Both the position numbers and the translations under genes were made by a program. From an uncultured delta proteobacterium (GTDB lineage: Bacteria; Desulfobacterota; Binatia; UBA9968): a stretch of DNA of 64,000 nt. Below the pieces are notes generated by a model, which worked only from the letters and a program-made list of their open reading frames with translations, did not search any database and was not told where the DNA came from. The stretch covers positions 1,024,001 through 1,088,000 of the forward strand of contig CAVYTU010000015.1 in the NCBI GenBank assembly GCA_963771465.1, written 5' to 3'. Positions 1-64,000 of the stretch are shown here, one piece after another (the stretch's first letter is position 1; each line of letters starts with the position of its first letter).

Positions 1-320
1 CCGCGCTGCCGGCGGGAAATGAAATCAGCGCCGAACCGACAACCAAAGAGACGGTCGCGCGCTCCGGCGATTCGTTTACGATCGGCTTCAAAGTCGCCAA
101 CCCAACGAGCAAAGAGATCGTGACGCGCATCGTTCATCGCGTCGAACCCAAAGAGCTGGCGCCCTATTTGGATTTGGTCGAGTGCGCGCTCTTACTGCCG
201 GTGCGAGTGGGGCCGGGTGAAGAGCAGCTGTTCAACAGCACCTATCTCGTCCGCGGCGACTTACCCGACGGTGCGAAAACGCTCAAAGTCACTTATGAGT
301 TCAAGGTTGAGAGTAACTGA
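1..320 (+). CDS. Cox11/CtaG-like copper assembly protein, 5' partial
   Basis: Frame is open from base 3: LPAGNEISAEPTTKETVARSGDSFTIGFKVANPTSKEIVTRIVHRVEPKELAPYLDLVECALLLPVRVGPGEEQLFNSTYLVRGDLPDGAKTLKVTYEF. By eye it aligns with the Cox11 Ig-like domain (N-P-[ST], V-x-P, Y-x-x-x-[IV]-E-C, P-G-E, terminal L-x-x-Y-x-F). Adjacent to SCO. Confidence 0.6.
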   Translation, partial: ALPAGNEISAEPTTKETVARSGDSFTIGFKVANPTSKEIVTRIVHRVEPKELAPYLDLVECALLLPVRVGPGEEQLFNSTYLVRGDLPDGAKTLKVTYEFKVESN

Positions 321-915
321 ACAGCTTGGCGCCGCGATGCTCGCGGTCGCTTTGCTACCATCGACAGCTCGGTCGCATATCCCGATCCCGCCCAAACAGC
401 CAAGCGAAATCGGCCGGCGCGTCGTCAAAACCGCTGTGCCCGATTTCAAACTGACCGATCAGAACGGTAAACAATTCCAACTCAGTAGCAAACGGGGAAA
501 TCTAGTTCTCACGACGTTTATCTTCACCACCTGCCCCGACGTATGTCCGCTATTTACCGCCAAGTTTGCCGCGATCCAGCGCGCCTTGGACGACAGAAAA
601 TTCAAAGACTATTGGTTGCTCAGCATCACCACCGACCCGGAGCATGACAACGCAGCGGCATTGAAGGATTACGCCAACCGGTTCAAAGCCGACTCAGCCC
701 ACTGGTCGTTTCTCACCGGCACGCGGTCGGATTTGACAAAAACGTGGAAAGCCTTTGGCGTCAACGTCACCAGGACCGAAGCTGGACAGGTTTTTCACAC
801 TGCACTCACCACTCTCATCGATCGGCGCGGCAACCGCCGAGTCGATTATTACGGTGACAAATGGCTCGACCAAGAAGTGCTCAAGGATATCCAGTGGCTG
901 AGCTCGCAAAAATGA
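307..915 (+). CDS. SCO family copper chaperone (paralog 1)
   Basis: Signal peptide-like N-terminus, PDFKLTDQNG, FIFTTCPDVCP (CxxxC), SITTDPEHD and the distal His (VFHT). Start is TTG 307 or ATG 337. Confidence 0.92.
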   Translation: MRVTEQLGAAMLAVALLPSTARSHIPIPPKQPSEIGRRVVKTAVPDFKLTDQNGKQFQLSSKRGNLVLTTFIFTTCPDVCPLFTAKFAAIQRALDDRKFKDYWLLSITTDPEHDNAAALKDYANRFKADSAHWSFLTGTRSDLTKTWKAFGVNVTRTEAGQVFHTALTTLIDRRGNRRVDYYGDKWLDQEVLKDIQWLSSQK

Positions 916-1478
916 TCCCGCGCCGAGCGTTAACGCTTTTTCTTACACTGCTATTCACTCATTGCCTTGTAACACCGGCAAGCGCAGCCCAGCGCGAGCA
1001 AGGCGTGCTGGAGATTCAAATCAAAGATCATCGCGACGCGATCGGCGATTTCGCGAAGCTAAATATCACCATCGAGAAATTCTCAATTAGCCCGAAACCA
1101 GCGTTAAAGATTTGGCAACCCAACTGGAAAGAAATCAGCTCCACATCCTCACCGGTTGACTTGACCCAATATGTAGGAAACAAAACTGCAAGAATATTTC
1201 GCGGCACGATTGATGCCGGATCGTTTGATGCATTTCACCTAAAGATCAAAACAATCGACGGACTCTTGAAGAAAAAACAGCGCTCCGTACGGGTGAAAGA
1301 CAAGACCGGTCCGGTTAAACTTTCTTTCGACATCAAACCAAAGGGCGAAACCATTTTGATTCTCGACTTCGTGGTATCGGATATGTCCGATCACCCACCG
1401 CTCGGTTATGAACTCGGAATACGGGGGCTCGAACTTTTTACCAACGGCAAGCTCGTTGAGAAAATCCCGCCGGGGTAA
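912..1478 (+). CDS. DUF4382-like exported protein
   Basis: ATGA overlap with the SCO stop; signal peptide ending ASA; the G-x-L-x-I-x-I-x-D, VDLT and terminal ILDF pattern is typical of DUF4382. Confidence 0.6.
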   Translation: MIPRRALTLFLTLLFTHCLVTPASAAQREQGVLEIQIKDHRDAIGDFAKLNITIEKFSISPKPALKIWQPNWKEISSTSSPVDLTQYVGNKTARIFRGTIDAGSFDAFHLKIKTIDGLLKKKQRSVRVKDKTGPVKLSFDIKPKGETILILDFVVSDMSDHPPLGYELGIRGLELFTNGKLVEKIPPG

Positions 1479-1700
1479 ATCATCAATCCAGAATGAAGGT
1501 TCTTTTCTGTTTTATCTTCTCCTTTTTTCCTTCCTCCTCATTCGCTTCTGGCAATATTGACCTTTACTGCCTACCCATCACACGCTAGCGTGAGAGGATC
1601 GCACCAGCATCGTTGTCAGGAGTTCATTCGCCGATCGACCTCGGTTGACTGGTTTCTCCACCGCTCGTATCTTGTAGCTTACTGAAGCTCGGCCGGCTCA

Positions 1701-3245
1701 ATGACAGTGTACAAAAATCCCGAGAACATCTCCGAATCGGCAACGCCATGGTTACTGCTCACATTGCTGTGTCTCGGGGGAGGCTTCCTTCGGTTCTACA
1801 ACTTCTGGAATTCCCCGATGTGGGTTGATGAATACGGGAGTTGGTGGATTGTATCAGCTCCTACTTGGAGTGAAGTGACCGAGCGAGCCCTGAAAACTCA
1901 GGGTCAGTCCCCTTTTTATTATGTTCTGGTCAAATTTTTCACAAATTTTTTGGGCGAAGGCCCTTTTCAGTTGCGCCTACCTTCTGTCATTTTTGGTATC
2001 GCTAGCCTCGCCCTCGTGTACCCCATAGCAATTCGAACATTTCAACACCGACAAGTAGCGCTCACGGCAGTTGTGGTATTTAGTCTTAGCGAGCGTCTCA
2101 TATGGTATTCTCAAAATGCCAGGCCCTACGCTCTTGCACTTCTTTTAACAATGCTCTCGTTTTTGTTTTTTCACTCCACCGCACATGCCAAGTCGATAAG
2201 CCACAAAATCGGATACGTGCTAGCGACCTCATTACTGATCTATGCACATTTTGTGTTCTGCTTTATCGCTATTATTCAGGTTATCTACCTAATATTCACA
2301 AAAGGTTGGCGCGAGAGCTTCTCTAAGACCTGGCTCCTTCCATTTCTCTGTATTGCATTTCTTTGCCTACCTCTTACCAGCCAATTGATCAGTTTATTTA
2401 AGCGGCGAGCTACTCTAGATTGGGTGCCCTACGTAGATCGACCAAATATAGTTGTTCAGTCTTTTTTGATTCTATTTGACCTATGTCACCCCTGGATATT
2501 TCTGGTCACGATTGCTGCCCTATTTTCCGTCGGCTTTAGACGCAATGAGCCACACGAGTTGAGCCGACGAGAAGGTCTTCGGCTTTTTTCGTGGTGGTTT
2601 ATTTTCCCCTTCGTCGTTTTTAGTACAATTCCGTCGTTGCTCGGGATAACACTTTTTCACCCCCGATATTTACTTTTCACCTATCCCGCAGCGTTTTTCC
2701 TGTTAGCTTGGTTCATGAACCATGTAAAACCAACTGATTGGCGCAGATGGATCCCAACTCTGGCATTTGCGATGTCGAGCACTATCTTTATCTTGATTCC
2801 TTCGCTCGGTAGGTCCGGTGCCTTCAGTTCCGGTTCGCGATGGGATTGGACCGACGCAGTGCGGGTGTTGGCGACATCAGCCAAACCCACAGATCTGATT
2901 ATATATCGTACTGGGTTAGTTGAGGCTGATTTGTTTGCCGCCGGTTCTCCAAAATCCTATCTACAATCCTATGTTGGCTGGCCGATAATCGCCAACCTAC
3001 CAACAGGTCACTCGTACGAGCTCGTCAGTTTACCTTTTCGATTGGGCGATCACACCCGCGCGTATTTTGTCTCCGTCGCGAAACTGGCAAGTCATTACAA
3101 TCGTGTATGGGTCATAGGTGAGGGAGAATTAACAGCACTCTTTGTCAAAACAATGATCTCAGACTATCGATTTCGCGGCGTACATAACTCCTCCCATGAG
3201 AAAGTGCAAGTCACGTTGTTGGAAGGAACTTTACTCGGTCCTTAG
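1701..3245 (+). CDS. GT-C fold membrane glycosyltransferase (GT39/ArnT/PMT-like)
   Basis: LRFY...W-x-DE, P-F-Y-Y, LRLPS and YSQ-x-ARPY motifs; many TM segments; AT-richer than the flanks. Confidence 0.85.
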   Translation: MTVYKNPENISESATPWLLLTLLCLGGGFLRFYNFWNSPMWVDEYGSWWIVSAPTWSEVTERALKTQGQSPFYYVLVKFFTNFLGEGPFQLRLPSVIFGIASLALVYPIAIRTFQHRQVALTAVVVFSLSERLIWYSQNARPYALALLLTMLSFLFFHSTAHAKSISHKIGYVLATSLLIYAHFVFCFIAIIQVIYLIFTKGWRESFSKTWLLPFLCIAFLCLPLTSQLISLFKRRATLDWVPYVDRPNIVVQSFLILFDLCHPWIFLVTIAALFSVGFRRNEPHELSRREGLRLFSWWFIFPFVVFSTIPSLLGITLFHPRYLLFTYPAAFFLLAWFMNHVKPTDWRRWIPTLAFAMSSTIFILIPSLGRSGAFSSGSRWDWTDAVRVLATSAKPTDLIIYRTGLVEADLFAAGSPKSYLQSYVGWPIIANLPTGHSYELVSLPFRLGDHTRAYFVSVAKLASHYNRVWVIGEGELTALFVKTMISDYRFRGVHNSSHEKVQVTLLEGTLLGP

Positions 3246-3493
3246 GCACATCAATGCATAATTTTCCATCACAATTCTCTGCTTCAAGATGACCTAAAAA
3301 AGAGCAGCGATTACAAACAACGCGTTTCCAGAAACAAGGGATGACACCATGGAAACTCCGATGTCGACCTGTAAAGCAATTTAAGCAATAAGCTTGGCGC
3401 GTGCTCGAGAACGTTGAAAGTTACCTAGAGCGAATGGGCATCATTCTCCGAGAGATTGTGCTTGCTACAAAAGTGGTACCCAATCGAGAGCCC

Positions 3494-3735
3494 GTCTCTA
3501 CACAAACCGTAAAATTCTAGAATGCCTTCTGTTCAGATTTTTCCCGATCATGGATGCTTCAAATAACCTATTTCTATTATTCAGCGCCGCGTCGTCGTCC
3601 TGGAGATCGTGCTCGGAACGGCGCTTCGGCTGAAGTTTGAACCACAACCTCTGCTTGGGCCGTGGAATGACAACGGCCCGGACGGGCTAAAACAGTACGG
3701 TGCGGTGCCAGATTTTAGCTTGATGGAGCGGCGCG
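3494..3735 (+). pseudogene. Degenerate duplicate of the leader and 5' end of the second SCO gene (5145-5390)
   Basis: 3580-3730 aligns with 5231-5383 (identical run GTGGAATGACAACGGCCCGGACGGGCTAAA); the copy has indels and is truncated. Confidence 0.88.
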
Positions 3736-3737
3736 TT

Positions 3738-3930
3738 GCATGCAATTGAGAATATTTCCCAACGTGTAAACCCCCGATAAGTGCCAATCCGAGAATGTAC
3801 CCACTCTGAAGGTTTGCCCAAAGGACCAGGAGAATTGGAAACAGGGAGTAGTGGAATTTCTTACTCTCGGTTTGATGGGACTCGATAAATTGTCTAGCGA
3901 GCCAGTGAACAAAGAAGTCAGCGGTGGCTT
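3738..3930 (-). pseudogene. Fragment of a membrane protein with an LWANL-x-x-G motif (GT-C-like family)
   Basis: Minus strand reads LFPILLVLWANLQSGYILGLALIG, resembling the LWANLHGGF motif of uncharacterised polytopic membrane proteins; no proper start or end. Confidence 0.55.
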
Positions 3931-4012
3931 GAACTCTACACAAACGGTACGCTAATCGAATTTCCGTCGATATATGTTTTGCAAGAACAGAACGATCGAC
4001 CAGTGCGCACAG

Positions 4013-4984
4013 CTAGTTTTTTACAACGCGAATAATCATGATGGGATTATAGGATTCATCGCCAAACGCTAAACTCCATTCACTCGAACAGTTCAGACAT
4101 TGATCACCACGTGAAGTGAACCAAAGCAGCACTTCATGATATGAGACCGAAGTACAAGCATCGCTATCGTTAACCCAGTATTGCTCATAGTTCGCGTCTA
4201 ACTTGATAAAGTGCAGACGTGATGGCCCACCGCCAAACCGAGAGCCCAGAGAGCGCAAAAAGCGCACCTGGCGGGATTGAAGGTTGTAGAACGCTGAGGA
4301 GTCGGCGATCAAGGTCGTCGCTTTCTTGAGCTTGCCCCAAATGTTGAAATCGCTGTAGGGCCGCACACGATAGCCTTGTGCGGCGTAACGATCGACGTCG
4401 TTGCCGACGAGAAGAAGAATATGTCCACCCGGTTTAACGACACGTCGCATTTCCAGGAGCGCTTTTTCAGGGTTGGGAATATGTTCCAGCACCCAGATCG
4501 ACCACAGCGCGTCAAATGAATTATCTGGAAACGGCATATTGGTCGCCGACGCTTCGACAAATGGTTTATGAAAAAAATGACGCGCGGTTGCCGAAATATC
4601 CAGAGCCGTGTAATCATCGACGATATCTTGGAGAAGGCCGCTTCCAGCGCCAACTTCCAAAACTTTTTTGTCTTTCAATCCAAACTTCGCAACAAACTCA
4701 GCGACGGTTGCCGGAATCTTCGCCCTGAAAGCTGCATCCCGCGCAATGTCGATATAGAATTTATCCTGTGCCGATACGGGCACAGTCGAGGATGGTGGGA
4801 TTGTGTCCTTGGTCAGCTTGGATTCGCTGGAATAGGCCTGCTCATAAAAGCGACGAGGCTCCGAGTTCAACGATTCATCACCTTGTGGATCGATACTCCA
4901 GGGAAAGGTTATCGCGGTTGCGATGGCACTGGCGAGTACTAGGCATGTATAGCCAATTATCAAAAAACACCTGATTGGTTTCAT
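4013..4984 (-). CDS. Class I SAM-dependent methyltransferase with an N-terminal membrane anchor
   Basis: VLEVGAGSG motif I, LDIS, MPFPDNSFD, VLEHIPNPEKALLEMRRVVKPGG; hydrophobic N-terminus. Confidence 0.88.
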   Translation of the reverse strand: MKPIRCFLIIGYTCLVLASAIATAITFPWSIDPQGDESLNSEPRRFYEQAYSSESKLTKDTIPPSSTVPVSAQDKFYIDIARDAAFRAKIPATVAEFVAKFGLKDKKVLEVGAGSGLLQDIVDDYTALDISATARHFFHKPFVEASATNMPFPDNSFDALWSIWVLEHIPNPEKALLEMRRVVKPGGHILLLVGNDVDRYAAQGYRVRPYSDFNIWGKLKKATTLIADSSAFYNLQSRQVRFLRSLGSRFGGGPSRLHFIKLDANYEQYWVNDSDACTSVSYHEVLLWFTSRGDQCLNCSSEWSLAFGDESYNPIMIIRVVKN

Positions 4985-5203
4985 ATAATCGTCACCGCGG
5001 GTTGACTAATCTTGCGCGAAAAAGCTGTAGCAGAGATTAGATCTCGCATCCCTCGGATCATCGTACTGAATTCTAACAGATGATGAGCCACGACGTCAGC
5101 AAAAATACTCCCACCGGAGAACTAGACACAGCAATCTTTCCATCGACTCTACACAAACGCTTAATTTCCCGATAAAATCCCGTCTGGCTAATCTGCTCCG
5201 CTC

Positions 5204-5848
5204 ATGAACGATTCAAAACGTTTCTTGTTATTCAGCACCGCGGTCGTCGTCCTGGGGATCGTGCTCGGCACGGCGCTTTGGTTGAAGCTCGAACCGCAGC
5301 GTCAACTCGGGGCGTGGAATGACAACGGCCCGGACGGGCTAAAGCAGTACGGCGCGGTGCCGGAATTTTCCTTGATGGAGCGGAGCGGCGCCGGCGTCGA
5401 TCTTGCCCAGTTGCGTGGCAAGATCTGGGTTGCTGACTTTATCTACACGACTTGCACCGACACCTGTCCGTTGCAAACCGGCATGATGGCAAGGTTGCAA
5501 GAAGAGTACGCCTCCAAGCCCGATGTCCATTTAGTTTCGGTCACCGTCGATCCCGAACGTGACACGCCCCAGACTTTGTCGCTCTACGCCGCAAAGCATG
5601 GAGCGGATGCCAAGCGCTGGTTATTTTTAACCGGACAACGAGATCGCATCATGAATCTGATTCGCGACGGTTTTCATTTAAGCGTGGCAACCTTGCCCAA
5701 CAGCGCCGAGCCAACCGGCATGATCCCGCACAGCCCGCGCTTTGTTCTGATCGACAAAGAGGCGCGTATCCGTGGCTATTATGACAGCCGCGAACTCGAA
5801 GCGTTTGTCCGGCTGAAAAATGACATTGACACGTTATTGAAAAGTTAA
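5204..5848 (+). CDS. SCO family copper chaperone (paralog 2, membrane anchored)
   Basis: N-terminal TM, FIYTTCTDTCP (CxxxC), VTVDPERDTP, IPHSPRFVLID (His ligand). Confidence 0.93.
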   Translation: MNDSKRFLLFSTAVVVLGIVLGTALWLKLEPQRQLGAWNDNGPDGLKQYGAVPEFSLMERSGAGVDLAQLRGKIWVADFIYTTCTDTCPLQTGMMARLQEEYASKPDVHLVSVTVDPERDTPQTLSLYAAKHGADAKRWLFLTGQRDRIMNLIRDGFHLSVATLPNSAEPTGMIPHSPRFVLIDKEARIRGYYDSRELEAFVRLKNDIDTLLKS

Positions 5849-5863
5849 AAGGAGCCTGTCCCG

Positions 5864-6739
5864 ATGGCGCAAGAGACCAGAAGCAAGAAAGGTAAGCAAC
5901 CGGCGGCAAAAGGATTATTACGCGCCGGACCGAATTGGCCGCTGTTTATTCTTGCTCTGCTCGGCATGGTGTTGTCCGGCTACCTCACTTTTACCGCTTG
6001 GCAAGGCAGGCTCGTCGCCTTTTGCACCGAAGGCGCCGGCTGCGACCTCGTGCTTAACAGCCGTTGGTCGACGCTGTTCGGCATGCCGACATCTTTTTGG
6101 GGTTTTCTCACCTATGGTTTGCTCGCCGCGGTGGCATGGAACCGTTATGCCGATAATCAGTGGCGCTGGGCTTGGGTCATTTCGCTCTTCGGCTTGCTGT
6201 TCAGTTCCTATTTGACAGCTATTTCATTTTTTGAGCTCAAGGCCGCTTGTCCCTATTGCCTCGCGTCGCTCGGCATTATGGCGGCGATCTTCGTCATGAC
6301 AACCCTGCAACGTCCGGCGAATCTACCCAAATTTTCTTGGGGGCCATGGCTCGGCAAATCACTCGGCGCGGCGGCCGCAGTGATCATCGCGCTTCATCTC
6401 TATTTCGCCGGGTATTGGGGCGACGCGCCGGGACCGGAAGATCCCTGGGTCAGGAATCTGGCTGAACATTTGACCCGGTCAGACGTCAAATTCTACGGCG
6501 CCTCATGGTGCCCGCATTGCCAAGATCAGAAAAAATTGTTCGGCAGCTCTGTGAACCGAATACCATATATCGAATGTAGCCCAGGCGGGCCCAATACGCC
6601 CCAAGCAGCGGAATGTAAGACAAAGGGTATTCAGACCTATCCCACTTGGATCGTTAACGGTCAGCGGCATACCGGCGTGTTACCCCTCGATACCTTGGCC
6701 CAACTGAGCAAATTCAACTACCAGGGAGGAAAGCCGTAA
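5864..6739 (+). CDS. Vitamin K epoxide reductase (VKOR) domain fused to a thioredoxin-like domain
   Basis: Loop Cys pair C-TEGAG-C followed by VLNSRWS, membrane CPYC motif, then C-terminal FYGASWCPHC...IEC...C...IQTYPTWIVNG. Confidence 0.93.
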   Translation: MAQETRSKKGKQPAAKGLLRAGPNWPLFILALLGMVLSGYLTFTAWQGRLVAFCTEGAGCDLVLNSRWSTLFGMPTSFWGFLTYGLLAAVAWNRYADNQWRWAWVISLFGLLFSSYLTAISFFELKAACPYCLASLGIMAAIFVMTTLQRPANLPKFSWGPWLGKSLGAAAAVIIALHLYFAGYWGDAPGPEDPWVRNLAEHLTRSDVKFYGASWCPHCQDQKKLFGSSVNRIPYIECSPGGPNTPQAAECKTKGIQTYPTWIVNGQRHTGVLPLDTLAQLSKFNYQGGKP

Positions 6740-7206
6740 TGCACGTGTCGTCGGGGAAACAAATATTAATCTTCGCTCTCGTCCTGAGTTGGAGTGCGAT
6801 GGCAATCCAGACAAATGCCAATGCCGATCCGTCGAAGTATCCGGAGTTTGCCCAGCAAACTCTGCCGGAAAACGTTACGCCGGCTTTTATCAACGTCGAC
6901 GAATTGGTCGAACTGGTGAAGGCCGGCACCAAGCCGATGATCATCGATGTGCGCACGGACGAAGAGTTCAAAGAAGCGCATATCCTAGGCGCCATGTCCG
7001 CGCCGCTCGCGGAATTCAAAAATTTCGTCAAAGACATTCCTCGCGATCGGCCGGTCGCGCTCTATTGAGCCTGTCCCCATCACCTGGCCAGTTTGGCCTA
7101 TGGCATTCTTTATGAAAACGGTTACCGCAACATGAAAGTGCTCGACGAAGGCATCAAAGGTTGGCACGAAAAACGCTACCCGATGGCCGGAACCCTGTTC
7201 CGTTAA
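6739..7206 (+). CDS. Exported rhodanese-domain selenoprotein (Sec at UGA 7066-7068, YUACP), 155 aa
   Basis: Signal peptide and IIDVR...AHILGA rhodanese motifs. The UGA falls at the active-site Cys position (VALY-U). The frame continues ACPHHLASLAYGILYENGYRNMKVLDEGIKGWHEKRYPMAGTLFR to TAA 7204-7206, 9 nt before queC. Confidence 0.85.
7077..7103 (+). promoter_or_regulatory. Candidate bacterial SECIS element
   Basis: Lower stem CCAT/ATGG, upper stem GGCCA/TGGCC, apical loop GUU starting 22 nt after the UGA with G in the first loop position. Confidence 0.65.
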
Positions 7207-7215
7207 GCGTGACCG

Positions 7216-7908
7216 ATGGCCGGCACAGACGCTGTTATCCTTTTGAGCGGCGGCATCGATTCCACTACTGCCGCGGCCATCGCTATACAACAAGGCTATC
7301 AACTGCACGCTCTGACCTTTTGCTATGGCCAACGCCACCAACGAGAAATCGAGTCGGCCAAGCGCGTTGCAAGTTTTCTACCGGCCAAAACGCACCGCGT
7401 CATCGAATTCGATCTGAGGTCGATCGGCGGCTCCGCGCTGACCGATCAAATCGCGGTACCCAAAGGACGGAATGACCAGGAGATCGCCGACGGCATTCCG
7501 ATCACTTACGTGCCGGCACGCAACACGATTTTTTTATCCTTCGGTTTGGCGCTGGCGGAGCGCGTCGGCGCGGCGGATATTTTTTTTGGCGCCAACCAAC
7601 TCGACTACAGCGGCTATCCGGACTGCCGCGAAGAATATATCGCGGCTTTCGAAAACATGGCCAACCTTGCCACCCAAGCCGGAGTCGAAGGCAAGACCCG
7701 ACTAAAAATCCACGCGCCGTTGCTCCAGATGACTAAAGCGGACATCATTAACAAAGGCTTGGAACTCGGCCTCGATTACGGCCTCACGTGGAGCTGCTAC
7801 GATCCGGGAAATAATGGAATAGCCTGCGGCCTGTGCGACAGTTGCCGGCTGCGGCTCAAGGGATTTCAAGCAGCCGGCCGCGTCGATCCGATCGCTTACG
7901 CGCGCTAA
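7216..7908 (+). CDS. queC: 7-cyano-7-deazaguanine synthase
   Basis: LSGGIDSTT, YGQRH, TYVPARN, SGYPDCR, TWSCY...CGLCDSC. Confidence 0.97.
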   Translation: MAGTDAVILLSGGIDSTTAAAIAIQQGYQLHALTFCYGQRHQREIESAKRVASFLPAKTHRVIEFDLRSIGGSALTDQIAVPKGRNDQEIADGIPITYVPARNTIFLSFGLALAERVGAADIFFGANQLDYSGYPDCREEYIAAFENMANLATQAGVEGKTRLKIHAPLLQMTKADIINKGLELGLDYGLTWSCYDPGNNGIACGLCDSCRLRLKGFQAAGRVDPIAYAR

Positions 7909-7916
7909 GTCTAAAT

Positions 7917-8804
7917 ATGTTGCCCGCGCCGTTCACGCCGCATTTTCTCACCCAGTTGGAAACTCTCCGGCTGCGTACCCGAAAGGAATTTCTCGGCAGC
8001 CATACGGGCAGTTATTCCTCACCGCGCCGCGGCACAAGTTTGGAGTTCGCCGACTACCGCCGCTATGCGCCAGGTGACGATCTGCGTTATCTCGACTGGG
8101 GCATCTACGCGCGCACCGACCGGCTCTATGTGAAAGTTTACCGCGAAGAAGTCGACCTGTTCGCCTACGTCTTTATCGACGCCAGCGCGTCGATGGCGTT
8201 CCCATCGCGCGAGCAAAAGTTCCTGCCGGCCTCCCACGTTGCTCTGGCGCTTTCGTATGTCATTCTGGCGAATCACGATCACGTCAAGTTGCATCTGCTG
8301 CAGGATCGCAGCAGCGCCTCGCCGTTTTATCGTGGCCGGCGACGTATGGCGGATTGCGTCAATTTCGCGACCGGGGCCAATGTCGGCGGCGCGCTCGACT
8401 TAGCCACATCCTTAAGCGACCACTTGCAACGCTTGCGTCGGCCGGGGAAAGCGATCTTGATCTCAGATTTTTTAATGCCGGCCGCTGCCTACCAGAAGGG
8501 ACTCAATCTGCTGCGCGCGTTTAATCTCGATATCGCCGCGATTCAAGTGCTGACGCGCCAGGAAGTCGATCCCGATTTCCCCGCCGGTAGTTTGGCGCTG
8601 ATCGACAGCGAGAGCCAACGAGAAATTCGCTATCAATGGAACGGCACCGCACGGCGCGATTATCAAACGCGTCTGGCCCATCACAATCTCGAGCTCAAAA
8701 GTTTCTGCCATCAAAGCGGCATTCACTACTCGCTCTACGTCAACGATCGCGACTTGAGCGATTTTATTTTCGCCACCCTGCCGGCCATCGGACTATTTAA
8801 ATAA
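7917..8804 (+). CDS. DUF58 domain protein (MoxR-associated)
   Basis: G-x-S-x-EFADYRRYAPGDDLRYLDW, DASASM, LISDF; ATG at 7917. Confidence 0.92.
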   Translation: MLPAPFTPHFLTQLETLRLRTRKEFLGSHTGSYSSPRRGTSLEFADYRRYAPGDDLRYLDWGIYARTDRLYVKVYREEVDLFAYVFIDASASMAFPSREQKFLPASHVALALSYVILANHDHVKLHLLQDRSSASPFYRGRRRMADCVNFATGANVGGALDLATSLSDHLQRLRRPGKAILISDFLMPAAAYQKGLNLLRAFNLDIAAIQVLTRQEVDPDFPAGSLALIDSESQREIRYQWNGTARRDYQTRLAHHNLELKSFCHQSGIHYSLYVNDRDLSDFIFATLPAIGLFK

Positions 8805-8808
8805 GGCC

Positions 8809-10629
8809 ATGGAATTCTTGAATCCCAGCGCTCTGTTCGGCCTGCTAGCCTTGCCGCTGTTGTTGCTGCCGTATCTCATCCGGCGTAAACCGCGCCGTTT
8901 GGTATTTTCCAGCTTGCTCTTGTTCATGGACGCCGGCGAAACGGCGAGCCGCCGTCCCTGGGGCCGCATTCACTTGCCTTGGATATTTTTTTTGCAGTTG
9001 CTGATGCTGACTTTGTTGATCTTGGCGCTCAGCGAACCGATGTTTTCCGTGCGCCCGACTCATATCGCTATCGTCCTCGATAATTCGGCGAGCATGCAAG
9101 CGCTGGAAGGCGGCAAAACGCGCTTCGCACTGGCACAAGCAAAAGCCAACGCGCTGCTTGACGAAGTCGGCGCCGCCGGCACGGTCGATCTTTATGCCAC
9201 TACGCCGCGGTTGGAAAAAATACGCGCCGCGTCACTGACGCCAGCCGAGGCCAAGGGCGCGATCATGAGCATGGAGCCCTTCGACCTCGCCGACCCGCCG
9301 GCGGATTATGACAACCTGCTCAACCAGCTGGCGCGCGAACAGAAGTATGAGCGTATCTACTTAATTAGCGATCACCCGGCACGCGGCCAAACCGCGGCGA
9401 TCCGCGTCGTTCAAGTCGGCCAAACGCAAGCCAATTTCGCCATCACTCAGTTCGATATCCAACGCTCGTCATTAGTCAACGCGGGGTCGGAAGCGACGAT
9501 TGAAGTCACAAGCTTTTCCGACCGTGATGAAAAGCTCAAAGTTCGCTTGAAAAGCGGCGCGACGGACCTTGCCACCCGCGATCTCGTGGTCAGCGCCGGC
9601 AAAAGTGCCAGTTTAACCTTCCAAGGTTTTGCCGACCATTCGTTCTATGCAGCCGAGATCGACGTTCGTGACGGCTTGCCGCTCGATAATCGGCGCTATG
9701 CGGTGGCGCCCGCCACGCGCGGTCTGCGTGTCCTGGCGATTACACCGCGGCCGCGGGCGTTGGAAAGTTTGCGGGCGATCCCGGGCATCATGATCGAGAT
9801 TGTTTCTCCCAATGATTATGAGAAATCGTCGCGCACCGGTTTCGGTTTGGAAATTTTTCATTTCGCCGCGCCGGCCTCGTTACCGCAAAACAACTCTCTG
9901 TTTATCTTGCCGCCGGAAAGCAACTCGCTGGTCGATCTCGGCAACCCGGTTAACGATGTCAACGTAACCAACTGGCGCGATCCCCATACGTTAACTCGTT
10001 ATGTGAACTTCAATCTCTTTCGGCCGAGCTATGCTCGCCCGCTCAAGCCGCAAAGCACGGGCGAAATCGTCATCGAAAGCAGCAAAGGCCCGCTCGCCTT
10101 CAGCGTCGAGCGCCAGGGATTTCGTTATCTTACTCTCGGGTTTGATCCGTTTCCCTATTTGGGCCGCGACAATCTGCCGATGTCGATCTTCACTCTTAAC
10201 TTGCTCGACTGGCTTTTCGAAAGCCAAGGCGAACGAGGCCGAGCCACGGGCACGCCGATCCCACTGGGCAAGGTCGGCGCAGGCGACCGCATCATTACGC
10301 CGCCTGGGCAAAAAATTGCCGTGAGACCCGGCGCTAACTATTTCGCCGGCGCGTTTTTTCAAGGCATCTATCAACTGCAGCACGACGGCGAGTCGCAGCG
10401 CTTCGCCCGTAACTTGCAGGATAGAAGCGAATCCGACTTGCGCGCCCCGGTGCCCATCGAACTGCGCAGTCGCGCGGGAGTTAACAACGAGACGTCAGCG
10501 CTGTTTGCCTTTTGGCCTTACCTTTTAATTGTTTCGGTAATCTTGCTCATGCTCGAGTGGTTTATTAACCCGCGCATGAGGTCGTACAGTTTCTGGCGAC
10601 TGGCAAAACCGCTGCCGCAGCGATCATGA
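8809..10629 (+). CDS. BatA N-terminal plus VWA domain membrane protein
   Basis: MEFLNP...FSSL...LALSEP BatA motif, MIDAS DNSASM, C-terminal ESDL and W-P-Y-L...EW TM anchor. Confidence 0.88.
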   Translation: MEFLNPSALFGLLALPLLLLPYLIRRKPRRLVFSSLLLFMDAGETASRRPWGRIHLPWIFFLQLLMLTLLILALSEPMFSVRPTHIAIVLDNSASMQALEGGKTRFALAQAKANALLDEVGAAGTVDLYATTPRLEKIRAASLTPAEAKGAIMSMEPFDLADPPADYDNLLNQLAREQKYERIYLISDHPARGQTAAIRVVQVGQTQANFAITQFDIQRSSLVNAGSEATIEVTSFSDRDEKLKVRLKSGATDLATRDLVVSAGKSASLTFQGFADHSFYAAEIDVRDGLPLDNRRYAVAPATRGLRVLAITPRPRALESLRAIPGIMIEIVSPNDYEKSSRTGFGLEIFHFAAPASLPQNNSLFILPPESNSLVDLGNPVNDVNVTNWRDPHTLTRYVNFNLFRPSYARPLKPQSTGEIVIESSKGPLAFSVERQGFRYLTLGFDPFPYLGRDNLPMSIFTLNLLDWLFESQGERGRATGTPIPLGKVGAGDRIITPPGQKIAVRPGANYFAGAFFQGIYQLQHDGESQRFARNLQDRSESDLRAPVPIELRSRAGVNNETSALFAFWPYLLIVSVILLMLEWFINPRMRSYSFWRLAKPLPQRS

Positions 10630-13165
10630 AAGCGATTTTTTCAAATATCGAATTCACCCGGCCTTACCTTTTTTGGCTGTTTTTGTTGCTGCCGGTGATC
10701 TGGGCTCGCTTTGGCGACCGCCGTCTTTGGGTGATCGTCGCGCGCACGCTGGTTTTGTCCCTGTTGATTCTGACTCTCGCTGACCCACAGCGAGTGTCCG
10801 AGCAAGCACGCCGGGAAGAGCGGGTCTTCGCCTATGATGTGTCGCGTAGCGTTCCCACCGGGATGCGTCAGTGGATGGAGAAGACCACGGCAGCGCTTGC
10901 ACCGCGGCGTGACGACCGAATTTATGCTTTCGCCGCCGCGGCCGACGAACGCGCCAGTTCCAGTCAAGCGCTGAGCGGAGATATCAGCGCCGCCCAACCC
11001 GAGAAGACCAATCTGGAAAATCTCTTGAGTACGGTGTTGGCGTTGCCACCGGCGCCGCGCAGCCTGTTGCTTTTTTCCGACGGTTGGGAAACCGATGGCA
11101 ACGTCGAGCGCTTGCTCCCCGCGGCGGCGGCCGCCGGGCTCAAAATCTATCCGATGTTGCCGGCGGAGCGCCAGGCGCTCGCCAACGTCGCCGTAACCCG
11201 CCTCACGACTCCAAGCCAGGGGAATAGCGGCGAATCGCTCAATCTCAAAGTGGTGCTCGATAATCAAAACGATCGCGCCGTTGACGGCACATTAACGCTC
11301 ACGCGCAATGGTCAGCCGTTTAGAACCGAGGCGGTCAGACTCAATCCGGGCAGTCAGACGTTTAGCTATCAAGCCAATCTCAACGACGGGGCGCTCACCT
11401 CGTTTCAAGCGAGCTTCGCCGCCCGCGACAAAAATCTCGACGGCTTTACCGCCGACAATCACGCGCTAGCCTGGGTGAGCGTGCGTTCCAAGGCCAAAGT
11501 CCTGATCGTCAACGGCCCAGGCGGCGCAGGGCGTTACTTAGACGAGATCGTCAAGCGGCAAGGTTTTGAAGTCACCGCGCGCAGTGCCGAGAACGCGCCG
11601 CCGCCAATCGGTTATAAAGTAGTCATATTCAACAACGCCGAGCGCGATCGATTTCCCGCCGGCTATCTGGCTAGCGTCGAACGCCATGTTGCGCAAGGCA
11701 ATGGTTTTATCATGCTCGGCGCTGATGCCAGTTTCGCCCCGGCGAGTTACCGCCAGACGCCCATCGAAAGAATTTTACCTGTTGAGCCTAAAGAACCGCC
11801 CAAGCGCGAAGAGAAAAACCGTGCCGTAGTTTTGGTCATCGACAAGTCGGGAAGCATGCGTGATGACAACCGGATCATCTACGCCAAGGAAGCGGCCAAA
11901 GCCGTCGCCCGCCAACTGAAAGACATCGACCTTCTTGGCGTCATCGGTTTCGATGACACCCCTTCGTCGTCGTTTATCTCGAAACCATGTCCCGGTTGCG
12001 CGGCGTGGTCGAAAATCAGATCGATCGTCTCAAACCTGGCGGGCAAACCTATTTCCTACCCGCGCTGCACGAAGCCCGGCGTCAGTTGGAACGGGTCAAT
12101 GCATCGCGCAAGCATATTATCTTGCTCAGCGATGGCGTCACCCGCGGCAGCCAAGGCGAGCTTGTCGATCTGGTGGGCCTAATGAAAAACGAGCTAAAAA
12201 TCACCGTCTCCGCGGTCGCCATCAGTAACGAGGCCGACGTGAGAATCATGAAACGGGTCGCCCAGTACGGTGGCGGTCTGTTTCACCACACCATCGATCC
12301 GTCATCACTGCCGCAGGTCGTCTTAGAACAGCTGCAAGACAAGCCGAAAGACGATCCCCAGGACAACCGACCGTTGATCCCGCAGCAAGCCAACGGATCG
12401 GAGCTGCTGGCGGGCTTCGCACAGCGATACTTTCCGGCTGTGCTCGGCTACATGGAAACCGACGTTAAACGAGGCGCACAATTGGATGTGCTGATCCAGC
12501 GCGACGACCGGCGCGCGCCGCTTCTGGCGTCATGGCGTTACGCCAAGGGTAAGTCGGTGGCGCTGACCACAGACTTAGAGGGTCGCTGGACCAAAAACTG
12601 GGTTCCATGGGGCGGACTTCAGTCGTTTTGGGGCAAAATACTCGAATGGCTCAGTCCGCCCGAAGAGAACCTAATTCCAATTCATGAAGCGCGGGTTAGC
12701 TTTTCCGATGGTCAATCGATTTTGGATCTCTCGGTCTATGAAGATTCCAGTGCCAATAGTCAGTTCCGTTTTGCTCTGAGCGGCGCCGCCAAGGCCGAAG
12801 GCTTCCTAACCAAACTTGCCCCCGGTCATTTCCAAGCGCTCCTGCCCATATCAACCACGGGCGATTACCGGATCGACTTGGCTGAGGATCGCGGCGGGCG
12901 GCGCGTTGCATTTCCACCAGTCGGTTACCGCCTCGCTTTTGACCGGGCGAGCGAGGTTCCTCGACCTAACTTCAATACTCGACTGTTGTCCAAGCTCGCC
13001 GAAACCACGGGCGGCGAAATAAATCCACAATCACTAGACACCCTTAAACGGGAATCGCTTTCCAAGAACTACCAACCGGTACGCCAGCCGCTGATCGTTT
13101 TAGCGTTTTTGTTGTTCCTCGGTGAGATTGCGATTCGGAGACTTATTCTATCTGAATTGGACTAA
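10626..13165 (+). CDS. Large VWA-domain membrane protein with a glutamine amidotransferase-like region; one frameshift near 11960
   Basis: DVSRSV and VIDKSGSM MIDAS motifs, PIERILPV, PLLASWRYAKGK. Adding one C to the C4 run at 11959-11962 joins ORFs 10626-12182 and 11987-13165 (FDDT-PFVVVYLETMSR). Confidence 0.85.
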
Positions 13166-13235
13166 AACCTTGGGGCAGCCCCCCTATCCACAGCCCCCCC
13201 GCAGAATTCCTGAACAAATACGCGGATTTTTTCGA

Positions 13236-13264
13236 TTGACAGCCAGGGGATAACAAACTATAAA
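13236..13264 (+). promoter_or_regulatory. sigma70-type promoter of the M23 peptidase gene
   Basis: TTGACA-N17-TATAAA; this makes the GTG at 13265 an unlikely start. Confidence 0.7.
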
Positions 13265-13282
13265 GTGAAAGCTTTGTTTACT

Positions 13283-14692
13283 ATGTGGCTTAACCCAACA
13301 GTGGGAACTAAGCCCGATAAAGCGCTCTCTCAAATCGCTTTTTCTGGGTTAGTTCACGGCTTGGTTCACGCCGGAGTCATGATCTCTTTACTGGTTATGA
13401 CGCCGATTGATTCCCAAGCCGCTAAACAAAAAGCTGCGCGCAAAGAAGTCGCGCGCGGCCGGACCATCCCCGCTTCAGCCCAGCCAGCGCCTCCAAACAA
13501 ACGACTCACTAAGGCCCAGGCACATAGCGCGCTTGTGCGCCATCCGAGCCCACAACCGATAGATTTTCCCGACCGATGGGAACGGGTGGTCTATCGGGTT
13601 CATGCCGGCGAAACATTGGCCGATCTTTTGGCTCGGCACAATGTGTCCCAAGCCGAGCGCACGCTTTGGACGCGTACGATGATCCGTAATACCGGCAGCC
13701 AATTACTACCTGCCGGCAAGGAGGCTCACCTTTTCTTCAGCAAATTGATCTTTCGCAGGCGCGGGAGCGCGCTCGCCGGCCAGCTCAGGGCGGTGGAAAT
13801 CGATCAAAATGATTCATTTACACTAACCCTAGAAAAGGGCATTCGAGGGATATTCGTCCAGCAGCGCGAAAAGCCCTTTGATGTGGAGCTTAAAACCGTT
13901 AGCGCAACCATTGACAGTTCATTGTCTGAAGATGGCCGTCGTGCCGGAGTGCATCCCGCCTTGCTGTCGCAACTTGCCGATCTCTTTACCTGGGACCTCG
14001 ATCTTGAAAAGGAAATCCAAAAAGGCGACAGCATCAAAATTCTTTACGAACAGCGCAGCCGCAAAGGCCAGGAAACCAAGACCAAATTACGCATTCTAGC
14101 GGCTGAACTGATCAACGCGGGTCAAAAATTTACCGCGATCTATTTCGAGCGGCAAAACGGCGTGGGCGGCTATTACAATCATGAAGGCAGAAGCTTGGCC
14201 CGTTCATTCTTGCGGTTCCCGTTGGAATTTACGGCGATAACATCGAAATTCTCCGAATCCCGCTTCCACCCCATTCTGCGAACTAATTTACCCCACTTCG
14301 GAGTTGATTTTGCCGCCCAACGGGGCACACCGATCAGAGCCGTCGGCGACGGAATTATCGCGGAAGCTGGCTGGAACGGCGGTTACGGCAAAGCAATCGA
14401 TATCAAACATGACTCTAACATTCTCAGCCGCTACGCCCATCTCGAGGGGTTCGCCGAAGGCATCCAGCCCGGCACCGTCGTCAGTAAAGGCCAAACCATC
14501 GGTTATGTCGGCTCCACGGGTCGCTCCACCGGTCCCCATCTCCATTTCGAGCTTTACAAAGACCAGCAATTTATCAATCCGCTCAGTGTCGACTTTCCTG
14601 CCGAAGATCATCTCGAACCTGCGTTGCATAAGCTCTTTGAGAATCAAATGCGCACCTATCTGGTCGAACTGAAATCGGCGCCCCAATCTTAA
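13283..14692 (+). CDS. M23 family peptidoglycan DD-endopeptidase (MepM-like)
   Basis: RFHPIL...HFGVDFAA (HxxxD), YAHL, GRSTGPHLHFE (HxH); LysM-like N-terminal segment; start uncertain. Confidence 0.92.
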   Translation: MWLNPTVGTKPDKALSQIAFSGLVHGLVHAGVMISLLVMTPIDSQAAKQKAARKEVARGRTIPASAQPAPPNKRLTKAQAHSALVRHPSPQPIDFPDRWERVVYRVHAGETLADLLARHNVSQAERTLWTRTMIRNTGSQLLPAGKEAHLFFSKLIFRRRGSALAGQLRAVEIDQNDSFTLTLEKGIRGIFVQQREKPFDVELKTVSATIDSSLSEDGRRAGVHPALLSQLADLFTWDLDLEKEIQKGDSIKILYEQRSRKGQETKTKLRILAAELINAGQKFTAIYFERQNGVGGYYNHEGRSLARSFLRFPLEFTAITSKFSESRFHPILRTNLPHFGVDFAAQRGTPIRAVGDGIIAEAGWNGGYGKAIDIKHDSNILSRYAHLEGFAEGIQPGTVVSKGQTIGYVGSTGRSTGPHLHFELYKDQQFINPLSVDFPAEDHLEPALHKLFENQMRTYLVELKSAPQS

Positions 14693-14785
14693 GCCCCGAC
14701 CTGGCGACAAAAGTTAGCCTCCTCCCGTTTCGGTTTGTTTAAGCCCTGGCGTTTTTGCGGCTTAGTGAATATTATTCCTCTGCTC

Positions 14786-15260
14786 GTGAGCAGCTTGCAG
14801 CGAAGATATACATTATTTATCGTCAGCGGCGCCGGCGTTGGGTATTCACCCTATTTTCCCGGAACCAAGGGAACCCTGTTGGCGATTCCGATATCCATCG
14901 GATTCAATGGAATCGCCGCGCACGCGCCACTGTCGTTCGGGTTGTTGCTCGCCATCTTAACCGTGGGGGCGATCAGCCTGTCGACCACGGCCGCCGAGTT
15001 GCTCAAACAAAAGGATCCGCAGATGATCGTCATCGATGAGGTGATCGGTTTTTATGATCGCCAACTATCTCGCGCCGGCTCGATGGGCGTCGTTAATCCT
15101 CGGTTTCTTGCTTTTCCGTTGCTTCGATATCGCGAAAGTTTTCCCCGCTACGCGTTTGGAAAAGCTGCCCGGCGGCACGGGCATAGTGCTCGATGATGTC
15201 ATGGCAGGCCTATATGCCTTTGTGATCGTCCAAAGCGCGCTCCATTGGGAGTGGATATGA
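14786..15260 (+). CDS. pgpA: Phosphatidylglycerophosphatase A; one frameshift in the T run at 15049-15053
   Basis: G-x-G-Y-x-P-x-x-PGT, KDP-x-x-IVIDEV, then FR-x-FDI-x-K and G-x-GIVLDD in the next frame; located upstream of cinA-thpR-recA. Confidence 0.88.
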
Positions 15261-16504
15261 TCGAAAAAGCAGTAATCCTCAGCACCGGCGATGAGCTTAC
15301 GACCGGAAAGGTCATCGATACCAACTCGGCGTATATTGCCGACCGCTTGTTCGCCCTCGGTATAAAAGTCTCGGCCGTCCTCAAAGTTGGCGACGATCGA
15401 GAAAAGTTGCTCTGGGCTTTCCGCCAAGGGCGGGAGCTTGGCGATATCATCATCGGCACCGGCGGCCTCGGCCCGACCGCCGATGATCTGACCACGGAAA
15501 TGGTCTCACAGTTTCTAGGCGTGGAAATGATCGAGGATCAGGAAGTTGCCGGCAATCTAAAGGCTCGCTTCGAGCGCCGCGGCGTGCCATGGACGGCGAA
15601 CAACCTCAAGCAGGCGCTTTTCCCACAAGGCGCGTCGATTATTCCGAACCCGGTCGGTACAGCGCCCGGTTTCAACGTCGATATCGGGCAAGGCAAAAAA
15701 CTGCTCTGGCTCTCCGGCGTGCCCCATGAGATGACGGCGATGCTCGGTCAAACCGTGCTACCGTGGATCATTGAACGAAATGGCCGCCAGTCAAAAATTC
15801 ACCAGGCGGTCTTTAAAATCCACGGCATCACCGAATCGAAACTTGACAATCTTGTGAAGCCGCTGGAACTTGGCGACTCGGCCAAACTGTCGTTTCGTGC
15901 TCACTTTCCCGAACTCACGCTACGGCTGACGGTTAGCGGCGGCGACCCACAGCTGGAAAACTTTAATTTGCTGCGCCAGCAGCTGTGCGCGATCCTAGGT
16001 GATTACATTTACGCCGAAAGCGATGCGACGATGGAAGAAATCGTCGGTCGTTTGCTGGCCGAAAAAAACCAGAGTTTGGCGTTAGCGGAATCTTGCACCG
16101 GCGGGCTGATGGCCCACCGCATCACGCGCATCGCGGGCAGCTCGGCGTATTTCCTCGGCGGCGCAGTGACTTATTCGAACCAAGAAAAAATCCGTGCCTT
16201 AGGTGTTAGACCGGCGACCTTGGAAAAATTTGGCGCGGTCAGCCGCGAAACCGCGTTGGAAATGTCCCATGGCATCAAAGAGCGCACCGGCGCGAGCATC
16301 GCGCTCAGTGTCACGGGAGTCGCCGGTCCGAGCGGCGGCACGCCGGAAAAGCCGGTCGGCACCGTCTGGGTCAGCATTGCGCGCGACGATTGGCATGAAG
16401 CGAAACTGCTCACGCTCCTGGTTCTCACCGACCGCGAGCGGATTATTCAAGGCACGTCGCAGGCCGCGCTCAACTGGCTCAGGGTTTCGCTTTTGGAACT
16501 GTAA
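15257..16504 (+). CDS. cinA: Competence/damage-inducible protein A (MoCF-like domain plus NMN deamidase)
   Basis: GDEL-x-x-G-x-x-IDTN, GGLGPT-x-DDLT, AESCTGG, GAVS, TGVAGP-x-GG. Confidence 0.95.
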   Translation: MIEKAVILSTGDELTTGKVIDTNSAYIADRLFALGIKVSAVLKVGDDREKLLWAFRQGRELGDIIIGTGGLGPTADDLTTEMVSQFLGVEMIEDQEVAGNLKARFERRGVPWTANNLKQALFPQGASIIPNPVGTAPGFNVDIGQGKKLLWLSGVPHEMTAMLGQTVLPWIIERNGRQSKIHQAVFKIHGITESKLDNLVKPLELGDSAKLSFRAHFPELTLRLTVSGGDPQLENFNLLRQQLCAILGDYIYAESDATMEEIVGRLLAEKNQSLALAESCTGGLMAHRITRIAGSSAYFLGGAVTYSNQEKIRALGVRPATLEKFGAVSRETALEMSHGIKERTGASIALSVTGVAGPSGGTPEKPVGTVWVSIARDDWHEAKLLTLLVLTDRERIIQGTSQAALNWLRVSLLEL

Positions 16505-16510
16505 ACGTCA

Positions 16511-17083
16511 GTGATCCGCGCGTTTATTGCCATCGAATTCGCTGCCGCAACCGTCAATCGGATCACCGCGGCGATCGAGCAGCTAAAGCCACACATCGTT
16601 GGCATTCGTTGGGTGGCCTCAGCGAATTATCATCTCACGCTAAAATTTCTCGGCAACATAGACGAGAGTCAGATCGAAACCATCGGTCCGGCGCTCACCG
16701 ACGCACTCCGCCCCTTTCAGCGCTTTACCATAAATGCTAAAGGATTAGGGGTATTTCCCAACGTAAAACGACCGCGCGTATTGTGGGTCGGCTTAGTTGG
16801 AAGTCCATTAACAACCTTGGCGCTAGCGGTGGAAGCGGCGTTGCTGCCGCTCGGTTTTCGCCGAGAAGAAAAAGCTTTTACGCCGCATCTGACCATTGGC
16901 CGCTGGCGCCAAACCGAACGTGCCGACCGGGTGCTTGGGGAAGCGCTAAAGAGTTGGACCTATTTTGATTTCGGCGCGACCGTGGTGGATGAAATTATTT
17001 TATTTGAGAGCGTGCTCAAACCCGCCGGAGCTATTTACAACCGGCTTAAAGTCGTCACGCTTAAACCTGACCGGGGGACGTGA
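16511..17083 (+). CDS. thpR: RNA 2',3'-cyclic phosphodiesterase (2H family)
   Basis: R-x-FIAI and two HxT motifs ([15 protein letters not shown]). Confidence 0.93.
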
Positions 17084-17094
17084 AGGAGACAGCA

Positions 17095-18147
17095 ATGGAC
17101 GCTAATCGTGAGAAAGCTATCGACCTCGCCGTAAGCCAGATCGAAAAGCAATTCGGCAAGGGCGCAATCATGAAACTTGGCGAGGGCGGCATCGTCAAGG
17201 ACGTGCAGGTCATCTCCACCGGCTCTCTGGGACTCGATGTCGCCCTCGGCATCGGCGGCGTGCCGCGCGGCCGAGTGATGGAAATCTATGGACCGGAATC
17301 GTCCGGCAAAACGACTTTGGCACTCCAGATCGTCGCCGAAGCGCAGAAGCTTGGCGGCATGAGCGCCTATATCGACGCCGAGCATGCGCTCGATTTGGGC
17401 TACGCGCAGAAACTCGGCGTCAAAACCGACGATCTTCTCGTCTCGCAGCCGGACCACGGTGAACAGGCGCTGGAAATTACCGAGACGCTGGTCAGGAGTG
17501 GCGCCATTGACGTCGTAGTAATCGACTCCGTCGCGGCGTTGGTGCCGAAGGCGGAAATCGAAGGCGAGATGGGCGACTCCCATATGGGACTTCAGGCCCG
17601 TCTCATGTCCCAGGCGCTGCGCAAGCTCACCGCGACAATTGCCCGCTCCCATACCGTGGTGATCTTCATCAACCAGATCCGCATGAAGATCGGCGTCATG
17701 TTCGGCAACCCGGAAACCACGACTGGCGGCAACGCGCTCAAGTTCTATGCCTCGGTGCGCTTGGACATCCGCCGCATCGGCGCCCTCAAAGACGGCGACA
17801 ACATCGTCGGCGGGCGCACACGAGTCAAAGTCGTCAAGAATAAAATGGCACCGCCGTTCAAAGAAGCCGAGTTCGACATCCTCTACGGCACCGGCATATC
17901 GCGCGACGGCGAGATCGTCGATCTTGGCAGCGAGATCGGCGTGGTCGAAAAAAGCGGCGCTTGGTACTCCTACGGCGGCGAGCGCATCGGCCAAGGGCGC
18001 GAAGCGGCCAAACAGTTTTTGAAAGATCATCCGGAAACCGGCCAGACCATCATGAACAAGGTAATGGAAAAGATGGGCTTGAAAAGGCCCGAATCGGAAG
18101 CGCCGGCCGAAATGGTAGCGGTCGAGAAAAAAGGCAAAGGCCGGTAG
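17095..18147 (+). CDS. recA: Recombinase RecA
   Basis: [41 protein letters not shown]. Confidence 0.99.
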
Positions 18148-18156
18148 GCGAGGCGC

Positions 18157-18663
18157 TTGCAATCGCTGAAGCAAAGAAGCCGCGGCGCACGGCCGATCGA
18201 TTCGACCGACGCGGCATTTGCAAGCGCGCTCCGTTATCTCGGCTACCGGGCGCGCAGCGCCGGGGAAGTGAAAAATTATTTGCGCCGGCGCGGCGCCACC
18301 GACAGCGTCGTCGACGCGACCATCGAGAAGCTCAGCGGCTTCAACTTCATCAATGATGAAACCTTTGCCCGCAATTGGGCGCTGTCACGAGCGCAAAGCC
18401 AAGGCTATGGCCCGCGGAAAATCGAACAGGAGCTGAGAACCAAAGGCGTCGTCGATGCGGTCATCGGCGCAGTGGTAAAAGAAATCTTCGATCAAGAAGG
18501 CGAAGAAAAAAGGGCGCGAAACATTCTCGAAAAAAAATTCACCAGTGAAATTCTCCAACAGCCTCGGGCGCTGCGCCGGGCCGTCGCCTTTTTGCAGCGG
18601 CGCGGCTACAGCAGCAAAGTGATTTTCACTTTGCTGCGCTGCCCGATGGACGACAACCGTTGA
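18157..18663 (+). CDS. recX: Regulatory protein RecX
   Basis: ALRYL-x-x-R-x-RS, INDE-x-FA, GPRKI-x-x-EL-x-x-KG, L-x-RRGY; directly after recA. Confidence 0.9.
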   Translation: MQSLKQRSRGARPIDSTDAAFASALRYLGYRARSAGEVKNYLRRRGATDSVVDATIEKLSGFNFINDETFARNWALSRAQSQGYGPRKIEQELRTKGVVDAVIGAVVKEIFDQEGEEKRARNILEKKFTSEILQQPRALRRAVAFLQRRGYSSKVIFTLLRCPMDDNR

Positions 18664-18667
18664 GCCT

Positions 18668-21305
18668 ATGATAACCGCAAGTGAAATAAGAAAATCTTTT
18701 TTAGACTACTTCGCCAAACAAGAACACACGGTGGTGAAGAGCTCTCCGCTAGTGCCCGATAAGGACCCGACGTTGCTGTTTACCAACGCTGGCATGGTTC
18801 AGTTCAAGAATGTCTTCCTCGGCCAGGAACGCTTGCCTTACGTGCGCGCCGCTAGCTCGCAAAAGTGTCTGCGCATCAGCGGCAAGCACAACGACCTCGA
18901 AGCGGTCGGCCGTGACACCTATCATCACACGTTTTTTGAGATGCTCGGCAACTGGTCCTTCGGCGACTATTACAAAGCCGAGGCGATCGAGTGGGCCTGG
19001 GAACTCTTGACCAAAGAATGGGGCTTGCCCAAGGACAAGCTCTACGCCACCGTTTATAAAAATGACGATGACGCCGAGCAACTGTGGTTCAAAATCAGCG
19101 GCCTGCCACCCGAGCGGGTGAGCCGCTTCGGTGAAAAAGAAAATTTCTGGGAGATGGGCGAGACCGGCCCCTGCGGGCCGTGCAGTGAAATCCATCTCGA
19201 CCGCGGCCCAGCCGCTTGCGACAAGCCCGGCGTCACCGGCCATGAATGCCGCGTCAACGGTGACTGCGCCCGTTATATTGAGCTGTGGAATTTGGTTTTC
19301 ATTCAGTACAACCGCGCCGAGGATCGCAGTCTCTCCGAACTGCCGGCCAAGCACGTCGACACCGGCATGGGTTTGGAACGCATCACCGCCGTGCTGCAAA
19401 AAGTGTTGTCCAACTACGACATCGATTCCATGCGCGCTCTCACCGCGACCACGGAAAAACTCGCCGGCTTAAAATATGGCGTCGATCAGACCTCGGATAT
19501 TTCCTTTCGCGTCATCGACGATCACGCCCGTGCGGTCAGTTTTCTGATCGCCGACGGCGTCACGCCGAGCAACGAAGGGCGCGGCTACGTACTGCGCCGG
19601 TTGCTCCGCCGCGCCGCACGCCACGGCCGTTTGATCGGCTTGAAAGAACCGTTTTTGCACGAAGTGGCGAAGTCGGTGACCGCCGTTATGGGCGACGCTT
19701 ATCCTGAACTGAGGAATGAAGAGCAGCGCATTCGCGAAGTCATCCGCGTCGAAGAAGAACGCTTCGGCGAAACTCTCGACCGCGGCTTGGTTTTGCTCGA
19801 AGACGCGACGGTGAAACTCAAGTCGGAGAATCAGCGCACCCTCGCCGGTGATGTCGCCTTTCGCCTTTACGACACCTACGGCTTTCCGCTCGATCTCACC
19901 GAAGACATTCTGCGCGGTGAAAATATTAACGTCGATCAGACCGGCTTTGAAAAACTCATGGAAGAGCAGCGCACCCGCGGCCGCGAAGCGCGCGAGACCG
20001 TCAGCATGGAATCCAAGATCCAACTCGATGGTCGAGTCCGCTTTACCGGCTACGACCGCCTCGACGACGAATCTTCTGTGATTGGAATATTCGGCAGCGG
20101 CGGCAGCAAAACCGAAGCGGTCGAGGGCGAAGAAATCGACCTGCTCACCGCCGAGACGCCTTTTTATGGTGAATCCGGCGGCCAAGTTGGCGATCGCGGC
20201 GCGATCAGAACCGCGCGCGGCGATGTCGTCGAGATTTTCGACACGCAGCATCCGACGCCGCAGCTCACATCCCATCGCGGCAAGGTCAAGAAAGGGCGCG
20301 TTCAAGTCGGCGACAAAGTCGCATTAATCGTTGATGCTAGGCATCGCCGTAAGATCATGCTCAACCATTCGGCGACGCATATTTTGCACGCCGTGCTGCG
20401 CCGAGAATTGGGCCAACATGTGCGCCAAGCCGGTTCGTTGGTTACGCCCGAACGGCTGCGCTTCGACTTCAACCACACCGGGCCGATCCCGGACGAGAAA
20501 CTCGCGCTCATCGAAGCGGAAGTGAATCAGCATGTGCGCGAGGATGCTGGCGTTTTGACTCAAGAGCTAAGCTACGACGACGCCATGCGCCAAGGCGCGC
20601 TCGCATTTCTTCGGCGACAAGTACGGCGACCGCGTGCGCGTCGTCAGAATCGGCGAGATTTCCACCGAGCTCTGCGGCGGCACGCATATTCGCGCGTCGG
20701 GTGAGATCGGTTTGTTCAAGCTCAATTTCGAAGGCGGCGTCGCCGCCGGCGTGCGCCGCGTCGAGGCCTTCACCGGCGAAGGCGCGTTGGACTTGATTCA
20801 TAATTATCAACTCCGCCTCAAGGAAATCGGCGATCTCGTCCGCGGCAGCGCCGATGACGCCGTCGACAAAGTGAAAAGGCTGCTCGATCGGCAAAAAGAG
20901 CTGGAAAGAGAATTAGACAAACTGCGCGGTCAACTCGACAAAGATCGCGTCCCTGATCTGCTCGCGCGGAAACAATCGGTCGACGGCGCCAGTTTTCTCA
21001 TTACCCAAGTCGACGGCGTCGACGGTAAACAGCTGCGCGACATCGCCGATCAAGTGAAAGAAAAACTCGGCTCCGGCGTGGTGGTCTTGGCCAGCGCCGG
21101 CGAGGCAAATGTAAATTTGGTCGCGTCGGTAAGCAAGGATTTGACCAAGAAGTTTCATGCTGGCAACATCATTAAGGAATTAGCGGCCATGGTCGGTGGC
21201 GGTGGCGGCGGCCGTCCCGATTTCGCTCAGGCCGGCGGCAAGGAACCGGCAAAAATCGATGCGGCGTTGAAACGCGCCGAAGAACTCGTCCGGCAGGCAA
21301 AATGA
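18668..21305 (+). CDS. alaS: Alanine--tRNA ligase; one frameshift near 20606
   Basis: DPTLLFTNAGM, HHTFFEMLGN, DTGMGLER, NHSATH, ELCGGTH, GGGGGRP. Removing one T at 20606-20608 restores ALAFFGDKYG. Confidence 0.97.
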
Positions 21306-21341
21306 TTCTCACCGTACAAGCGCAGAGGGCATTTCGCTAGC

Positions 21342-21770
21342 GTGATCACGATTGAAACCAAAAAGATCATCGAATCCACCGCCGGTTTCTGCGCTATCAT
21401 CGACATTACCGCCAAGCTCAAAGAGCATATTCAGCGGGCCAAAATTCGCGCCGGCACGGCGACGCTTTTCGTCTCCGGCTCTACAGCGGCGCTCACCACC
21501 ATCGAACATGAACCGGGTTTGATTCAGGACTTAAAAGAATTCGTCGAGAAATACATCCCGTCCGATCGCCGCTATCATCACGACGATCGTTGGGGCGATG
21601 ACAACGGCTTCTCCCATCTGCGCGCCTCGCTCTTCGGTCCTTCGTTGGCGATACCCATCGAAAACGGCGCACCCAGCTTGGGCACTTGGCAGCAAGTGAT
21701 CCTGCTCGATTTCGACAATCGTCCACGCACGCGCGAGATTATCGTCCAGCTCATAGGAGAAAAAGAGTGA
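21342..21770 (+). CDS. yjbQ: YjbQ/UPF0047 family protein
   Basis: DIT, STA-x-L, Y-x-H...N-x-x-SHLRA, LGTWQ...DFD. Confidence 0.9.
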   Translation: MITIETKKIIESTAGFCAIIDITAKLKEHIQRAKIRAGTATLFVSGSTAALTTIEHEPGLIQDLKEFVEKYIPSDRRYHHDDRWGDDNGFSHLRASLFGPSLAIPIENGAPSLGTWQQVILLDFDNRPRTREIIVQLIGEKE

Positions 21771-22789
21771 AAGACGAAAAGAGCCAAACCGCAGCCGTGA
21801 CCGAGATCGGCGTCAATCAAATCGAGTTTCACGATCCGCGCTTGTTCCGCGATCTGCTCGGTCAGCATGATCAGCACGTGAAAATCTTGCAAAATACTTT
21901 GCAGGTAAAAATTCGCGTGCGCGGCTCGACGATGGAGATCGACGGCGATCCGCTGCAAGTCGAGCTTGCCGGCCAGATTCTCCGCCAACTCTACAGTCTG
22001 TTGGAAAAAGGCTACCCGGTTTATGCCAGCGACGTCGATTACGCGATTCGTATCTTGAGCGGCGATAGTCACGCCCGCTTGCAAGACATCTTTCTCGACA
22101 CGATCTACATCTCGGCGCACAAGCGCACCATCACGCCCAAGAGCATCGCCCAGAAAGCCTACATCGATGCCATCCGTCGCTACGACATCGTCTTTGGTAT
22201 CGGTCCCGCGGGCACCGGCAAGACCTATCTGGCGATGGCGATGGCGGTCGCCGAATTGATGAAAAATAATTACGTCAGAATTATTCTAACCCGACCGGCG
22301 GTCGAAGCCGGTGAGAAACTCGGCTTCTTGCCCGGTGATCTGGCGGAAAAAGTGAACCCGTATCTGCGCCCGCTCTACGACGCGCTACACGATATGGTCG
22401 ATTTTGACCGGGCGCGAAAGTTAGTCGAACGCGGCACCATCGAAGTGGCGCCGCTGGCGTTCATGCGCGGCCGAACCTTGAACGACTCCTTCGTGATTCT
22501 CGACGAAGCGCAGAACACCACGCCGGAGCAGATGAAGATGTTTCTCACCCGCCTGGGCTACGGTTCGAAAGCGGTTATTACCGGCGACGCAACACAGATC
22601 GATTTGCCGGCAGGAAAGCCCTCAGGTCTGAAAGAAGCCGTGCGGATCTTGAAAGGTGTCCACGGCATCCGCTTCATCACGTTCACCGAGAAAGACGTCG
22701 CGCGTCACCACCTCGTACAAGAGATTATCATGGCCTACGAGCGCGACGAGAGCCACGCCAGCGTGAAAGACTTGCTGGAAAAAGGCTAA
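21767..22789 (+). CDS. phoH: PhoH family ATPase (YbeZ-like)
   Basis: [36 protein letters not shown]; GTGA overlap with yjbQ. Confidence 0.95.
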
Positions 22790-22798
22790 CGCAGAATC

Positions 22799-23932
22799 CT
22801 ACTGCACCGGGTCTAGGGTGACTTTGGTCTGCACCGTGCGGCCGTCGCGCAACGATGTCACGTTCACCGCGTCGCCGACTTTATACTTCTCCAATGCGAG
22901 GTACATGTCGTTGGGCGATTCAATTTTTATACCATCAATGGCAGTGATGACATCGCCGAGAATCACTCGGCCCTGAGCATCGCGCCGCGTCGGCAGCATC
23001 CCGGCACGCGCTGCGGCGCTTCCACGGGCGACATCGATAACCAGAACTCCTGTCACGCGCAAGCGTTGAGCGATCTGCTCGTCGGCGATTTGAATGCCGA
23101 ATCCGGGGCGAATAACTTTACCGCTGCGAATAAGCTCCGGCACGATCCGGTTAACCGTGTCGACGGGGATCGCGAAACCTATCCCGGCCGACGTGCCGGA
23201 CGGACTGTAAATCGCCGTGTTGACCCCGATTAGCCGCCCCGCGCTGTCGAGCAGCGGACCGCCGGAGTTTCCCGGATTGATCGCCGCGTCGGATTGAATC
23301 ACGCCCTGAATCGGCCGGCGCGTCACCGATTCGATCTCGCGGTTGAGCGCGCTGATGATACCGGTGGTGAGCGTTTGATCGAGGCCGAAGGGATTGCCGA
23401 TCGCGAAAACATTCTGGCCCACCTGCAAATCCTTCGACGTGCCGATGGGAATCCGCTGTAGTTTATTCGCCGGAGCGTCGATTTTCAGCACGGCTAAATC
23501 TTTATCCGGCGCGACCCCGACAACGCGCGCTTTCCAGTTCGACTGATCGGCAAGTGTGACCTGCGCCCCGTCGGCATTTTGAATCACGTGAAAATTGGTG
23601 ATGATGTTGCCCGCAGTGTCCCAGACAAAACCGGAGCCTGTGCCCTGCGGGATCTGATATTGATTCAACGTGAACATATCCCGCTCGACTCCGAGAACGG
23701 TGATATTTACCACTGCCGGCGACGCCTGTTTGAACAATGCAATGTTCAATTTTTCTTCCGCGCGTAATTCGCCGCGCGGTGTCACCGTCCGTGGCGCTGC
23801 CTTGGGATCGTTGAGTGCGGCGCCATTCAACCAAGCTCCCTTGGTAATGAAGAGCGTCAGCGCGGCGAAGGCCAGCGCTGGCCAGAAATAATTTATCGCA
23901 CGTGAGCGCGGTTTAGCACTTGGTTCAGCCAT
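22799..23932 (-). CDS. HtrA/DegP-family (S1C) serine protease with a single PDZ domain
   Basis: GSGF, TNFHV, DLAVL, DAAINPGNSGGPL, C-terminal GDVI PDZ; N-terminal TM. Confidence 0.95.
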   Translation of the reverse strand: MAEPSAKPRSRAINYFWPALAFAALTLFITKGAWLNGAALNDPKAAPRTVTPRGELRAEEKLNIALFKQASPAVVNITVLGVERDMFTLNQYQIPQGTGSGFVWDTAGNIITNFHVIQNADGAQVTLADQSNWKARVVGVAPDKDLAVLKIDAPANKLQRIPIGTSKDLQVGQNVFAIGNPFGLDQTLTTGIISALNREIESVTRRPIQGVIQSDAAINPGNSGGPLLDSAGRLIGVNTAIYSPSGTSAGIGFAIPVDTVNRIVPELIRSGKVIRPGFGIQIADEQIAQRLRVTGVLVIDVARGSAAARAGMLPTRRDAQGRVILGDVITAIDGIKIESPNDMYLALEKYKVGDAVNVTSLRDGRTVQTKVTLDPVQ

Positions 23933-23966
23933 CGATTCCTCAGTTTTTCGTTTGATAAACTAATTA

Positions 23967-24029
23967 AAGCTAGGGATGCAGGAGCTCATTGTCAAGCCGA
24001 TTGACAGTCGGGAAATCCGTACTTAGTTT
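23967..24029. promoter_or_regulatory. Back-to-back sigma70-type promoters for htrA (minus) and hsp20 (plus)
   Basis: Minus: TTGACA(23995-23990)-N17-TAGCTT. Plus: TTGACA(24001-24006)-N17-TAGTTT. Confidence 0.65.
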
Positions 24030-24071
24030 TCCCTCATCTTAATAAACACCCTTAAAAAAGGAGGGGCAATT

Positions 24072-24518
24072 ATGGAACTAGTAAGATGGGAACCGTTTGA
24101 CGGCATGAGCCGGCTGCACAGCAGAATTAACGATCTATTCGATGAGAGCGTCGGGCGGGCGCGCACGCTGCCGTCAGCGACCGCGGGTGCATGGCTACCG
24201 CCGGTGGACATTCTCGAAAGCAAAGAGGCGTATCTGATTCGCGCTGAGTTACCGGGGATGAAAAAGGAAGATTTCAACTTGGAAGTCAACGACGGTACTT
24301 TGACGCTGAGCGGCGAGCGCAAATCCGAAGGCTTGAACAACGATGTCGAGTATCACCGAACCGAGCGGGTGCATGGCAGGTTTTCGCGATCCTTCTATCT
24401 GCCGCAGACCGTCAAGCAGGACGGTATCAAGGCCACCTATCGTGACGGGATTCTGGAGATCCACGTGCCCAAAGTCGAGGAAGCGAAGCCTCGCCAAATC
24501 TCCATCAGCGTGAACTAA
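24072..24518 (+). CDS. Hsp20/alpha-crystallin small heat shock protein
   Basis: W-x-P-x-VDI-x-E, AELPG, ER-x-x-G-x-F-x-RSF-x-LP, A-x-Y-x-DGIL-x-I; AGGAGG RBS. Confidence 0.97.
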   Translation: MELVRWEPFDGMSRLHSRINDLFDESVGRARTLPSATAGAWLPPVDILESKEAYLIRAELPGMKKEDFNLEVNDGTLTLSGERKSEGLNNDVEYHRTERVHGRFSRSFYLPQTVKQDGIKATYRDGILEIHVPKVEEAKPRQISISVN

Positions 24519-24542
24519 TCCGTCTGCACTAGAATTGGCGTC

Positions 24543-24570
24543 AAAAGGGGAAGCAACCGCTTCCCCTTTT
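24543..24570 (+). terminator. Intrinsic terminator after hsp20
   Basis: AAAAGGGGAAGC-AACC-GCTTCCCCTTTT perfect hairpin. Confidence 0.85.
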
Positions 24571-24849
24571 GCATTTGCGTTCAACCCCGGATTCCACCGT
24601 TGAAGTAATTGCATGCGCCGACCGAGGCGCGGTCCTGGAGTAGTGAAGACACCTAACGCCGCGGATACAGAGTCAGTTTGCGTGGTTGGCTAGTCGTTCC
24701 AAAGGCTACCAATGGTTGCTCGCTCGGCAACCATGTCGGTTGCCTGCTCATCTATGAAAGCTTTGTCAAGGTGGCTGTTAATTCCCGAATCGAGCACTCC
24801 TCGAATGTTTCTGAGTAAACCTATTCCCGTCGTCTGTCATTCTAACCCG

Positions 24850-25165
24850 ATGGCGGCAAGGTGCGCTATGGGCGGGTGAGAAAGGACGTGAATCTTTATC
24901 TCAAGTGGGCCTTTACCGAGGCGGCCAACAGCGCGGTGCTCAACCGCGAGCGCTGTGATTACCGACACGTTGCCCGGCTGTATGAAAAACGTCAAAGCCA
25001 GACGGGGTCACGGCAAGGCGATTATCGCGGTAGCTCGCCACCTGGCCGAGGCCGCTTTTTGGATGTTGACAAAAGGAGAAAACTATCGCGAACCGATGTT
25101 ATCCACACAACGCTAAGCGCAGCCTGCTCATGGGTCCACTGAGACCCGCCCTCTGATTGCGACAG
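24850..25165 (+). mobile_element. IS110-family transposase C-terminal remnant with downstream non-coding end
   Basis: GGKVRYGRVRKDVNLYLKWAFTEAA...LYE, then a frameshift, then VKARRGHGKAIIAVARHLAEAAFWMLTKGENYREP (Transposase_20 tail). Confidence 0.85.
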
Positions 25166-25327
25166 CGTCTCCGCTGCCACCGGGGTGCCGGGACTCCACT
25201 GCTTGGCAAAGTTTTTAATCGTTCCACGACGGTGCGCCAATTTACATTCCTAGACCTTGTGGCCTTGGTCGTTTTCCACTCGTGCCCAGGTGTAATGTTT
25301 GTGAACATCCAATGCGATATATTCCAT
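25165..25327 (-). mobile_element. IS110-family transposase N-terminal remnant (DEDD domain) with an internal stop
   Basis: GGAGG RBS, then MEYIALDVHKHYTWARVENDQGHKV*ECKLAHRRGTIKNFAKQWSPGTPVAAET; YI-x-LDVHK and VA-x-E are IS110 RuvC-like motifs. Confidence 0.8.
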
Positions 25328-25488
25328 TTGCGATTTCCTCCTCCAGCCGTCAGTCTATCTACCGACGCTGCGGATTTCATCGCTTTCATATTAATCAGAG
25401 GCACAGACCCATTGTCTTCACCACGGAAGGATCGCGCCTCGCTCCCTGTTTCAATTTTATCCGGGGAATCGGGCTAAACGAAAAACTT

Positions 25489-25526
25489 AAAAAAAGGGGC
25501 TCTCAGTTTCCCGAGCGCCCCTTTTT
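25489..25526 (-). terminator. Intrinsic terminator after groEL
   Basis: AAAAAGGGGC...GCCCCTTTTT stem with a poly-T tail on the minus strand. Confidence 0.75.
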
Positions 25527-25547
25527 GCTCTGACGAACAATCGATGT

Positions 25548-27475
<1,928 letters not shown>

Positions 27476-27533
27476 AGCACCCTCCTCAAAAATAAAACAG
27501 ATATTTAGCTATCCAGAAAGAAATGGATGCGGA

Positions 27534-27562
27534 AAACTAATTCTCCCCAAGCCAATCGTCAA
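27534..27562 (-). promoter_or_regulatory. sigma70-type promoter of groES-groEL
   Basis: TTGACG-N17-TAGTTT on the minus strand. Confidence 0.6.
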
Positions 27563-27602
27563 GGGGGGAACGAAAGAAATTAGCAATTATTTACTTGGAT
27601 GC

Positions 27603-27980
27603 CTAGCTCTCAGGCTTGTATGGGGGCACCGCCAAGCTACGAATATAAGCGACGATATCACGAATCTGCTTATCGTTGAACGAATTGCCCCAACCAGGCA
27701 TAAAACTCGATTTTCCAACCGCACTGCCTCCTTTAGCAATCATGTCGACGAGAAATTTGTCGTTCATCTGATTCATTACCGCCCCGTTAGTGTGATCAGC
27801 GGGACGGACCGGCAAGGCTCGTCCGGACGGTCCATCGCCCTTACCGGTATCGCCGTGGCATGCCGAGCAAAAATTTGTGTAGAGCTTTTTCCCCTCGCCC
27901 TGATTCTGTCCGTAGCTGACTCCTGCGGCAGCACCGACCAAAATAAGCGCCAGTGATAATGCCATCGGTCCCGTCTTCAT
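27603..27980 (-). CDS. Monoheme class I cytochrome c
   Basis: Signal peptide, CSACHG-x-x-G-x-GDG, distal MP-x-W, IVAYIRSL. Confidence 0.93.
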   Translation of the reverse strand: MKTGPMALSLALILVGAAAGVSYGQNQGEGKKLYTNFCSACHGDTGKGDGPSGRALPVRPADHTNGAVMNQMNDKFLVDMIAKGGSAVGKSSFMPGWGNSFNDKQIRDIVAYIRSLAVPPYKPES

Positions 27981-28143
27981 CTTCCCTTTTGCCTTTCAAA
28001 TGATTTGGGATTCCGTCTTTCCTAGCAGATTCCATCGTAAAACGACAGAGCCAGGCCGCCTCGTTTCGCCGGCCGAAAAGCTACCCATTAGACGGGAATA
28101 GTGATAAGTACTTCAGCGCAAAAGCTGAAACCGAGGGGGCGTC

Positions 28144-28764
28144 ATGATCAAAATCTGGGGCAGAACAGACTCATCCAACGTGCAGAAAGTGCTCTGGTGC
28201 CTGGGCGAGCTTGGCTTGCCCTTCGAACGCCAGGATTGGGGCGGCAAATTTGGCGGTAATAAGGATAATGACTATCTGGCCATGAATCCCAACGGCCTCG
28301 TGCCGACGATGAAAGACGGCGAGTTCATTCTTTGGGAGTCCAACAGCATCATGCGCTATCTCAACGCCAAACATGGCGATGGCAAACTCTTGCCGGCGAC
28401 GCCCGAAGGGATGGCCAACGCCAACCGCTGGATGGATTGGCAACTGTCGGTCTTGAATCCAGCCATCGTGCCGTTGTTTTGGAACCTCATTCGAACGCCC
28501 GAGGATAAACGCGATCCAAAAATCGTCCAAAACGCACTGGACAAAACCAGCGCCGCGTGGCAAATGGTCGAAAATCAACTGGCGCAATGCGCTTTCGTCG
28601 CCGGCGAAAATCTGTCCCTGGGCGACATTCCCCTCGGTGTTTGGGCCTACCGCTGGTTCAATCTGCCCATCGAGCGCCCACGCCAGCCGAACCTCGAAAA
28701 CTGGTACGAACGGCTAAAACACCGCAAGCCGTACCAGACTCACATCATGATCCCGCTCACCTAG
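28144..28764 (+). CDS. Glutathione S-transferase (GstB/YliJ-like)
   Basis: IWGR-x-x-S-x-NVQKV, NPNGLVP, LWESNSI-x-RYL, S-x-x-DI. Confidence 0.95.
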   Translation: MIKIWGRTDSSNVQKVLWCLGELGLPFERQDWGGKFGGNKDNDYLAMNPNGLVPTMKDGEFILWESNSIMRYLNAKHGDGKLLPATPEGMANANRWMDWQLSVLNPAIVPLFWNLIRTPEDKRDPKIVQNALDKTSAAWQMVENQLAQCAFVAGENLSLGDIPLGVWAYRWFNLPIERPRQPNLENWYERLKHRKPYQTHIMIPLT

Positions 28765-28866
28765 AGACTGGGAAGTGGCTGCATGAAATAATCATTGCCG
28801 GCACTCAATGATAGCGCCAGGAGCGCGGACGGATCAGCAGGCAGATTTCGCCAACCGAAATACAGT

Positions 28867-30282
28867 TCACTTGCTGCCGGGAAACGTGACATCGATTTTC
28901 GCACCGCCCGAGCGCGACTCGGAAATTTGGATTGAGCCACCGTTGCGCTCGACAAATTTCTTGGCTAGCGGCAAACCGATACCGGTTCCACGCGACTTCG
29001 TCGTAAAGAACGGTTCGAAAACTTTCTCTCGGCTCTCGGCGGGAATTCCCTCACCCGTGTCTTCAATGGACACAACTACCTGCGGCGCCACGCCGTTGCC
29101 CGGTTCCGCGCTGGTGCGGATCGTCACCGTGCCGCCTTTGGGAGTCGCCTCCAGCGCGTTGGTAATCAATCCCATAAAAATCTGTTCCGCGTGGTTCGCG
29201 TCCGAGCGGACTTTAGGAATATTGACGCCAAGGTCAAGGCTCAGCGTAACCACTGATTCGGCAAAACGCGGCCGCAGCGTCTGGACCACGTCATCGATCA
29301 GCGCATTGACTTCTACCGCCACCGGATGCGGTTCCATGGGTTTGGCAAAGTTGAGCAATCCCTGCATGCGATTTTGCACCCGGTCAACTTGCTCGATGAT
29401 GCTTTGCAGGTTCGCTTTCATCTTGCGGCGCTGCTCGATGCTACTCTCCGGCCCGGCATCCAGCATCGCCACTTGCGCTGCGGCGCGAATCGATGACAAC
29501 GGGTTGCCAATCCCATGCGCTACCGCCGCCGCCATCTCGCCCACCGCGGCCATGCGCTGGGAAGCGATCAGCTCAGATTGCATCGTCAACAGATTTTGCT
29601 GCTGTTCGTCGATCTTGCGCCCGGCTTGCCGCACGATGGCGAACAACGACAAGTACAACAGGAGTCCGCCGCCAAGTGCACCCAACAAAACCACCAGTCT
29701 GGCTTCTCGTAGGTCACGAGTTATCGGGTCGGCGCTTTTGTAGGTTTCAAACACGCCTAATAGTTGGTTGCCGGCGGCGGAAAAGATCGGCACGTAAACT
29801 TCCACGGCTCCGCCAGGAGAATCGGGCTCGAAAACATTCTCGGTTTTGTCTAACGAGCTGATGTCCGCGACGATGTTTCCTTTGAGCGCCTGCTGTAGCT
29901 CGGGGTTATCGGCGAACGATTTTCCGACCAAACGCTTGTCGTCCGACCAAATGACCACCCCTTTAGGATTGTAAACCTTGAATCGGATAATATCGGGCAT
30001 GCGCCGCATGTGAGCCAGCAAGGCGGCGAACTTATGCCCCACCGATTTCCGGTCTAGCGCGGTGAAATCGTAGTCGTCGAGCAGTTGTTTAACATCGCCG
30101 CGCACCATTCGGGCGGTCGCTTGCCACTCATGTTCAAGAATGGAATTGATCAAGTAATTTGAAACAAAAAACCAAAGCGCCGCGGCCATAATGCCGATGC
30201 AAAGAAAGCTATGAAAGGCGAAGCGTGTCGTCAGGCTCACGTTCGACCACCGGGACCCAATCGAGCTAATTCCGAACTTCAT
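28867..30282 (-). CDS. Membrane sensor histidine kinase (NtrB-like core)
   Basis: Two TM segments, H-box AAVAHGIGNPL, NALEA, DTGEGI, FEPFFTTK, GTGIGL. Confidence 0.93.
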   Translation of the reverse strand: MKFGISSIGSRWSNVSLTTRFAFHSFLCIGIMAAALWFFVSNYLINSILEHEWQATARMVRGDVKQLLDDYDFTALDRKSVGHKFAALLAHMRRMPDIIRFKVYNPKGVVIWSDDKRLVGKSFADNPELQQALKGNIVADISSLDKTENVFEPDSPGGAVEVYVPIFSAAGNQLLGVFETYKSADPITRDLREARLVVLLGALGGGLLLYLSLFAIVRQAGRKIDEQQQNLLTMQSELIASQRMAAVGEMAAAVAHGIGNPLSSIRAAAQVAMLDAGPESSIEQRRKMKANLQSIIEQVDRVQNRMQGLLNFAKPMEPHPVAVEVNALIDDVVQTLRPRFAESVVTLSLDLGVNIPKVRSDANHAEQIFMGLITNALEATPKGGTVTIRTSAEPGNGVAPQVVVSIEDTGEGIPAESREKVFEPFFTTKSRGTGIGLPLAKKFVERNGGSIQISESRSGGAKIDVTFPGSK

Positions 30283-30689
30283 GACCGTTCACTCGAATTA
30301 CCGCGTCTACTATCATCACTCCTCCTACGGGTTTGCCAAATCGTCGACGTCACTGCGCAGGCGGGGTACCAATTCTGCCGCTGTTTAAATATCGCAAAGG
30401 GGCTGCTCGCCTTTTTGGAAACCCATTTAAAGGGTTTCACGCTGGGAGCAGCCAGGACGAAAGCTGAATCTCCGAAACTCGCCTCGCTCTTTATTATTTG
30501 GCCGGTCATGAATTTTCAAGGCGATTCAAACAAGATCGCTATCTGGTTCATCGGCGTTGCCGCTGTCAGAGACCAAAGCGCAAGCCGTGTTTGATAATGT
30601 CGAGTTAGCTGATCGGGCGTTTACTTGCTCTGAGCTTTCCGTCTAGCGAAACGCTCAGCCAATACTTAGAAGTCCCGCGCGAGCCAAGA

Positions 30690-32828
30690 CTAGCGACGAT
30701 GGTCCGGCACCGGGCCACTGCTAGTTCCACCGGTATCCCCATTGGTCGTGCCCGGAGTACAAGCCTCGGGAGTTCCGCTCCTGTCTTTTTCACTGTTGCA
30801 AAAAAAACCCTCCTCGTAACCGTCTTCTTGCGGATAAGGTTCGCCAAACTTCGAGTGGAGAGCGAGTTGGGTATAGGTTGGATTATTCTGTAGGATATTC
30901 TGAAAAAGCCAGTCGGGAATTAGTAGCATCAACATATTACTCGATCCACTAGCAGAATTTAAACTGGAGTCGAGCTTGATCGAATCGTCATCTCCGTTCT
31001 GACCCTTGGGACGGTCTAGTTGGAAAAGCGGAGAGGAGTTTTTTGAGATCAATTCATTCTTAGTCCCATTTTTTAGTGATGACACACTCGACTGATCACT
31101 TATATCGGTTAAGAAGACCTGAATGTCGGATACGGAAAGGAGTTTATCATTCGCGCTTTTAGGCTTGTTGATGTCGAGAACAAAATCGCGATGAGTGGTT
31201 CCACCGGTGTTGACGGTTGGCTCCTGGCTCAATAGTAGCGCGTGATTAAACGTATCGGTCGATCCATTGAAGATTACATTGTTGACCGTCGTGTTGTACG
31301 CATCCTTGACTAGTGTGCTACTCGAGGCCTTGATGCGGGTAGGCGACAACCGTAACGCTTCTTCATACTCATGCTGCGCCTGCGCGAACTTGAATTGCCC
31401 GACATAGACACCGCCCAGACCCATATGAATCGCTGAATCTTTAGGGTGATGCTTCTGAATGCGTTGGAACAGCTCCAACGTCTTGTCGTAATCACCTTTC
31501 TTATATAGAGCCCCGGCAGCGGTATACAGAGCTGACCGGTGATCGGGGTATTTTTCTAGAACCTTTTGTGCTTCCTGCAATGCCAAACGATCGTCGCCTA
31601 TGACCAGGTACAAGGCGGCTAAGTCTAATCTGGGCGTGAGCCAGTGGGGTCGTAGTTTAGTAGCTTTCGTTAAGGCCGTTCGAGCCTCGCCCGTCCGTCC
31701 GGTGCCCAACATCGCAATACCAAGAAAATAGTGAGCCGGGGCGTACCCAGGTGAATCGCCCGTCACCGTGGTCAGCAATTGGCTTGCTTTTTCATAATCC
31801 CCAGCCTCGATAAGCTGCCTGGCACGAAAAAACCGACCGACAATATCCTCGGGGTAAGCGTTCAAAATAGAATCCGTGTATTCTTTCGCCTGCTTCAGAT
31901 CTCCTTTACCAAAGGCGAGCTCGACCAAAACTTTTTTAGCTGCCATCGAGTCGGGCCTTTTCGCAAGTAAGCCACGATAGAGTTTTTCGAGGTGGTCAAA
32001 TTGCTGAGTGCGCGAATAAAAGTTCCCCAATACCGAGAGCAACTCGTCGTTGTCTGGGTCAAGCTTGATGGCATTAAGCAGTTCCTTTTCTGCTTTGTCG
32101 CGGTTTCCCTGGTTTAAAAATATCGTCGCGAGAGCCGTGCGCGCGACCACTGATTTTGGATCGAGCTGTCGAACTTTTGTGTAGCTAGCTTCAGCAGCGG
32201 TATAGTCACCTTTAGCAATCTGAACAGCCCCGACGTTAATATGAAAGACGATATTGTTCGGCGACCCGGCGAGAGCATCCCGCAAGATGGCAAGAGCTCC
32301 ATCAAGGTTCCTCTGTGCCAGTGCAATTTCAGAGGCAAGCAGAATCCCTTCGATTGCAGTCGGATCCAAATCGCGAATCTTGAGGAGCTGTTCACCAGCC
32401 TGCACCAAGCCCTTGCTCGACGCATACAAGCGCGCCAACTGAAAGCGTGGCTGAATCAAATTCGGATTGAGCTGAACCGCACGCAAAAACTGCTGAAACG
32501 CTTCGCGCTGATTACCAGCGTGGAGATGGACGACACCTAACTGATGAAAAGTTTCTGCTGAACGCGGATCGGCGTCCGTCGCATTGCGTAGGGCGATGAT
32601 TGCGTCGCTGAGTTTGCCCTGGCTCAAGCTCGCACGCGCTTGATTGACGAAACGCTCGCGTTTGACTTGCGGCGAAACGGCGACTTCTAGAAACCAAGCT
32701 GCTACGCCACCTGCGACGACCACGACAGCGAGCAGAACGAGCAACAGCGTCTTTAACGAAGGGCCGCCGGTTAGGTGCTCGCCCTCAAGATTTGCAGTGA
32801 CATACCTCTCGGTCTCTTTTTCGCTCAT
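30690..32828 (-). CDS. PrsT-like TPR protein fused to a decayed PEP-CTERM protein segment (chimera, probably a pseudogene)
   Basis: TM plus ~500 aa of TPR repeats, then an abrupt switch near 31330 to an N/S/D/G-rich domain ending SSGPVPD. Restoring one base gives VP(E/D)PSSLVLARAGLLSIG*. Confidence 0.7.
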   Translation of the reverse strand: MSEKETERYVTANLEGEHLTGGPSLKTLLLVLLAVVVVAGGVAAWFLEVAVSPQVKRERFVNQARASLSQGKLSDAIIALRNATDADPRSAETFHQLGVVHLHAGNQREAFQQFLRAVQLNPNLIQPRFQLARLYASSKGLVQAGEQLLKIRDLDPTAIEGILLASEIALAQRNLDGALAILRDALAGSPNNIVFHINVGAVQIAKGDYTAAEASYTKVRQLDPKSVVARTALATIFLNQGNRDKAEKELLNAIKLDPDNDELLSVLGNFYSRTQQFDHLEKLYRGLLAKRPDSMAAKKVLVELAFGKGDLKQAKEYTDSILNAYPEDIVGRFFRARQLIEAGDYEKASQLLTTVTGDSPGYAPAHYFLGIAMLGTGRTGEARTALTKATKLRPHWLTPRLDLAALYLVIGDDRLALQEAQKVLEKYPDHRSALYTAAGALYKKGDYDKTLELFQRIQKHHPKDSAIHMGLGGVYVGQFKFAQAQHEYEEALRLSPTRIKASSSTLVKDAYNTTVNNVIFNGSTDTFNHALLLSQEPTVNTGGTTHRDFVLDINKPKSANDKLLSVSDIQVFLTDISDQSSVSSLKNGTKNELISKNSSPLFQLDRPKGQNGDDDSIKLDSSLNSASGSSNMLMLLIPDWLFQNILQNNPTYTQLALHSKFGEPYPQEDGYEEGFFCNSEKDRSGTPEACTPGTTNGDTGGTSSGPVPDHRR

Positions 32829-33861
32829 GATCGCATGCCCAACATCATCGACTCACTAGCGGCATCATTTTGCACGAAGTCTCCGTCGGTGTTGATTTCT
32901 ATCACCCGGATTTGCTCAACGCTAGCATCTAGGTCGAATAGAATCATCAGCTTCATGGGAGCATTGAGCAACAGCCGTACCATCCTTAGATGCGACCGAC
33001 ATCGGCTGACAAATGGAAGGTCGGCAAGACCGCCTCTTAGCGAAGTATTTTCCACTAAAGTCGCTATGACACTCCTGTATGACAGGAACTTTCTCCGGCA
33101 TTAATTAGCCACAGCAAGTGACCGCTTCGTCTCGATAAGATCGGGAGAGAATTGTTGATTAGCGCAGGACAGGTCGGTGTCGGACTCTCAACACCTCTCG
33201 CGCTGCGCCGGTCATCGATTTCGAATGATTGGCGCAAGTTTGGAGCGAAGTGCGATTGGCTGTGCTCAGCTTCCAGTTGCCATCGGTTTGTTTATGTTTG
33301 AACAGGTCAACTTGTTCACGGACTGCTTCTCGATCGGCGAGTATTCTGACACCGGCTGGCTTTATCGATCGGTGTAGCCAGATATTCGATGTTCAAGGCG
33401 AGTCAAGAGAGACCGGCTTCTGCTTTATATCACGTTCCGGGTGACAGCGATAAAACCGCAACCGGCGTTCGAAATTGTCGATGCTGTCCATCTATTGAAC
33501 ACCTGCGTCATCAACTACTCTGAACTACCGAACGAACTTCTTGTGACTTTTGATCACCCGTTGAGTAATTGAAGGACAACTATCTCCTCTCAATATACAG
33601 CAATACGTAATCCAGGAATCATTCGTTGCCATCTTTGCCATCGCCAATTTTTGGGAACGCGCCTTGCACAGAATACCGAGCAAATCAACAAGCCTCCTTC
33701 TCGACAAAGGCAAACCAGCCGCGAGGCTGAAACGCAAAGCCACGGGTCAGGTCACTCCTGATAGCCGGGTTACCGAAGGAAGGATCTAAGAATTTGGCCC
33801 GCCAAGATCGCAGATCCACCTGTTAGTTGTAGAGGTTGGCTCAGAACAGCGAGGCGAAAAA

Positions 33862-35352
33862 ATGTTCAGAAAGTGGTTCGGTACTCTTGTCTTGTCTGGC
33901 GCGTTACTAATTCCACCAGGAATCGCGGCTGCTCAGTCCGCACGACCCCATGGTTCCCACGTTGAAGGGGAACTGTTAGTCAGTCCACGGCAACGCGGCG
34001 CCGATTCGGAGCTGGAAGCGATCTATAGTGGTCACGGCGGAAAAAAAATTCGCACGCTCTCGCAGATCAATGTCCACCAGATAAGTGTACCTGCACATGC
34101 CTTGGAAGCGATCGAAACAGCGCTTCGGAGAAATCCCAAAGTTGCTTTTGTCGAGAAAAATCTAATCGGTGAAGCACAGCTATTCCCGAATGATCCTGGC
34201 TTCCCATCACAATGGCATTTATCACAGATATCCGCTCCCCAAGGCTGGGACATTAGCATCGGGTCCACCTCCGTGCCGATTGCAGTCATCGATTCTGGTG
34301 TCGACCCATCGCATCCTGATCTTTTGCAAATTCAGGGTCATAATTTCCTCTATGGTGGCGATCCCGGAGACACCCGCGATGTTTTGGGACACGGCACATC
34401 GGTAGCGGGAGCCGCCGCTGCGTTGGGCAATTCTGGAATCGGCATTGCCGGGGTCGCATGGATCAATCCAATCATGCCATTGGTTACGGTCACCTCTAGC
34501 AACACGGGGACGATTGCCGACACCTCTGCGGCGATCACCTACGCTGCCGATCATGGTGCACGGGTCATCAACATCAGCCTTGGCTGGACCGGATACACAT
34601 CGACGATGGAATCAGCGGTCAACTATGCATGGAATAAGGGACTCGTGATCGTCGCATCAGCTGGAAACTATGGTAATAATAATCCGATTTACCCAGCAGC
34701 ACTCAACAACGTCGTTAGCGTTTCAGCGTCGGACTCCGCCGACAATTTGGCGAGTTGGTCAACCTACGGAGCCACAGTTGATGTTGCAGCGCCGGGGGTA
34801 TCAATCTACACGACAGCAAACGGCGGCGGGTATCGCTCCGCGAGCGGCACTTCCTTCTCCGCACCGATTGTATCAGGGCTTGCAGCACTGATTATTTCGG
34901 TCAATCCCAATTTTACCAATTCCCAAGTTGTGGACTTGATCCGTAATAATGCGGATGACATGGGCGCGGCAGGGTTCGATCAATATTTTGGCCATGGCAG
35001 AGTTAATTCCTATCGCTCATTGCTGGCAGCGCTCAGCACCAACACTGGAACACCGCCACCTCCGCCTCCCCCACCTGGCGATACCACTCCACCAGTTGTG
35101 GAAGCGGTCGCGATGCAATACGACGGCAAGTGGTTAACCGTAAACGTCTCTGCGTCAGACGCTGAATCTGGCGTCGCTAAAGTGGAGCTCTATGCGAATG
35201 GTAAACTGCAGGCCACCGACAGCTCCAAACCTTATAGTTTCAAAATGAACACAAAGCCGTGGGCCAAAGGCACATACCAAATCCAGGCGAAGGCTTACGA
35301 TACTGCCGGCAATTCGAGCAGCTCCGTGTCCACGACACTCACCATCCAGTAG
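33862..35352 (+). CDS. Secreted S8 subtilase (thermitase-like) with a Pro linker and C-terminal Ig-like domain
   Basis: IAVIDSG, GHGT-x-VAG, SGTSFSAP triad; PPPPPPP linker; A-x-AYD-x-AGN Ig-like tail. Confidence 0.95.
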   Translation: MFRKWFGTLVLSGALLIPPGIAAAQSARPHGSHVEGELLVSPRQRGADSELEAIYSGHGGKKIRTLSQINVHQISVPAHALEAIETALRRNPKVAFVEKNLIGEAQLFPNDPGFPSQWHLSQISAPQGWDISIGSTSVPIAVIDSGVDPSHPDLLQIQGHNFLYGGDPGDTRDVLGHGTSVAGAAAALGNSGIGIAGVAWINPIMPLVTVTSSNTGTIADTSAAITYAADHGARVINISLGWTGYTSTMESAVNYAWNKGLVIVASAGNYGNNNPIYPAALNNVVSVSASDSADNLASWSTYGATVDVAAPGVSIYTTANGGGYRSASGTSFSAPIVSGLAALIISVNPNFTNSQVVDLIRNNADDMGAAGFDQYFGHGRVNSYRSLLAALSTNTGTPPPPPPPPGDTTPPVVEAVAMQYDGKWLTVNVSASDAESGVAKVELYANGKLQATDSSKPYSFKMNTKPWAKGTYQIQAKAYDTAGNSSSSVSTTLTIQ

Positions 35353-35360
35353 TCAAAGAC

Positions 35361-35394
35361 ACCCAGCTCACCGACTAACGTCGGTGGGCTGGGT
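35361..35394. terminator. Hairpin between convergent genes
   Basis: ACCCAGCTCACCGAC-TAAC-GTCGGTGGGCTGGGT, 15-bp stem with one G-U pair. Confidence 0.65.
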
Positions 35395-35428
35395 AGTCCC
35401 GAAAAACACATTCCGCTAGCAGCACCAA

Positions 35429-37234
35429 TTATTTTTTTTCACCACAGGAATGTTCCGTCACGAGGTAGCGCTTAGGAGCACCGGTTTGATTGTTTGGCAA
35501 GATTTCTTCTGCCAGGTTCACGACCCGCACACTCTCCAAAGTCTGGCTCAGATACAACGGACGGCTCCGTGCTCGGCAGACATACGAAACATACTGATCC
35601 CATGACCGACCGTCCCCTAGATTCGATAGCGCAAAGAAATATTTCCACCAACGATAGCTCGGAAATAGTGCTGGTATCGAATCCGGGTGCTCCCAATTAA
35701 CGCTCGCGCCGTTGCGCAAGATGTCGACGACTTCGCCGCTTTTGAGAGTTCCCACGACGACGTACCAGCTATTATGTTTTGGCGCACTGGCGAACATGTT
35801 CCAAATCTGATCGAGTCTTAAAATCGCACCGACTGCTTTGGCTCGTTCAGAAAGTTTGACGGGGCTGTTGGGAAGAGACGCAACATTCCAAATCAGAACA
35901 TACCCCAAGAGAAGAAGAATGAGCAGATTTAGCGTGAACCCGAGTTTAACGCTCCGTTCGCAAGGGCTGGGCGAAGGTATCGCTAGCGAGCAGCCCAGGC
36001 GCCGACGGTGGTTAGCCATGAATTGATAGCTCCACTCGCCCGCGCGCTTAATCGGCTCCCATCGAAGAATAGCCGCGATAGGCCAGAGCAGCGGTGAATG
36101 CGCTACGATCACTACCATTGCTGCGAATCCGTAATGCCGCTTGCCTTGCCCATCCACAACCAGCCAGGAGTTGCGCGAGCGCATGTCCCTTTCGATTGAC
36201 GGGTCGCACTGGGCCGGCTCCACAACAGTTTCCGGTATTAGCAAAAATGTCTTTAGTAGCCGGACTGTCGCTGAAACAAAACAAACATTCCTGATCGTAG
36301 TAGATTCGTAACGCTAGCCTCTCCTTTGTTCTTAATCGGTCTGCTAACTTGTTCCACACCTCTGTTGGCAGCAGACCAAGCATACTCAAGGGTGCAACCC
36401 AGGTAAAAATCCCGATGTTCATAAATATCCCAATGCCCGCGTGCATAAGCACAAAGGCGATGATAGCGACCATCCGCAGGCGGGTCGTCCAGAACGGCGA
36501 AAACAATAACAGGGGGCCAATCAATTCAAACCAATAAATTCCCCGGGTTAGCCAGCTCAACAATACCGGATATGGACGGAGATACTGTGCCCAGGGCGTG
36601 AGGAATTGTTCAAAATGCAAGCGTGTAATAAAGCGCGTTGGCATCCTGCATCCATTCCGCTCCAACCTTATGCAGGACGGAAAACCAATAGACAAAAACA
36701 ATCTGCGCTACATAAGCGAATGTTGCGGCAGAGAATGTCGGTCTAGGAAGCTTCACTGTCGCTCGGGCCTAGCCTAAGCGCACGATCGATGGACCAGCAG
36801 GCGCCCCAGGGCAGAAAAATTGCCCAAAACAGCGTAACCCGGAGCAGGACGTCCCCACCATCGAGGAGCAGAGGATTACGAGCATGCAACGAGGCGAGCA
36901 TAAACCATGACGCTATAGTTACGACGCGTGTCCGGTAGCCAAGCAACAGCGCAACGGCAAATATCCCAGCAATTGTGAATAGCAGTGCTTGAAATTCCCA
37001 CGTCCCGTTAGCCAAGTGGAGAGAGATTCGCCATCGGCTGTATTCCTCAATCAGGGCGGTCCTCGGAAGTACTCCGAAGTCCGTGTAGTGCGCAACCAAG
37101 TCTCGCGACCTCCGGATCAAGTCGATGATAATCAGCATCGCCATCGCCACGCGCAGCGCCGCTAGCGACCGCAGATCAACCCCGAAAAGCTCGGCAAACT
37201 TTTCCCTGAAACGGGCCTGTTGTAAGGATTTCAC
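35429..37234 (-). pseudogene. HTTM-domain membrane protein with an inserted DCC (DUF393)-like domain; about three frameshifts
   Basis: DLRSLA-x-x-R, HYTDFGVLPR, RNP...GGD, WSID, H-x-GI, IYYDQECLFC, Q-x-W-x-MFA, RW-x-KY. Frame breaks near 36755, 36620 and 36270. Confidence 0.82.
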
Positions 37235-37354
37235 TGTCAGCAGAGTATAATCGATGTCCGCGCTGTTGTCTGTTACTGAGACTCAAAGAGCAAGGATCTA
37301 ACTTCGGTGGGATTGGAGAAATGACATCGCCTGTTGCAATGTCCTAGAAATGAA

Positions 37355-37379
37355 GAGGGCGCCGATTCACGGCGCCCTC
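37355..37379 (-). terminator. Terminator-like hairpin after the PEP-CTERM gene
   Basis: GAGGGCGCCG-N5-CGGCGCCCTC, followed by TTCATTTCT on the minus strand. Confidence 0.7.
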
Positions 37380-37407
37380 ATAGAGGCTAATTATTGACTA
37401 GCTGTAG

Positions 37408-38127
37408 CTATTTCGACAAACGACCAAATCCACGCGTCGCTCTACGGACCAACAAAAGACCAGAACCGAGAAGGATAAACGTAGATGGCTCAGGAACTTC
37501 TTGACTGGGGCCGGGACCGGGGCCAGGACCGGTGCCCACCGAGCCGTAAAGAGTCATATGAGAGAGATTGCTCGGAGTTGTATCACTCGGACTATTACCC
37601 CACATCGACCAGTTGCCACAAATATCGGCTGGCGAAATGCAGGTAGCGTTAAGCGTCTCGTCTAAAATATACCATACCCAGTTCACTTGATCCGGGCCTG
37701 AACCATCTCCAGTTCCGCCGTCCTTCATGACCAAGAACAACTTGTCATAGGTGTTAAGGCTGGCCAGATCTACAGACCATGTTCCAGACGGTGCCCCATT
37801 GGCTACTACGTCGAGGGCGCCAGGCACAGCGCCAGAGATCGCATCGTCGCTCTTATCAATGAGCGTTACCGTTGTACTAAACAAGCTGTTGAGTAAGCTT
37901 ATTTGGCCAGCAGTGGTATTACTACTATCTCCCATCCCACAACCATCCGTGGTTTGGAATCCGTTAGAATTATTGTCCGTCGAGATAGCGCCAGTAATAT
38001 TCGGATCTGGCTGGTTGGCGACGATGACGGTGCACGTTACCGCTTGGCTCAGCGACGGCAAAAACCCAACAGCTAACAGCACAACCGTGAGCGATGTTAG
38101 CGCAATTTTACTAATTCTTAGACTCAT
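37408..38127 (-). CDS. PEP-CTERM sorting domain protein
   Basis: Signal peptide, S/T/N/D/G-rich body, GPGPGPGP linker, VPEPSTFILLGSGLLLVRR. Confidence 0.95.
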   Translation of the reverse strand: MSLRISKIALTSLTVVLLAVGFLPSLSQAVTCTVIVANQPDPNITGAISTDNNSNGFQTTDGCGMGDSSNTTAGQISLLNSLFSTTVTLIDKSDDAISGAVPGALDVVANGAPSGTWSVDLASLNTYDKLFLVMKDGGTGDGSGPDQVNWVWYILDETLNATCISPADICGNWSMWGNSPSDTTPSNLSHMTLYGSVGTGPGPGPGPSQEVPEPSTFILLGSGLLLVRRATRGFGRLSK

Positions 38128-38178
38128 ATTTTCTTTACTCCTCTACTACAATTTTCGCGTTGCGATGAAGTAGACGAG

Positions 38179-38194
38179 AGCAAAGCGTACGCCA
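38179..38194 (-). promoter_or_regulatory. sigma54 (-24/-12) promoter of the PEP-CTERM gene
   Basis: Minus strand TGGCGT-ACGCT-TTGCT with correct GG-N10-GC spacing. Confidence 0.8.
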
Positions 38195-38247
38195 GACCTG
38201 AGGATTTTATTCCCTTGGCGTCCAGTCAGAATCACACACTGCGGGAT

Positions 38248-38264
38248 TGTAAAAACAACTGACA
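38248..38264 (-). promoter_or_regulatory. Candidate enhancer (PrsR-type) site
   Basis: TGTCAGTTGTTTTTACA (TGT-N11-ACA ending TTTACA), about 55 nt upstream of the sigma54 site. Confidence 0.65.
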
Positions 38265-38549
38265 GAATTCAAATGTCTCAGTTGTTACTTAAATACCGTT
38301 CCCCGGGAGTACTTTAACAAGGTAGTCAGATTTTTGCTTTCGAAGTTGTCACTATTCGCTGGTGGGAACGTTTTTGGACACGCGAACGGATTGGTCTGTA
38401 GTTGAGTTGATGACCGACAGAAAGTTCGGTTTAAACTGCCCGTTTGATCAAAGCCGGGGGAACACAGGGCGTGTCTTACCGCGAAAAAGGGCCTACTCTT
38501 CCTGCGCGCGGACTAGCGAAAAGCTGCGGGTATGTGAGCGAACAAGAAA

Positions 38550-40034
38550 CTATTTCACGAAGAAGCGAAGCGATTGATTGGTGTATTGAACTAATGGCCC
38601 GAAGTAAATGCCGAACACCACCGTCAGCACGGCGAGCGGCAGTAGGAGGGTGAAATCATTGGCGCCGACGGAGATTGTCTTATCTTCCGGATTAGGTGAG
38701 TCCAGGAACATGGTTTTGACGATTTTCGCGTAGTAGTACAGCGACACGACGCTGTTGAGCGCCGCCACGACGGCCAGCGCCGCAAAGGCGCCGCCTTGTT
38801 TCAAGACAGCGGAGAACAAGAAAAATTTGCCTATGAAGCCGGCGAACGGCGGCAAGCCGGTGAGCGAGAAAAGAAAAACTGCAAAGCATACGGCTGGCAC
38901 GATGGCGCCGCGCCAGGCCAAGCCGCGATAGTTATCGATGTCCTCATCGCCGGTGACGTTGGCGATCATACCGACGACGAGAAAGGCGCCGACGTTCATG
39001 ATCAGGTAAACGACGGCATAGAAGAGAACGGCGGCCAAGCCTTCGTTGGTGAGAATCGCCAGGCCCATCATCATGTAGCCGGCGTGAGCGATGCCGGAAT
39101 AGGCGAGCATGCGCTTGACGTTTCTCTGATTGAGCGCGCACAGATTGCCGACGGTCATGGTGATCATGCTCAATATTAGGAGCACATGCGGCCATTCGAC
39201 GCCGGCGAGAGTCGCCCAATCGCCGCCGGGCAACATGCGTGAGACACCGGGATAAAAAAAGCGGATCATGATCGCCATCCCCGCAGCGTTGGAAGCCACG
39301 GACAAAAACGCGGTGAACGGCGTCGGCGCGCCCTGATAGACGTCAGGCGACCACATGTGAAACGGCACGAAGACGATCTTGTAGCCGAATCCGGCCATGA
39401 TGAAGACAAAGGCCATGAACATCGCGGCGGCGTTGTAGCCTTTTTCGCCGAGCGCGGTGTGAATCGCGGCGTAGTCTAAGCTGCCGGTCATGCCGAAGAT
39501 CCAGCTCATGCCGTAAATCATCGTTCCCGAAGCGACGCCGCCATAGATCAGGTATTTCAGCGCGGCTTCCGTGGAGCGCCGATTGCGCGGCAAGAAGCCG
39601 GTGAGCACGTAGGACATGAGACTGACCAATTCCAACGACAGATAGGCCATCAGCAGATTGCTCGCCGAGGCCATGAAAAACATCCCCAAAGCGCAGGTCA
39701 ACAGCAGCGTGTAGAACTCGCCCTGGTGCACCAGCTTGATCTCATTGCTGCCGAGCGCCATCCAGATGCAGAGAATGGTCGCCGCCATGGTAAAAACTTT
39801 GAAGAACAAACTGAAGTTGTCGAGCACCATCATGCGGTGAAACATCCAGCCCGGCGCCGCGCTATACAAGTCGAACGTCGCGATCAGCGCGCCGGCGCAA
39901 CCGACCACGGCGATCAGCGCCAGGCTGCGCTTATTCTGCGCGATCAGATCGAGCACGATCAACAGCAAGATCGTCACCGAGAGAATCGCCTCGGGGAGAA
40001 AAAAAGTCAGGCTGGCGACGTTTTTCAGGTCCAT
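38550..40034 (-). CDS. nuoN: NADH-quinone oxidoreductase subunit N
   Basis: EAALKYL, PFHMWSPDVYQGAPTP, KRMLAYS-x-IAH, G-x-PP-x-AGF-x-GK. Confidence 0.96.
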   Translation of the reverse strand: MDLKNVASLTFFLPEAILSVTILLLIVLDLIAQNKRSLALIAVVGCAGALIATFDLYSAAPGWMFHRMMVLDNFSLFFKVFTMAATILCIWMALGSNEIKLVHQGEFYTLLLTCALGMFFMASASNLLMAYLSLELVSLMSYVLTGFLPRNRRSTEAALKYLIYGGVASGTMIYGMSWIFGMTGSLDYAAIHTALGEKGYNAAAMFMAFVFIMAGFGYKIVFVPFHMWSPDVYQGAPTPFTAFLSVASNAAGMAIMIRFFYPGVSRMLPGGDWATLAGVEWPHVLLILSMITMTVGNLCALNQRNVKRMLAYSGIAHAGYMMMGLAILTNEGLAAVLFYAVVYLIMNVGAFLVVGMIANVTGDEDIDNYRGLAWRGAIVPAVCFAVFLFSLTGLPPFAGFIGKFFLFSAVLKQGGAFAALAVVAALNSVVSLYYYAKIVKTMFLDSPNPEDKTISVGANDFTLLLPLAVLTVVFGIYFGPLVQYTNQSLRFFVK

Positions 40035-40045
40035 GACTTCGTGGC

Positions 40046-41563
40046 TTAACTATGGAGATGTGGAATCACGATCTGATTGAGCTGGTCCAACGACGCGCGC
40101 AACAGATCCAAAACCACCTGCGGATAGATGCCGACCAGGATCACGATCACACCCAGCGGCACTAACGTGAAAATTTCCCGGCCGTTGATCTCCGCCATAT
40201 TTAGGTATTTCTCATTGGGTGGACCGAGATAGACGCGCTGAATGGTCCAGAGTAAATAGCCGGCCGTTAGTATCACGCCGCTGGCGCCGAGGATCGTCAG
40301 CACCGGATATTTCTGCCAAACGCCGAGTAAGACTAAAACCTCCGATATAAAACCGGAGAGTCCCGGCAACCCCATGGACGCGAAGAAAGCCAACGCGGTT
40401 ACCCCTGTATACACCGGCATGATCGCCGCCAAGCCGCCGAAGCCATCGATCTCGCGATGATGCGCGCGGTCGTAAACCACGCCGACGAGAAGAAAGAGCA
40501 TGCCGGTGATCGTGCCGTGGTTGAACATCTGCAACACCGCGCCGTTGAGTCCCTGGGTCGTGAAGCTCGCCATGCCGAGCATGACGTAGCCCATATGGCT
40601 GACGCTGGAGTAAGCGACCAGTTTTTTCAAATCCTTTTGCGCCATGGCGCAAAGCGCGCCGTAAATAATATTCCACGCGCCAAGCGCGCCGAGAAACCAG
40701 TAGGCTAAATCCGCGGTGGCGACCGGCAACATCGGGAAATTGACGCGAAGAATGCCGTAGGTGCCCATCTTCAAGAGCACACCGGCGAGGATGACCGAAA
40801 TCGCCGTCGGTGCTTCGACGTGGGCGTCCGGCAGCCAGGTGTGAAACGGAAAGGCAGGAATTTTAATGGCGAAACCGATGAATAGCGCCATCCAGATCAC
40901 ATGCTGGAAGCCCCAGCCCCAGACGTTGAACGGCCACATCGCCAGCGGCTGTGTGCCGTATCTATTCGCCTGCGCCATCAGCACGGTCATGTCAAAGGTA
41001 TGCGGCTCCACGGTAAAATACAGGGCGAGAATCGCCAGCAGCATCAATACGCTGCCAAACAGCGTGTAGAGAAAAAACTTGATCGCCGCGTATTCGCGCC
41101 GCGGTCCGCCCCAGATGCCGATGAGAAAATACATCGGCAACAGCATGACTTCCCAAAAAATATAAAAAAGGAAAAAATCTAGAGCGCAAAACACGCCCAT
41201 CATGCCGGCGTCGAGCATGAGAAACAGTGCGAAATAACCCTTGACCGCTTTTTCGATGCCGAAGGAGGCGAAAATACAGATGAAACTCAAAAGCGCGGTG
41301 AGCAACACCATGGAAATACTGAGACCGTCGATACCCATGAAGTAACTAATATTGTAAGCGGGAATCCACTGATACTTCTCCATGAATTGAAAGCCAGCTT
41401 TGCTGCGGTCGAAATTGTTGAACAGCCAAATCGCCATCAGGAGCGGCGGCACCGTCACCCCGGCGGAAAACCAACGGATCAGCTTGGCGTTGTTCGGCAG
41501 CGCCAAAACGATCGCCGCTCCCGCCAGCGGGATGAAAGTCATGTAGGTGAGCACGTTTTCCAT
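40046..41563 (-). CDS. nuoM: NADH-quinone oxidoreductase subunit M
   Basis: GIDGLS, FWE, AAIKFFLYT, PFHTWLPDAHVEAPT, LLKMG-x-YG. Confidence 0.97.
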   Translation of the reverse strand: MENVLTYMTFIPLAGAAIVLALPNNAKLIRWFSAGVTVPPLLMAIWLFNNFDRSKAGFQFMEKYQWIPAYNISYFMGIDGLSISMVLLTALLSFICIFASFGIEKAVKGYFALFLMLDAGMMGVFCALDFFLFYIFWEVMLLPMYFLIGIWGGPRREYAAIKFFLYTLFGSVLMLLAILALYFTVEPHTFDMTVLMAQANRYGTQPLAMWPFNVWGWGFQHVIWMALFIGFAIKIPAFPFHTWLPDAHVEAPTAISVILAGVLLKMGTYGILRVNFPMLPVATADLAYWFLGALGAWNIIYGALCAMAQKDLKKLVAYSSVSHMGYVMLGMASFTTQGLNGAVLQMFNHGTITGMLFLLVGVVYDRAHHREIDGFGGLAAIMPVYTGVTALAFFASMGLPGLSGFISEVLVLLGVWQKYPVLTILGASGVILTAGYLLWTIQRVYLGPPNEKYLNMAEINGREIFTLVPLGVIVILVGIYPQVVLDLLRASLDQLNQIVIPHLHS

Positions 41564-41584
41564 CTTGTCGATTCTCCCTGCCGA

Positions 41585-43627
41585 TCAACTCCAGTAACGA
41601 ACTTTGACGTAAATGGCCAATGCCATCGCCATCAGAATGCCGTAGAGATAGCTATTGATGTTGCCGGTCTGCACCCGGCGAACCTTGTTGCCGACCCAAA
41701 AAGTGAAGTTGGCCACCGCATTGACGATGCCATCAATGATGTAGGCGTCGAACAAACCGTTCAGCCAGGACGCGAAACGCGTCAGAGCCGCGGCGCCATT
41801 GACGATGCCGTCGACGATGTAGGCGTCGAATGCCGACCAGAAGCGCGCTAGAACCAATGTCCCGTTGACGAACACCGCTTGATAAAACTCGTCAAAATAC
41901 CACTTACGGTCGAAGACTCGATAGAAGAAACCGCCGGCGAGATTGCTAAATAGCTCTGGCGAGAGCGACTCGCGCCGATACATGAGATAGGCGAGGAAGA
42001 CGCCGAACGCCGCGACGGTCACCGAAACCGCCATCAGGCCCCATTCCATCGCATGCGACGCGTGCCCTTCTGCGTGGGCGTGAATCACCGGCTCGAGCCA
42101 ATGCGCAAATTGGCTGCCGCCGAGCACGCCGGGCAAACCGATCAAGCCAGCGAAGATCGCGCCGATAGCCAGAATCACCAGCGGCATCGTCATCACTGAC
42201 GGCGACTCATGCAAATGTTCTTGGGTGTGATGGTCGGCGCGGCACTTGCCGTAAAAAGTCATGAACAATTGGCGAAACATATAAAACGCCGTCATGCCCG
42301 CGCCGCACAGCGCCAAAAACCACACGAGCTTGTTGCCGTGCTCACTGGTGAACGCCAGCCAAAGAATTTCATCCTTGGAGAAAAAACCGGCGAATGGCGG
42401 AAAGCCGGCGATGGCGAGCACGGAAATGAAAAACGTAGAGAAGGTCAACGGCATCCACTGCTTGAGTCCGCCCATTTTGCGCATGTCCTGTTCATGATGC
42501 ATGGCGTGGATCACGCTGCCGGCGCCGAGGAAGAGACAAGCTTTGAAGAATGCGTGGGTCATTAAGTGAAACACAGCCGCAGCGTAACCGCCAACGCCGA
42601 TCCCGATGAACATGTAGCCGAGTTGGCTGACGGTGGAGTAAGCGAGAACTTTTTTGATATCGTTCTGCGTCAGCGCGATGGTCGCCGCCAGTAACGCGGT
42701 GGCAACACCCACGAATGCGATGAGATGCATTGTCGCCGGCGCCATGGAGAAGAAAACATTCATGCGCGCCGTCATATAAACGCCGGCAGTAACCATGGTC
42801 GCCGCATGGATGAGCGCGCTGACGGGCGTCGGGCCGGCCATGGCGTCGGGCAGCCAAACGAAAAGCGGAATCTGCGCCGACTTGCCAGTCGCGCCGACAA
42901 AAAGGAAAAGCGTCGCCAGGGTGACAACTGAATAACCCCAAAGGGTCATGTTCTGAATCGACGGCGCCCACTTGACCATCTCGCGGAACGTCAAAGAGCC
43001 GTGTCCCTGGGCATCGAGCGACCAGAACAGCAGAAACATGCCGAGCACGAAACCGAAGTCGCCGACCCGGTTGACGATGAAAGCTTTGTTGCCGGCGCGC
43101 GCGTTGGCGTGATCATGATACCAAAAGCCGATCAGAGCGTAGGAACACAAACCGACGCCTTCCCAACCGACGAAGAGCACGAGCAAGCTATCGCCCAACA
43201 CCAGCGTCAGCATCGCCGCGGTGAAGAGATTTAAATACGCGAAGAAGCGCCAGAAGGCTTTGTCGTCATGCATGTAGCCGGTGGCGTAGATATGAATCAA
43301 CCCGCCGATGCCGGTGACGACGAGAATCATCACCGCCGATAAGGGATCGATCAAGAATGCCATGTCGACTTTGAGCGAGCCGAGATGGATCCACGTGTAA
43401 AGATTATCGATCAGGAAGCGCTTTTCCGGCGCGAGATTTTTAAGTATGAGCAACGCATTGAGCGAAAGTCCGAACGCGACGATCACCGGCGCACAGGCAA
43501 TCACGCCGATGGCGCCTTTGCCCATGCTTTTTTGAATTTTTGCGCCGAGCAATCCATTGATGATCGCGCCAAGCAGCGGCAAGAACACGATCCAACGGAT
43601 AAAATCTGTCTGTATCGGACTTTCCAT
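41585..43627 (-). CDS. nuoL: NADH-quinone oxidoreductase subunit L
   Basis: GWEGVG, NRVGD, GKSAQ-x-PL-x-x-WLPDAMAGPTPVSALIHAATMV, HAFFKA. Confidence 0.97.
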   Translation of the reverse strand: MESPIQTDFIRWIVFLPLLGAIINGLLGAKIQKSMGKGAIGVIACAPVIVAFGLSLNALLILKNLAPEKRFLIDNLYTWIHLGSLKVDMAFLIDPLSAVMILVVTGIGGLIHIYATGYMHDDKAFWRFFAYLNLFTAAMLTLVLGDSLLVLFVGWEGVGLCSYALIGFWYHDHANARAGNKAFIVNRVGDFGFVLGMFLLFWSLDAQGHGSLTFREMVKWAPSIQNMTLWGYSVVTLATLFLFVGATGKSAQIPLFVWLPDAMAGPTPVSALIHAATMVTAGVYMTARMNVFFSMAPATMHLIAFVGVATALLAATIALTQNDIKKVLAYSTVSQLGYMFIGIGVGGYAAAVFHLMTHAFFKACLFLGAGSVIHAMHHEQDMRKMGGLKQWMPLTFSTFFISVLAIAGFPPFAGFFSKDEILWLAFTSEHGNKLVWFLALCGAGMTAFYMFRQLFMTFYGKCRADHHTQEHLHESPSVMTMPLVILAIGAIFAGLIGLPGVLGGSQFAHWLEPVIHAHAEGHASHAMEWGLMAVSVTVAAFGVFLAYLMYRRESLSPELFSNLAGGFFYRVFDRKWYFDEFYQAVFVNGTLVLARFWSAFDAYIVDGIVNGAAALTRFASWLNGLFDAYIIDGIVNAVANFTFWVGNKVRRVQTGNINSYLYGILMAMALAIYVKVRYWS

Positions 43628-43664
43628 CAACAAGCCTTGAACTTTTGGACCCTTGAACCTTGAA

Positions 43665-43976
43665 TTAGTCTTTTAATGTTTCCGCCGCTTCGACATCGAT
43701 GGTGTGGAAGAGCTGGAAAATCGCCAAGACGATCGCCAAGCCCACCGCAGCCTCCGCCGCCGCCAACATGATGACGAAGATCGCGTAAATTTGACCGGCA
43801 TGATTGCCGCTGCCGAAATGGGAAAACGCGACGTAATTAATATTGGCGCTGTTGAGAATCAGCTCGACGCCCATCAGCACGCTGATGGCGTTACGCCGGG
43901 TCAGCACCGTGAACATACCCAGTGAAAAAAGAATCGCGCCGATGATGAGATAGGAAGAGAGCTCGTTGGGCGACAT
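43665..43976 (-). CDS. nuoK: NADH-quinone oxidoreductase subunit K
   Basis: RRN-x-I-x-x-LM-x-VEL-x-LN, AAAEAAVGLAI. Confidence 0.96.
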   Translation of the reverse strand: MSPNELSSYLIIGAILFSLGMFTVLTRRNAISVLMGVELILNSANINYVAFSHFGSGNHAGQIYAIFVIMLAAAEAAVGLAIVLAIFQLFHTIDVEAAETLKD

Positions 43977-43978
43977 GA

Positions 43979-44479
43979 CTACTCTTTGATCTCCTTGCGC
44001 GACAGCACCACGGCGCCGATCATGGCACCCAGCAACACCAACGAGGCGAGCTCGAAGGGCAAAAGATACTCGTACAAAAACGAATCGCCGATTTTGGCGG
44101 TGGTGGCGGCATAGACGACTTCCTTGGCTTTAACCCAAGGCGTCTCTCTTATCGTCTGAATCAGCAGATAAATAAACACGCCGATCACCAGTAACGCCGG
44201 CACTGTTCCCGCGGCGCGATTGGTGATCTCGACATCGGTGATCCGGTGCGTCAGCATGACCGCGAACAGAATCAAAACCAGAATGCCGCCGACGTAGATC
44301 AGCAGCTGCACCGCGGCGACAAAATCGGCGCCGAGAAAAACATAGATGCCGGCCACGCCCATGAACGTTCCCAGGAGCGAAAACGCCGAGTAAATGATGT
44401 TGCGCGAGAACGCCACCATGCCGGCGGAAACCACCGTGACGAGACAGATTAGATAAAAAACCGCCGTCGAGACATCCAT
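43979..44479 (-). CDS. nuoJ: NADH-quinone oxidoreductase subunit J
   Basis: Q-x-x-IYVG-x-I-x-VL-x-LF-x-VML, Y-x-LPFE-x-x-S. Confidence 0.95.
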   Translation of the reverse strand: MDVSTAVFYLICLVTVVSAGMVAFSRNIIYSAFSLLGTFMGVAGIYVFLGADFVAAVQLLIYVGGILVLILFAVMLTHRITDVEITNRAAGTVPALLVIGVFIYLLIQTIRETPWVKAKEVVYAATTAKIGDSFLYEYLLPFELASLVLLGAMIGAVVLSRKEIKE

Positions 44480-44598
44480 AACTTTCTCTAGTTTGTGGGA
44501 TCGCGGAAAAAGAAAACTTTTGGATCAAATACCGGAAGATCCAAAATGGATCAAGAGGCGTGGCTATTCAATCGCCGGTCGCCCCTCATCAGGTGTGC

Positions 44599-45156
44599 CT
44601 ATTTCTCCTCGGCCGCCCCTCCATCCGGCGTGGCGAACTCATCCATGTACGCCTGGCCGATTTCCACCTTGGTGATCAACTTTGGCTCGGTTTCGCCGCC
44701 CTTCTTGGGTTTGTACAGATTCGCCGCCTGCGGCGCGAAGTGGCGCACCAGCCCGGCGGGATTGTAGCTCGCTCCTTCGAATTCCGTGGAATGGCGGATC
44801 GCGCCGGTCGGGCAAGACTCGGAACAGATGCCGCAGTACATGCACTTGCAGACATCGATATCGAAGTGGGTAAAGTAGCGCTGTTTGGTCTCCTTGTTCA
44901 TGTCGATGCCGATGGTGATGCAGGTGATCGGACAATCGCGTTCACACGCCAAGCAGCCGGTGCAGATGTCTAAATCGACTTCGAGGATACCACGGTAACG
45001 ATGCGGCAGAGTCTCTTGGATCGGCACCGGAATCTTGTCCGGATACTGGATCGTCATCGGCCGGCGCATCAAATGTGAAAAGGTGATCGACATTCCCTCG
45101 AACGTTGACGACACCGTGTCTTTGATATCTCTTATGTAACTCGCAACAACTCCCAT
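44599..45156 (-). CDS. nuoI: NADH-quinone oxidoreductase subunit I
   Basis: T-x-QYP, RYRG, two CxxCxxCxxxCP motifs. Confidence 0.95.
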   Translation of the reverse strand: MGVVASYIRDIKDTVSSTFEGMSITFSHLMRRPMTIQYPDKIPVPIQETLPHRYRGILEVDLDICTGCLACERDCPITCITIGIDMNKETKQRYFTHFDIDVCKCMYCGICSESCPTGAIRHSTEFEGASYNPAGLVRHFAPQAANLYKPKKGGETEPKLITKVEIGQAYMDEFATPDGGAAEEK

Positions 45157-45169
45157 AGAACCTCAGCAA

Positions 45170-46357
45170 CTAAATATGCGGCCGCCAATAAAGCTCCGGC
45201 TTGGCAGCGCGAAACTGAAAACCGACCCGGCGAAAAAAATTAATCACCGTCGCAATTGCGAAGCCGAGCGTCAGCGCGCCGACAATACGCTGCCCTTGAT
45301 CCGATATGAACATGAAACCGATGGTGCCCAGCAGGCAAATGAACGACAGCGGCACCATGTACTTCCAGCAGAGCGACATCAGTTGATCGACGCGCACGCG
45401 CGGCAACGTTGCCCGTATCCACATGGCGACGAAGACCCAAAAGTAAGCTTTTAGAAAAAACGTCACAAACTGCAAAATCGCCAACAGCACCGGGTTGTCG
45501 GTCACCGGCGGCACTTGCCAGCCGCCCATGAACAGCGTCGTCGCTACCGCGCCGATGACATAAAGATTTCCCCATTCAGCGAAGAAGAAAAATAGAAAGC
45601 GCATGCCGCTGTATTCGGTAACATATCCTGCGACTAATTCGGACTCGGCTTCGGGAATGTCGAAAGGTGTGCGGTTGCCTTCCGCTAAGGCAGCGGTGAA
45701 AAAGAGAAAGAACGCGCAAAAAGTAAACGGATTGTGGAACATGAACCAATCCCACGGTCCCCAGCCCTGGGCTTTGATGATGCCCTGCATGCTCAGCGTG
45801 CCGGCGAGGAACACGATGGTGAGCACCGACAGTCCCGCGGGAATTTCGTAGCTGACGATTTGCGCCGCCGAGCGCATGCCGCCGAGCAGCGACCATTTGT
45901 TGTTGGACGACCAGCCGGCCATCAGAATGCCGACGACGACCAGCGACGTAACCGCCAGCAGATAGAGAATGCCGATGTTGAGATCGGCGACGATCAAGTC
46001 GGCTCCGAAAGGAATCACCACGAAGGCACAAAGAAAACCCATGAAGACGATATAGGGCGCCAGCGGAAATAGCTTTTGATCGGCGGCCGTCGGAATGATG
46101 TCTTCCTTCATGATGTTTTTGATGCCGTCGGCGAGCCACTGAAGAATTCCCTGCGGGCCGACGCGGTTTGGCCCGACGCGCGACTGCATGCGCGCCCAGA
46201 CGCGCCGTTCGAGCCAACTGGTCACGCCGGCCAACGGCGCGACGAAGACGGAAAGCACGACCACTGCGCTGAGGACCATGGCGATGGCGTAAACAACTTC
46301 TCTCGGCACGCCGGCGAAGGCGCCGTCTTTCATCATCTGGTCAAGTAAAGCTTGCAT
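45170..46357 (-). CDS. nuoH: NADH-quinone oxidoreductase subunit H
   Basis: ERR...Q-x-R-x-GPNRVG, R-x-x-AQ-x-x-SYE, R-x-PFD-x-PEAESELV-x-G. Confidence 0.97.
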   Translation of the reverse strand: MQALLDQMMKDGAFAGVPREVVYAIAMVLSAVVVLSVFVAPLAGVTSWLERRVWARMQSRVGPNRVGPQGILQWLADGIKNIMKEDIIPTAADQKLFPLAPYIVFMGFLCAFVVIPFGADLIVADLNIGILYLLAVTSLVVVGILMAGWSSNNKWSLLGGMRSAAQIVSYEIPAGLSVLTIVFLAGTLSMQGIIKAQGWGPWDWFMFHNPFTFCAFFLFFTAALAEGNRTPFDIPEAESELVAGYVTEYSGMRFLFFFFAEWGNLYVIGAVATTLFMGGWQVPPVTDNPVLLAILQFVTFFLKAYFWVFVAMWIRATLPRVRVDQLMSLCWKYMVPLSFICLLGTIGFMFISDQGQRIVGALTLGFAIATVINFFRRVGFQFRAAKPELYWRPHI

Positions 46358-46376
46358 GATCGATTTCTAATTCTGG

Positions 46377-47513
46377 TTAACGGTCGATTTCCGGTGCGTC
46401 GACGTCGAGGCTGCCGATCAAGGCGATCAAATCGGCGACCATGATGCCCTTGCTGAGCTTGTCGATGATACTCATCGCCGTAAAGGAGCCGGTGCGGATG
46501 CGCACCCGGTAAGGATATTCACTGCCGTCGCTGACGACGTAAAAACCCATATCGCCGCGCGGTGCCTCGACTCGGGCGTAACATTCGCCCACCGGCGGTT
46601 TGAATTTTTTCGGCACTTTGGCGATGGCCGGCCCTTTGGGCAACATCTTGAGACACTGGTAGAGAATTTTTACGCTTTCTTGCATCTCGCGGATGCGCAC
46701 CCAAAAACGATCGTAGCTGTCGCCCAGCGTGCCCACCTGTGCCGTGCCGACGGGCACCTCAAAATCTAATTCGGGATAAATGGAATAAGGAATATCGCGC
46801 CGGATGTCCCACTTGATGCCCGAGCCGCGCAGATTAGGCCCAACTAAATTGTAAGACAGCGCATCTTCCTTACTGACCACAGCCACGCCGGCCAAGCGCT
46901 GGATGAAAATCTTGTTACCGGAGAGCAATCGGTTGAACTCTTCGACAATGGGCCCAAAATGATCCAGGAACTCGACGATCCTGGTCAAAGTGTCCGGCAG
47001 GATATCGTAGCCAACACCGCCGATGCGGATGTAGTTATAAGTCAGCCGGGCGCCGCAAATCTCTTCCATCAAATTATTGATCGACTCGCGCTCGCGCAAA
47101 GCGTGGACAAAGGGCGTCATCGCGCCGATGTCCTGACCGAACGTGCCAACGGAAATCAGATGGCTGGCCAGGCGATTGAGCTCGCAAGCGATTATGCGGC
47201 AAAATTCGCCGCGCCGGGACACTTCGGTGCCGGCCAATTTTTCCGCCGCCATGCAGAACGCCTGATTGGCGAACATCGCGGCAAGATAATCCGCCCGGTC
47301 GGTGTACGGCACGTAGCCGTGATAGGTAACCTTCTCGCCGATCTTTTCGATGGAGCGGTGCAGATAGCCGACGTCCGGGATCGCTTCGCTGATCACTTCG
47401 CCGTCGGTCTTGATGACGAAGCGCAAAACGCCGTGGGTCGACGGATGCTGCGGCCCGACGCTGATCGTCATCTCTTCGGTAAAGAAACCCTGTGCTGGAG
47501 CCGTTTCGCTCAT
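46377..47513 (-). CDS. nuoD: NADH-quinone oxidoreductase subunit D
   Basis: GPQHPSTHGVLR, GYLHR, R-x-DY, EAPRG, terminal E-x-DR; no NiFe CxxC motifs. Confidence 0.96.
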   Translation of the reverse strand: MSETAPAQGFFTEEMTISVGPQHPSTHGVLRFVIKTDGEVISEAIPDVGYLHRSIEKIGEKVTYHGYVPYTDRADYLAAMFANQAFCMAAEKLAGTEVSRRGEFCRIIACELNRLASHLISVGTFGQDIGAMTPFVHALRERESINNLMEEICGARLTYNYIRIGGVGYDILPDTLTRIVEFLDHFGPIVEEFNRLLSGNKIFIQRLAGVAVVSKEDALSYNLVGPNLRGSGIKWDIRRDIPYSIYPELDFEVPVGTAQVGTLGDSYDRFWVRIREMQESVKILYQCLKMLPKGPAIAKVPKKFKPPVGECYARVEAPRGDMGFYVVSDGSEYPYRVRIRTGSFTAMSIIDKLSKGIMVADLIALIGSLDVDAPEIDR

Positions 47514-47523
47514 GGCAATCCTA

Positions 47524-48030
47524 TTATCGCAACAACTTTTCTACTAACGGCGCGCGCTGGGTGCTGATGCCGTCGTACTCTTCCTGCTCGACGTAGTCTT
47601 TGCGCAGCGGAAATCCCACCCAATCTTCCGGCAACATGATGCGGCGCAAATCCGTATGGCCGTCGAAGATCACGCCGAACAGATCATAAACTTCGCGCTC
47701 GAACCAGTTCGCCACTTTCCAGATCTCTTCCAGGGTGGCGATTTTGGGATTATCCCGCGGCAAATCGACTTTCAGGACAATCTGATGATTTTGCGCATAA
47801 GAAAACAGATGGTAAACGACTTGGATCTTTTCTTCCTTAGGCCAATCGAGCGCGGTCAAGTCAGACAGCACTTCGAAACGATACCCAGGTGAATTGCGCA
47901 GGAAGCGGCAGATTTCGACAATCGCCGCGCTGTCGACGTTCAAACAAGGCTCCATCGCCTCGCCTTTGAAGTTGCCAACCTTGCCGGGAAAAAGTTTTTC
48001 CAGCGAGCCGTAGATTTCCTGGGCGTCCAT
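47524..48030 (-). CDS. nuoC: NADH-quinone oxidoreductase subunit C
   Basis: ANWFEREVYDLFG, H-x-DLRRI, G-x-PLRKD. Confidence 0.96.
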   Translation of the reverse strand: MDAQEIYGSLEKLFPGKVGNFKGEAMEPCLNVDSAAIVEICRFLRNSPGYRFEVLSDLTALDWPKEEKIQVVYHLFSYAQNHQIVLKVDLPRDNPKIATLEEIWKVANWFEREVYDLFGVIFDGHTDLRRIMLPEDWVGFPLRKDYVEQEEYDGISTQRAPLVEKLLR

Positions 48031-48045
48031 CGTCGCTAATTTTTC

Positions 48046-48552
48046 TTAAGCCTCGGCCGAACTCGCCGCGCGCGGTTTTACCAGCCAGCGTTCACGCATG
48101 ATTTTGTCTTGGATTCTGAGCAACCCTTCGGTCAATGCCTCGGGCCGCGGCGGGCAGCCGGGTACGTACACATCGACGGGGACGATTTTGTCGACACCTT
48201 TGCAGACTGAATAGGCGAGCTGAAACAAGCCGCCGCAGTTGGAACAACTTCCCATGGAGATAACGTATTTGGGGTCAGGCATTTGGTCGTAGAGCAGCTT
48301 GGTGCGTTTGGCCATTTTGTAAGTCAACGTGCCGGCGACGATCATCAAATCGGATTGGCGCGGGGTCGCCCGCGGCACGGCGCCAAAACGGTCCACATCG
48401 GCGCGCGGCCCGCCGGTTTGCATCAATTCAATGGCGCAGCAAGCCAGACCGAAAAGCATGTACCATTGGGAAGAGGCACGCCCCCAATTGAGCAGTTCGT
48501 CGACCTTTGTCGTGAAAACGGTTTCAGGCAGTGAATTGATTAATGGTTTCAT
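48046..48552 (-). CDS. nuoB: NADH-quinone oxidoreductase subunit B
   Basis: [11 protein letters not shown]-x-[16 protein letters not shown]. Confidence 0.97.
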
Positions 48553-48577
48553 GGCATTCCTCCAAAAGTCCCCTATA

Positions 48578-48964
48578 TCAGGGTTGGACCTTCTTCACCC
48601 AGTCCAAATCGCCCTTGGTCCAGGCATAAATTAAACCAAGAAAAAGAATGCCGATAAAGAGCAGAACCTCAATGAGAGCATACACACCGACGCCGCCTTC
48701 AACCCAGCGCCGGAACACCGCAGCGACGGGGAAAATGAAAGCGATTTCAACCTCGAAAATGATAAAAATCAGGGCGACCAAATAGAAACGAATGTTGAAA
48801 TTGACCCAGGCGCTGCCGGTAGACGGCTCGCCGCACTCATAAGTCGACAGCTTGCGCGTCTGCGGATTGGCCGGCCTGAGCAACTTGCCGATCAGCAGAT
48901 TGACACCGACGAATCCAAGCCCTAATGCCGTAAATACTAGGACATTAGCAAAATCAAATAGCAT
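48578..48964 (-). CDS. nuoA: NADH-quinone oxidoreductase subunit A
   Basis: YECG, FYLVAL-x-FIIF-x-VE, KG-x-L-x-W. Confidence 0.96.
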
Positions 48965-49377
48965 CGTAAGTTTCCGTAGTTACACAAGAAGAAAGGCTAC
49001 AATCACTAATAATCACAAATGCTCCGGAGAATCAACCAGCACTGGAAGCGTCAATCGCTGCAAAAAGTTTGCAATCCGCTGATTTTTGCCGAGAGTCGAT
49101 ACCCGGTCCTTCTTCCGGGTATCTGCGCGAGCAGCGCGATATTTCTTTTCGAGACTGTCTAGTACTGGACAGCAAGCCCTACCGAGTCAGCGTAGCCTAA
49201 GCGATCTTTGTCGGTCTCGGTCGATGGGATGTAGTGGTTCATTCTCCTGGGGACGCGCCACAGGCAAGCGAACAGTTTCACAGAGACATGACCTTATTAA
49301 CAACGCGGCATGATGCCGCACAACCATACGAGTCAACCGCTTGGCGGTTCGCCTCGGTGAAGGAAAGGAGCACGGTT

Positions 49378-50058
49378 ATGAGTGGAAAAACCGACCAGAT
49401 CAAAGGGCGGATCAAAGAGGCAGCAAGTGCGCTATCCATTGTGACAGGAGGACAGACGACGAAACGAAGACTACTAGTGTCGCTGCTCCCGCTCTGCGCG
49501 GGGCTGTTGGTGGCGGTAGCGTGCACGGGGCCAGCCGGTCCAGCGGGTCCGACGGGGATGACGGGGCGCCAGGGTTCTACCGGGATGACCGGCGTACAGG
49601 GCTCTACCGGCATGACCGGCGTGCAGGGCTCGACTGGGATGACAGGCGTACAGGGCCCGACAGGAAGCACCGGGGCCCAGGGCGCGCCAGCGTCGTCGCC
49701 GCAGCCGGGGGCTCCCTGGATGTTGGTGAAGGAGTTCATGTTTGACTATGACAGGCCGGACATCCGGTATTCGGAGTCGAGAAAGCCCGGCGAAATTGCG
49801 GCCTACTTGAGCCAGTATCCGTCCGTACGGTTCGGGATCGCCGGCTACACGGATAGGCAGAGCACCGATCAGTACAATCTGCCGCTGAGCCAGCGCCGGG
49901 TCGAGAACGTTCGTGACGCGCTGATTCAGGCGGGGGTGCCGGCGGACCGGATTGAGACCGGCACGTTCGGTACGGATCGGTTCATGTGTAATTCGTCCAG
50001 CGAGCAGTGCCCACGGCGCGAGGGGCGAGTCGAAGTGCTGGCCCGCGCCAGCTACTAG
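49378..50058 (+). CDS. OmpA-family lipoprotein with a collagen-like stalk and a CsbD-like N-terminal extension
   Basis: Lipobox VAVAC, 18 Gly-X-Y triplets, F-D-Y-D, GYTD, YN-x-x-LS-x-RR and RVE OmpA C-terminal motifs. Confidence 0.8.
49528..49689 (+). repeat. Collagen-like (Gly-X-Y)18 with a 27-nt higher-order unit GSTGMTGVQ
   Basis: Direct reading of codons; synonymous differences between units. Confidence 0.9.
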
Positions 50059-50072
50059 CACACGCGGTCAGG

Positions 50073-50107
50073 GGATCTCCTTCGCGTACAGGACGCGAAG
50101 GAGATCC
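50073..50107. terminator. 15-bp perfect hairpin after the OmpA gene
   Basis: GGATCTCCTTCGCGT-ACAGG-ACGCGAAGGAGATCC; no U tract. Confidence 0.6.
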
Positions 50108-50564
50108 GCCGAGGTTGCCAGGTTTCATAGGCCAAGGACCACCAGGCGTCATTGCTGCCGCGCCGATAGACATAGGGAAGATGATTGGTGCCAGTCGCGA
50201 TTGATAGTCGGAGGGCAGAGCTTTGGGCTCTGAGAGTAAGCTAATAATCTGCGCGTCAGTCAACGCAATTACCATCAGAGTTTCCGATGTCTATTTCTTC
50301 AAGCGCGCGCCTGTTCACCTTTCGCATAAAAATCGAAGATCGATGATTGTTATGCTGGCCTCGTTGCGGCGCAATCCGTGCGCTCGGCCTGGGGTTCTAA
50401 TTTTCATTGGAGCACTAGCACGGTCGCATTCCCGTGCAAGTCGGCCGTCGTCAGCGCTCTGCTTGGCTATCCTGTAGTTGCCCTCCAGTAATATTTTGTC
50501 TACAGTCGGTCACGTTTGCCGTGTCGCGCGGTCGATGGCAAGTTGATCGCTGCGCCATACAGAA

Positions 50565-51557
50565 ATGAATCCAAAAAAACTTTTTTCCAGGGCGCAGCAC
50601 TCACTATTTCACTGGTTTTGTTTTGTTTTTTTACTTCTAAAACTTTTACTCATTGAATCCGCTGTCCAAGGTCAAACGAGAGCAACTCCCGTGCGCACCG
50701 CTTACAGCGCGCTCTCGGCCGGCATCGGCACGCTCTGGCTAACCCAAGAGGAAGGATATTTTCGAAAACATGGCCTGGAGTCGAATCTAATTTACATCCG
50801 CGGCGGCACTACCGCAGTGCAGGCGCTCCTTGCTGGCGAAATTCAGTTCGGCCACCTCTCGCCGGCGCCGATGATGACCGCTTGGGCGCAAGGTGCTGAC
50901 TTCGTCTGGGTCGGCACCACGACGCATCAGATGGTTTTTACCCTGCTCGTCGAGCAAAACATCACCAAGGGTATCGACCTCAAAGGCAAGAAAATCGGCA
51001 TCACCCGGCTAGGCTCCGCCAGCGAGCTCGCCGTGCGAATGGCGCTCGAACAGTTTGGCTTGAGCGCCAAAGACGTGACGATGCTGTCGCTGGGAGGAAT
51101 TCCCGAAATCCTCGCCGCCATGCGCGCCGGCGCGGTCAACGGCGGCATTCTCTCGCCGCCGACCTCAACCGCCGCGCGCGATATGGGCTACCGGTCGCTA
51201 CTGCATATTCCTGACCTTGGTAGAGAATTTACCTTCTCCGGCATCGCGGCGAGACGCTCTTTCGTGCAAAGCCAACCTGAAGTTGTGCGCGCCTACATGG
51301 CGTCGCTCACCGATGGGGCCAAAGTGTATAAGGAAGACAACCGTGTGGCGTTAAGAATTCTGCGCAAATACATGCGTGCCGACGATCGTACTCTTGAAAG
51401 CGGTTACAAAGAATACGACAAAGCAATCTCCAGCCCGCCTTATCCCGGCCTGGCCGGGCTCGAAGCCGTGCGCGAGAGTTTACTCGACTCGACGCCGCCA
51501 TTGAAAAATGTCGACTTGCGAAAATTCATCGACGACCGATTTGTCCGAGCCAGATAA
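50565..51557 (+). CDS. ABC transporter substrate-binding protein (NMT1/SsuA-like)
   Basis: G-x-F-x-K-x-GL, A-x-QAL-x-x-G, DLKGK-x-IG-x-x-x-x-GS; no permease or ATPase adjacent. Confidence 0.88.
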   Translation: MNPKKLFSRAQHSLFHWFCFVFLLLKLLLIESAVQGQTRATPVRTAYSALSAGIGTLWLTQEEGYFRKHGLESNLIYIRGGTTAVQALLAGEIQFGHLSPAPMMTAWAQGADFVWVGTTTHQMVFTLLVEQNITKGIDLKGKKIGITRLGSASELAVRMALEQFGLSAKDVTMLSLGGIPEILAAMRAGAVNGGILSPPTSTAARDMGYRSLLHIPDLGREFTFSGIAARRSFVQSQPEVVRAYMASLTDGAKVYKEDNRVALRILRKYMRADDRTLESGYKEYDKAISSPPYPGLAGLEAVRESLLDSTPPLKNVDLRKFIDDRFVRAR

Positions 51558-51570
51558 GAAAGGTTGAACG

Positions 51571-52782
51571 ATGCGCAGCGAAACCGAACGCAAAATGAAA
51601 CGCTGGCGCGAGCAGCGCTGGATATTGGATCAAGTCATTCAAACCCGCGGCATCGACTGGGATCAGGCCCGGACCGGAAAAATCATCCGCAACTGCGGCC
51701 CCGGCGTCGAAAAGGATCTCGCAGAAGTTTGTAGCCGCATCAAGAAATTCGTCGACATCCCACGCGAATTCTCCCTCGCCGCCGCGCGCCGCGAAGAGCA
51801 AGGACGCGCTGCTGAAGCCGCTGGCAAATTGACCGACGCGCGCGGTCACTATTACGTCGCCTCGTGTTTTTATACCAATGCCATGTGGGCGATCTACGAA
51901 GACGGCAACTCACAGCGTATCGAATGGCAAGAGCGCAAGCGCGCTACCTATGACAAATTCATGCAATACGCGGGAAGGTCGATTGAGCGGGTCGAGCTGC
52001 CCTATGACGGCAAGAAAATTCACGCACTGCTGCACTTGCCTCCCAATCGCAAATCTGGCGAAAAAGTTCCCTGCGTCATGTACATCCCCGGCATGGACGG
52101 CGTCAAAGAAGATCACCCGGCGAGCGGCGATCCGTTCATCGAGCGCGGCTTCGCGCTCTTATCAATCGACTGTCCCGGCCAAGGCGAGACGCGCGAAGGC
52201 GGTATCAAATGCACCGCGGCAAACGTCGAAGAGGCCGGCAAACTTGCCGCGGATTATTTAGTCCGGCGAAATGAAATTGATGCCGATCGGCTCGGCGTCA
52301 TGGCGTCGAGCATGGGCTCCTACTGGGCGCCGCGCGTGGTCGCCGCGGAAAAGCGTTTCAAAGCCTGCGCCGTCAGCGGTGTCTGCATGGAACCGGGCCA
52401 GTTCGCGATCTTCAATATGTCGTCGCCGACGTTCAAGCTCAATTACATGTACATGTCCGGCTACGACGACGAAGCGGCGTTCGACGAATTCTGCAAGTCG
52501 CTGTCGCTTGAGGGTGTAACGGCAAAGATCACTTGTCCTTACATGGTTGTCGCCGGTGAAGACGACGAACATTGCGATATGAAGTTCGTTTATAAATTAA
52601 TGGGCGAAGCGCCCGCGCCCAAACTGCTCTACGTTTTCGAAGGCGAACGCCACTCGATCAGGAATCCCAAAGCCCGCCCGCTGGTCGTCAACTGGTTGAT
52701 CGACACCTTGCTCGGCAAGCCGTTCAAGTCGGAAATCATCCGCATCGAAACCAGCGGCAAGGAAACCCATCGGGAGTGGTGA
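51571..52782 (+). CDS. Alpha/beta hydrolase, FrsA / 2,6-dihydropseudooxynicotine hydrolase-like
   Basis: PG-x-D-x-x-KE, D-x-PGQGE, nucleophile elbow ASSMG, GE-x-D, H. Confidence 0.82.
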   Translation: MRSETERKMKRWREQRWILDQVIQTRGIDWDQARTGKIIRNCGPGVEKDLAEVCSRIKKFVDIPREFSLAAARREEQGRAAEAAGKLTDARGHYYVASCFYTNAMWAIYEDGNSQRIEWQERKRATYDKFMQYAGRSIERVELPYDGKKIHALLHLPPNRKSGEKVPCVMYIPGMDGVKEDHPASGDPFIERGFALLSIDCPGQGETREGGIKCTAANVEEAGKLAADYLVRRNEIDADRLGVMASSMGSYWAPRVVAAEKRFKACAVSGVCMEPGQFAIFNMSSPTFKLNYMYMSGYDDEAAFDEFCKSLSLEGVTAKITCPYMVVAGEDDEHCDMKFVYKLMGEAPAPKLLYVFEGERHSIRNPKARPLVVNWLIDTLLGKPFKSEIIRIETSGKETHREW

Positions 52783-52784
52783 GG

Positions 52785-52863
52785 GTCGTGATCGTGTTCG
52801 TGTTTCGTGATCGTCCGGATTCCGAACACCAGCCACGAACACGAGTCTGATCACGAACACGAC
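52785..52863. repeat. TCGTG x4 / CACGA x4 imperfect palindrome
   Basis: GTCGTGATCGTGTTCGTGTTTCGTG ... CACGAACACGAGTCTGATCACGAACACGAC. Confidence 0.75.
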
Positions 52864-54027
52864 ATGCGAATAGCCTACGGAGACATCATCGGCGGCGTTA
52901 GCGGCGATATGTTCGTTGCGGCGCTCATCGATCTCGGCGTGCCGCTCAGCAAGCTTAAGGTCGAACTTAGAAAAATTCCCACGCTCAAGTTCGAACTGAA
53001 AGCTTCAAAGAAACTCGTTCACGCCGTCCGCGCCGCCCAGTTCCAGGTCATCTGTCCCAGAAACGAAGCGCCGCGCGCGTGGAAAGATATTCGCCGCTTG
53101 ATCGATCGCAGCCAACTGAATCCACAAGTCAAAGCAACTGGCACTAAGATATTCGCCGCGCTGGCCGAAGCCGAAGCGAAGATCCACGGCGTTGCCATCG
53201 ACAAAGTTCATTTTCACGAAGTCGGCGCAACGGATTCCATCGTCGATATCATGGCGGCAGCCATCGGCATCAGAGAACTTGGCATCGACGCGCTGTACTT
53301 TTCGCGTATTCCCCTAAGTCGTGGTGTCACGCGCTCCATGCACGGGACGATACCTATTCCCGGCCCAGCGACGTTGGAATTGCTTAAAGGATGTCCCGTA
53401 TTCGGTGTCGACGTTGACGGTGAAACCGTCACGCCCACCGGCGCGGCGATCGTCAGGACGCTAGGCGCAGGTTTTGGCGATCCGCCGCGAATGACTGTCG
53501 AAAAGATCGGCTACGGCAGCGGCCAGAAAGAGTTTCGCCATCGCCCCAATCTCTTTCGCCTCATCGTCGGTGCTAGCGCCATGGGCCTCAAGCAGGAAGA
53601 CATGCTCGTCATCGAAACCAACATCGACGACATGAACCCACAGTATTTCGATCACATCATGGAGCGGCTGTTCGCCACCGGTGCGCGCGATGTGTTTCTC
53701 ACGCCGATTCAGATGAAAAAAAATCGTCTTGCGACGTTGCTCACCGTGATCTGCGCGCCGGCGCGGCGCGATCCGCTGGTTGAAATCATACTACAAGAAA
53801 CCACTAGCATCGGCGTTCGCCACTATCCGGTGCAGCGATCGATCCTCAAGCGCGAGAGCCAAAAAGTGAAAACTCGCTACGGCGAGGTAACCGTGAAAAT
53901 CGTCGAACAGCCGGACGGCACAAAGCGCGCGACACCGGAGTATGACGACCTCAAACGAATTGCCGCGGCGAAAAACGTCACGCTGAAAACGATTCACGAC
54001 GAAACCATGAGGAATCTCAAAAAGTAA
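52864..54027 (+). CDS. larC: Nickel pincer nucleotide cofactor nickel insertase LarC
   Basis: GVSGDM, AEA-x-IHG...VHFHEVG-x-x-DSIVD, P-x-PAT, TPTGAAI, ETNIDD, MKK-x-R, ETTSIGVR, PEYDD. Confidence 0.95.
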   Translation: MRIAYGDIIGGVSGDMFVAALIDLGVPLSKLKVELRKIPTLKFELKASKKLVHAVRAAQFQVICPRNEAPRAWKDIRRLIDRSQLNPQVKATGTKIFAALAEAEAKIHGVAIDKVHFHEVGATDSIVDIMAAAIGIRELGIDALYFSRIPLSRGVTRSMHGTIPIPGPATLELLKGCPVFGVDVDGETVTPTGAAIVRTLGAGFGDPPRMTVEKIGYGSGQKEFRHRPNLFRLIVGASAMGLKQEDMLVIETNIDDMNPQYFDHIMERLFATGARDVFLTPIQMKKNRLATLLTVICAPARRDPLVEIILQETTSIGVRHYPVQRSILKRESQKVKTRYGEVTVKIVEQPDGTKRATPEYDDLKRIAAAKNVTLKTIHDETMRNLKK

Positions 54028-54075
54028 ACGGCGCGCGCCCAGATTATTCATACTACGAGGATATCTGGCGACACT

Positions 54076-54253
54076 CTGTTGATCGAGGTGTGACCTGGAG
54101 GAACGAAGGCACCGACGCGAATGGTTCATTTTGTGCTCGGCGCTCGGCACGATGTTTAACCGTTTCGCTGTCTCAAAAGCAACTGGCCCCGATGGCATCT
54201 TCAGGGCACAACTACTTTGCCTTCGTTCCGGAAGGGTTACGCCTCGATCGCAG
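54076..54253 (+). ncRNA. Unidentified highly structured RNA-like element (~178 nt)
   Basis: 5' end 54076-54111 pairs with 54218-54253; internal hairpins at 54114-54172 and 54186-54207. Apart from bulges and internal loops, the non-Watson-Crick pairs in the two long helices are G-U on the + strand. Confidence 0.5.
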
Positions 54254-54288
54254 TTTAACCGCAAATAATTCGAGCCAGATTTCTCATC

Positions 54289-55551
54289 ATGTCCGAAGAG
54301 CAACCTGACAATCGCGGCGAGCTAGCGCGCCAACTGCCGTGGGCCTCGCTCCATTTCCGCCAGTATAATTATCTCTTCGTGCTCACGCTCTTTGTCACCA
54401 TCGCGCAACAGATGCGTCAAGCGCAGATTTTCTATCAAGTCTACGATCTCTCCGGCTCGGCGTTCCAGCTTGGCATGACGGGCGTCGCCCAGGGCTTGCC
54501 GATCTTTGTCTTCGGTCTGTTCGGTGGCGCGCTGGCCGACTTCATGGACCGTAAGCAAATCATTTTGATCACGACACTGGGGAATTGGCTGGTCGCCGCC
54601 GCTCTCGGCATCTTGACCCTGAGCGGTCTGATTCAAGTCTGGCATATCCAGCTCGGCATGGCGCTGACATCGACAGTGAATATCGTGCTGACGCCGACAC
54701 GCATGTCGATCATTTCCTTTCTCGTCCCACGCACACATCTGACCAACGCCATTTCGCTCAACTCGGCGGTGTCGCAGTGCTCGCATTTCATCGGCCCCAT
54801 GCTCGGCGGCCTGAGTTTGGCTTGGATGGGCACGGGAAACGCCTATCTTTTTAATGCGCTCTTCTATGTTCCCGCCGTCATCGCGATCGCCTTTTTGAGA
54901 ATCCCACCCATCGCTGGCAAGCTGCCGGAAAAATTTTCACTCGCCAGCATGCTCGGCGGATTTAAATTTCTCTTCTCCGAGCCGCTGGTTTTCGCCATGG
55001 TGATTTTGGACTTCGTGGTCACCGGTTTTGGCTATTTCCGCCCGCTGCTGCCGGTCTTCGCCAAGGACATTCTTTTTGTCGGTCCGGCTGGTTTCGGACT
55101 GTTGTCGTCCGCACCGGCCATCGGCGGCGTCATCGGCACGGTTATCCTGCTCGTTATCGGCGACGTAAAAAGTAAGGGCTTGCTAGTGCTGTGGTCGTTT
55201 CTCGCTTACGCGGGAGCCGTCGGAGTGTTTGCGGTGTCGACAAATTTTTTGCTGTCGCTGGTGCTGCTCGCCATCACCGGCTTGGCCAACTCGCTTCAAG
55301 CCGTCATGCGCCAGACCACGTTTCATCTTTTCACGCCGGATCAAGTGCGAGGCCGCGCCTTCGCCGTGTTTCACATGTTTTCCCAAGGCGCCAACGGATT
55401 CGGCGCCACCGAGATCGGCTTCGTCGCCGCCCTGCTTGGCGCCCCCGGTGCGCTGCTCTTCGGCTGCGCCGTCAGCTCGCTGCTCACTTTAGGCTGTTGG
55501 GTGGGGATGCCGGGACTGAGAAAATTTGGCACCGAGAATCACCGCCGATGA
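54289..55551 (+). CDS. MFS transporter (MFS_3/EntS-like)
   Basis: 12 TM segments, GG-x-LAD-x-x-DRK motif A, NA-x-SLNS, GP-x-LGG, P-x-x-x-RGR. Confidence 0.92.
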   Translation: MSEEQPDNRGELARQLPWASLHFRQYNYLFVLTLFVTIAQQMRQAQIFYQVYDLSGSAFQLGMTGVAQGLPIFVFGLFGGALADFMDRKQIILITTLGNWLVAAALGILTLSGLIQVWHIQLGMALTSTVNIVLTPTRMSIISFLVPRTHLTNAISLNSAVSQCSHFIGPMLGGLSLAWMGTGNAYLFNALFYVPAVIAIAFLRIPPIAGKLPEKFSLASMLGGFKFLFSEPLVFAMVILDFVVTGFGYFRPLLPVFAKDILFVGPAGFGLLSSAPAIGGVIGTVILLVIGDVKSKGLLVLWSFLAYAGAVGVFAVSTNFLLSLVLLAITGLANSLQAVMRQTTFHLFTPDQVRGRAFAVFHMFSQGANGFGATEIGFVAALLGAPGALLFGCAVSSLLTLGCWVGMPGLRKFGTENHRR

Positions 55552-55689
55552 TCGCCGGCTGATTATCCCGGATTGGGCAACTGAAGTTAAAATTTAGGTC
55601 GAGCGAGGTGTGAGCCTGGAGTCGCGCAGGCACCCAACGGTAATGTTGCAAAGTTCATTTTGGAAGTTGGCAAGCCATTACATAGCACC

Positions 55690-55850
55690 TGATCTTTGGC
55701 CACCGCGATTTGGGCCGGCAGAAACGCATAGCTCCGGCTGCCGTAGGAAATAATGACTTTGTCCGCCGTCGCGACCACATTGGCAGCGAGAAGAAACGCC
55801 AGCGCGACAAGCGTGAAAATTGTTCTTCGGTTTATCGTTGCAGCACCCAA
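55690..55850 (-). pseudogene. Truncated N-terminus of an NMT1-like substrate-binding protein
   Basis: Signal peptide plus ADKVIISYGSRSYAFLPAQIAVAK; similarity stops just before the expected G-x-F motif. Confidence 0.55.
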
Positions 55851-56530
55851 TCGATCAATCGCAGATCGAGCTCCGTTTCAAGTAACTCCTGCCCATCACC
55901 CTGACTCACAAACGGTATCTCACCTAGACAAGGAACCCCAGTCATGCCCGCAATCACCTCGCGATTGGTTTCCGCGGCAAGCGAAGCTTCGTGCGTGGCA
56001 CGATTCAGAACGTAGCCAACCATGCGCAGCCCCCTGCAGCTCGCGTGCTCAAGCGTCAGCAACAGATGGTTGATCACACCCAACTTATTCGCCGCCACCA
56101 CGATCAAAGGCAATTTCGCTACGCGCGCGTAGTCGGCGAAGGTAAAACTCGGCACCAGGGGCACCATCAAACCGCCGGCGCCTTCGACGAGAGTAATATC
56201 ATGCTTGGCGCTAATTTCTCGGTAAACCGTCAGCAGATGATCGACATCGATCTTCACGCCGGCGCGCTCCGCCGCGACGCTCGGCGCGAGCGGTTCGGGA
56301 AAAAGGTACGGGCAAATGATTTCAATCGGTTCGGCACAACCGGACGCCGACTTTAAGCGCCAGCCATCCTCTGGAAACAATTTCCCATCTTTTTCCACAC
56401 AACCGGTTTCCGCCGGCTTCATGACGCCGACTTTGTAACCGGCCGATTTCAGCAACACCGCCAGCGCGCAGGCAAAAAAAGTCTTGCCGACGCCGGTATC
56501 CGTGCCAGTAATGAAAATCCCTGTGCCCAT
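55832..56530 (-). CDS. bioD: Dethiobiotin synthase
   Basis: FITGTDTGVGKT, KP-x-ETG, VEGAGGL-x-VP, LG-x-INH. Confidence 0.96.
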   Translation of the reverse strand: MGTGIFITGTDTGVGKTFFACALAVLLKSAGYKVGVMKPAETGCVEKDGKLFPEDGWRLKSASGCAEPIEIICPYLFPEPLAPSVAAERAGVKIDVDHLLTVYREISAKHDITLVEGAGGLMVPLVPSFTFADYARVAKLPLIVVAANKLGVINHLLLTLEHASCRGLRMVGYVLNRATHEASLAAETNREVIAGMTGVPCLGEIPFVSQGDGQELLETELDLRLIDWVLQR

Positions 56531-57888
56531 TAGCTCCCCGTCACGGTAAGAATACTGTCGAAAACGACATCGAGCAGAATCGCGAGCTCGTTCTGCGTCA
56601 TACTCAACGGCGGCATTAGAATGACGACATCACCCAACGGGCGAATCATCACGCCGCGCTTGCGCGCCGCCAGAATCACCTGGTGGCCCGTTCGTTTCTC
56701 CGGTGCATAGTTCTTGCGCCCGGCGCGGTCTTGCGCCAGCTCGATGCCGATCATGTAACCCCACTGGCGTACGTCGCTCACATGGCGCAGCGCGAGAAAT
56801 TTATCGCCCAGCCGTTTTTGTAGATAAACAATATGCGGCTGCATGTTCTCGATGACGTTGTCCCGGTGGAATATTTCCAGGTTGGCGATCGCCGCGGCGC
56901 AACCGAGCGGATTGCCCGTGTAGGTGTGGCCGTGGAAAAACGTCTTAAACTCTCGGTACTCGCCGAGGAATGCAGAGAAAATCTCTTCGCTGGTCAGCGT
57001 CGCCGCCAGCGGCAGATAGCCGCCGGTGATACCTTTGGCCAGGCACAGAATGTCCGGCGTCACGCCGTCGTGTTCGCAGGCAAACATTTTGCCCGTGCGG
57101 CCAAAGCCGGTGGCGACTTCGTCGACAATAAAAAGGATACTATTGCGCCGGCAGATTTCGCTGAGCGCCTTCACATAACCCACCGGCTGCGACCACATTC
57201 CCGCCGCGCCTTGCATCAGCGGCTCCATGATAAAAGCGGCAACGGTGTTGTTATGCGCACTCAGAGTTTCATCGGCCTCTTTGATCGCGGCCTGAAGCGC
57301 GTCGGCTTCGCTCATTTGCTGGTAATAGCGAAACACATGCGGCGGCGTGATTCTTAACACGGGAAACAGCAGGCTTTTGTGGAAACGATGAAAAGTTTCG
57401 GAATAGCCAATGCTCATCGAACCGACGGTATCGCCATGATAGGACTCGGACAGCGAGGCGATTTGCGTGCGCTTCTCCTCGCCCTTGAGCTGCCAATACT
57501 GCACCGCCATTTTGAGCGCGATCTCCACCGCCGTCGCGCCGCTGTCGGAATAAAAAACCCGCTGCAACCCCTGCGGCGCGATTTCGATCAGCTTTTGCGC
57601 CAGCTCAATTCCCGGCACATGGCTTAGACCCAGAAAAGTCGAATGCGCGATGCGGTCGAGCTGATCTTTGATCGCGTCGTCAAGTTCCCTTTTGCCGTGA
57701 CCATGAACGTTACACCAGAGCGACGACACGCCGTCGAGATATTTTCTACCTTGATCGTCGATCAAATAGTGACCATCGCCGCGGCTGATGATCACCGGAT
57801 CTTCGCCCATCCACTCCTGCATCTGCGTGAACGGATGCCAAAGGTAGCGATGATCCAGTTGCTTTAGCTTGTCATGAAGAGTCGTCAT
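56530..57888 (-). CDS. bioA: Adenosylmethionine-8-amino-7-oxononanoate transaminase
   Basis: WHPFTQM, SSLWCNVHGH, YHGDT, DEVATGFGRTG, AKGITGGYLP. Confidence 0.96.
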   Translation of the reverse strand: MTTLHDKLKQLDHRYLWHPFTQMQEWMGEDPVIISRGDGHYLIDDQGRKYLDGVSSLWCNVHGHGKRELDDAIKDQLDRIAHSTFLGLSHVPGIELAQKLIEIAPQGLQRVFYSDSGATAVEIALKMAVQYWQLKGEEKRTQIASLSESYHGDTVGSMSIGYSETFHRFHKSLLFPVLRITPPHVFRYYQQMSEADALQAAIKEADETLSAHNNTVAAFIMEPLMQGAAGMWSQPVGYVKALSEICRRNSILFIVDEVATGFGRTGKMFACEHDGVTPDILCLAKGITGGYLPLAATLTSEEIFSAFLGEYREFKTFFHGHTYTGNPLGCAAAIANLEIFHRDNVIENMQPHIVYLQKRLGDKFLALRHVSDVRQWGYMIGIELAQDRAGRKNYAPEKRTGHQVILAARKRGVMIRPLGDVVILMPPLSMTQNELAILLDVVFDSILTVTGS

Positions 57889-59048
57889 GCTTGTGCTTTA
57901 ACTTCCTCGAATACCTTCAACGCGCGCTCGATCTGTGCCGCCGTGTGCGTTGCCATCAGGGTAATTCTCAAGCGCGATGTGCCCGGCGGCACCGTCGGCG
58001 GGCGAATCCCCTGGGCAAAGACGCCGTTGGCGAGCAGCTGCTCGGAAAACTTCATGCATTTCCCTGCATCACCGATGATGAGTGGAAGAATCGGACTTTC
58101 ACTTGCTCCCGACTCAAAGCCCAACTGATTTAATCCCTGCTTTAACTGTCGGCAGTTTCGCCACAACGCAGCGCGCCGCTCCGGTTCTTTCTTAACCAAA
58201 TCGATCGCCGCTAGCGCCATCGCCATCACCGCCGGCGGCAACGAGGTAGTGAAAATAAAACTGCGGCAGCGGTTGATCAGCAAATCGCGCAAAGCGGCGC
58301 TGCCGGCGACGTAGGCGCCGAAGCCACCGAGCGCTTTACCCAACGTGCCCATTTGAATCGCTACGCGTTCGCTCAAACCCAGCTTGGCCACTATACCGGC
58401 GCCGGTGGCGCCGAAGATGCCGGTGGCGTGGGCTTCGTCGACCATCACCATGGCGTCGAATTTTTCCGCCAGCTCGACGATGTCGGTGAGCGGTGCTTGG
58501 TCGCCGTCCATGCTAAAGATCGTTTCGGTGACGATTAGCTTGCGCGCGCTGCTCGGCGCGTCTTTTAATTGCAGCTCCAATTGACCGAGATCGCAGTGGC
58601 TGTAAACTTGTGTCTTGGCGCGTGACAAGCGGCAGCCGTCGATGATGCTGGCGTGATTGAGCGCGTCGCTGAAAATCACATCGCCGTCGCCGGCTAGCGT
58701 CGAAAGAATGCCTGTGTTGGCTTGGAAACCGGAGTTAAAAACCAGCGCCGCCGGGGTGCCCTTGAACTCGGCGAGCTTGGTTTCCAACTCTTCGTGCAGC
58801 GCCATGTTGCCGGAGATCAGGCGCGACGCACCCGCGCCGCAGCCGTAACGATCGATCGCGGCTTTTGCCGCGGCGGCCAGGGCCGGATGATTGGCGATGC
58901 CAAGATAATTGTTCGATGAGAAATTGATCACCGCGCGGCCGTCGAGCGTGAGCGTGGCATCCTGATCGCTGTCGACGCGGCGCAAGCGGCGGTAAAGACC
59001 GGCGTCTTTGATCGACTGCAATTCTGAATCGATGAAGCTGACCGACAT
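57885..59048 (-). CDS. bioF: 8-amino-7-oxononanoate synthase
   Basis: SNNYLG, GASRL, NHASIIDG, FSMDGD, DEAH, TLGKALG, IRPPTVP. Confidence 0.96.
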   Translation of the reverse strand: MSVSFIDSELQSIKDAGLYRRLRRVDSDQDATLTLDGRAVINFSSNNYLGIANHPALAAAAKAAIDRYGCGAGASRLISGNMALHEELETKLAEFKGTPAALVFNSGFQANTGILSTLAGDGDVIFSDALNHASIIDGCRLSRAKTQVYSHCDLGQLELQLKDAPSSARKLIVTETIFSMDGDQAPLTDIVELAEKFDAMVMVDEAHATGIFGATGAGIVAKLGLSERVAIQMGTLGKALGGFGAYVAGSAALRDLLINRCRSFIFTTSLPPAVMAMALAAIDLVKKEPERRAALWRNCRQLKQGLNQLGFESGASESPILPLIIGDAGKCMKFSEQLLANGVFAQGIRPPTVPPGTSRLRITLMATHTAAQIERALKVFEEVKAQA

Positions 59049-59124
59049 TAGAGTAGAAATTATTACATCAATGGTTCAATTACCAACCTAGCCATTTTCG
59101 CAATTTTCCTGCTATAGAACTCTC

Positions 59125-60486
59125 ATGGCCAAAGCGAAATCCATCTACGCCTGCCAGAGTTGTGGCTATCAGTCGGCCAAATGGCTCGGCAAATGTCCCG
59201 ACTGCAACCAGTGGAATACCTTCGCCGAGGAGCGATTTGAAAAAGCGACATCGCCGCGCGGCGAGTTGAGCCTGGGCAGCAAAGAAGATCCGGCGCCGAT
59301 CCATGAGATCAACACCGCTGAAGAAGGCCGGGTTCAATGCGGCATCGGCGAGTTTGACCGCGTACTCGGCGGCGGCCTCGTGCCCGGATCGGTAATACTC
59401 ATCGGCGGTGATCCCGGCATCGGCAAGTCTACGCTTTTGCTCCAAGCGGTTGCTGCGGTGAGCCGGAAAAACCTCACCTGTCTTTACGTCTCCGGCGAAG
59501 AATCCCAACGGCAAATTAAGATGCGCGCCGAACGGCTCGCCATCCAAGCGCCCAACCTGCTCGTGCTGAGTGAAACTTCACTGGAACGAATTCTCGACCA
59601 CGTCAAAACAATTAAACCCGGTCTGCTCGTGATCGATTCCGTCCAAACTTTATTCTCTTCCACAATTCCGTCGGCGCCCGGGAGCATCGCGCAAGTGCGG
59701 GAAACTTCCGGCGCGATCATCGTGCTGGCGAAAAAAACTGGCTTGACGACTTTCTTGATCGGCCACGTGACCAAGGACGGCGCCATCGCCGGGCCGCGCC
59801 TGCTCGAACACATGGTCGACACCGTGCTCTATTTCGAAGGTGAGCGCGGCCACAGCTTTAGAATTCTGCGCGCCGTAAAAAACCGTTTCGGTTCGACCAA
59901 CGAGATCGGCGTGTTTGAAATGAAAGAAGCGGGCCTCGCCGAGGTGACTAACCCATCGGAAATTTTTCTCATGGAGCGGCCGCTGCAAGTGCCCGGTTCA
60001 GCCGTGGTGTGCAGCATGGAAGGCACGCGGCCGATCTTGGTGGAATTGCAAGCTCTGGTTACCCGGTCATTTCTCGCCGTGCCGCGCCGCACCACAATCG
60101 GCGTCGATCACAACCGCGTCGCTCTACTGGTCGCCGTGTTGGAAAAAAAGATGGGCGCCAAACTTTTCGATCAGGATATTTTCGTCAATGTCGCCGGCGG
60201 CGTCCACGTCGATGAACCGGCGGTCGATTTGGGAATCGTCGCCGCCATCGCGTCGAGCAGCCGGGAAGAAGTACTTGACTCGAAAACGGTCATTTTCGGC
60301 GAAGTCGGTCTCGCCGGTGAAATCCGCGGCATTTCCCAAGCCGAGGCGCGGGTCAAAGAAGCCGGCAAACTAGGCTTCGAGCGCTGCGTGCTGCCGTCGA
60401 GCAACTACACGCAACTGAAGCATATCAATCATCCAAAGCTGGTAAGTGTAGGCTCGCTCAGCGAGTGTTGGAAAGTTGTATTCTAA
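59125..60486 (+). CDS. radA: DNA repair protein RadA/Sms
   Basis: C4 zinc finger, GDPGIGKSTLL, KNRFG, FGEVGL-x-GE. Confidence 0.98.
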   Translation: MAKAKSIYACQSCGYQSAKWLGKCPDCNQWNTFAEERFEKATSPRGELSLGSKEDPAPIHEINTAEEGRVQCGIGEFDRVLGGGLVPGSVILIGGDPGIGKSTLLLQAVAAVSRKNLTCLYVSGEESQRQIKMRAERLAIQAPNLLVLSETSLERILDHVKTIKPGLLVIDSVQTLFSSTIPSAPGSIAQVRETSGAIIVLAKKTGLTTFLIGHVTKDGAIAGPRLLEHMVDTVLYFEGERGHSFRILRAVKNRFGSTNEIGVFEMKEAGLAEVTNPSEIFLMERPLQVPGSAVVCSMEGTRPILVELQALVTRSFLAVPRRTTIGVDHNRVALLVAVLEKKMGAKLFDQDIFVNVAGGVHVDEPAVDLGIVAAIASSSREEVLDSKTVIFGEVGLAGEIRGISQAEARVKEAGKLGFERCVLPSSNYTQLKHINHPKLVSVGSLSECWKVVF

Positions 60487-60622
60487 GGATCGAGTCTAAA
60501 GCATTGCGCGCTGAGCATCGGCAAAATCTGAACGCAGCACTCATTTCTCAGCACTGATTAACCGCACTCTTGAATCCCGCGCTACTGTCCGTTATCAATA
60601 GGAACGCTCGCCAAACTCGCGT

Positions 60623-60708
60623 GCCGGAGTGGTGGAATGGCAGACGCGCCGGACTCAAAATCCGGTAGGGGCAACCCTGTGCGGGTTCAAGTCCCGCCTC
60701 CGGCACCA
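60623..60708 (+). tRNA. tRNA-Leu (anticodon CAA)
   Basis: GCCGGAG/CTCCGGC acceptor stem plus ACCA; anticodon arm CCGGA-CTCAAAA-TCCGG; long variable arm; GGTTCAAGTCC T arm. Confidence 0.97.
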
Positions 60709-60740
60709 TAAGCCAATGAGTTCGGTTAAGTCACTTCGCT

Positions 60741-63700
60741 CTAGTGCTTCTCAAGCCAATTTCGAATCAACGCGCCGACCGTCTCGGTATGATCCCGAAT
60801 AAACGAATCGTGGTTGCCGGTGCCGCGGTAGATCTGGATTCCTCCGCTAACATACTTGCCCCATCCCAGAGTGTTATCCTGTTTACGACTCGACATCTCA
60901 TCGGCAACCAACGAGAACACTGTGCCCCGATACTGCCGCGGACGATAACGCAAGAGAGCTTTGAGGTGGCTAGACTGATTATCGCGCAGCTCGCGCATGG
61001 ATGGCAGCTGTTGAGCGCCAGCCGCTGTCTTGGCGGACTTCAGATCGAATACTTCTTTCAACGTTTCCGACCGGTGCGTGACATAATTTATTCCCTCCCT
61101 CCATTCTAAACTCCGTAGCTTTTCGAAGTGGTATCGAAATCTCTCCCGATAATAGTACTGCCAGTTCGGTATCAGCTTCTCGATCACTCGCCAAGCGCGA
61201 TATCGATAGTAGCGCACCCTCGTGGGTCGAACCGTATCGAGGAATCCCAATAATCCCACCTCCTCCTCTTGATCTTGGAGTTGGCACGCTACCTCGTAAG
61301 CCACTACTCCTCCCAAACAATGTCCAAGCAAACAATACGGTCCTTCGGGCTGTATAGACTTGATCTCCTTAATAAAGTCCTTGGCCATCGCTTCAACACT
61401 TTCGTGGCCGCGCTCAGATCCTCGGGAACTCCGGGCTCTTAATCCATAAAATGGATATTCAACCCCCACAAAGTGGGCTATCTGCGCCAACGCCAACGCC
61501 TCGTTTTCACCGCCAAATCCACCTGGGAAGACAAAAACCGGAGATTTGCCATCCCCACCCTTTAACTTAAAAAGGTACGACCAGTTGCGCTCGCCGACCT
61601 TGTCCTGCGCGTTCCATTTCTCATCTCTGGCGTGTAAGTATTCCGCAACACCCGCAATCGTCGGAGATTCGAAGAAACTTCGTAGCGGCACTTCGCACTC
61701 AAATTCTTTTGCCATCAACGAAAGCAGTCGAATAGCCAGTAACGAGTGCCCTCCCGCAACGAAAAAATTATCATTCACTCCCACTTTCTCTACCTTGAGA
61801 ACTTCGGCCCATATCTGCGCCAACCGCTGTTCCGTAACACTTCGAGGCGCCAAATAAACTTCCTCGGACTCACGCCGGCTTTTCTCCGGCACTGGTAATG
61901 TTGAATGGTCTATTTTGCCATTGGCTGTCAGCGGCAGCTTATCAAGGAATACGAATGCGGAGGGCACCATATAGTCCGGTAGTTTCTCTTTGAGATATCC
62001 GCGTAGCTCGCTGGCTGTCAGACCACCTGACAATTTGCCGGCGACATATCCCACCAATTGCTTGTCTTTGAGGCTGTCTTCCTGGACGGTTACAACCGCT
62101 TCTCGTATCGCTGGATGTTCACCGAGCACGGTCTCGATCTCGCCTAACTCAATCCGATAACCACGTATCTTCACCTGGTTGTCGATGCGGCCCAAAAACT
62201 CGATGTTGCCGTCCGGCAAATACCGCGCCCGATCTCCGGTCTTGTAAAGGCGGCTTGTGGGGTCAACATTAAATGGGTTGGCGATAAACTTCTCAGCGGT
62301 CAACTCAGGACGATTAAGATATCCCCGTGCCAATCCGTCTCCGCCGATATGAAGCTCTCCCCCCACACCGATGGGGACGGGCTTTAGATGTGCATCGAGA
62401 ATATATACCTGGGTGTTGCCGATTGGCCTGCCGATGGGAATTGAAGATAAGTGGTGATCCCGTTGGCGCGGTATGGGATAGCAGCACGTAAACGTCGTGC
62501 TTTCGGTCGGCCCGTAGCCGTTGATAATCTTCGTGTTAGGTAACTCGGCGAGACCTTTTCTCACATGTGGCATCGAAAGCGCTTCGCCGCCGATCAGTAG
62601 CTGCTTTACCTCTGACAAGGCCTGCGGCTCTTCGTTGACCACTGTGTTAAACAAGGCTGTCGTCAACCATAATGTGGTGACTTGATGTTTCTTGAGAACT
62701 GCTCCTAGTTCACTCGGAGCAGGCACTTTCCCAGGAAGGATTACACATTTGGCTCCGTGCAGCAGTGCGCCCCACACCTCGAAAGTCGCAGCATCGAAAG
62801 AAATCGGCGCCAAATGAAGAAAAGTCTGCTCTCCGTCGAGTTCCACGTAGTCAACTCCAAACAATAAGCGCACGACGCCTCGATGGCGCACTTCCACTCC
62901 TTTGGGTTTACCGGTAGAGCCAGAGGTGTAAATCACATAGGCCAAGTTGTCGGCTGTGCTTTCGCTGTCTGGATTATCTCGCGGCTCTTTGGCTATCTCT
63001 TTCCACTCGCGATCAAGATAAATCACGCGGGCACTTGTTGGCGGCAGGCTCTTTAACGAAACCCTATCGGTCAACACTATGCCGACATGTGTGTCCTCTA
63101 ACATGAACCTCAAACGCTCTTTGGGATAACTCGCATCCAAGGGCACGTAGGCGCCACCGGCTTTGAGTATGCCGAGAATACCGATCACTAATTCAAGTGA
63201 CCGCTCCATGCAGAGCCCAACAAGAACATCCGGTCCAACCCCCAACTTCCGCAAATAGTGCGCTAGCTGATTGGCTTTGCTGTTCAGCTCTCTGTAGCTT
63301 ACTCGCCGATCCTCAAACACCAGCGCAACCGCGTCGGGCGTACGCTCTGTTTGCTCCTGAAATAGTTGGTGCACGCAGTCCCCTGGATAATGCCGCTGGG
63401 TATCGTTCCATTCGACTAACAACTGCTGCTTCTCGACCGAATTCAACAACGGAATGTCCAAGAGCTTTTGATCCGGGTCTGCCACAATCCCTTCCAGCAG
63501 TGTCAGGAAATGTCCTGCCATACGGCTGATTGTTGCCGCGTCAAAGAGCTCCGTGCGATACTCGATGCGCAAACTCATCTCCCGTTCGCGGTCGATAAAT
63601 GCCGCGAAGATATCGAATTTGGCAGTGAAAAAATCAATCTCCACAGGAGTCACTGTGAGTCCAGGGATCTCTAAGTTCGATCGCGGAACATTTTGCACCG

Positions 63701-64000
63701 CGAAGGCAACTTGGAATAACGGCGTCTGGCTCTGATTACGCCCAGGATTGAGTTCCTCAACGAGTTTTTCAAAGGGTAAGTCTTGGTGCTCATAAGCTTG
63801 CAACGCGGTTTCGCGCACGCACTCCAACAGTCCCCTAAACGTGGGATTGCCGGACAGTTTCGTCCTCAACACCATCATGTTCACGAAAAATCCGATCAAA
63901 CCTTCCGTTTCTGGACGCGTCCGGCCAGCAATCGGTGAGCCGACCACGACATCATCCTGCCCTGTGTAGCGATGCAGCAAGATCTGGAACGCCGCAAGTA
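60741..64000 (-). CDS. Non-ribosomal peptide synthetase terminal module C-A-PCP-TE, 5' partial
   Basis: IGFFVN and HQDLPFE (C domain); YTSGSTGKPKG, YGPTE, YKTGD, QVKIRGYRIE (A domain); GGHSLL (PCP); GHCLG (TE). The frame runs off the window end. Confidence 0.97.
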   Translation of the reverse strand, partial: LAAFQILLHRYTGQDDVVVGSPIAGRTRPETEGLIGFFVNMMVLRTKLSGNPTFRGLLECVRETALQAYEHQDLPFEKLVEELNPGRNQSQTPLFQVAFAVQNVPRSNLEIPGLTVTPVEIDFFTAKFDIFAAFIDREREMSLRIEYRTELFDAATISRMAGHFLTLLEGIVADPDQKLLDIPLLNSVEKQQLLVEWNDTQRHYPGDCVHQLFQEQTERTPDAVALVFEDRRVSYRELNSKANQLAHYLRKLGVGPDVLVGLCMERSLELVIGILGILKAGGAYVPLDASYPKERLRFMLEDTHVGIVLTDRVSLKSLPPTSARVIYLDREWKEIAKEPRDNPDSESTADNLAYVIYTSGSTGKPKGVEVRHRGVVRLLFGVDYVELDGEQTFLHLAPISFDAATFEVWGALLHGAKCVILPGKVPAPSELGAVLKKHQVTTLWLTTALFNTVVNEEPQALSEVKQLLIGGEALSMPHVRKGLAELPNTKIINGYGPTESTTFTCCYPIPRQRDHHLSSIPIGRPIGNTQVYILDAHLKPVPIGVGGELHIGGDGLARGYLNRPELTAEKFIANPFNVDPTSRLYKTGDRARYLPDGNIEFLGRIDNQVKIRGYRIELGEIETVLGEHPAIREAVVTVQEDSLKDKQLVGYVAGKLSGGLTASELRGYLKEKLPDYMVPSAFVFLDKLPLTANGKIDHSTLPVPEKSRRESEEVYLAPRSVTEQRLAQIWAEVLKVEKVGVNDNFFVAGGHSLLAIRLLSLMAKEFECEVPLRSFFESPTIAGVAEYLHARDEKWNAQDKVGERNWSYLFKLKGGDGKSPVFVFPGGFGGENEALALAQIAHFVGVEYPFYGLRARSSRGSERGHESVEAMAKDFIKEIKSIQPEGPYCLLGHCLGGVVAYEVACQLQDQEEEVGLLGFLDTVRPTRVRYYRYRAWRVIEKLIPNWQYYYRERFRYHFEKLRSLEWREGINYVTHRSETLKEVFDLKSAKTAAGAQQLPSMRELRDNQSSHLKALLRYRPRQYRGTVFSLVADEMSSRKQDNTLGWGKYVSGGIQIYRGTGNHDSFIRDHTETVGALIRNWLEKH

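Follow-up and report, generated by a model that had tools for sequence, protein, structure and literature searches.

A conserved string of Cox11-like, DUF4382, SCO and VKOR-thioredoxin genes with a candidate selenocysteine rhodanese in an uncultured Binatia bacterium

The window analyzed here (64,000 nucleotides of GenBank assembly GCA_963771465.1, contig CAVYTU010000015.1, positions 1,024,001 to 1,088,000 of the forward strand) comes from an uncultured soil bacterium, a delta proteobacterium of the Binatia, and opens with six co-oriented genes for exported or membrane proteins. Do these genes form an envelope system that couples copper handling to thiol/selenol redox chemistry, or do they merely share a neighbourhood? 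The first-pass annotation had proposed a dedicated six-gene module at positions 1 to 7908, interrupted by an insert at 1.5-5.1 kb. Open reading frame and profile calls, together with a reading of the letters, bear out the six genes, their overlaps and gaps, and the insert.

Layout of the locus

The features, with profile scores where available, are as follows.

3-320 (stretch 1..320), + strand: Cox11-like C-terminal domain, 3' end of the gene C11c (PF04442, 36.2 bits, cut-off 25)
217..915, + strand: SCO1, Sco/SenC-type; likely real start at ATG 295 or 337 (PF02630, 92 bits)
912..1478, + strand: DUF4382, exported all-beta protein (37.2 bits)
1701..3245, + strand: PMT_2/GT39-like glycosyltransferase, in the insert
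3493..3745, + strand: relic of a duplication that took in the region ahead of SCO2 and about its first 60 codons, in the insert
4013..4984, - strand: class I SAM methyltransferase, in the insert
5171..5191, + strand: relic of the DUF4382 3' end (17/21 bases as at 1458-1478)
5204..5848, + strand: SCO2, membrane-anchored Sco/SenC protein (97 bits)
5864..6739, + strand: VKOR-Trx, a VKOR fused to a thioredoxin-like domain (93.7 bits)
6739..7206, + strand: putative Sec-rhodanese, exported, single-domain, 155 aa, with one in-frame TGA
7066..7068, + strand: the in-frame TGA, very probably read as Sec
7086..7098, + strand: SECIS-like hairpin GGCCA-GUU-UGGCC
7216..7908, + strand: QueC, co-oriented neighbour (247 bits)

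The full C11c open reading frame (G000:C15:1023433-1024320, 295 aa) starts 568 nt ahead of the window. SCO1 and DUF4382 overlap in ATGA (912-915), and the VKOR-Trx stop overlaps the rhodanese ATG in TAATG (6737-6741); gaps of 15 nt (5849-5863) and 9 nt (7207-7215) separate SCO2 from VKOR-Trx and the rhodanese from QueC. QueC, a cytoplasmic queuosine enzyme, is probably co-transcribed with the rhodanese but lies outside the envelope module, so that the proposed extent holds for its genes and not for its end coordinate, 7908, which takes in QueC. Since QueC is spaced as tightly as the redox genes, close spacing says little about a common function and makes only a weak argument for a module.

RNA libraries of four studies contain contigs identical to the rhodanese gene (0 differences). 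One contig spans the VKOR-Trx/rhodanese junction and the TGA, and two span the rhodanese/QueC junction. These bridging contigs are consistent with co-transcription, although in run X15 the RNA-library contigs extend over the insert and over intergenic DNA too, and may reflect DNA carry-over.

The insert has a GC content of 0.44-0.49, as compared to 0.53-0.58 outside. A tblastn search of 110 related loci gave no match to its glycosyltransferase, and the methyltransferase is found at the same place in relatives L056 and L057 only. The relic at 3493-3745 contains a 145-nt core that is 86% identical to the SCO2 region (repeat spacing 1651-1652), and the DUF4382 relic, which ends 12 nt ahead of the SCO2 start, marks the ancestral junction between these two genes. 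The block was split in genus g1 by insertion between DUF4382 and SCO2.

The in-frame TGA of the rhodanese gene

The selenoprotein call of the first-pass annotation proved sound, with the TGA position corrected to 7066-7068; the codon very probably encodes selenocysteine. The residue, number 110, lies in the motif LYUACPHHLASLAY (family pattern U-x-C-P-[H/R]-H) and, in an alignment with solved rhodaneses, takes the place of their catalytic Cys; the structure model (pLDDT 87.7) has a rhodanese fold. Of 61 related genomes, 43 encode an ortholog (39-81% identity) whose TGA stands in frame at this very position and whose reading frame continues past it. In favour of Sec, too, among the 120 best database relatives, 119 stop at or before the TGA, and one long entry has W at this position.

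Were the TGA a genuine stop, the product would be a truncated 109-aa protein or the gene a pseudogene, with the downstream frame untranslated. Gene callers do end the protein there. The hairpin is thermodynamically unremarkable as well (z values of 0.28, 0.08, 0.93 and -0.87 against shuffled sequence, that is, not more stable), and Rfam held no SECIS match. This explanation nevertheless appears very improbable. Past the TGA, a further 45 codons remain open and conserved in the 43 genomes, down to 39% identity, and they show synonymous change under amino-acid conservation. Of 80 loci, 60 carry the TGA, 19 carry Cys instead (YCACPHH) and one lacks both U and C. Furthermore, a truncated product would be without the entire active-site loop, and the Sec machinery of the genome is complete (tRNA-Sec, selA, selB and selD).

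The loop G of the hairpin lies 25 nt past the U of the UGA. No compensatory change was seen in it, and RNAalifold did not choose the hairpin; two of the codons that form it, +7 (GCC, 25/25) and +8 (AGT, 25/25), show no synonymous change. Cys-form homologs occur in Kofleriaceae-labelled records; in L144, the one record of these that was translated and scanned, the homolog has two cytochrome c domains fused to it and a His-rich tail at its end, which favours a redox link.

Conservation of the block and its possible function

The gene combination is real and conserved. VKOR-Trx lies directly 5' of the rhodanese in 53 of the 55 Sec-form loci with enough sequence, in at least two families, and SCO lies upstream in 47/48, with the reservation that these counts come mostly from kin (records mostly titled Candidatus Binatia), are not independent, and draw on relative sets of which two overlap. 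Synteny extends well beyond close kin: loci of family f3 (40-48% identity) keep the order C11-DUF4382-SCO-VKOR-Trx-rhodanese and lack QueC, which adjoins the rhodanese in 40/58 Sec-form loci and in no f3 locus. In loci of genus g11, which lack VKOR, the Sec-rhodanese, SCO and a Trx-like ORF are neighbours. Gene order thus supports a candidate module and, as the first-pass annotation had suspected, no description of this combination was found in the literature searched. Its notion of a relay ending in a selenoenzyme fared less well, for 9/10 loci in genomes that lack the rhodanese keep [C11 and/or DUF4382]-SCO-VKOR-Trx; the rhodanese is an accessory end gene that the other genes of the block can do without.

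Most of the claimed Cys/Sec motifs are present as described: SCO1 carries CPDVC and SCO2 CTDTC, each with a downstream His, and VKOR-Trx has invariant loop Cys 54 and 60, CPYC (129-132), WCPHC (216-219) and Cys 238 and 251. The exception, in part, is the Cox11-like protein. C11c is membrane-anchored, with an N-terminal domain that bears no family name (about 170 aa; an NTF2-like match is a lead only) ahead of the Cox11-type domain, and is the third of three paralogs that carry the sole Cox11-type domains of the genome. It keeps one Cys (VECALLL), whereas orthologs of families f2 and f3 have IIQCFCF, a motif present in 9 of the 14 usable rows, in orthologs from f2, f3 and g7. Yeast Cox11 mutants indicate that single-Cys forms would not bind Cu(I) in the manner of Cox11; since all three paralogs of the source genome lack the second Cys of CFCF, they should not do so either. 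In family f3, a CFCF-bearing Cox11-like protein and DUF4382 are fused in one ORF, and these orthologs strengthen the copper link. Mature DUF4382 itself is free of Cys; its invariant motifs are KDHR, D-x2-DHP and YEL. SCO2 is orthologous to the SCO found ahead of VKOR-Trx in each of the three families, and SCO1 is an extra copy specific to genus g1, lying between C11c and DUF4382 in g1 loci only. The block expanded later in g1, with three one-Cys Cox11-like paralogs and a second SCO.

Upstream of the block lie NikR, a TonB-dependent receptor, an MFS transporter and TonB, along with His-rich periplasmic ORFs and, in the same gene string, a ResA/TlpA-like gene; sister families have an ABC-3 transporter as importer in place of receptor, MFS transporter and TonB. 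The first-pass annotation had seen no copper-enzyme client in the window, which stands, and had suggested that one may lie upstream; none was found in the 12 kb scanned there. The genome holds two intact COX1 loci, one with its own SCO adjoining, elsewhere on C15.

A reading to which we give about even credence is that the string is the downstream half of a set of co-oriented envelope metal-handling genes in which copper handling is coupled to thiol/selenol redox. The conserved core would be (NikR + metal importer) - [unnamed N-domain + Cox11-type domain] - DUF4382 - SCO - VKOR-Trx - (Sec-rhodanese). Cox11-type and SCO proteins would act as periplasm-facing copper chaperones partnered by DUF4382, and VKOR-Trx, as the single quinone-linked disulfide oxidase, co-expressed with them, would determine how oxidized the cysteines are with which they bind metal. 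The rhodanese gene, coupled to VKOR-Trx in translation, would contribute an exported protein of rhodanese fold. Its U-x-C pair, with P-[H/R]-H behind it, would switch between a selenol/thiol and a selenenylsulfide state, pass electrons to or receive them from the Trx domain, hence the quinone pool, and act on the cysteines of the SCO and Cox11-type proteins or else on a soft metal itself, for instance Cu(I). We infer copper as the metal, the protein-protein steps, the direction of electron flow and the rhodanese substrate.

The neighbourhood could also be conserved with no dedicated relay in it: VKOR-Trx would do housekeeping in place of DsbA/DsbB, the SCO and Cox11-like proteins would serve cytochrome oxidase assembly, and the Sec-rhodanese would be an independent periplasmic PspE-like S/Se transferase or persulfide carrier. 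Indeed, VKOR-Trx is the only VKOR of the genome, no DsbB was found there, and it occurs in 52/61 relatives versus 43/61 for the Sec-rhodanese. As the sole VKOR/DsbB-type enzyme, it is probably the general disulfide oxidase of the cell, and the word 'dedicated' in the earlier proposal probably does not apply. The persistence of the block without the rhodanese fits the same account, as do the rhodanese of G034, apart from VKOR-Trx, that of L114, which stands alone, and the Cys-form homologs elsewhere, in unrelated gene contexts. It is nonetheless somewhat unlikely, given that the Sec form so regularly follows VKOR-Trx in two families, that in g11 it follows SCO where VKOR is absent, and that the active-site loop lacks the Arg of sulfurtransferase loops; the joint loss of U and C in one degenerate ortholog is easier to reconcile with a redox or metal site made of two residues than with a single persulfide carrier. 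That the rhodanese merely rides the same transcript, as the equally tightly coupled QueC does, is similarly doubtful, given the overlap of its start with the stop of VKOR-Trx.

Nickel, or another non-copper metal, is an improbable alternative, in which NikR governs the importer and the His-rich, Cox11-like, DUF4382 and SCO-like proteins traffic or buffer the metal in the periplasm. NikR scores 171.7 bits, above cut-off, directly 5' of the receptor, and also precedes the block in the three f2 loci; the His-rich ORFs, the invariant His, Asp and Glu (not Cys/Met) of DUF4382, the missing second copper Cys of the genus's Cox11-like paralogs, and the nickel insertion protein LarC (52807-54027) point the same way. 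The SCO proteins, however, keep the full CxxxC + His motif and the f2, f3 and g7 orthologs keep CFCF, we know of no nickel role for Sco or Cox11, and NikR may, together with the importer, belong to an adjoining operon of its own.

Comparison with known systems

The best NCBIfam match of the rhodanese is NF041203 (rhodanese_LYCAU), which corresponds to 'rhodanese-like form 3, CxU' in the available parts of PMC13188914 and to 'COG0607 form 2' in those of PMC9312934; a UxU variant is reported in the part of PMC1976440 at hand. The five rhodanese forms in the available parts of the 2026 review table (PMC13188914) include no UxC. The NF041203 family and the window protein are both single-domain rhodanese selenoproteins with a vicinal C/U-x-C/U after Leu-Tyr, but the window protein reaches 56.7 bits where the cut-off is 115, carries the pair in reverse order, with the catalytic Sec first and Cys third, has an invariant P-[H/R]-H after it, and is exported.

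Bacterial VKOR-Trx fusions (PF07884) substitute for DsbB/DsbA, and the structure and mechanism of the Synechococcus enzyme are known. The window protein resembles them in its four VKOR cysteines, its Trx CxxC and the lack of a DsbB in the genome; it differs in its fixed place after SCO in an operon-like string and in the Sec-rhodanese gene that overlaps it in part of the lineage, a context of which no description was found in the literature searched.

Cox11/CtaG and Sco1/SenC/PrrC are copper chaperones of heme-copper oxidases, and a TlpA-type protein is the reductant of ScoI in Bradyrhizobium. The Pfam matches, CxxxC + His in both SCOs, CFCF in f2, f3 and g7, and the upstream ResA/TlpA-like gene recall these systems, whereas the extra domain, the DUF4382 fusion in f3, the single motif Cys of the window copies and the absence of an adjoining cox operon set the block apart. 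PspE, a periplasmic single-Cys rhodanese of E. coli, can reportedly feed into DsbC-based disulfide-bond formation, and is likewise a small exported rhodanese in a periplasmic thiol-redox network; it differs in its single Cys and its ordinary loop of the sulfurtransferase type, and the window protein scores 30.1 bits against its cut-off of 102. Finally, although their folds and compartments are unrelated to those of the window's rhodanese, the copper chaperone of SOD1, CCS, with its CxC copper/disulfide motif, and Mia40, with its CPC motif, offer an analogy of mechanism only: a vicinal Cys-x-Cys that ligates Cu(I) and exchanges disulfides.

Gene order and a later insertion

The gene order at the start of the window was taken from the ORF listing together with Pfam and NCBIfam scans (source genome of 6.9 Mb in 19 contigs), and gave the following features:

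3-320, +: C11c, Cox11-like C-terminus; 3' portion of an ORF of 295 aa whose start lies 568 nt upstream of the window
217/295-915, +: SCO1, motif CPDVC
912-1478, +: DUF4382 (PF14321)
1701-3245, +: PMT_2 glycosyltransferase, part of the insert
3493-3745, inside the insert: decayed duplicate of the SCO2 upstream region and about the first 60 codons, with a 145-nt core that is 86% identical
4013-4984, -: methyltransferase, part of the insert
5171-5191: relic of the DUF4382 3' end, 21 nt, ending 12 nt before the SCO2 start
5204-5848, +: SCO2, motif CTDTC
5864-6739, +: VKOR-Trx (PF07884 plus a Trx-like domain)
6739-7206, +: rhodanese, with a single in-frame TGA at 7066-7068
7086-7098: hairpin GGCCA-GUU-UGGCC, 5 bp with a GUU loop
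7216-7908, +: QueC, downstream of the rhodanese
Downstream of QueC, +: DUF58 and BatA genes

The first-pass annotation had described a locus of six co-oriented genes for envelope proteins, and this observation was confirmed as a whole, including all the couplings it had claimed (ATGA at 912-915, TAATG at 6737-6741, one 15-nt gap and one 9-nt gap). A signal peptide or N-terminal membrane anchor was recognized by eye in the translations of all six proteins. Its guess that the stretch at about 1.5-5.1 kb, between DUF4382 and SCO2, is a later insertion was also borne out. The GC content is 0.44-0.49 across this stretch versus 0.53-0.58 on both flanks; among 110 related loci searched, the glycosyltransferase had no match and the methyltransferase was found at the equivalent place in just two relatives. 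SCO2 directly follows DUF4382 in relatives (loci L048, L049, L051 and L052, for example), and this order, together with the relic duplicates, indicates that an ancestral junction between the two genes was broken by an insertion accompanied by duplication.

Conservation of the gene order was then counted over kin, in sets of 61 genomes and 80 loci that overlap, such that the figures measure conservation and not independent recurrences; the 61 genomes include two unpublished ones (G005 and G035), and our claims are independent of both. Within the source genus, the order SCO2, VKOR-Trx, rhodanese, QueC, DUF58 is near-universal, and in 29 short loci VKOR-Trx adjoins the rhodanese in 27, is absent in one, and in one more the contig ends too early. 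In the sister family f3, whose rhodaneses are 39-48% identical to that of the window, VKOR-Trx lies directly before the rhodanese in 10/10 loci, with SCO ahead of VKOR-Trx in 8, DUF4382 in 7 and a Cox11-like gene in 5; QueC was found in none of the ten. When all loci that keep the TGA (the Sec form) and have enough sequence are considered, VKOR-Trx is adjacent in 53/55, SCO lies at most 1.5 kb upstream in 47/48, and QueC is adjacent in 40/58. The SCO-VKOR-rhodanese neighborhood is thus syntenic well beyond the genus, as had been proposed for examination. Neither SCO nor VKOR-Trx was detected, with the queries used, near any of 19 rhodaneses of the Cys form (YCACPHH). Two of the Sec-form loci break the VKOR-Trx pattern: in L114 the rhodanese is on its own, and in L120, which belongs to another genus (g11), it adjoins SCO and a weak Trx-like ORF, with VKOR absent. 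In one genome of the source genus, G020 (L119; G020:C45:151408-152749), VKOR-Trx and the rhodanese match in pieces only, and when VKOR-Trx is matched over its whole length, two TGA and two TAG codons interrupt it; decay or an assembly error may account for this.

A very probable selenocysteine in the rhodanese

Read through its TGA, the rhodanese gene encodes 155 amino acids with the motif LYUACPHHLASLAY. Among the best 120 database entries, 119 have 111 amino acids or fewer, which indicates that those proteins stop at or before the TGA; the sole longer one (154 amino acids) carries W at this position, suggesting that its gene caller translated TGA as W.

Several lines of evidence make it very likely that the TGA encodes selenocysteine. 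An ortholog (39-81% identity) with this one in-frame TGA, and with the frame open past it, is present in 43/61 related genomes. The motif Y-TGA-[A/Q/E]-C-P-[H/R]-H occurs in 60 of 80 public loci, 19 carry YCACPHH and one has a degenerate form; the Cys-form records are labelled Methylomirabilota, Rokubacteria, Kofleriaceae, Myxococcales, WOR-3 and a few more general names. In 29 ortholog rows, from which the window's own row was left out, the codons after the TGA vary synonymously under constant amino acids (four codons for Ala at +1, four for Gly at +28), a pattern characteristic of a translated frame. The predicted structure has a rhodanese fold (pLDDT 87.7), the sequence matches the PF00581 domain, and in alignments with the solved rhodaneses 6mxv and 3tp9 the U takes the place of their catalytic Cys. 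The genome also encodes tRNA-Sec, SelA, SelB and SelD, all above their cut-offs, with selA, selB and selD in a row (G000:C14:197319-201637) and selD carrying an in-frame TGA of its own. On the same contig, a rhodanese-like match (230137-230469) and a weak SCO/peroxiredoxin-like match (823370-823570) have one in-frame TGA each and are possible further selenoproteins. The ortholog of genome G036 (L037:9913-10383) is free of stops, U and the adjacent C both being replaced (Y-G-N-R-P-R-H) while the remaining protein and the gene order are kept; this copy may have been inactivated or have taken on another role.

Bacterial SECIS elements, as known from E. coli fdhF and the bSECISearch work, are hairpins that lie shortly past the UGA and carry G/U in their apical loop. 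Downstream of the TGA, some codons are frozen (+7 GCC and +8 AGT, both 25/25) and Leu +6 and Leu +9 are restricted to CTG or TTG; the hairpin at 7086-7098 is built from these frozen bases. Its pairing holds in 97.3% of cells in 22 sequences, versus 19-57% with the partner slid, and four f3 sequences with Ser-Arg for Ala-Ser can form another hairpin, of 7 bp and with a GUCC loop, at almost the same position (one was folded). No compensatory change was found in the hairpin, the folding energy of the region was no better than that of shuffles (z-scores near 0), and RNAalifold on the 22 sequences preferred other weak pairs. An Rfam scan of positions 1-8000 (E<=1) returned one chance sRNA hit and no SECIS family.

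RNA-library contigs from four studies match the rhodanese gene with 0 differences. Contigs of set X15 span the VKOR-Trx/rhodanese junction and the TGA (6683-7104) and the rhodanese/QueC junction (7187-7471), and one of set X16 spans the TGA and the latter junction (7009-7293). Sets X16, X17 and X20 cover 6782-7293 only, and lack of cover elsewhere is uninformative; X15 extends over the entire 8 kb, the insert and intergenic stretches too, such that DNA carry-over is possible and its contigs do not establish an operon. These contigs, which cannot prove a single transcript, lend weak support to expression of the rhodanese with QueC on its transcript.

The upstream string and the metal handled

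Upstream of the window lies a further string of genes:

G000:C15:1013015-1020732 (L003:9015-16732 in locus coordinates), on the strand of the window genes: upstream string with short gaps, running into the Cox11-like paralogs
Within this interval, in order: NikR (171.7 bits), TonB-dependent receptor, MFS transporter, TonB, two His-rich exported ORFs (138 and 131 aa)
Last in the interval: BNR-repeat protein, ResA/TlpA-like thioredoxin
Beyond the interval, in order: C11a, C11b, exported-looking methyltransferase, C11c

Two further genes, for a cytochrome c and a third SCO, run divergently from NikR. The methyltransferase-like ORF (MT205, L003:18762-19379) is of class I, starts with a hydrophobic leader, and keeps its place among the Cox11-like paralogs in many loci of the genus; a SAM enzyme would be unusual as an exported protein. 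Where the source genus has the TonB-dependent receptor and MFS transporter, loci of the sister families f2 and f3 (e.g. L038:4514-5326) carry instead an ABC-3 permease of the Znu/Mnt/Tro type before the Cox11-DUF4382 gene.

The first-pass annotation had suggested that a copper-enzyme client might lie upstream, and none was found in the 12 kb scanned; the remaining window likewise holds no cuproenzyme, and consists of housekeeping genes, the complex I (nuo) operon (38550-48964, -), LarC and an NRPS, the last being a C-A-T-TE module at the window end (60741-63980). Intact COX1 genes occur elsewhere in the genome, on contigs C15 and C12, and the C15 copy has its own adjoining SCO. About seven SCO-like places were detected in the genome. 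Both SCO proteins of the locus match PF02630 and have the CxxxC motif and distal His (CPDVC...FHTA in SCO1, CTDTC...PHSP in SCO2).

C11a, C11b and C11c, paralogs with a Cox11-like C-terminal domain, are the only Pfam Cox11 matches in the source genome. Against a PF04442 cut-off of 25, C11c scores 36.2 and C11b 33.1, C11a falls below at 20.8, and the f3 fusions reach 88-91 bits. Cox11/CtaG proteins require the CFCF cysteine pair for copper binding. In an alignment of 16 rows, of which 14 were used (f3_L157 and f3_L165, in wrong frames, were left out), the Cox11 motif IIQCFCF is present in nine rows (five f3, three f2 and one from genus g7) and the first Cys alone in five, namely L115, L116 and the three paralogs of the source genome, in which the site reads VECALLL, VECGLLT and VQCGFLL and the CFCF pair is missing. 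An ESM Atlas search with the N-terminal domain of C11c gave only NTF2-like leads, below 0.9.

In the five f3 rows, the Cox11-like protein runs on without a stop into DUF4382, which ties DUF4382 to a Cox11-type protein; the L038 fusion, an ORF of 512 amino acids, scores 88.4 bits with PF04442 and 24.2 with PF14321, just below the cut-off of 25. The window's DUF4382 protein (37.2 bits) has invariant KDHR, D-x2-DHP and YEL motifs and is devoid of Cys. It is modelled as an all-beta sandwich (pLDDT 83.7) for which Foldseek gave no PDB match at E<=0.001; the best VIA-align scores, to Bacteroides fimbrial and transthyretin-like sandwiches (Z 8.1), and that to MbnP (Z 5.5) are within the tool's range of "common arrangements", and no clear solved relative emerged.

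Which metal the string handles can be weighed from these genes. Nickel would fit the NikR gene at the head of the upstream string. Some 45 kb away from that string, a LarC-type nickel insertion protein is encoded at 52807-54027 (PF01969, 452.8 bits), indicating that the organism uses nickel. The CFCF motif and the SCO proteins argue instead for copper. We consider copper the likelier of the two metals, with some reservation, and nickel improbable. The NikR part and the Cox11/SCO part may be separate, adjacent units. As a lead only, the His-rich 131-aa ORF resembles DUF2946 (E 0.072), a family that accompanies copper-regulated TonB receptors.

VKOR-Trx, the rhodanese and known systems

VKOR-Trx is present in 52/61 relatives, with one intact copy each time. 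All six redox cysteines (C54, C60, C129, C132, C216 and C219) are invariant in 18 sequences; they form the Cys pair of the loop and the CxxC motifs of the membrane and Trx parts. Ten genomes with VKOR-Trx and no rhodanese match were inspected, and nine keep the order [Cox11-like and/or DUF4382]-SCO-VKOR-Trx with an ABC-3 metal-transporter permease ahead; in the three f2 loci without a rhodanese match, NikR lies further upstream. The rhodanese thus varies among lineages as the end gene of a block that is itself conserved. A search of the source genome (99.4% complete) for a second VKOR or any DsbB found none. VKOR-Trx is most simply the general quinone-linked disulfide oxidase of the cell, and is probably not "dedicated" to the module as the first-pass annotation proposed. 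The broader reading of that annotation, an envelope module, holds insofar as the block is conserved, and is weakened by the variable rhodanese and the probable general role of VKOR-Trx.

In sulfurtransferase rhodaneses, the loop is C-x4-R/T and a basic residue cradles the persulfide. The loop of the window protein, U-A-C-P-H-H-L, differs from this pattern and has no such basic residue; in alignments to 6mxv and 3tp9, the Arg of these chains pairs with the Leu that follows [H/R]-H, and the chain is gapped by one residue. The protein also scores only 56.7 bits against NF041203 (rhodanese_LYCAU; cut-off 115), in which the motif order is C-x-U rather than U-x-C. In a Kofleriaceae-labelled record (L144:6239-7360), the Cys form shares one protein with two cytochrome c domains and a terminal His-rich tail, and several other Kofleriaceae- or Myxococcales-labelled records among loci L139-L155 have similar flanks and His-rich tails; we know of no described function for such a fusion. 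Both this fusion and the gene overlap with a quinone-linked Trx protein tie the rhodanese domain to a respiratory electron carrier, and the His pair and His tails hint at a metal. An ESM Atlas search with a natural Cys-form homolog (P0124) returned generic rhodanese clusters only. In a profile search of 1.84 billion representatives, multi-rhodanese repeat proteins dominated, the family boundary was not delimited, and a few variants with a single domain turned up (YCACPNH, YCACPHE and YCATPHY).

We infer that the rhodanese could be a selenol/thiol redox protein, in which a selenenylsulfide would form between U110 and C112, electrons would be exchanged with the Trx domain of VKOR-Trx, and the target would be the cysteines of copper chaperones or Cu itself. 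It is conceivable, if rather unlikely, that [U/C]-x-C-P-H-H rhodaneses form a new class of rhodanese-fold metal/thiol oxidoreductases wired to the respiratory chain. The selenol form described here would then trade electrons with the quinone pool via VKOR-Trx, and the Kofleriaceae-labelled Cys form would have its fused cytochrome c domains and a His-rich, metal-capturing tail; such proteins would control the redox state of copper, Cu(II)/Cu(I), or that of copper-binding cysteines during the loading of SCO/Cox11-type chaperones, of which DUF4382 would be a third, hitherto unrecognized.

Rhodanese-type selenoproteins are already known. The consulted parts of the literature list a 'rhodanese-related sulfurtransferase' in the Sargasso Sea selenoprotein table (PMC1088965), a UxU form in an Olavius symbiont (PMC1976440), and UxxS, UxxG, CxU and UxxxxU forms in reviews of 2022 and 2026 (PMC9312934, PMC13188914). 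The 2026 review (PMC13188914) gives UxC for a thioredoxin-like protein and for an efflux transporter alone, and contains none of the terms 'Binat', 'VKOR' and 'SCO1'; the U-x-C position found here is not among the rhodanese forms in its consulted table passages. Literature searches returned for VKOR, rhodanese and periplasm one general review, for VKOR, Sco and copper chaperone nothing bacterial and relevant, for Binatota and selenocysteine unrelated work, and for DUF4382 archaeal glycoproteomics only.

The locus is a conserved block of known part types for which we found no description in the literature searched, with a rhodanese of a known selenoprotein type but a new Sec position at its end, and its proposed mechanism is plausible. 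Gene callers halve this rhodanese in hundreds of entries from soil metagenomes, and annotation therefore misses an exported selenoprotein that is common in an abundant, uncultured lineage of soil. For DUF4382, a first functional lead comes from its fusion to the Cox11-type protein and from the conservation of the string. The arrangement also suggests joint management of periplasmic copper-chaperone thiols, a quinone-linked disulfide oxidase and a selenol protein. Should the relay be real, selenium use would be linked by it to copper-enzyme maturation, a connection that we did not find described in the literature searched, and its parts are all small soluble domains, making an in vitro test feasible. 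CxC motifs of the CCS type combine Cu(I) binding with disulfide formation, and the U-x-C of the rhodanese may be likened to them, purely by analogy.

What the first reader, a model, noticed from the sequence alone, without database searches (positions are those of the whole stretch)
6739..7206. Hidden exported rhodanese selenoprotein (YUACP) with a SECIS-like hairpin
Seen: the ORF track ends the gene at TGA 7066-7068, but this codon is exactly where rhodanese domains carry the catalytic Cys (VALY-C). The same frame continues 45 codons with the expected rhodanese C-terminus (GYRNMKVLDEGIKGW...YP) and ends at TAA 9 nt before queC. A hairpin (GGCCA-GUU-UGGCC on CCAU/AUGG) has its loop 22 nt after the UGA. 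Known: bacterial SECIS elements lie just 3' of the Sec UGA with a G at the start of the apical loop, and rhodanese-type selenoproteins have been reported. Inference: a 155-aa Sec protein with a U-x-C motif and a cleavable signal peptide, i.e. a periplasmic selenoenzyme, which is uncommon and would be truncated by standard annotation.
Basis: partly seen in the sequence, partly recalled or inferred. Interest (0 to 1): 0.9.

Follow-up and report, generated by a model that had tools for sequence, protein, structure and literature searches.

The report
Exported selenocysteine rhodanese missed by annotation
A small exported enzyme-like protein of soil Binatia bacteria is made by reading a stop codon as the rare amino acid selenocysteine, so gene callers cut it short; it is a new variant of a known kind of selenoprotein.

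Summary
ORF 6739-7068 ends at a TGA that lies at the catalytic-Cys column of a rhodanese domain. The frame continues for 45 codons to TAA 7204-7206. The same TGA is present in 43 of 44 orthologs from 61 related genomes (Candidatus Binatia), down to about 40% identity, and full-length Cys forms exist elsewhere. Third codon positions vary freely past the TGA while the amino acids are kept, so the downstream part is translated. Codons +5 to +12 are nearly frozen at synonymous sites and form a 5-bp hairpin with a G-first triloop 17 nt after the UGA. One ortholog changes the closing G-C pair to C-G through two synonymous changes. A Cys-form homolog encoding the identical peptide uses other codons and has no hairpin. 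The genome has selA, selB, selD (itself Sec-containing) and tRNA-Sec. An apparent selB frameshift is an assembly indel. TGA is also the commonest true stop. The motif is L-Y-U-A-C, with Sec and Cys swapped relative to the curated LYCAU rhodanese selenoprotein family (56.7 bits against a 115-bit cutoff). The gene sits in a conserved SCO1 / VKOR-thioredoxin / rhodanese(U) cluster. Its function, probably envelope selenol/thiol redox, is inferred only. Verdict: real, a new variant of a known kind, moderate interest.

The parts
6739..7206 (+). Full coding sequence of the selenoprotein: 155 codons plus the TAA stop, with UGA-110 read as Sec. Standard callers stop at 7068 (109 aa).
   Evidence: Of the best 120 database relatives, 119 are 111 aa or shorter, the same truncation.
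6739..6825 (+). Predicted Sec-type signal peptide (residues 1-29, cleavage after A-N-A). The mature protein starts D-P-S-K-Y-P.
   Evidence: Hydropathy and -3/-1 residues. 35 of the 35 ortholog N-termini that fitted the pattern behave this way; 44 loci were examined. Inferred, no predictor was run.
7066..7068 (+). Sec codon UGA (U110) at the catalytic-Cys column of the rhodanese domain.
   Evidence: TGA at this column in 43 of 44 ortholog loci. Aligned with the catalytic Cys of solved rhodaneses.
7072..7074 (+). Cys112 codon, the partner of U110 in the U-x-C motif.
   Evidence: Invariant in all 43 Sec forms. It is replaced by Arg only in the one ortholog that also lost Sec (L045).
7077..7103 (+). 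SECIS element. Lower helix 7077-7080 / 7100-7103, upper helix 7086-7090 / 7094-7098, apical loop G-U-U 7091-7093.
   Evidence: Synonymous sites are frozen: codons +5..+8 are identical in 29 of 29, and this is the lowest of 78 sliding windows. The upper helix is 98.6% paired and slid controls give 18-46%. L088 carries a compensatory C-G pair and the Cys form L099 lacks the hairpin.
7204..7206 (+). True stop codon TAA.
5864..6739 (+). Upstream gene: a VKOR membrane domain fused to a C-terminal thioredoxin-like domain (W-C-P-H-C). Its stop overlaps the selenoprotein start (TAATG).
   Evidence: Pfam VKOR 1.4e-26. It lies upstream of the rhodanese in 36 of 40 Sec-form loci. Alignment A5.
5204..5848 (+). 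SCO1/SenC family gene, first member of the conserved three-gene cluster.
   Evidence: Pfam SCO1-SenC 1.1e-27. Present in 34 of 40 Sec-form loci.
7216..7908 (+). queC, the downstream neighbour. It is conserved next to the gene only in the window's own family, so it is probably not functionally linked.
   Evidence: Pfam QueC 1.7e-73. Present in 28 of 40 Sec-form loci and absent in the deep f3 branch.

Best explanation
Positions 6739-7206 encode one 155-residue selenoprotein. During translation the UGA at 7066-7068 is read as selenocysteine. SelB carrying Sec-tRNA(Sec) would be recruited by a minimal SECIS hairpin inside the coding sequence: a 5-bp G+C-rich stem with a G-U-U loop, starting 17 nt after the UGA, on a weaker 4-bp lower helix. 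The product has a Sec-type signal peptide and a single rhodanese-fold domain. Its active-site strand ends in L-Y-U-A-C-P-H-H, with Sec at the canonical catalytic-Cys position and a Cys two residues later at the start of the following helix. Shown here: the recoding signals, their conservation, the Sec machinery, and the Sec/Cys homolog pair. Inferred: export to the cell envelope, and the function. My best guess for the function (about 40%) is a selenol/thiol redox centre that cycles through a U110-C112 selenenylsulfide. It would work with the co-transcribed VKOR-thioredoxin oxidase and the SCO1 copper-site assembly protein, for example by setting the redox state of envelope cysteines. The confidence given below refers to the selenoprotein/SECIS claim, not to the function.
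For: (1) Conserved TGA. A six-frame search of 61 genomes of the same order found 44 ortholog-level matches (E <= 4.4e-28), 43 of them with an in-frame TGA. In all 43 the TGA is at the same column, in the motif LYU[AQE]CP[HR]H. A second, overlapping collection gave TGA in 40 of 46 loci.
(2) Sec/Cys pair. Full-length homologs carry Cys there: P0163 YCACPHH, P0198, P0177, P0219, P0192 and L099, L106, L108-L110.
(3) Translation past the TGA. In 29 orthologs of family f1, pairwise differences per site at codon positions 1/2/3 are 0.13/0.033/0.365 for codons +13..+39 and 0.185/0.135/0.515 upstream.
(4) RNA constraint. Codons +5..+8 (CAC CTG GCC AGT) are identical in 29 of 29, although Leu, Ala and Ser have 6, 4 and 6 codons. 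The +5..+12 window has the lowest synonymous diversity of 78 windows: 0.118, against a median of 0.422 and 0.334 for the lowest non-overlapping window.
(5) Structure. The upper helix is 98.6% paired over 42 distinct sequences, with G-C to G-U in 11. Lower-helix pair 20-42 is A-U in 29, G-C in 9 and G-U in 2. Slid-partner controls give 18-46% paired against 91.3%. L088 has the closing pair G-C changed to C-G through two synonymous changes.
(6) Natural controls. The Cys-form L099 encodes the identical peptide CACPHHLASLAYG with codons CTC GCG AGC CTC GCC and no hairpin. The only ortholog without Sec (L045/L097, Gly) has also lost the hairpin and Cys112.
(7) Machinery. selA 614 bits, selB 358.6 bits and selD 376 bits with its own in-frame TGA, plus tRNA-SeC. 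selB is over its cutoff in 54 of 61 relatives.
(8) No global reassignment. TGA closes 1426 of 3636 long frames in this genome. In several orthologs TGA is the gene's true stop about 45 codons after the Sec codon.
(9) Other in-frame-TGA rhodanese candidates in this genome have G+C-rich hairpins at a similar distance, about 16 nt.
Function: the SCO1-VKOR-rhodanese(U) gene order is kept in 36 (VKOR) and 34 (SCO1) of 40 Sec loci, including the deep f3 branch where VKOR is only 48-53% identical. The start codon overlaps the VKOR stop.
Against: The hairpin is very small. On the single sequence it is not more stable than shuffles (z +1.5), and RNAalifold preferred other pairs. Three of its five upper pairs never vary, so they say nothing either way. 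One pair is broken (U opposite C) in 4 f3 sequences that still keep the TGA. Lower-helix pair 21-41 is unpaired in 14 of 42. The compensatory change rests on one sequence (L088), and the 9 G-C cases in the lower helix may be a single event in f3. selB was not found at E <= 1e-60 in 5 of the 43 TGA-bearing genomes: G009, G010, G020, G028 and G045, with completeness 93, 60, 91, 92 and 81%. This genome's assembly shows selB frameshifted, although the short-read contigs remove the extra base. There is no protein-level evidence for Se. Rfam has no matching family here. The AlphaFold model was poor (pLDDT 54.3), so nothing about U-C geometry was tested. The functional link to VKOR/SCO1 rests on gene order alone, and Cys-form homologs outside Binatia do not share that neighbourhood (L099, L106-L110).
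Confidence: 0.93

Rival explanations
1. The TGA is a real stop. The gene makes a 109-residue rhodanese fragment lacking its active site, and the downstream 45 codons are untranslated or belong to something else.
For: This is what gene callers produce: 119 of the best 120 database relatives are 111 aa or shorter. TGA is the commonest stop in this genome.
Against: Beyond the TGA the frame is kept and evolves like coding sequence: position-2 differences are 0.033 against 0.365 at position 3. The Pfam domain runs across the stop. No start codon opens the downstream piece. The TGA is conserved for 43 orthologs down to about 40% identity, whereas stop codons normally interchange. Cys forms are full length.
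Confidence: 0.02
2. The UGA is read through, but not as selenocysteine. It could be read by near-cognate Trp or Cys insertion, or by a lineage-specific reassignment.
For: One database homolog (P0022) is printed with W at this column; I could not see its DNA.
Against: TGA ends 1426 of 3636 long frames here and ends this very gene in several orthologs, so there is no reassignment. The column is Cys in homologs, the residue that Sec replaces. A conserved hairpin at SECIS distance accompanies the TGA and is missing from the Cys and Gly forms. The complete Sec machinery is present.
Confidence: 0.03
3. Functional rival A: it is a classical exported sulfurtransferase like E. coli PspE. It would carry a perselenide or persulfide on U110 and pass sulfur from thiosulfate to acceptors. 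C112 and the gene neighbours would be incidental.
For: The fold is rhodanese and U sits at the catalytic position. There are weak matches to the PspE, GlpE and ChrE models. PspE is periplasmic and supplies most of the rhodanese activity of E. coli (PMC2593051, abstract in the search listing).
Against: All sulfurtransferase models score far below their cutoffs: PspE 30.1 against 102, GlpE 27.9 against 102. The usual six-residue active-site loop with basic or Gly residues (recalled) is replaced by U-A-C-P followed directly by the helix. C112 is invariant and is lost only together with Sec.
Confidence: 0.2
4. Functional rival B: the U-x-C-P-H-H site binds Cu(I) or another soft metal. The protein would be an envelope metallochaperone working with SCO1.
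For: SCO1 is in the conserved cluster in 34 of 40 loci, and a second SCO1 paralog lies 5 kb upstream. H115 is invariant. A UxC metal-transporter selenoprotein family is listed in the 2026 review (SO_0444 family). A Cys-form homolog is followed by a FUR-family regulator.
Against: H114 is Arg in f2 and f3. No copper-related Pfam or NCBIfam match was found. No cytochrome oxidase or copper-export genes lie nearby. Nothing here tests metal binding.
Confidence: 0.2

Closest known systems
[quoted passage not shown]
   Same: It is a single rhodanese domain with the same strand-end context L-Y-x-A-x followed by Pro, and it is a selenoprotein with a Cys/Sec pair two residues apart. It is the best NCBIfam hit. 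This genome also holds CxU-type candidates (LYCSUPNE, FCAUPDE) with hairpins at a similar distance.
   Different: Sec and Cys have swapped places: here U is at the canonical catalytic position and C at +2. The score is 56.7 bits against a 115-bit cutoff, so it is not a member. The following loop is P-H-H-L-A-S-L-A rather than P-N/D-E-A-S/T-S-A. It stands alone with a signal peptide, whereas this genome's CxU candidates are fused to membrane domains.
Rhodanese-like selenoprotein forms 1, 2 and 4 (PF00581; motifs UxxS, UxxG) and the UxU form from Olavius symbionts
   Same: Sec lies in a rhodanese domain. These were predicted computationally and are exported or cytoplasmic proteins of unknown function (PMC13188914 table; PMC1976440 passages).
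   Different: The motif here is U-A-C-P, not UxxS or UxxG. I could not fetch the reference sequences, so the relationship was not tested by alignment.
Cys-containing 'C-x-C-P-H-H' single-domain rhodaneses (e.g. P0163, and L099 from a Rokubacteria MAG)
   Same: These are the closest full-length relatives, 43-47% identical, with the same loop and C-terminal half.
   Different: They carry Cys instead of Sec, have no hairpin at the nucleotide level, and have a different neighbourhood: no VKOR or SCO1, and a FUR-family regulator downstream in L099.
E. coli PspE, a periplasmic single-domain rhodanese
   Same: It is an exported single-domain rhodanese. When overexpressed it can feed oxidising equivalents into the Dsb disulfide system together with DsbC (PMC5403849 passage citing Chng et al. 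2012), which is a precedent for a rhodanese acting in envelope thiol redox.
   Different: PspE has one Cys, a canonical loop and no Sec. The PspE models score 30.1 and 28 bits against cutoffs of 102 and 126.
E. coli fdhF-type bacterial SECIS
   Same: It is a hairpin inside the coding sequence just 3' of the UGA, with a small apical loop that has a G (G-U) at its 5' side (PMC1088965 passages; details of fdhF are recalled).
   Different: This one is much shorter: 5 + 4 bp and a 3-nt loop. No bulged U is evident and it matches no Rfam model.

Membership tests
Bacterial selenoprotein (SelB/SECIS-decoded UGA) | In-frame UGA conserved among orthologs | tested here: met
   43 of 44 ortholog loci have TGA at the same column, as do 40 of 46 in a second, overlapping set.
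Bacterial selenoprotein (SelB/SECIS-decoded UGA) | Homologs with Cys at the Sec column | tested here: met
   P0163, P0198, P0177, P0219, P0192 and L099, L106, L108-L110.
Bacterial selenoprotein (SelB/SECIS-decoded UGA) | Protein-coding conservation downstream of the UGA | tested here: met
   Differences at codon positions 1/2/3 are 0.13/0.033/0.365 for codons +13..+39. The Pfam domain spans the UGA.
Bacterial selenoprotein (SelB/SECIS-decoded UGA) | Stem-loop just 3' of the UGA with a small apical loop containing G | tested here: met
   The hairpin is at 7077-7103 with loop GUU. Supported by frozen synonymous sites, pair counts, a compensatory pair in L088, and absence from the Cys and Gly forms. 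The single-sequence stability is not significant. bSECISearch itself was not available.
Bacterial selenoprotein (SelB/SECIS-decoded UGA) | selA, selB, selC and selD in the genome | tested here: met
   The selB frameshift in the assembly is shown to be an indel error.
Bacterial selenoprotein (SelB/SECIS-decoded UGA) | Selenium in the protein | not testable with these tools
   Needs 75Se labelling or mass spectrometry.
Rhodanese homology domain (PF00581) | Profile match above the gathering score | tested here: met
   59.8 bits against 22.2, residues 53-144.
Rhodanese homology domain (PF00581) | Nucleophile at the catalytic position after the central strand | tested here: met
   The U column aligns with the catalytic Cys of 3tp9 and 6mxv.
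Rhodanese homology domain (PF00581) | Canonical six-residue active-site loop (C-x5-R/S/T; the definition is recalled) | tested here: not met
   The loop is U-A-C-P and the predicted helix starts at the Pro. The model has low confidence.
NF041203 rhodanese_LYCAU selenoprotein | Score at or above the curated cutoff (115 bits) | tested here: not met
   56.7 bits. On the genome the locus scores 49.6 bits.
NF041203 rhodanese_LYCAU selenoprotein | Cys at the catalytic position and Sec at +2 (C-x-U) | tested here: not met
   The order here is U-x-C.
TsoB rhodanese/DsbD fusion selenoprotein (NF045694) | Score at or above 805 bits, UxxxxU motif, DsbD fusion | tested here: not met
   22.5 bits. It has a single domain and one Sec.
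PspE / GlpE thiosulfate sulfurtransferases | Equivalog score at or above the cutoff | tested here: not met
   PspE NF007627 30.1 against 102, TIGR02981 28 against 126.3, GlpE 27.9 against 102.

The most novel reading that the evidence does not exclude
The U-x-C rhodanese is the dedicated selenium-based redox partner of a VKOR-thioredoxin / SCO1 module. This would be a previously unrecognised three-component envelope pathway in Binatia. A strained selenenylsulfide on a rhodanese scaffold would shuttle oxidising or reducing equivalents (or Cu(I)) between the quinone-linked VKOR oxidase and the copper-site assembly factor. The swapped U-x-C and C-x-U rhodanese families would then be two independent solutions in which either cysteine of an ancestral C-x-C centre was upgraded to Sec.
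Probability: 0.25. Interest if true: 0.7.

Novelty: new variant of a known kind. Interest (0 to 1): 0.5.

Why it matters
Practical value: this gene is cut to 109-110 residues in almost every public record, so a whole orthologous family across Binatia, a widespread and uncultured soil and sediment lineage, is annotated without its active site. A family model would repair dozens of genomes.

Biological value:
- It adds a Sec-at-the-catalytic-position, U-x-C form to the rhodanese selenoproteins. Together with the known C-x-U form, it gives a natural pair for asking which cysteine of a C-x-C centre benefits from selenium.
- It is a clean example of a very small SECIS (5-bp stem, 3-nt loop) whose reality is shown by synonymous-site freezing, a compensatory pair, and a Cys-form control with the identical peptide. 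That is useful for calibrating SECIS finders.
- The conserved SCO1 / VKOR-Trx / rhodanese(U) cluster suggests a testable role for selenium in envelope thiol or copper handling.

Tried and rejected
- **Single-sequence RNA fold of 7060-7130.** Not more stable than shuffles, so the hairpin cannot be argued from energy.
- **RNAalifold on 43 sequences.** It chose other weak pairs with no covariation.
- **Rfam scan of 6700-7300 at E <= 10.** Two chance-level hits, no SECIS family.
- **AlphaFold2 on a 10-row alignment.** pLDDT 54.3, too poor for a fold search or for judging the U110-C112 distance.
- **Representative-library search.** The best hits were multi-domain rhodaneses. It was useful only for picking out the single-domain Cys forms.
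- **The search for related loci with the mixed Sec/Cys alignment A3.** It failed because no stretch was conserved enough. I repeated it with the ortholog alignment A4.
I did not resend, so binding was never tested.
I reran the analysis from stored files.
- **Literature search 'Binatia/Binatota/selenocysteine/selenoprotein' with any 2 terms.** Too loose and uninformative. The tighter search found 13 papers. By title and abstract none is on Binatia selenoproteomes. One sponge-Binatota paper with a single mention was not read.
- **Sequencing runs.** An RNA run (X6) holds 0.83 of the sampled words of 6500-7500, but I did not lay it because the single read-laying run went to selB. I do not count it as evidence of expression.
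- **Considered and rejected:** assembly error at the TGA, isolated nonsense mutation, and global TGA reassignment (see the rivals).
Full report
**What is in the sequence.** The window is G000:C15:1024001-1088000. An ORF starts at ATG 6739, overlapping the TAA of the upstream gene, and reaches TGA 7066-7068 after 109 codons. Reading that TGA through, the same frame stays open for 45 more codons to TAA 7204-7206, which is 9 nt before the queC start at 7216. The 155-residue product matches Pfam Rhodanese over residues 53-144 (E 3.8e-16), so the domain spans the stop. In profile alignments to solved rhodaneses the TGA column pairs with their catalytic Cys, as in 3tp9 'VYCRTGGRS' and 6mxv 'LYCGSGFRS'. 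On its own it is not better than chance, with z +1.5 and 192 of 200 shuffles folding at least as well.

**Is the TGA conserved?** I searched 61 genomes of the same order in six frames with the read-through protein. This gave 44 ortholog-level matches (E <= 4.4e-28), 43 with an in-frame TGA and one (G036) without. I extracted 44 loci (L013-L056). In all 43 TGA-bearing ones the TGA sits at the same column, in the motif L-Y-U-[AQE]-C-P-[HR]-H. This holds down to about 40% identity and across three families of the order. The exception, L045 from G036, reads Y-G-N-R-P-R-H, so it has lost both the Sec and the Cys two residues later. One of the 43, L031 from G005, comes from a genome flagged unpublished; removing it changes nothing. 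A pattern scan of GTDB species genomes returned 46 loci, many from the same genomes as before. Of these, 40 have TGA at the column and 6 do not: one Gly (the same G036) and five Cys. The record titles name Candidatus Binatia, or older 'Deltaproteobacteria bacterium' MAGs, for nearly all Sec forms. The Cys forms are from Rokubacteria, Nitrospira, Parahaliea and Steroidobacteraceae MAGs.

**Is the downstream part translated?** I used 29 orthologs of the window's family (L013-L041). L042 was dropped because the contig end cuts it. L056 was dropped because its N-terminal half is out of frame. The f2 and f3 sequences were dropped as too divergent for codon-by-codon counting. Mean pairwise differences at codon positions 1/2/3 are 0.13/0.033/0.365 for codons +13..+39 after the TGA, and 0.185/0.135/0.515 for the 44 codons before it. 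That is the signature of purifying selection on a protein on both sides of the TGA. Public gene calls nonetheless stop there: of the best 120 relatives in a 5.8-billion-protein collection, 119 are 111 residues or shorter. The one longer entry, P0022 at 154 aa, prints W at the column, and I could not see its DNA.

**Is there a SECIS?** Codons +5..+8 (CAC CTG GCC AGT) are identical in 29 of 29 sequences, although Leu, Ala and Ser have 6, 4 and 6 codons. Other Leu columns in the same alignment use 3-6 codons. In a sliding 8-codon window, synonymous diversity is lowest at +5..+12 out of 78 windows: 0.118, against a median of 0.422 and 0.334 for the lowest non-overlapping window.

The upper helix is 98.6% paired, with the closing G-C replaced by G-U in 11. 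Lower-helix pair 20-42 is A-U in 29, G-C in 9 and G-U in 2. The whole structure is 91.3% paired, against 18-46% when the 3' partners are slid by 1-3 columns.

Weak points are as follows. Three upper pairs never vary. One pair is U opposite C in 4 f3 sequences. Pair 21-41 is unpaired in 14. RNAalifold did not choose this fold.

Two natural experiments settle it for me. L088, a Sec form, has CTG to CTC and GCC to GCG, both synonymous, which turns the closing G-C pair into C-G. L099, a Cys form, encodes the identical peptide C-A-C-P-H-H-L-A-S-L-A-Y-G with the codons CTC GCG AGC CTC GCC and has no hairpin. The Gly form has also lost the hairpin. [quoted passage not shown] Rfam has no family that matches.

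**Sec machinery.**
- selA (614 bits), selB (358.6 bits) and selD (376 bits) lie together on contig C14.
- selD carries its own in-frame TGA in G-U-A-A-K-L-G-P.
- ARAGORN finds a tRNA-SeC on C13.
- selB exceeds its cutoff in 54 of 61 genomes of the order, and in 36 of 37 high-quality ones.
- selB was not found at E <= 1e-60 in 5 of the 43 TGA-bearing genomes: G009, G010, G020, G028 and G045, at 93, 60, 91, 92 and 81% completeness.

In this assembly selB is split between two frames by one extra base near C14:198802. Short-read contigs from four metagenome runs all lack one base at that site. These are X1, which may be the source sample, with 7.68 of 7.68 depth, plus one contig each in X2, X4 and X8. 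Removing the base restores a normal SelB N-terminus. It is therefore an assembly indel, not a pseudogene.

TGA is not reassigned. It closes 1426 of 3636 stop-to-stop frames of 300 codons or more. In several orthologs it also ends this same gene about 45 codons after the Sec codon.

**Anatomy of the protein.** Residues 1-29 look like a Sec-type signal peptide, with a hydrophobic core at 8-20 and A-N-A before D30. My pattern fitted 35 of the 44 ortholog N-termini, and all 35 have small residues at -3/-1 before the conserved D-P-x-x-Y-P. The f3 proteins begin M-R-R-F, so a Tat-type signal cannot be excluded there. No predictor was available, so export is an inference. Invariant residues across the three families include D-V-R, H-I, Y-U, C112, P113, H115, R-N-M and E-G..G-W. 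H114 is Arg in f2 and f3. The loop after the catalytic position is only U-A-C, with a predicted helix starting at the Pro (a low-confidence model). This is shorter than the canonical rhodanese loop (recalled).

**Context.** The gene order SCO1 (5204-5848), VKOR fused to a thioredoxin-like domain (5864-6739), then rhodanese(U) is conserved. Among the 40 Sec-form loci, VKOR lies upstream in 36 and SCO1 in 34. Several of the misses are cut by contig ends. The order holds even in the deep f3 branch, where VKOR is only 48-53% identical. queC follows in 28 of 40 and is absent from f3, so it is probably a bystander. No cytochrome oxidase or copper-export genes are nearby. A second SCO1 paralog lies at 217-915. 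The Cys-form relatives outside Binatia do not share this neighbourhood, and L099 is followed by a FUR-family regulator.

**How it probably works.**
- Shown: a Sec-decoded UGA with an in-frame minimal SECIS.
- Inferred: an exported rhodanese-fold protein whose U110 and C112 form a redox pair.

My functional estimates are about 40% for envelope selenol/thiol redox with the VKOR-Trx and SCO1 partners, about 20% for a classical sulfurtransferase, and about 20% for a soft-metal (Cu) site. A precedent for a periplasmic rhodanese feeding the disulfide system is E. coli PspE acting with DsbC (PMC5403849, passage citing Chng et al. 2012). VKOR as a DsbB equivalent comes from the same passages. The strained, oxidising character of C-x-C disulfides is recalled, not looked up. 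A complex prediction with the VKOR Trx domain could not be run.

**Comparison with what is known.** Rhodanese-type selenoproteins have been known since 2005: 'Rhodanese-related sulfurtransferase' in the Sargasso Sea table (PMC1088965), and 8 genes plus a UxU form in Olavius symbionts (PMC1976440). A 2026 review lists five forms, with motifs UxxS, UxxG, CxU (NF041203), UxxG and UxxxxU (TsoB) (PMC13188914, table passages). In that review 'UxC' occurs twice, both times for other families. A 2022 review states the convention that the same domain with a different Sec site or motif counts as a different subfamily (PMC9312934, passage).

Against NCBIfam release 20 the best hit is NF041203 'rhodanese_LYCAU', at 56.7 bits against a 115-bit cutoff. 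All other models are far below their cutoffs. So no curated model covers this family, and its motif L-Y-U-A-C is the positional swap of L-Y-C-A-U. The nearest full-length relatives are C-x-C-P-H-H Cys proteins at 43-47% identity. This genome's own CxU-type candidates are about 33% identical. This fits two separate Cys-to-Sec upgrades on a C-x-C scaffold, which is an inference since no tree was built.

My statement that a U-x-C rhodanese form is not in print rests only. I read passages, not whole papers. I could not open supplements or fetch the reference accessions of forms 1, 2 and 4.

**Verdict.** It is a new variant (a new Sec-position subfamily) of a known kind of selenoprotein. It is clade-wide in Binatia and systematically truncated in public annotation. 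Its SECIS is unusually small but comparatively well supported, and its operon context is suggestive. Confidence that it is a genuine selenoprotein is 0.93. The function remains open. Interest is 0.5: useful and tidy, but not surprising to a selenoprotein specialist.

Noticed in passing
G000 contig C14, about 198800-198810 (L003:1495-1506); outside the window: In the assembly selB is split into two frames by one extra base. Contigs from four short-read runs all lack one base at this site, which restores the frame. This is an assembly indel, so other homopolymer indels may exist in this genome.
   Followed up: yes
G000 C14:230146-230463 (-) and C19:34204-34521 (-); outside the window: Two paralogous genes encode a DedA-like membrane domain fused to a rhodanese. 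Each has an in-frame TGA in 'LYCSUPNE' (the known C-x-U arrangement) and a G+C-rich hairpin about 16 nt downstream. They are probably further selenoproteins.
   Followed up: partly
G000 C3:14470-14814 (+); outside the window: A cation/proton antiporter-like protein has a C-terminal rhodanese domain carrying an in-frame TGA in 'FCAUPDE' with a downstream hairpin. It is the best sub-cutoff hit to NF041203 in this genome (86.2 bits).
   Followed up: partly
G000 C15:847492-847734 (-) and C13:191094-191402 (+); outside the window: There are two more rhodanese frames with in-frame TGAs. One is an exported-looking protein with 'FTUGTGAQS' (a UxxG type). The other is a rhodanese-CBS protein with 'YCHDLQUDLS'. 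Neither was checked comparatively.
   Followed up: no
G000 C14:200711-201637 (+); outside the window: selD is itself a selenoprotein (G-U-A-A-K-L-G-P) and lies directly after selA and selB.
   Followed up: partly
L045 / L097 (genome G036): This is the only ortholog without Sec. The column is Gly, Cys112 is Arg and the hairpin has decayed, yet the gene keeps its frame, its signal peptide, VKOR upstream and queC downstream. It may be a catalytically dead form that has been retained.
   Followed up: partly
window 217-915 (+) and 861-1478 (+): A second SCO1/SenC paralog, followed by a DUF4382 protein, lies 5 kb upstream of the cluster.
   Followed up: no
L099:3432-3905 (+): The Rokubacteria Cys-form homolog is followed, with stop and start overlapping, by a FUR-family regulator gene. 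This is a possible hint of a metal or peroxide link for the Cys forms.
   Followed up: no
L046-L055 (f3 orthologs), N-termini: The f3 proteins start M-R-R-F/L followed by a hydrophobic stretch, which could be a Tat-like rather than a Sec-type signal.
   Followed up: no
L056 (genome G020): The N-terminal half of this ortholog is out of frame and only residues 63-152 match. This is either an assembly indel or a damaged copy.
   Followed up: no
window 7833-8804 (+) and onward to about 13165: Downstream of queC lies a DUF58 / BatA / VWA gene series (aerotolerance-operon type). The DUF58 gene follows queC in most family-f1 loci.
   Followed up: no
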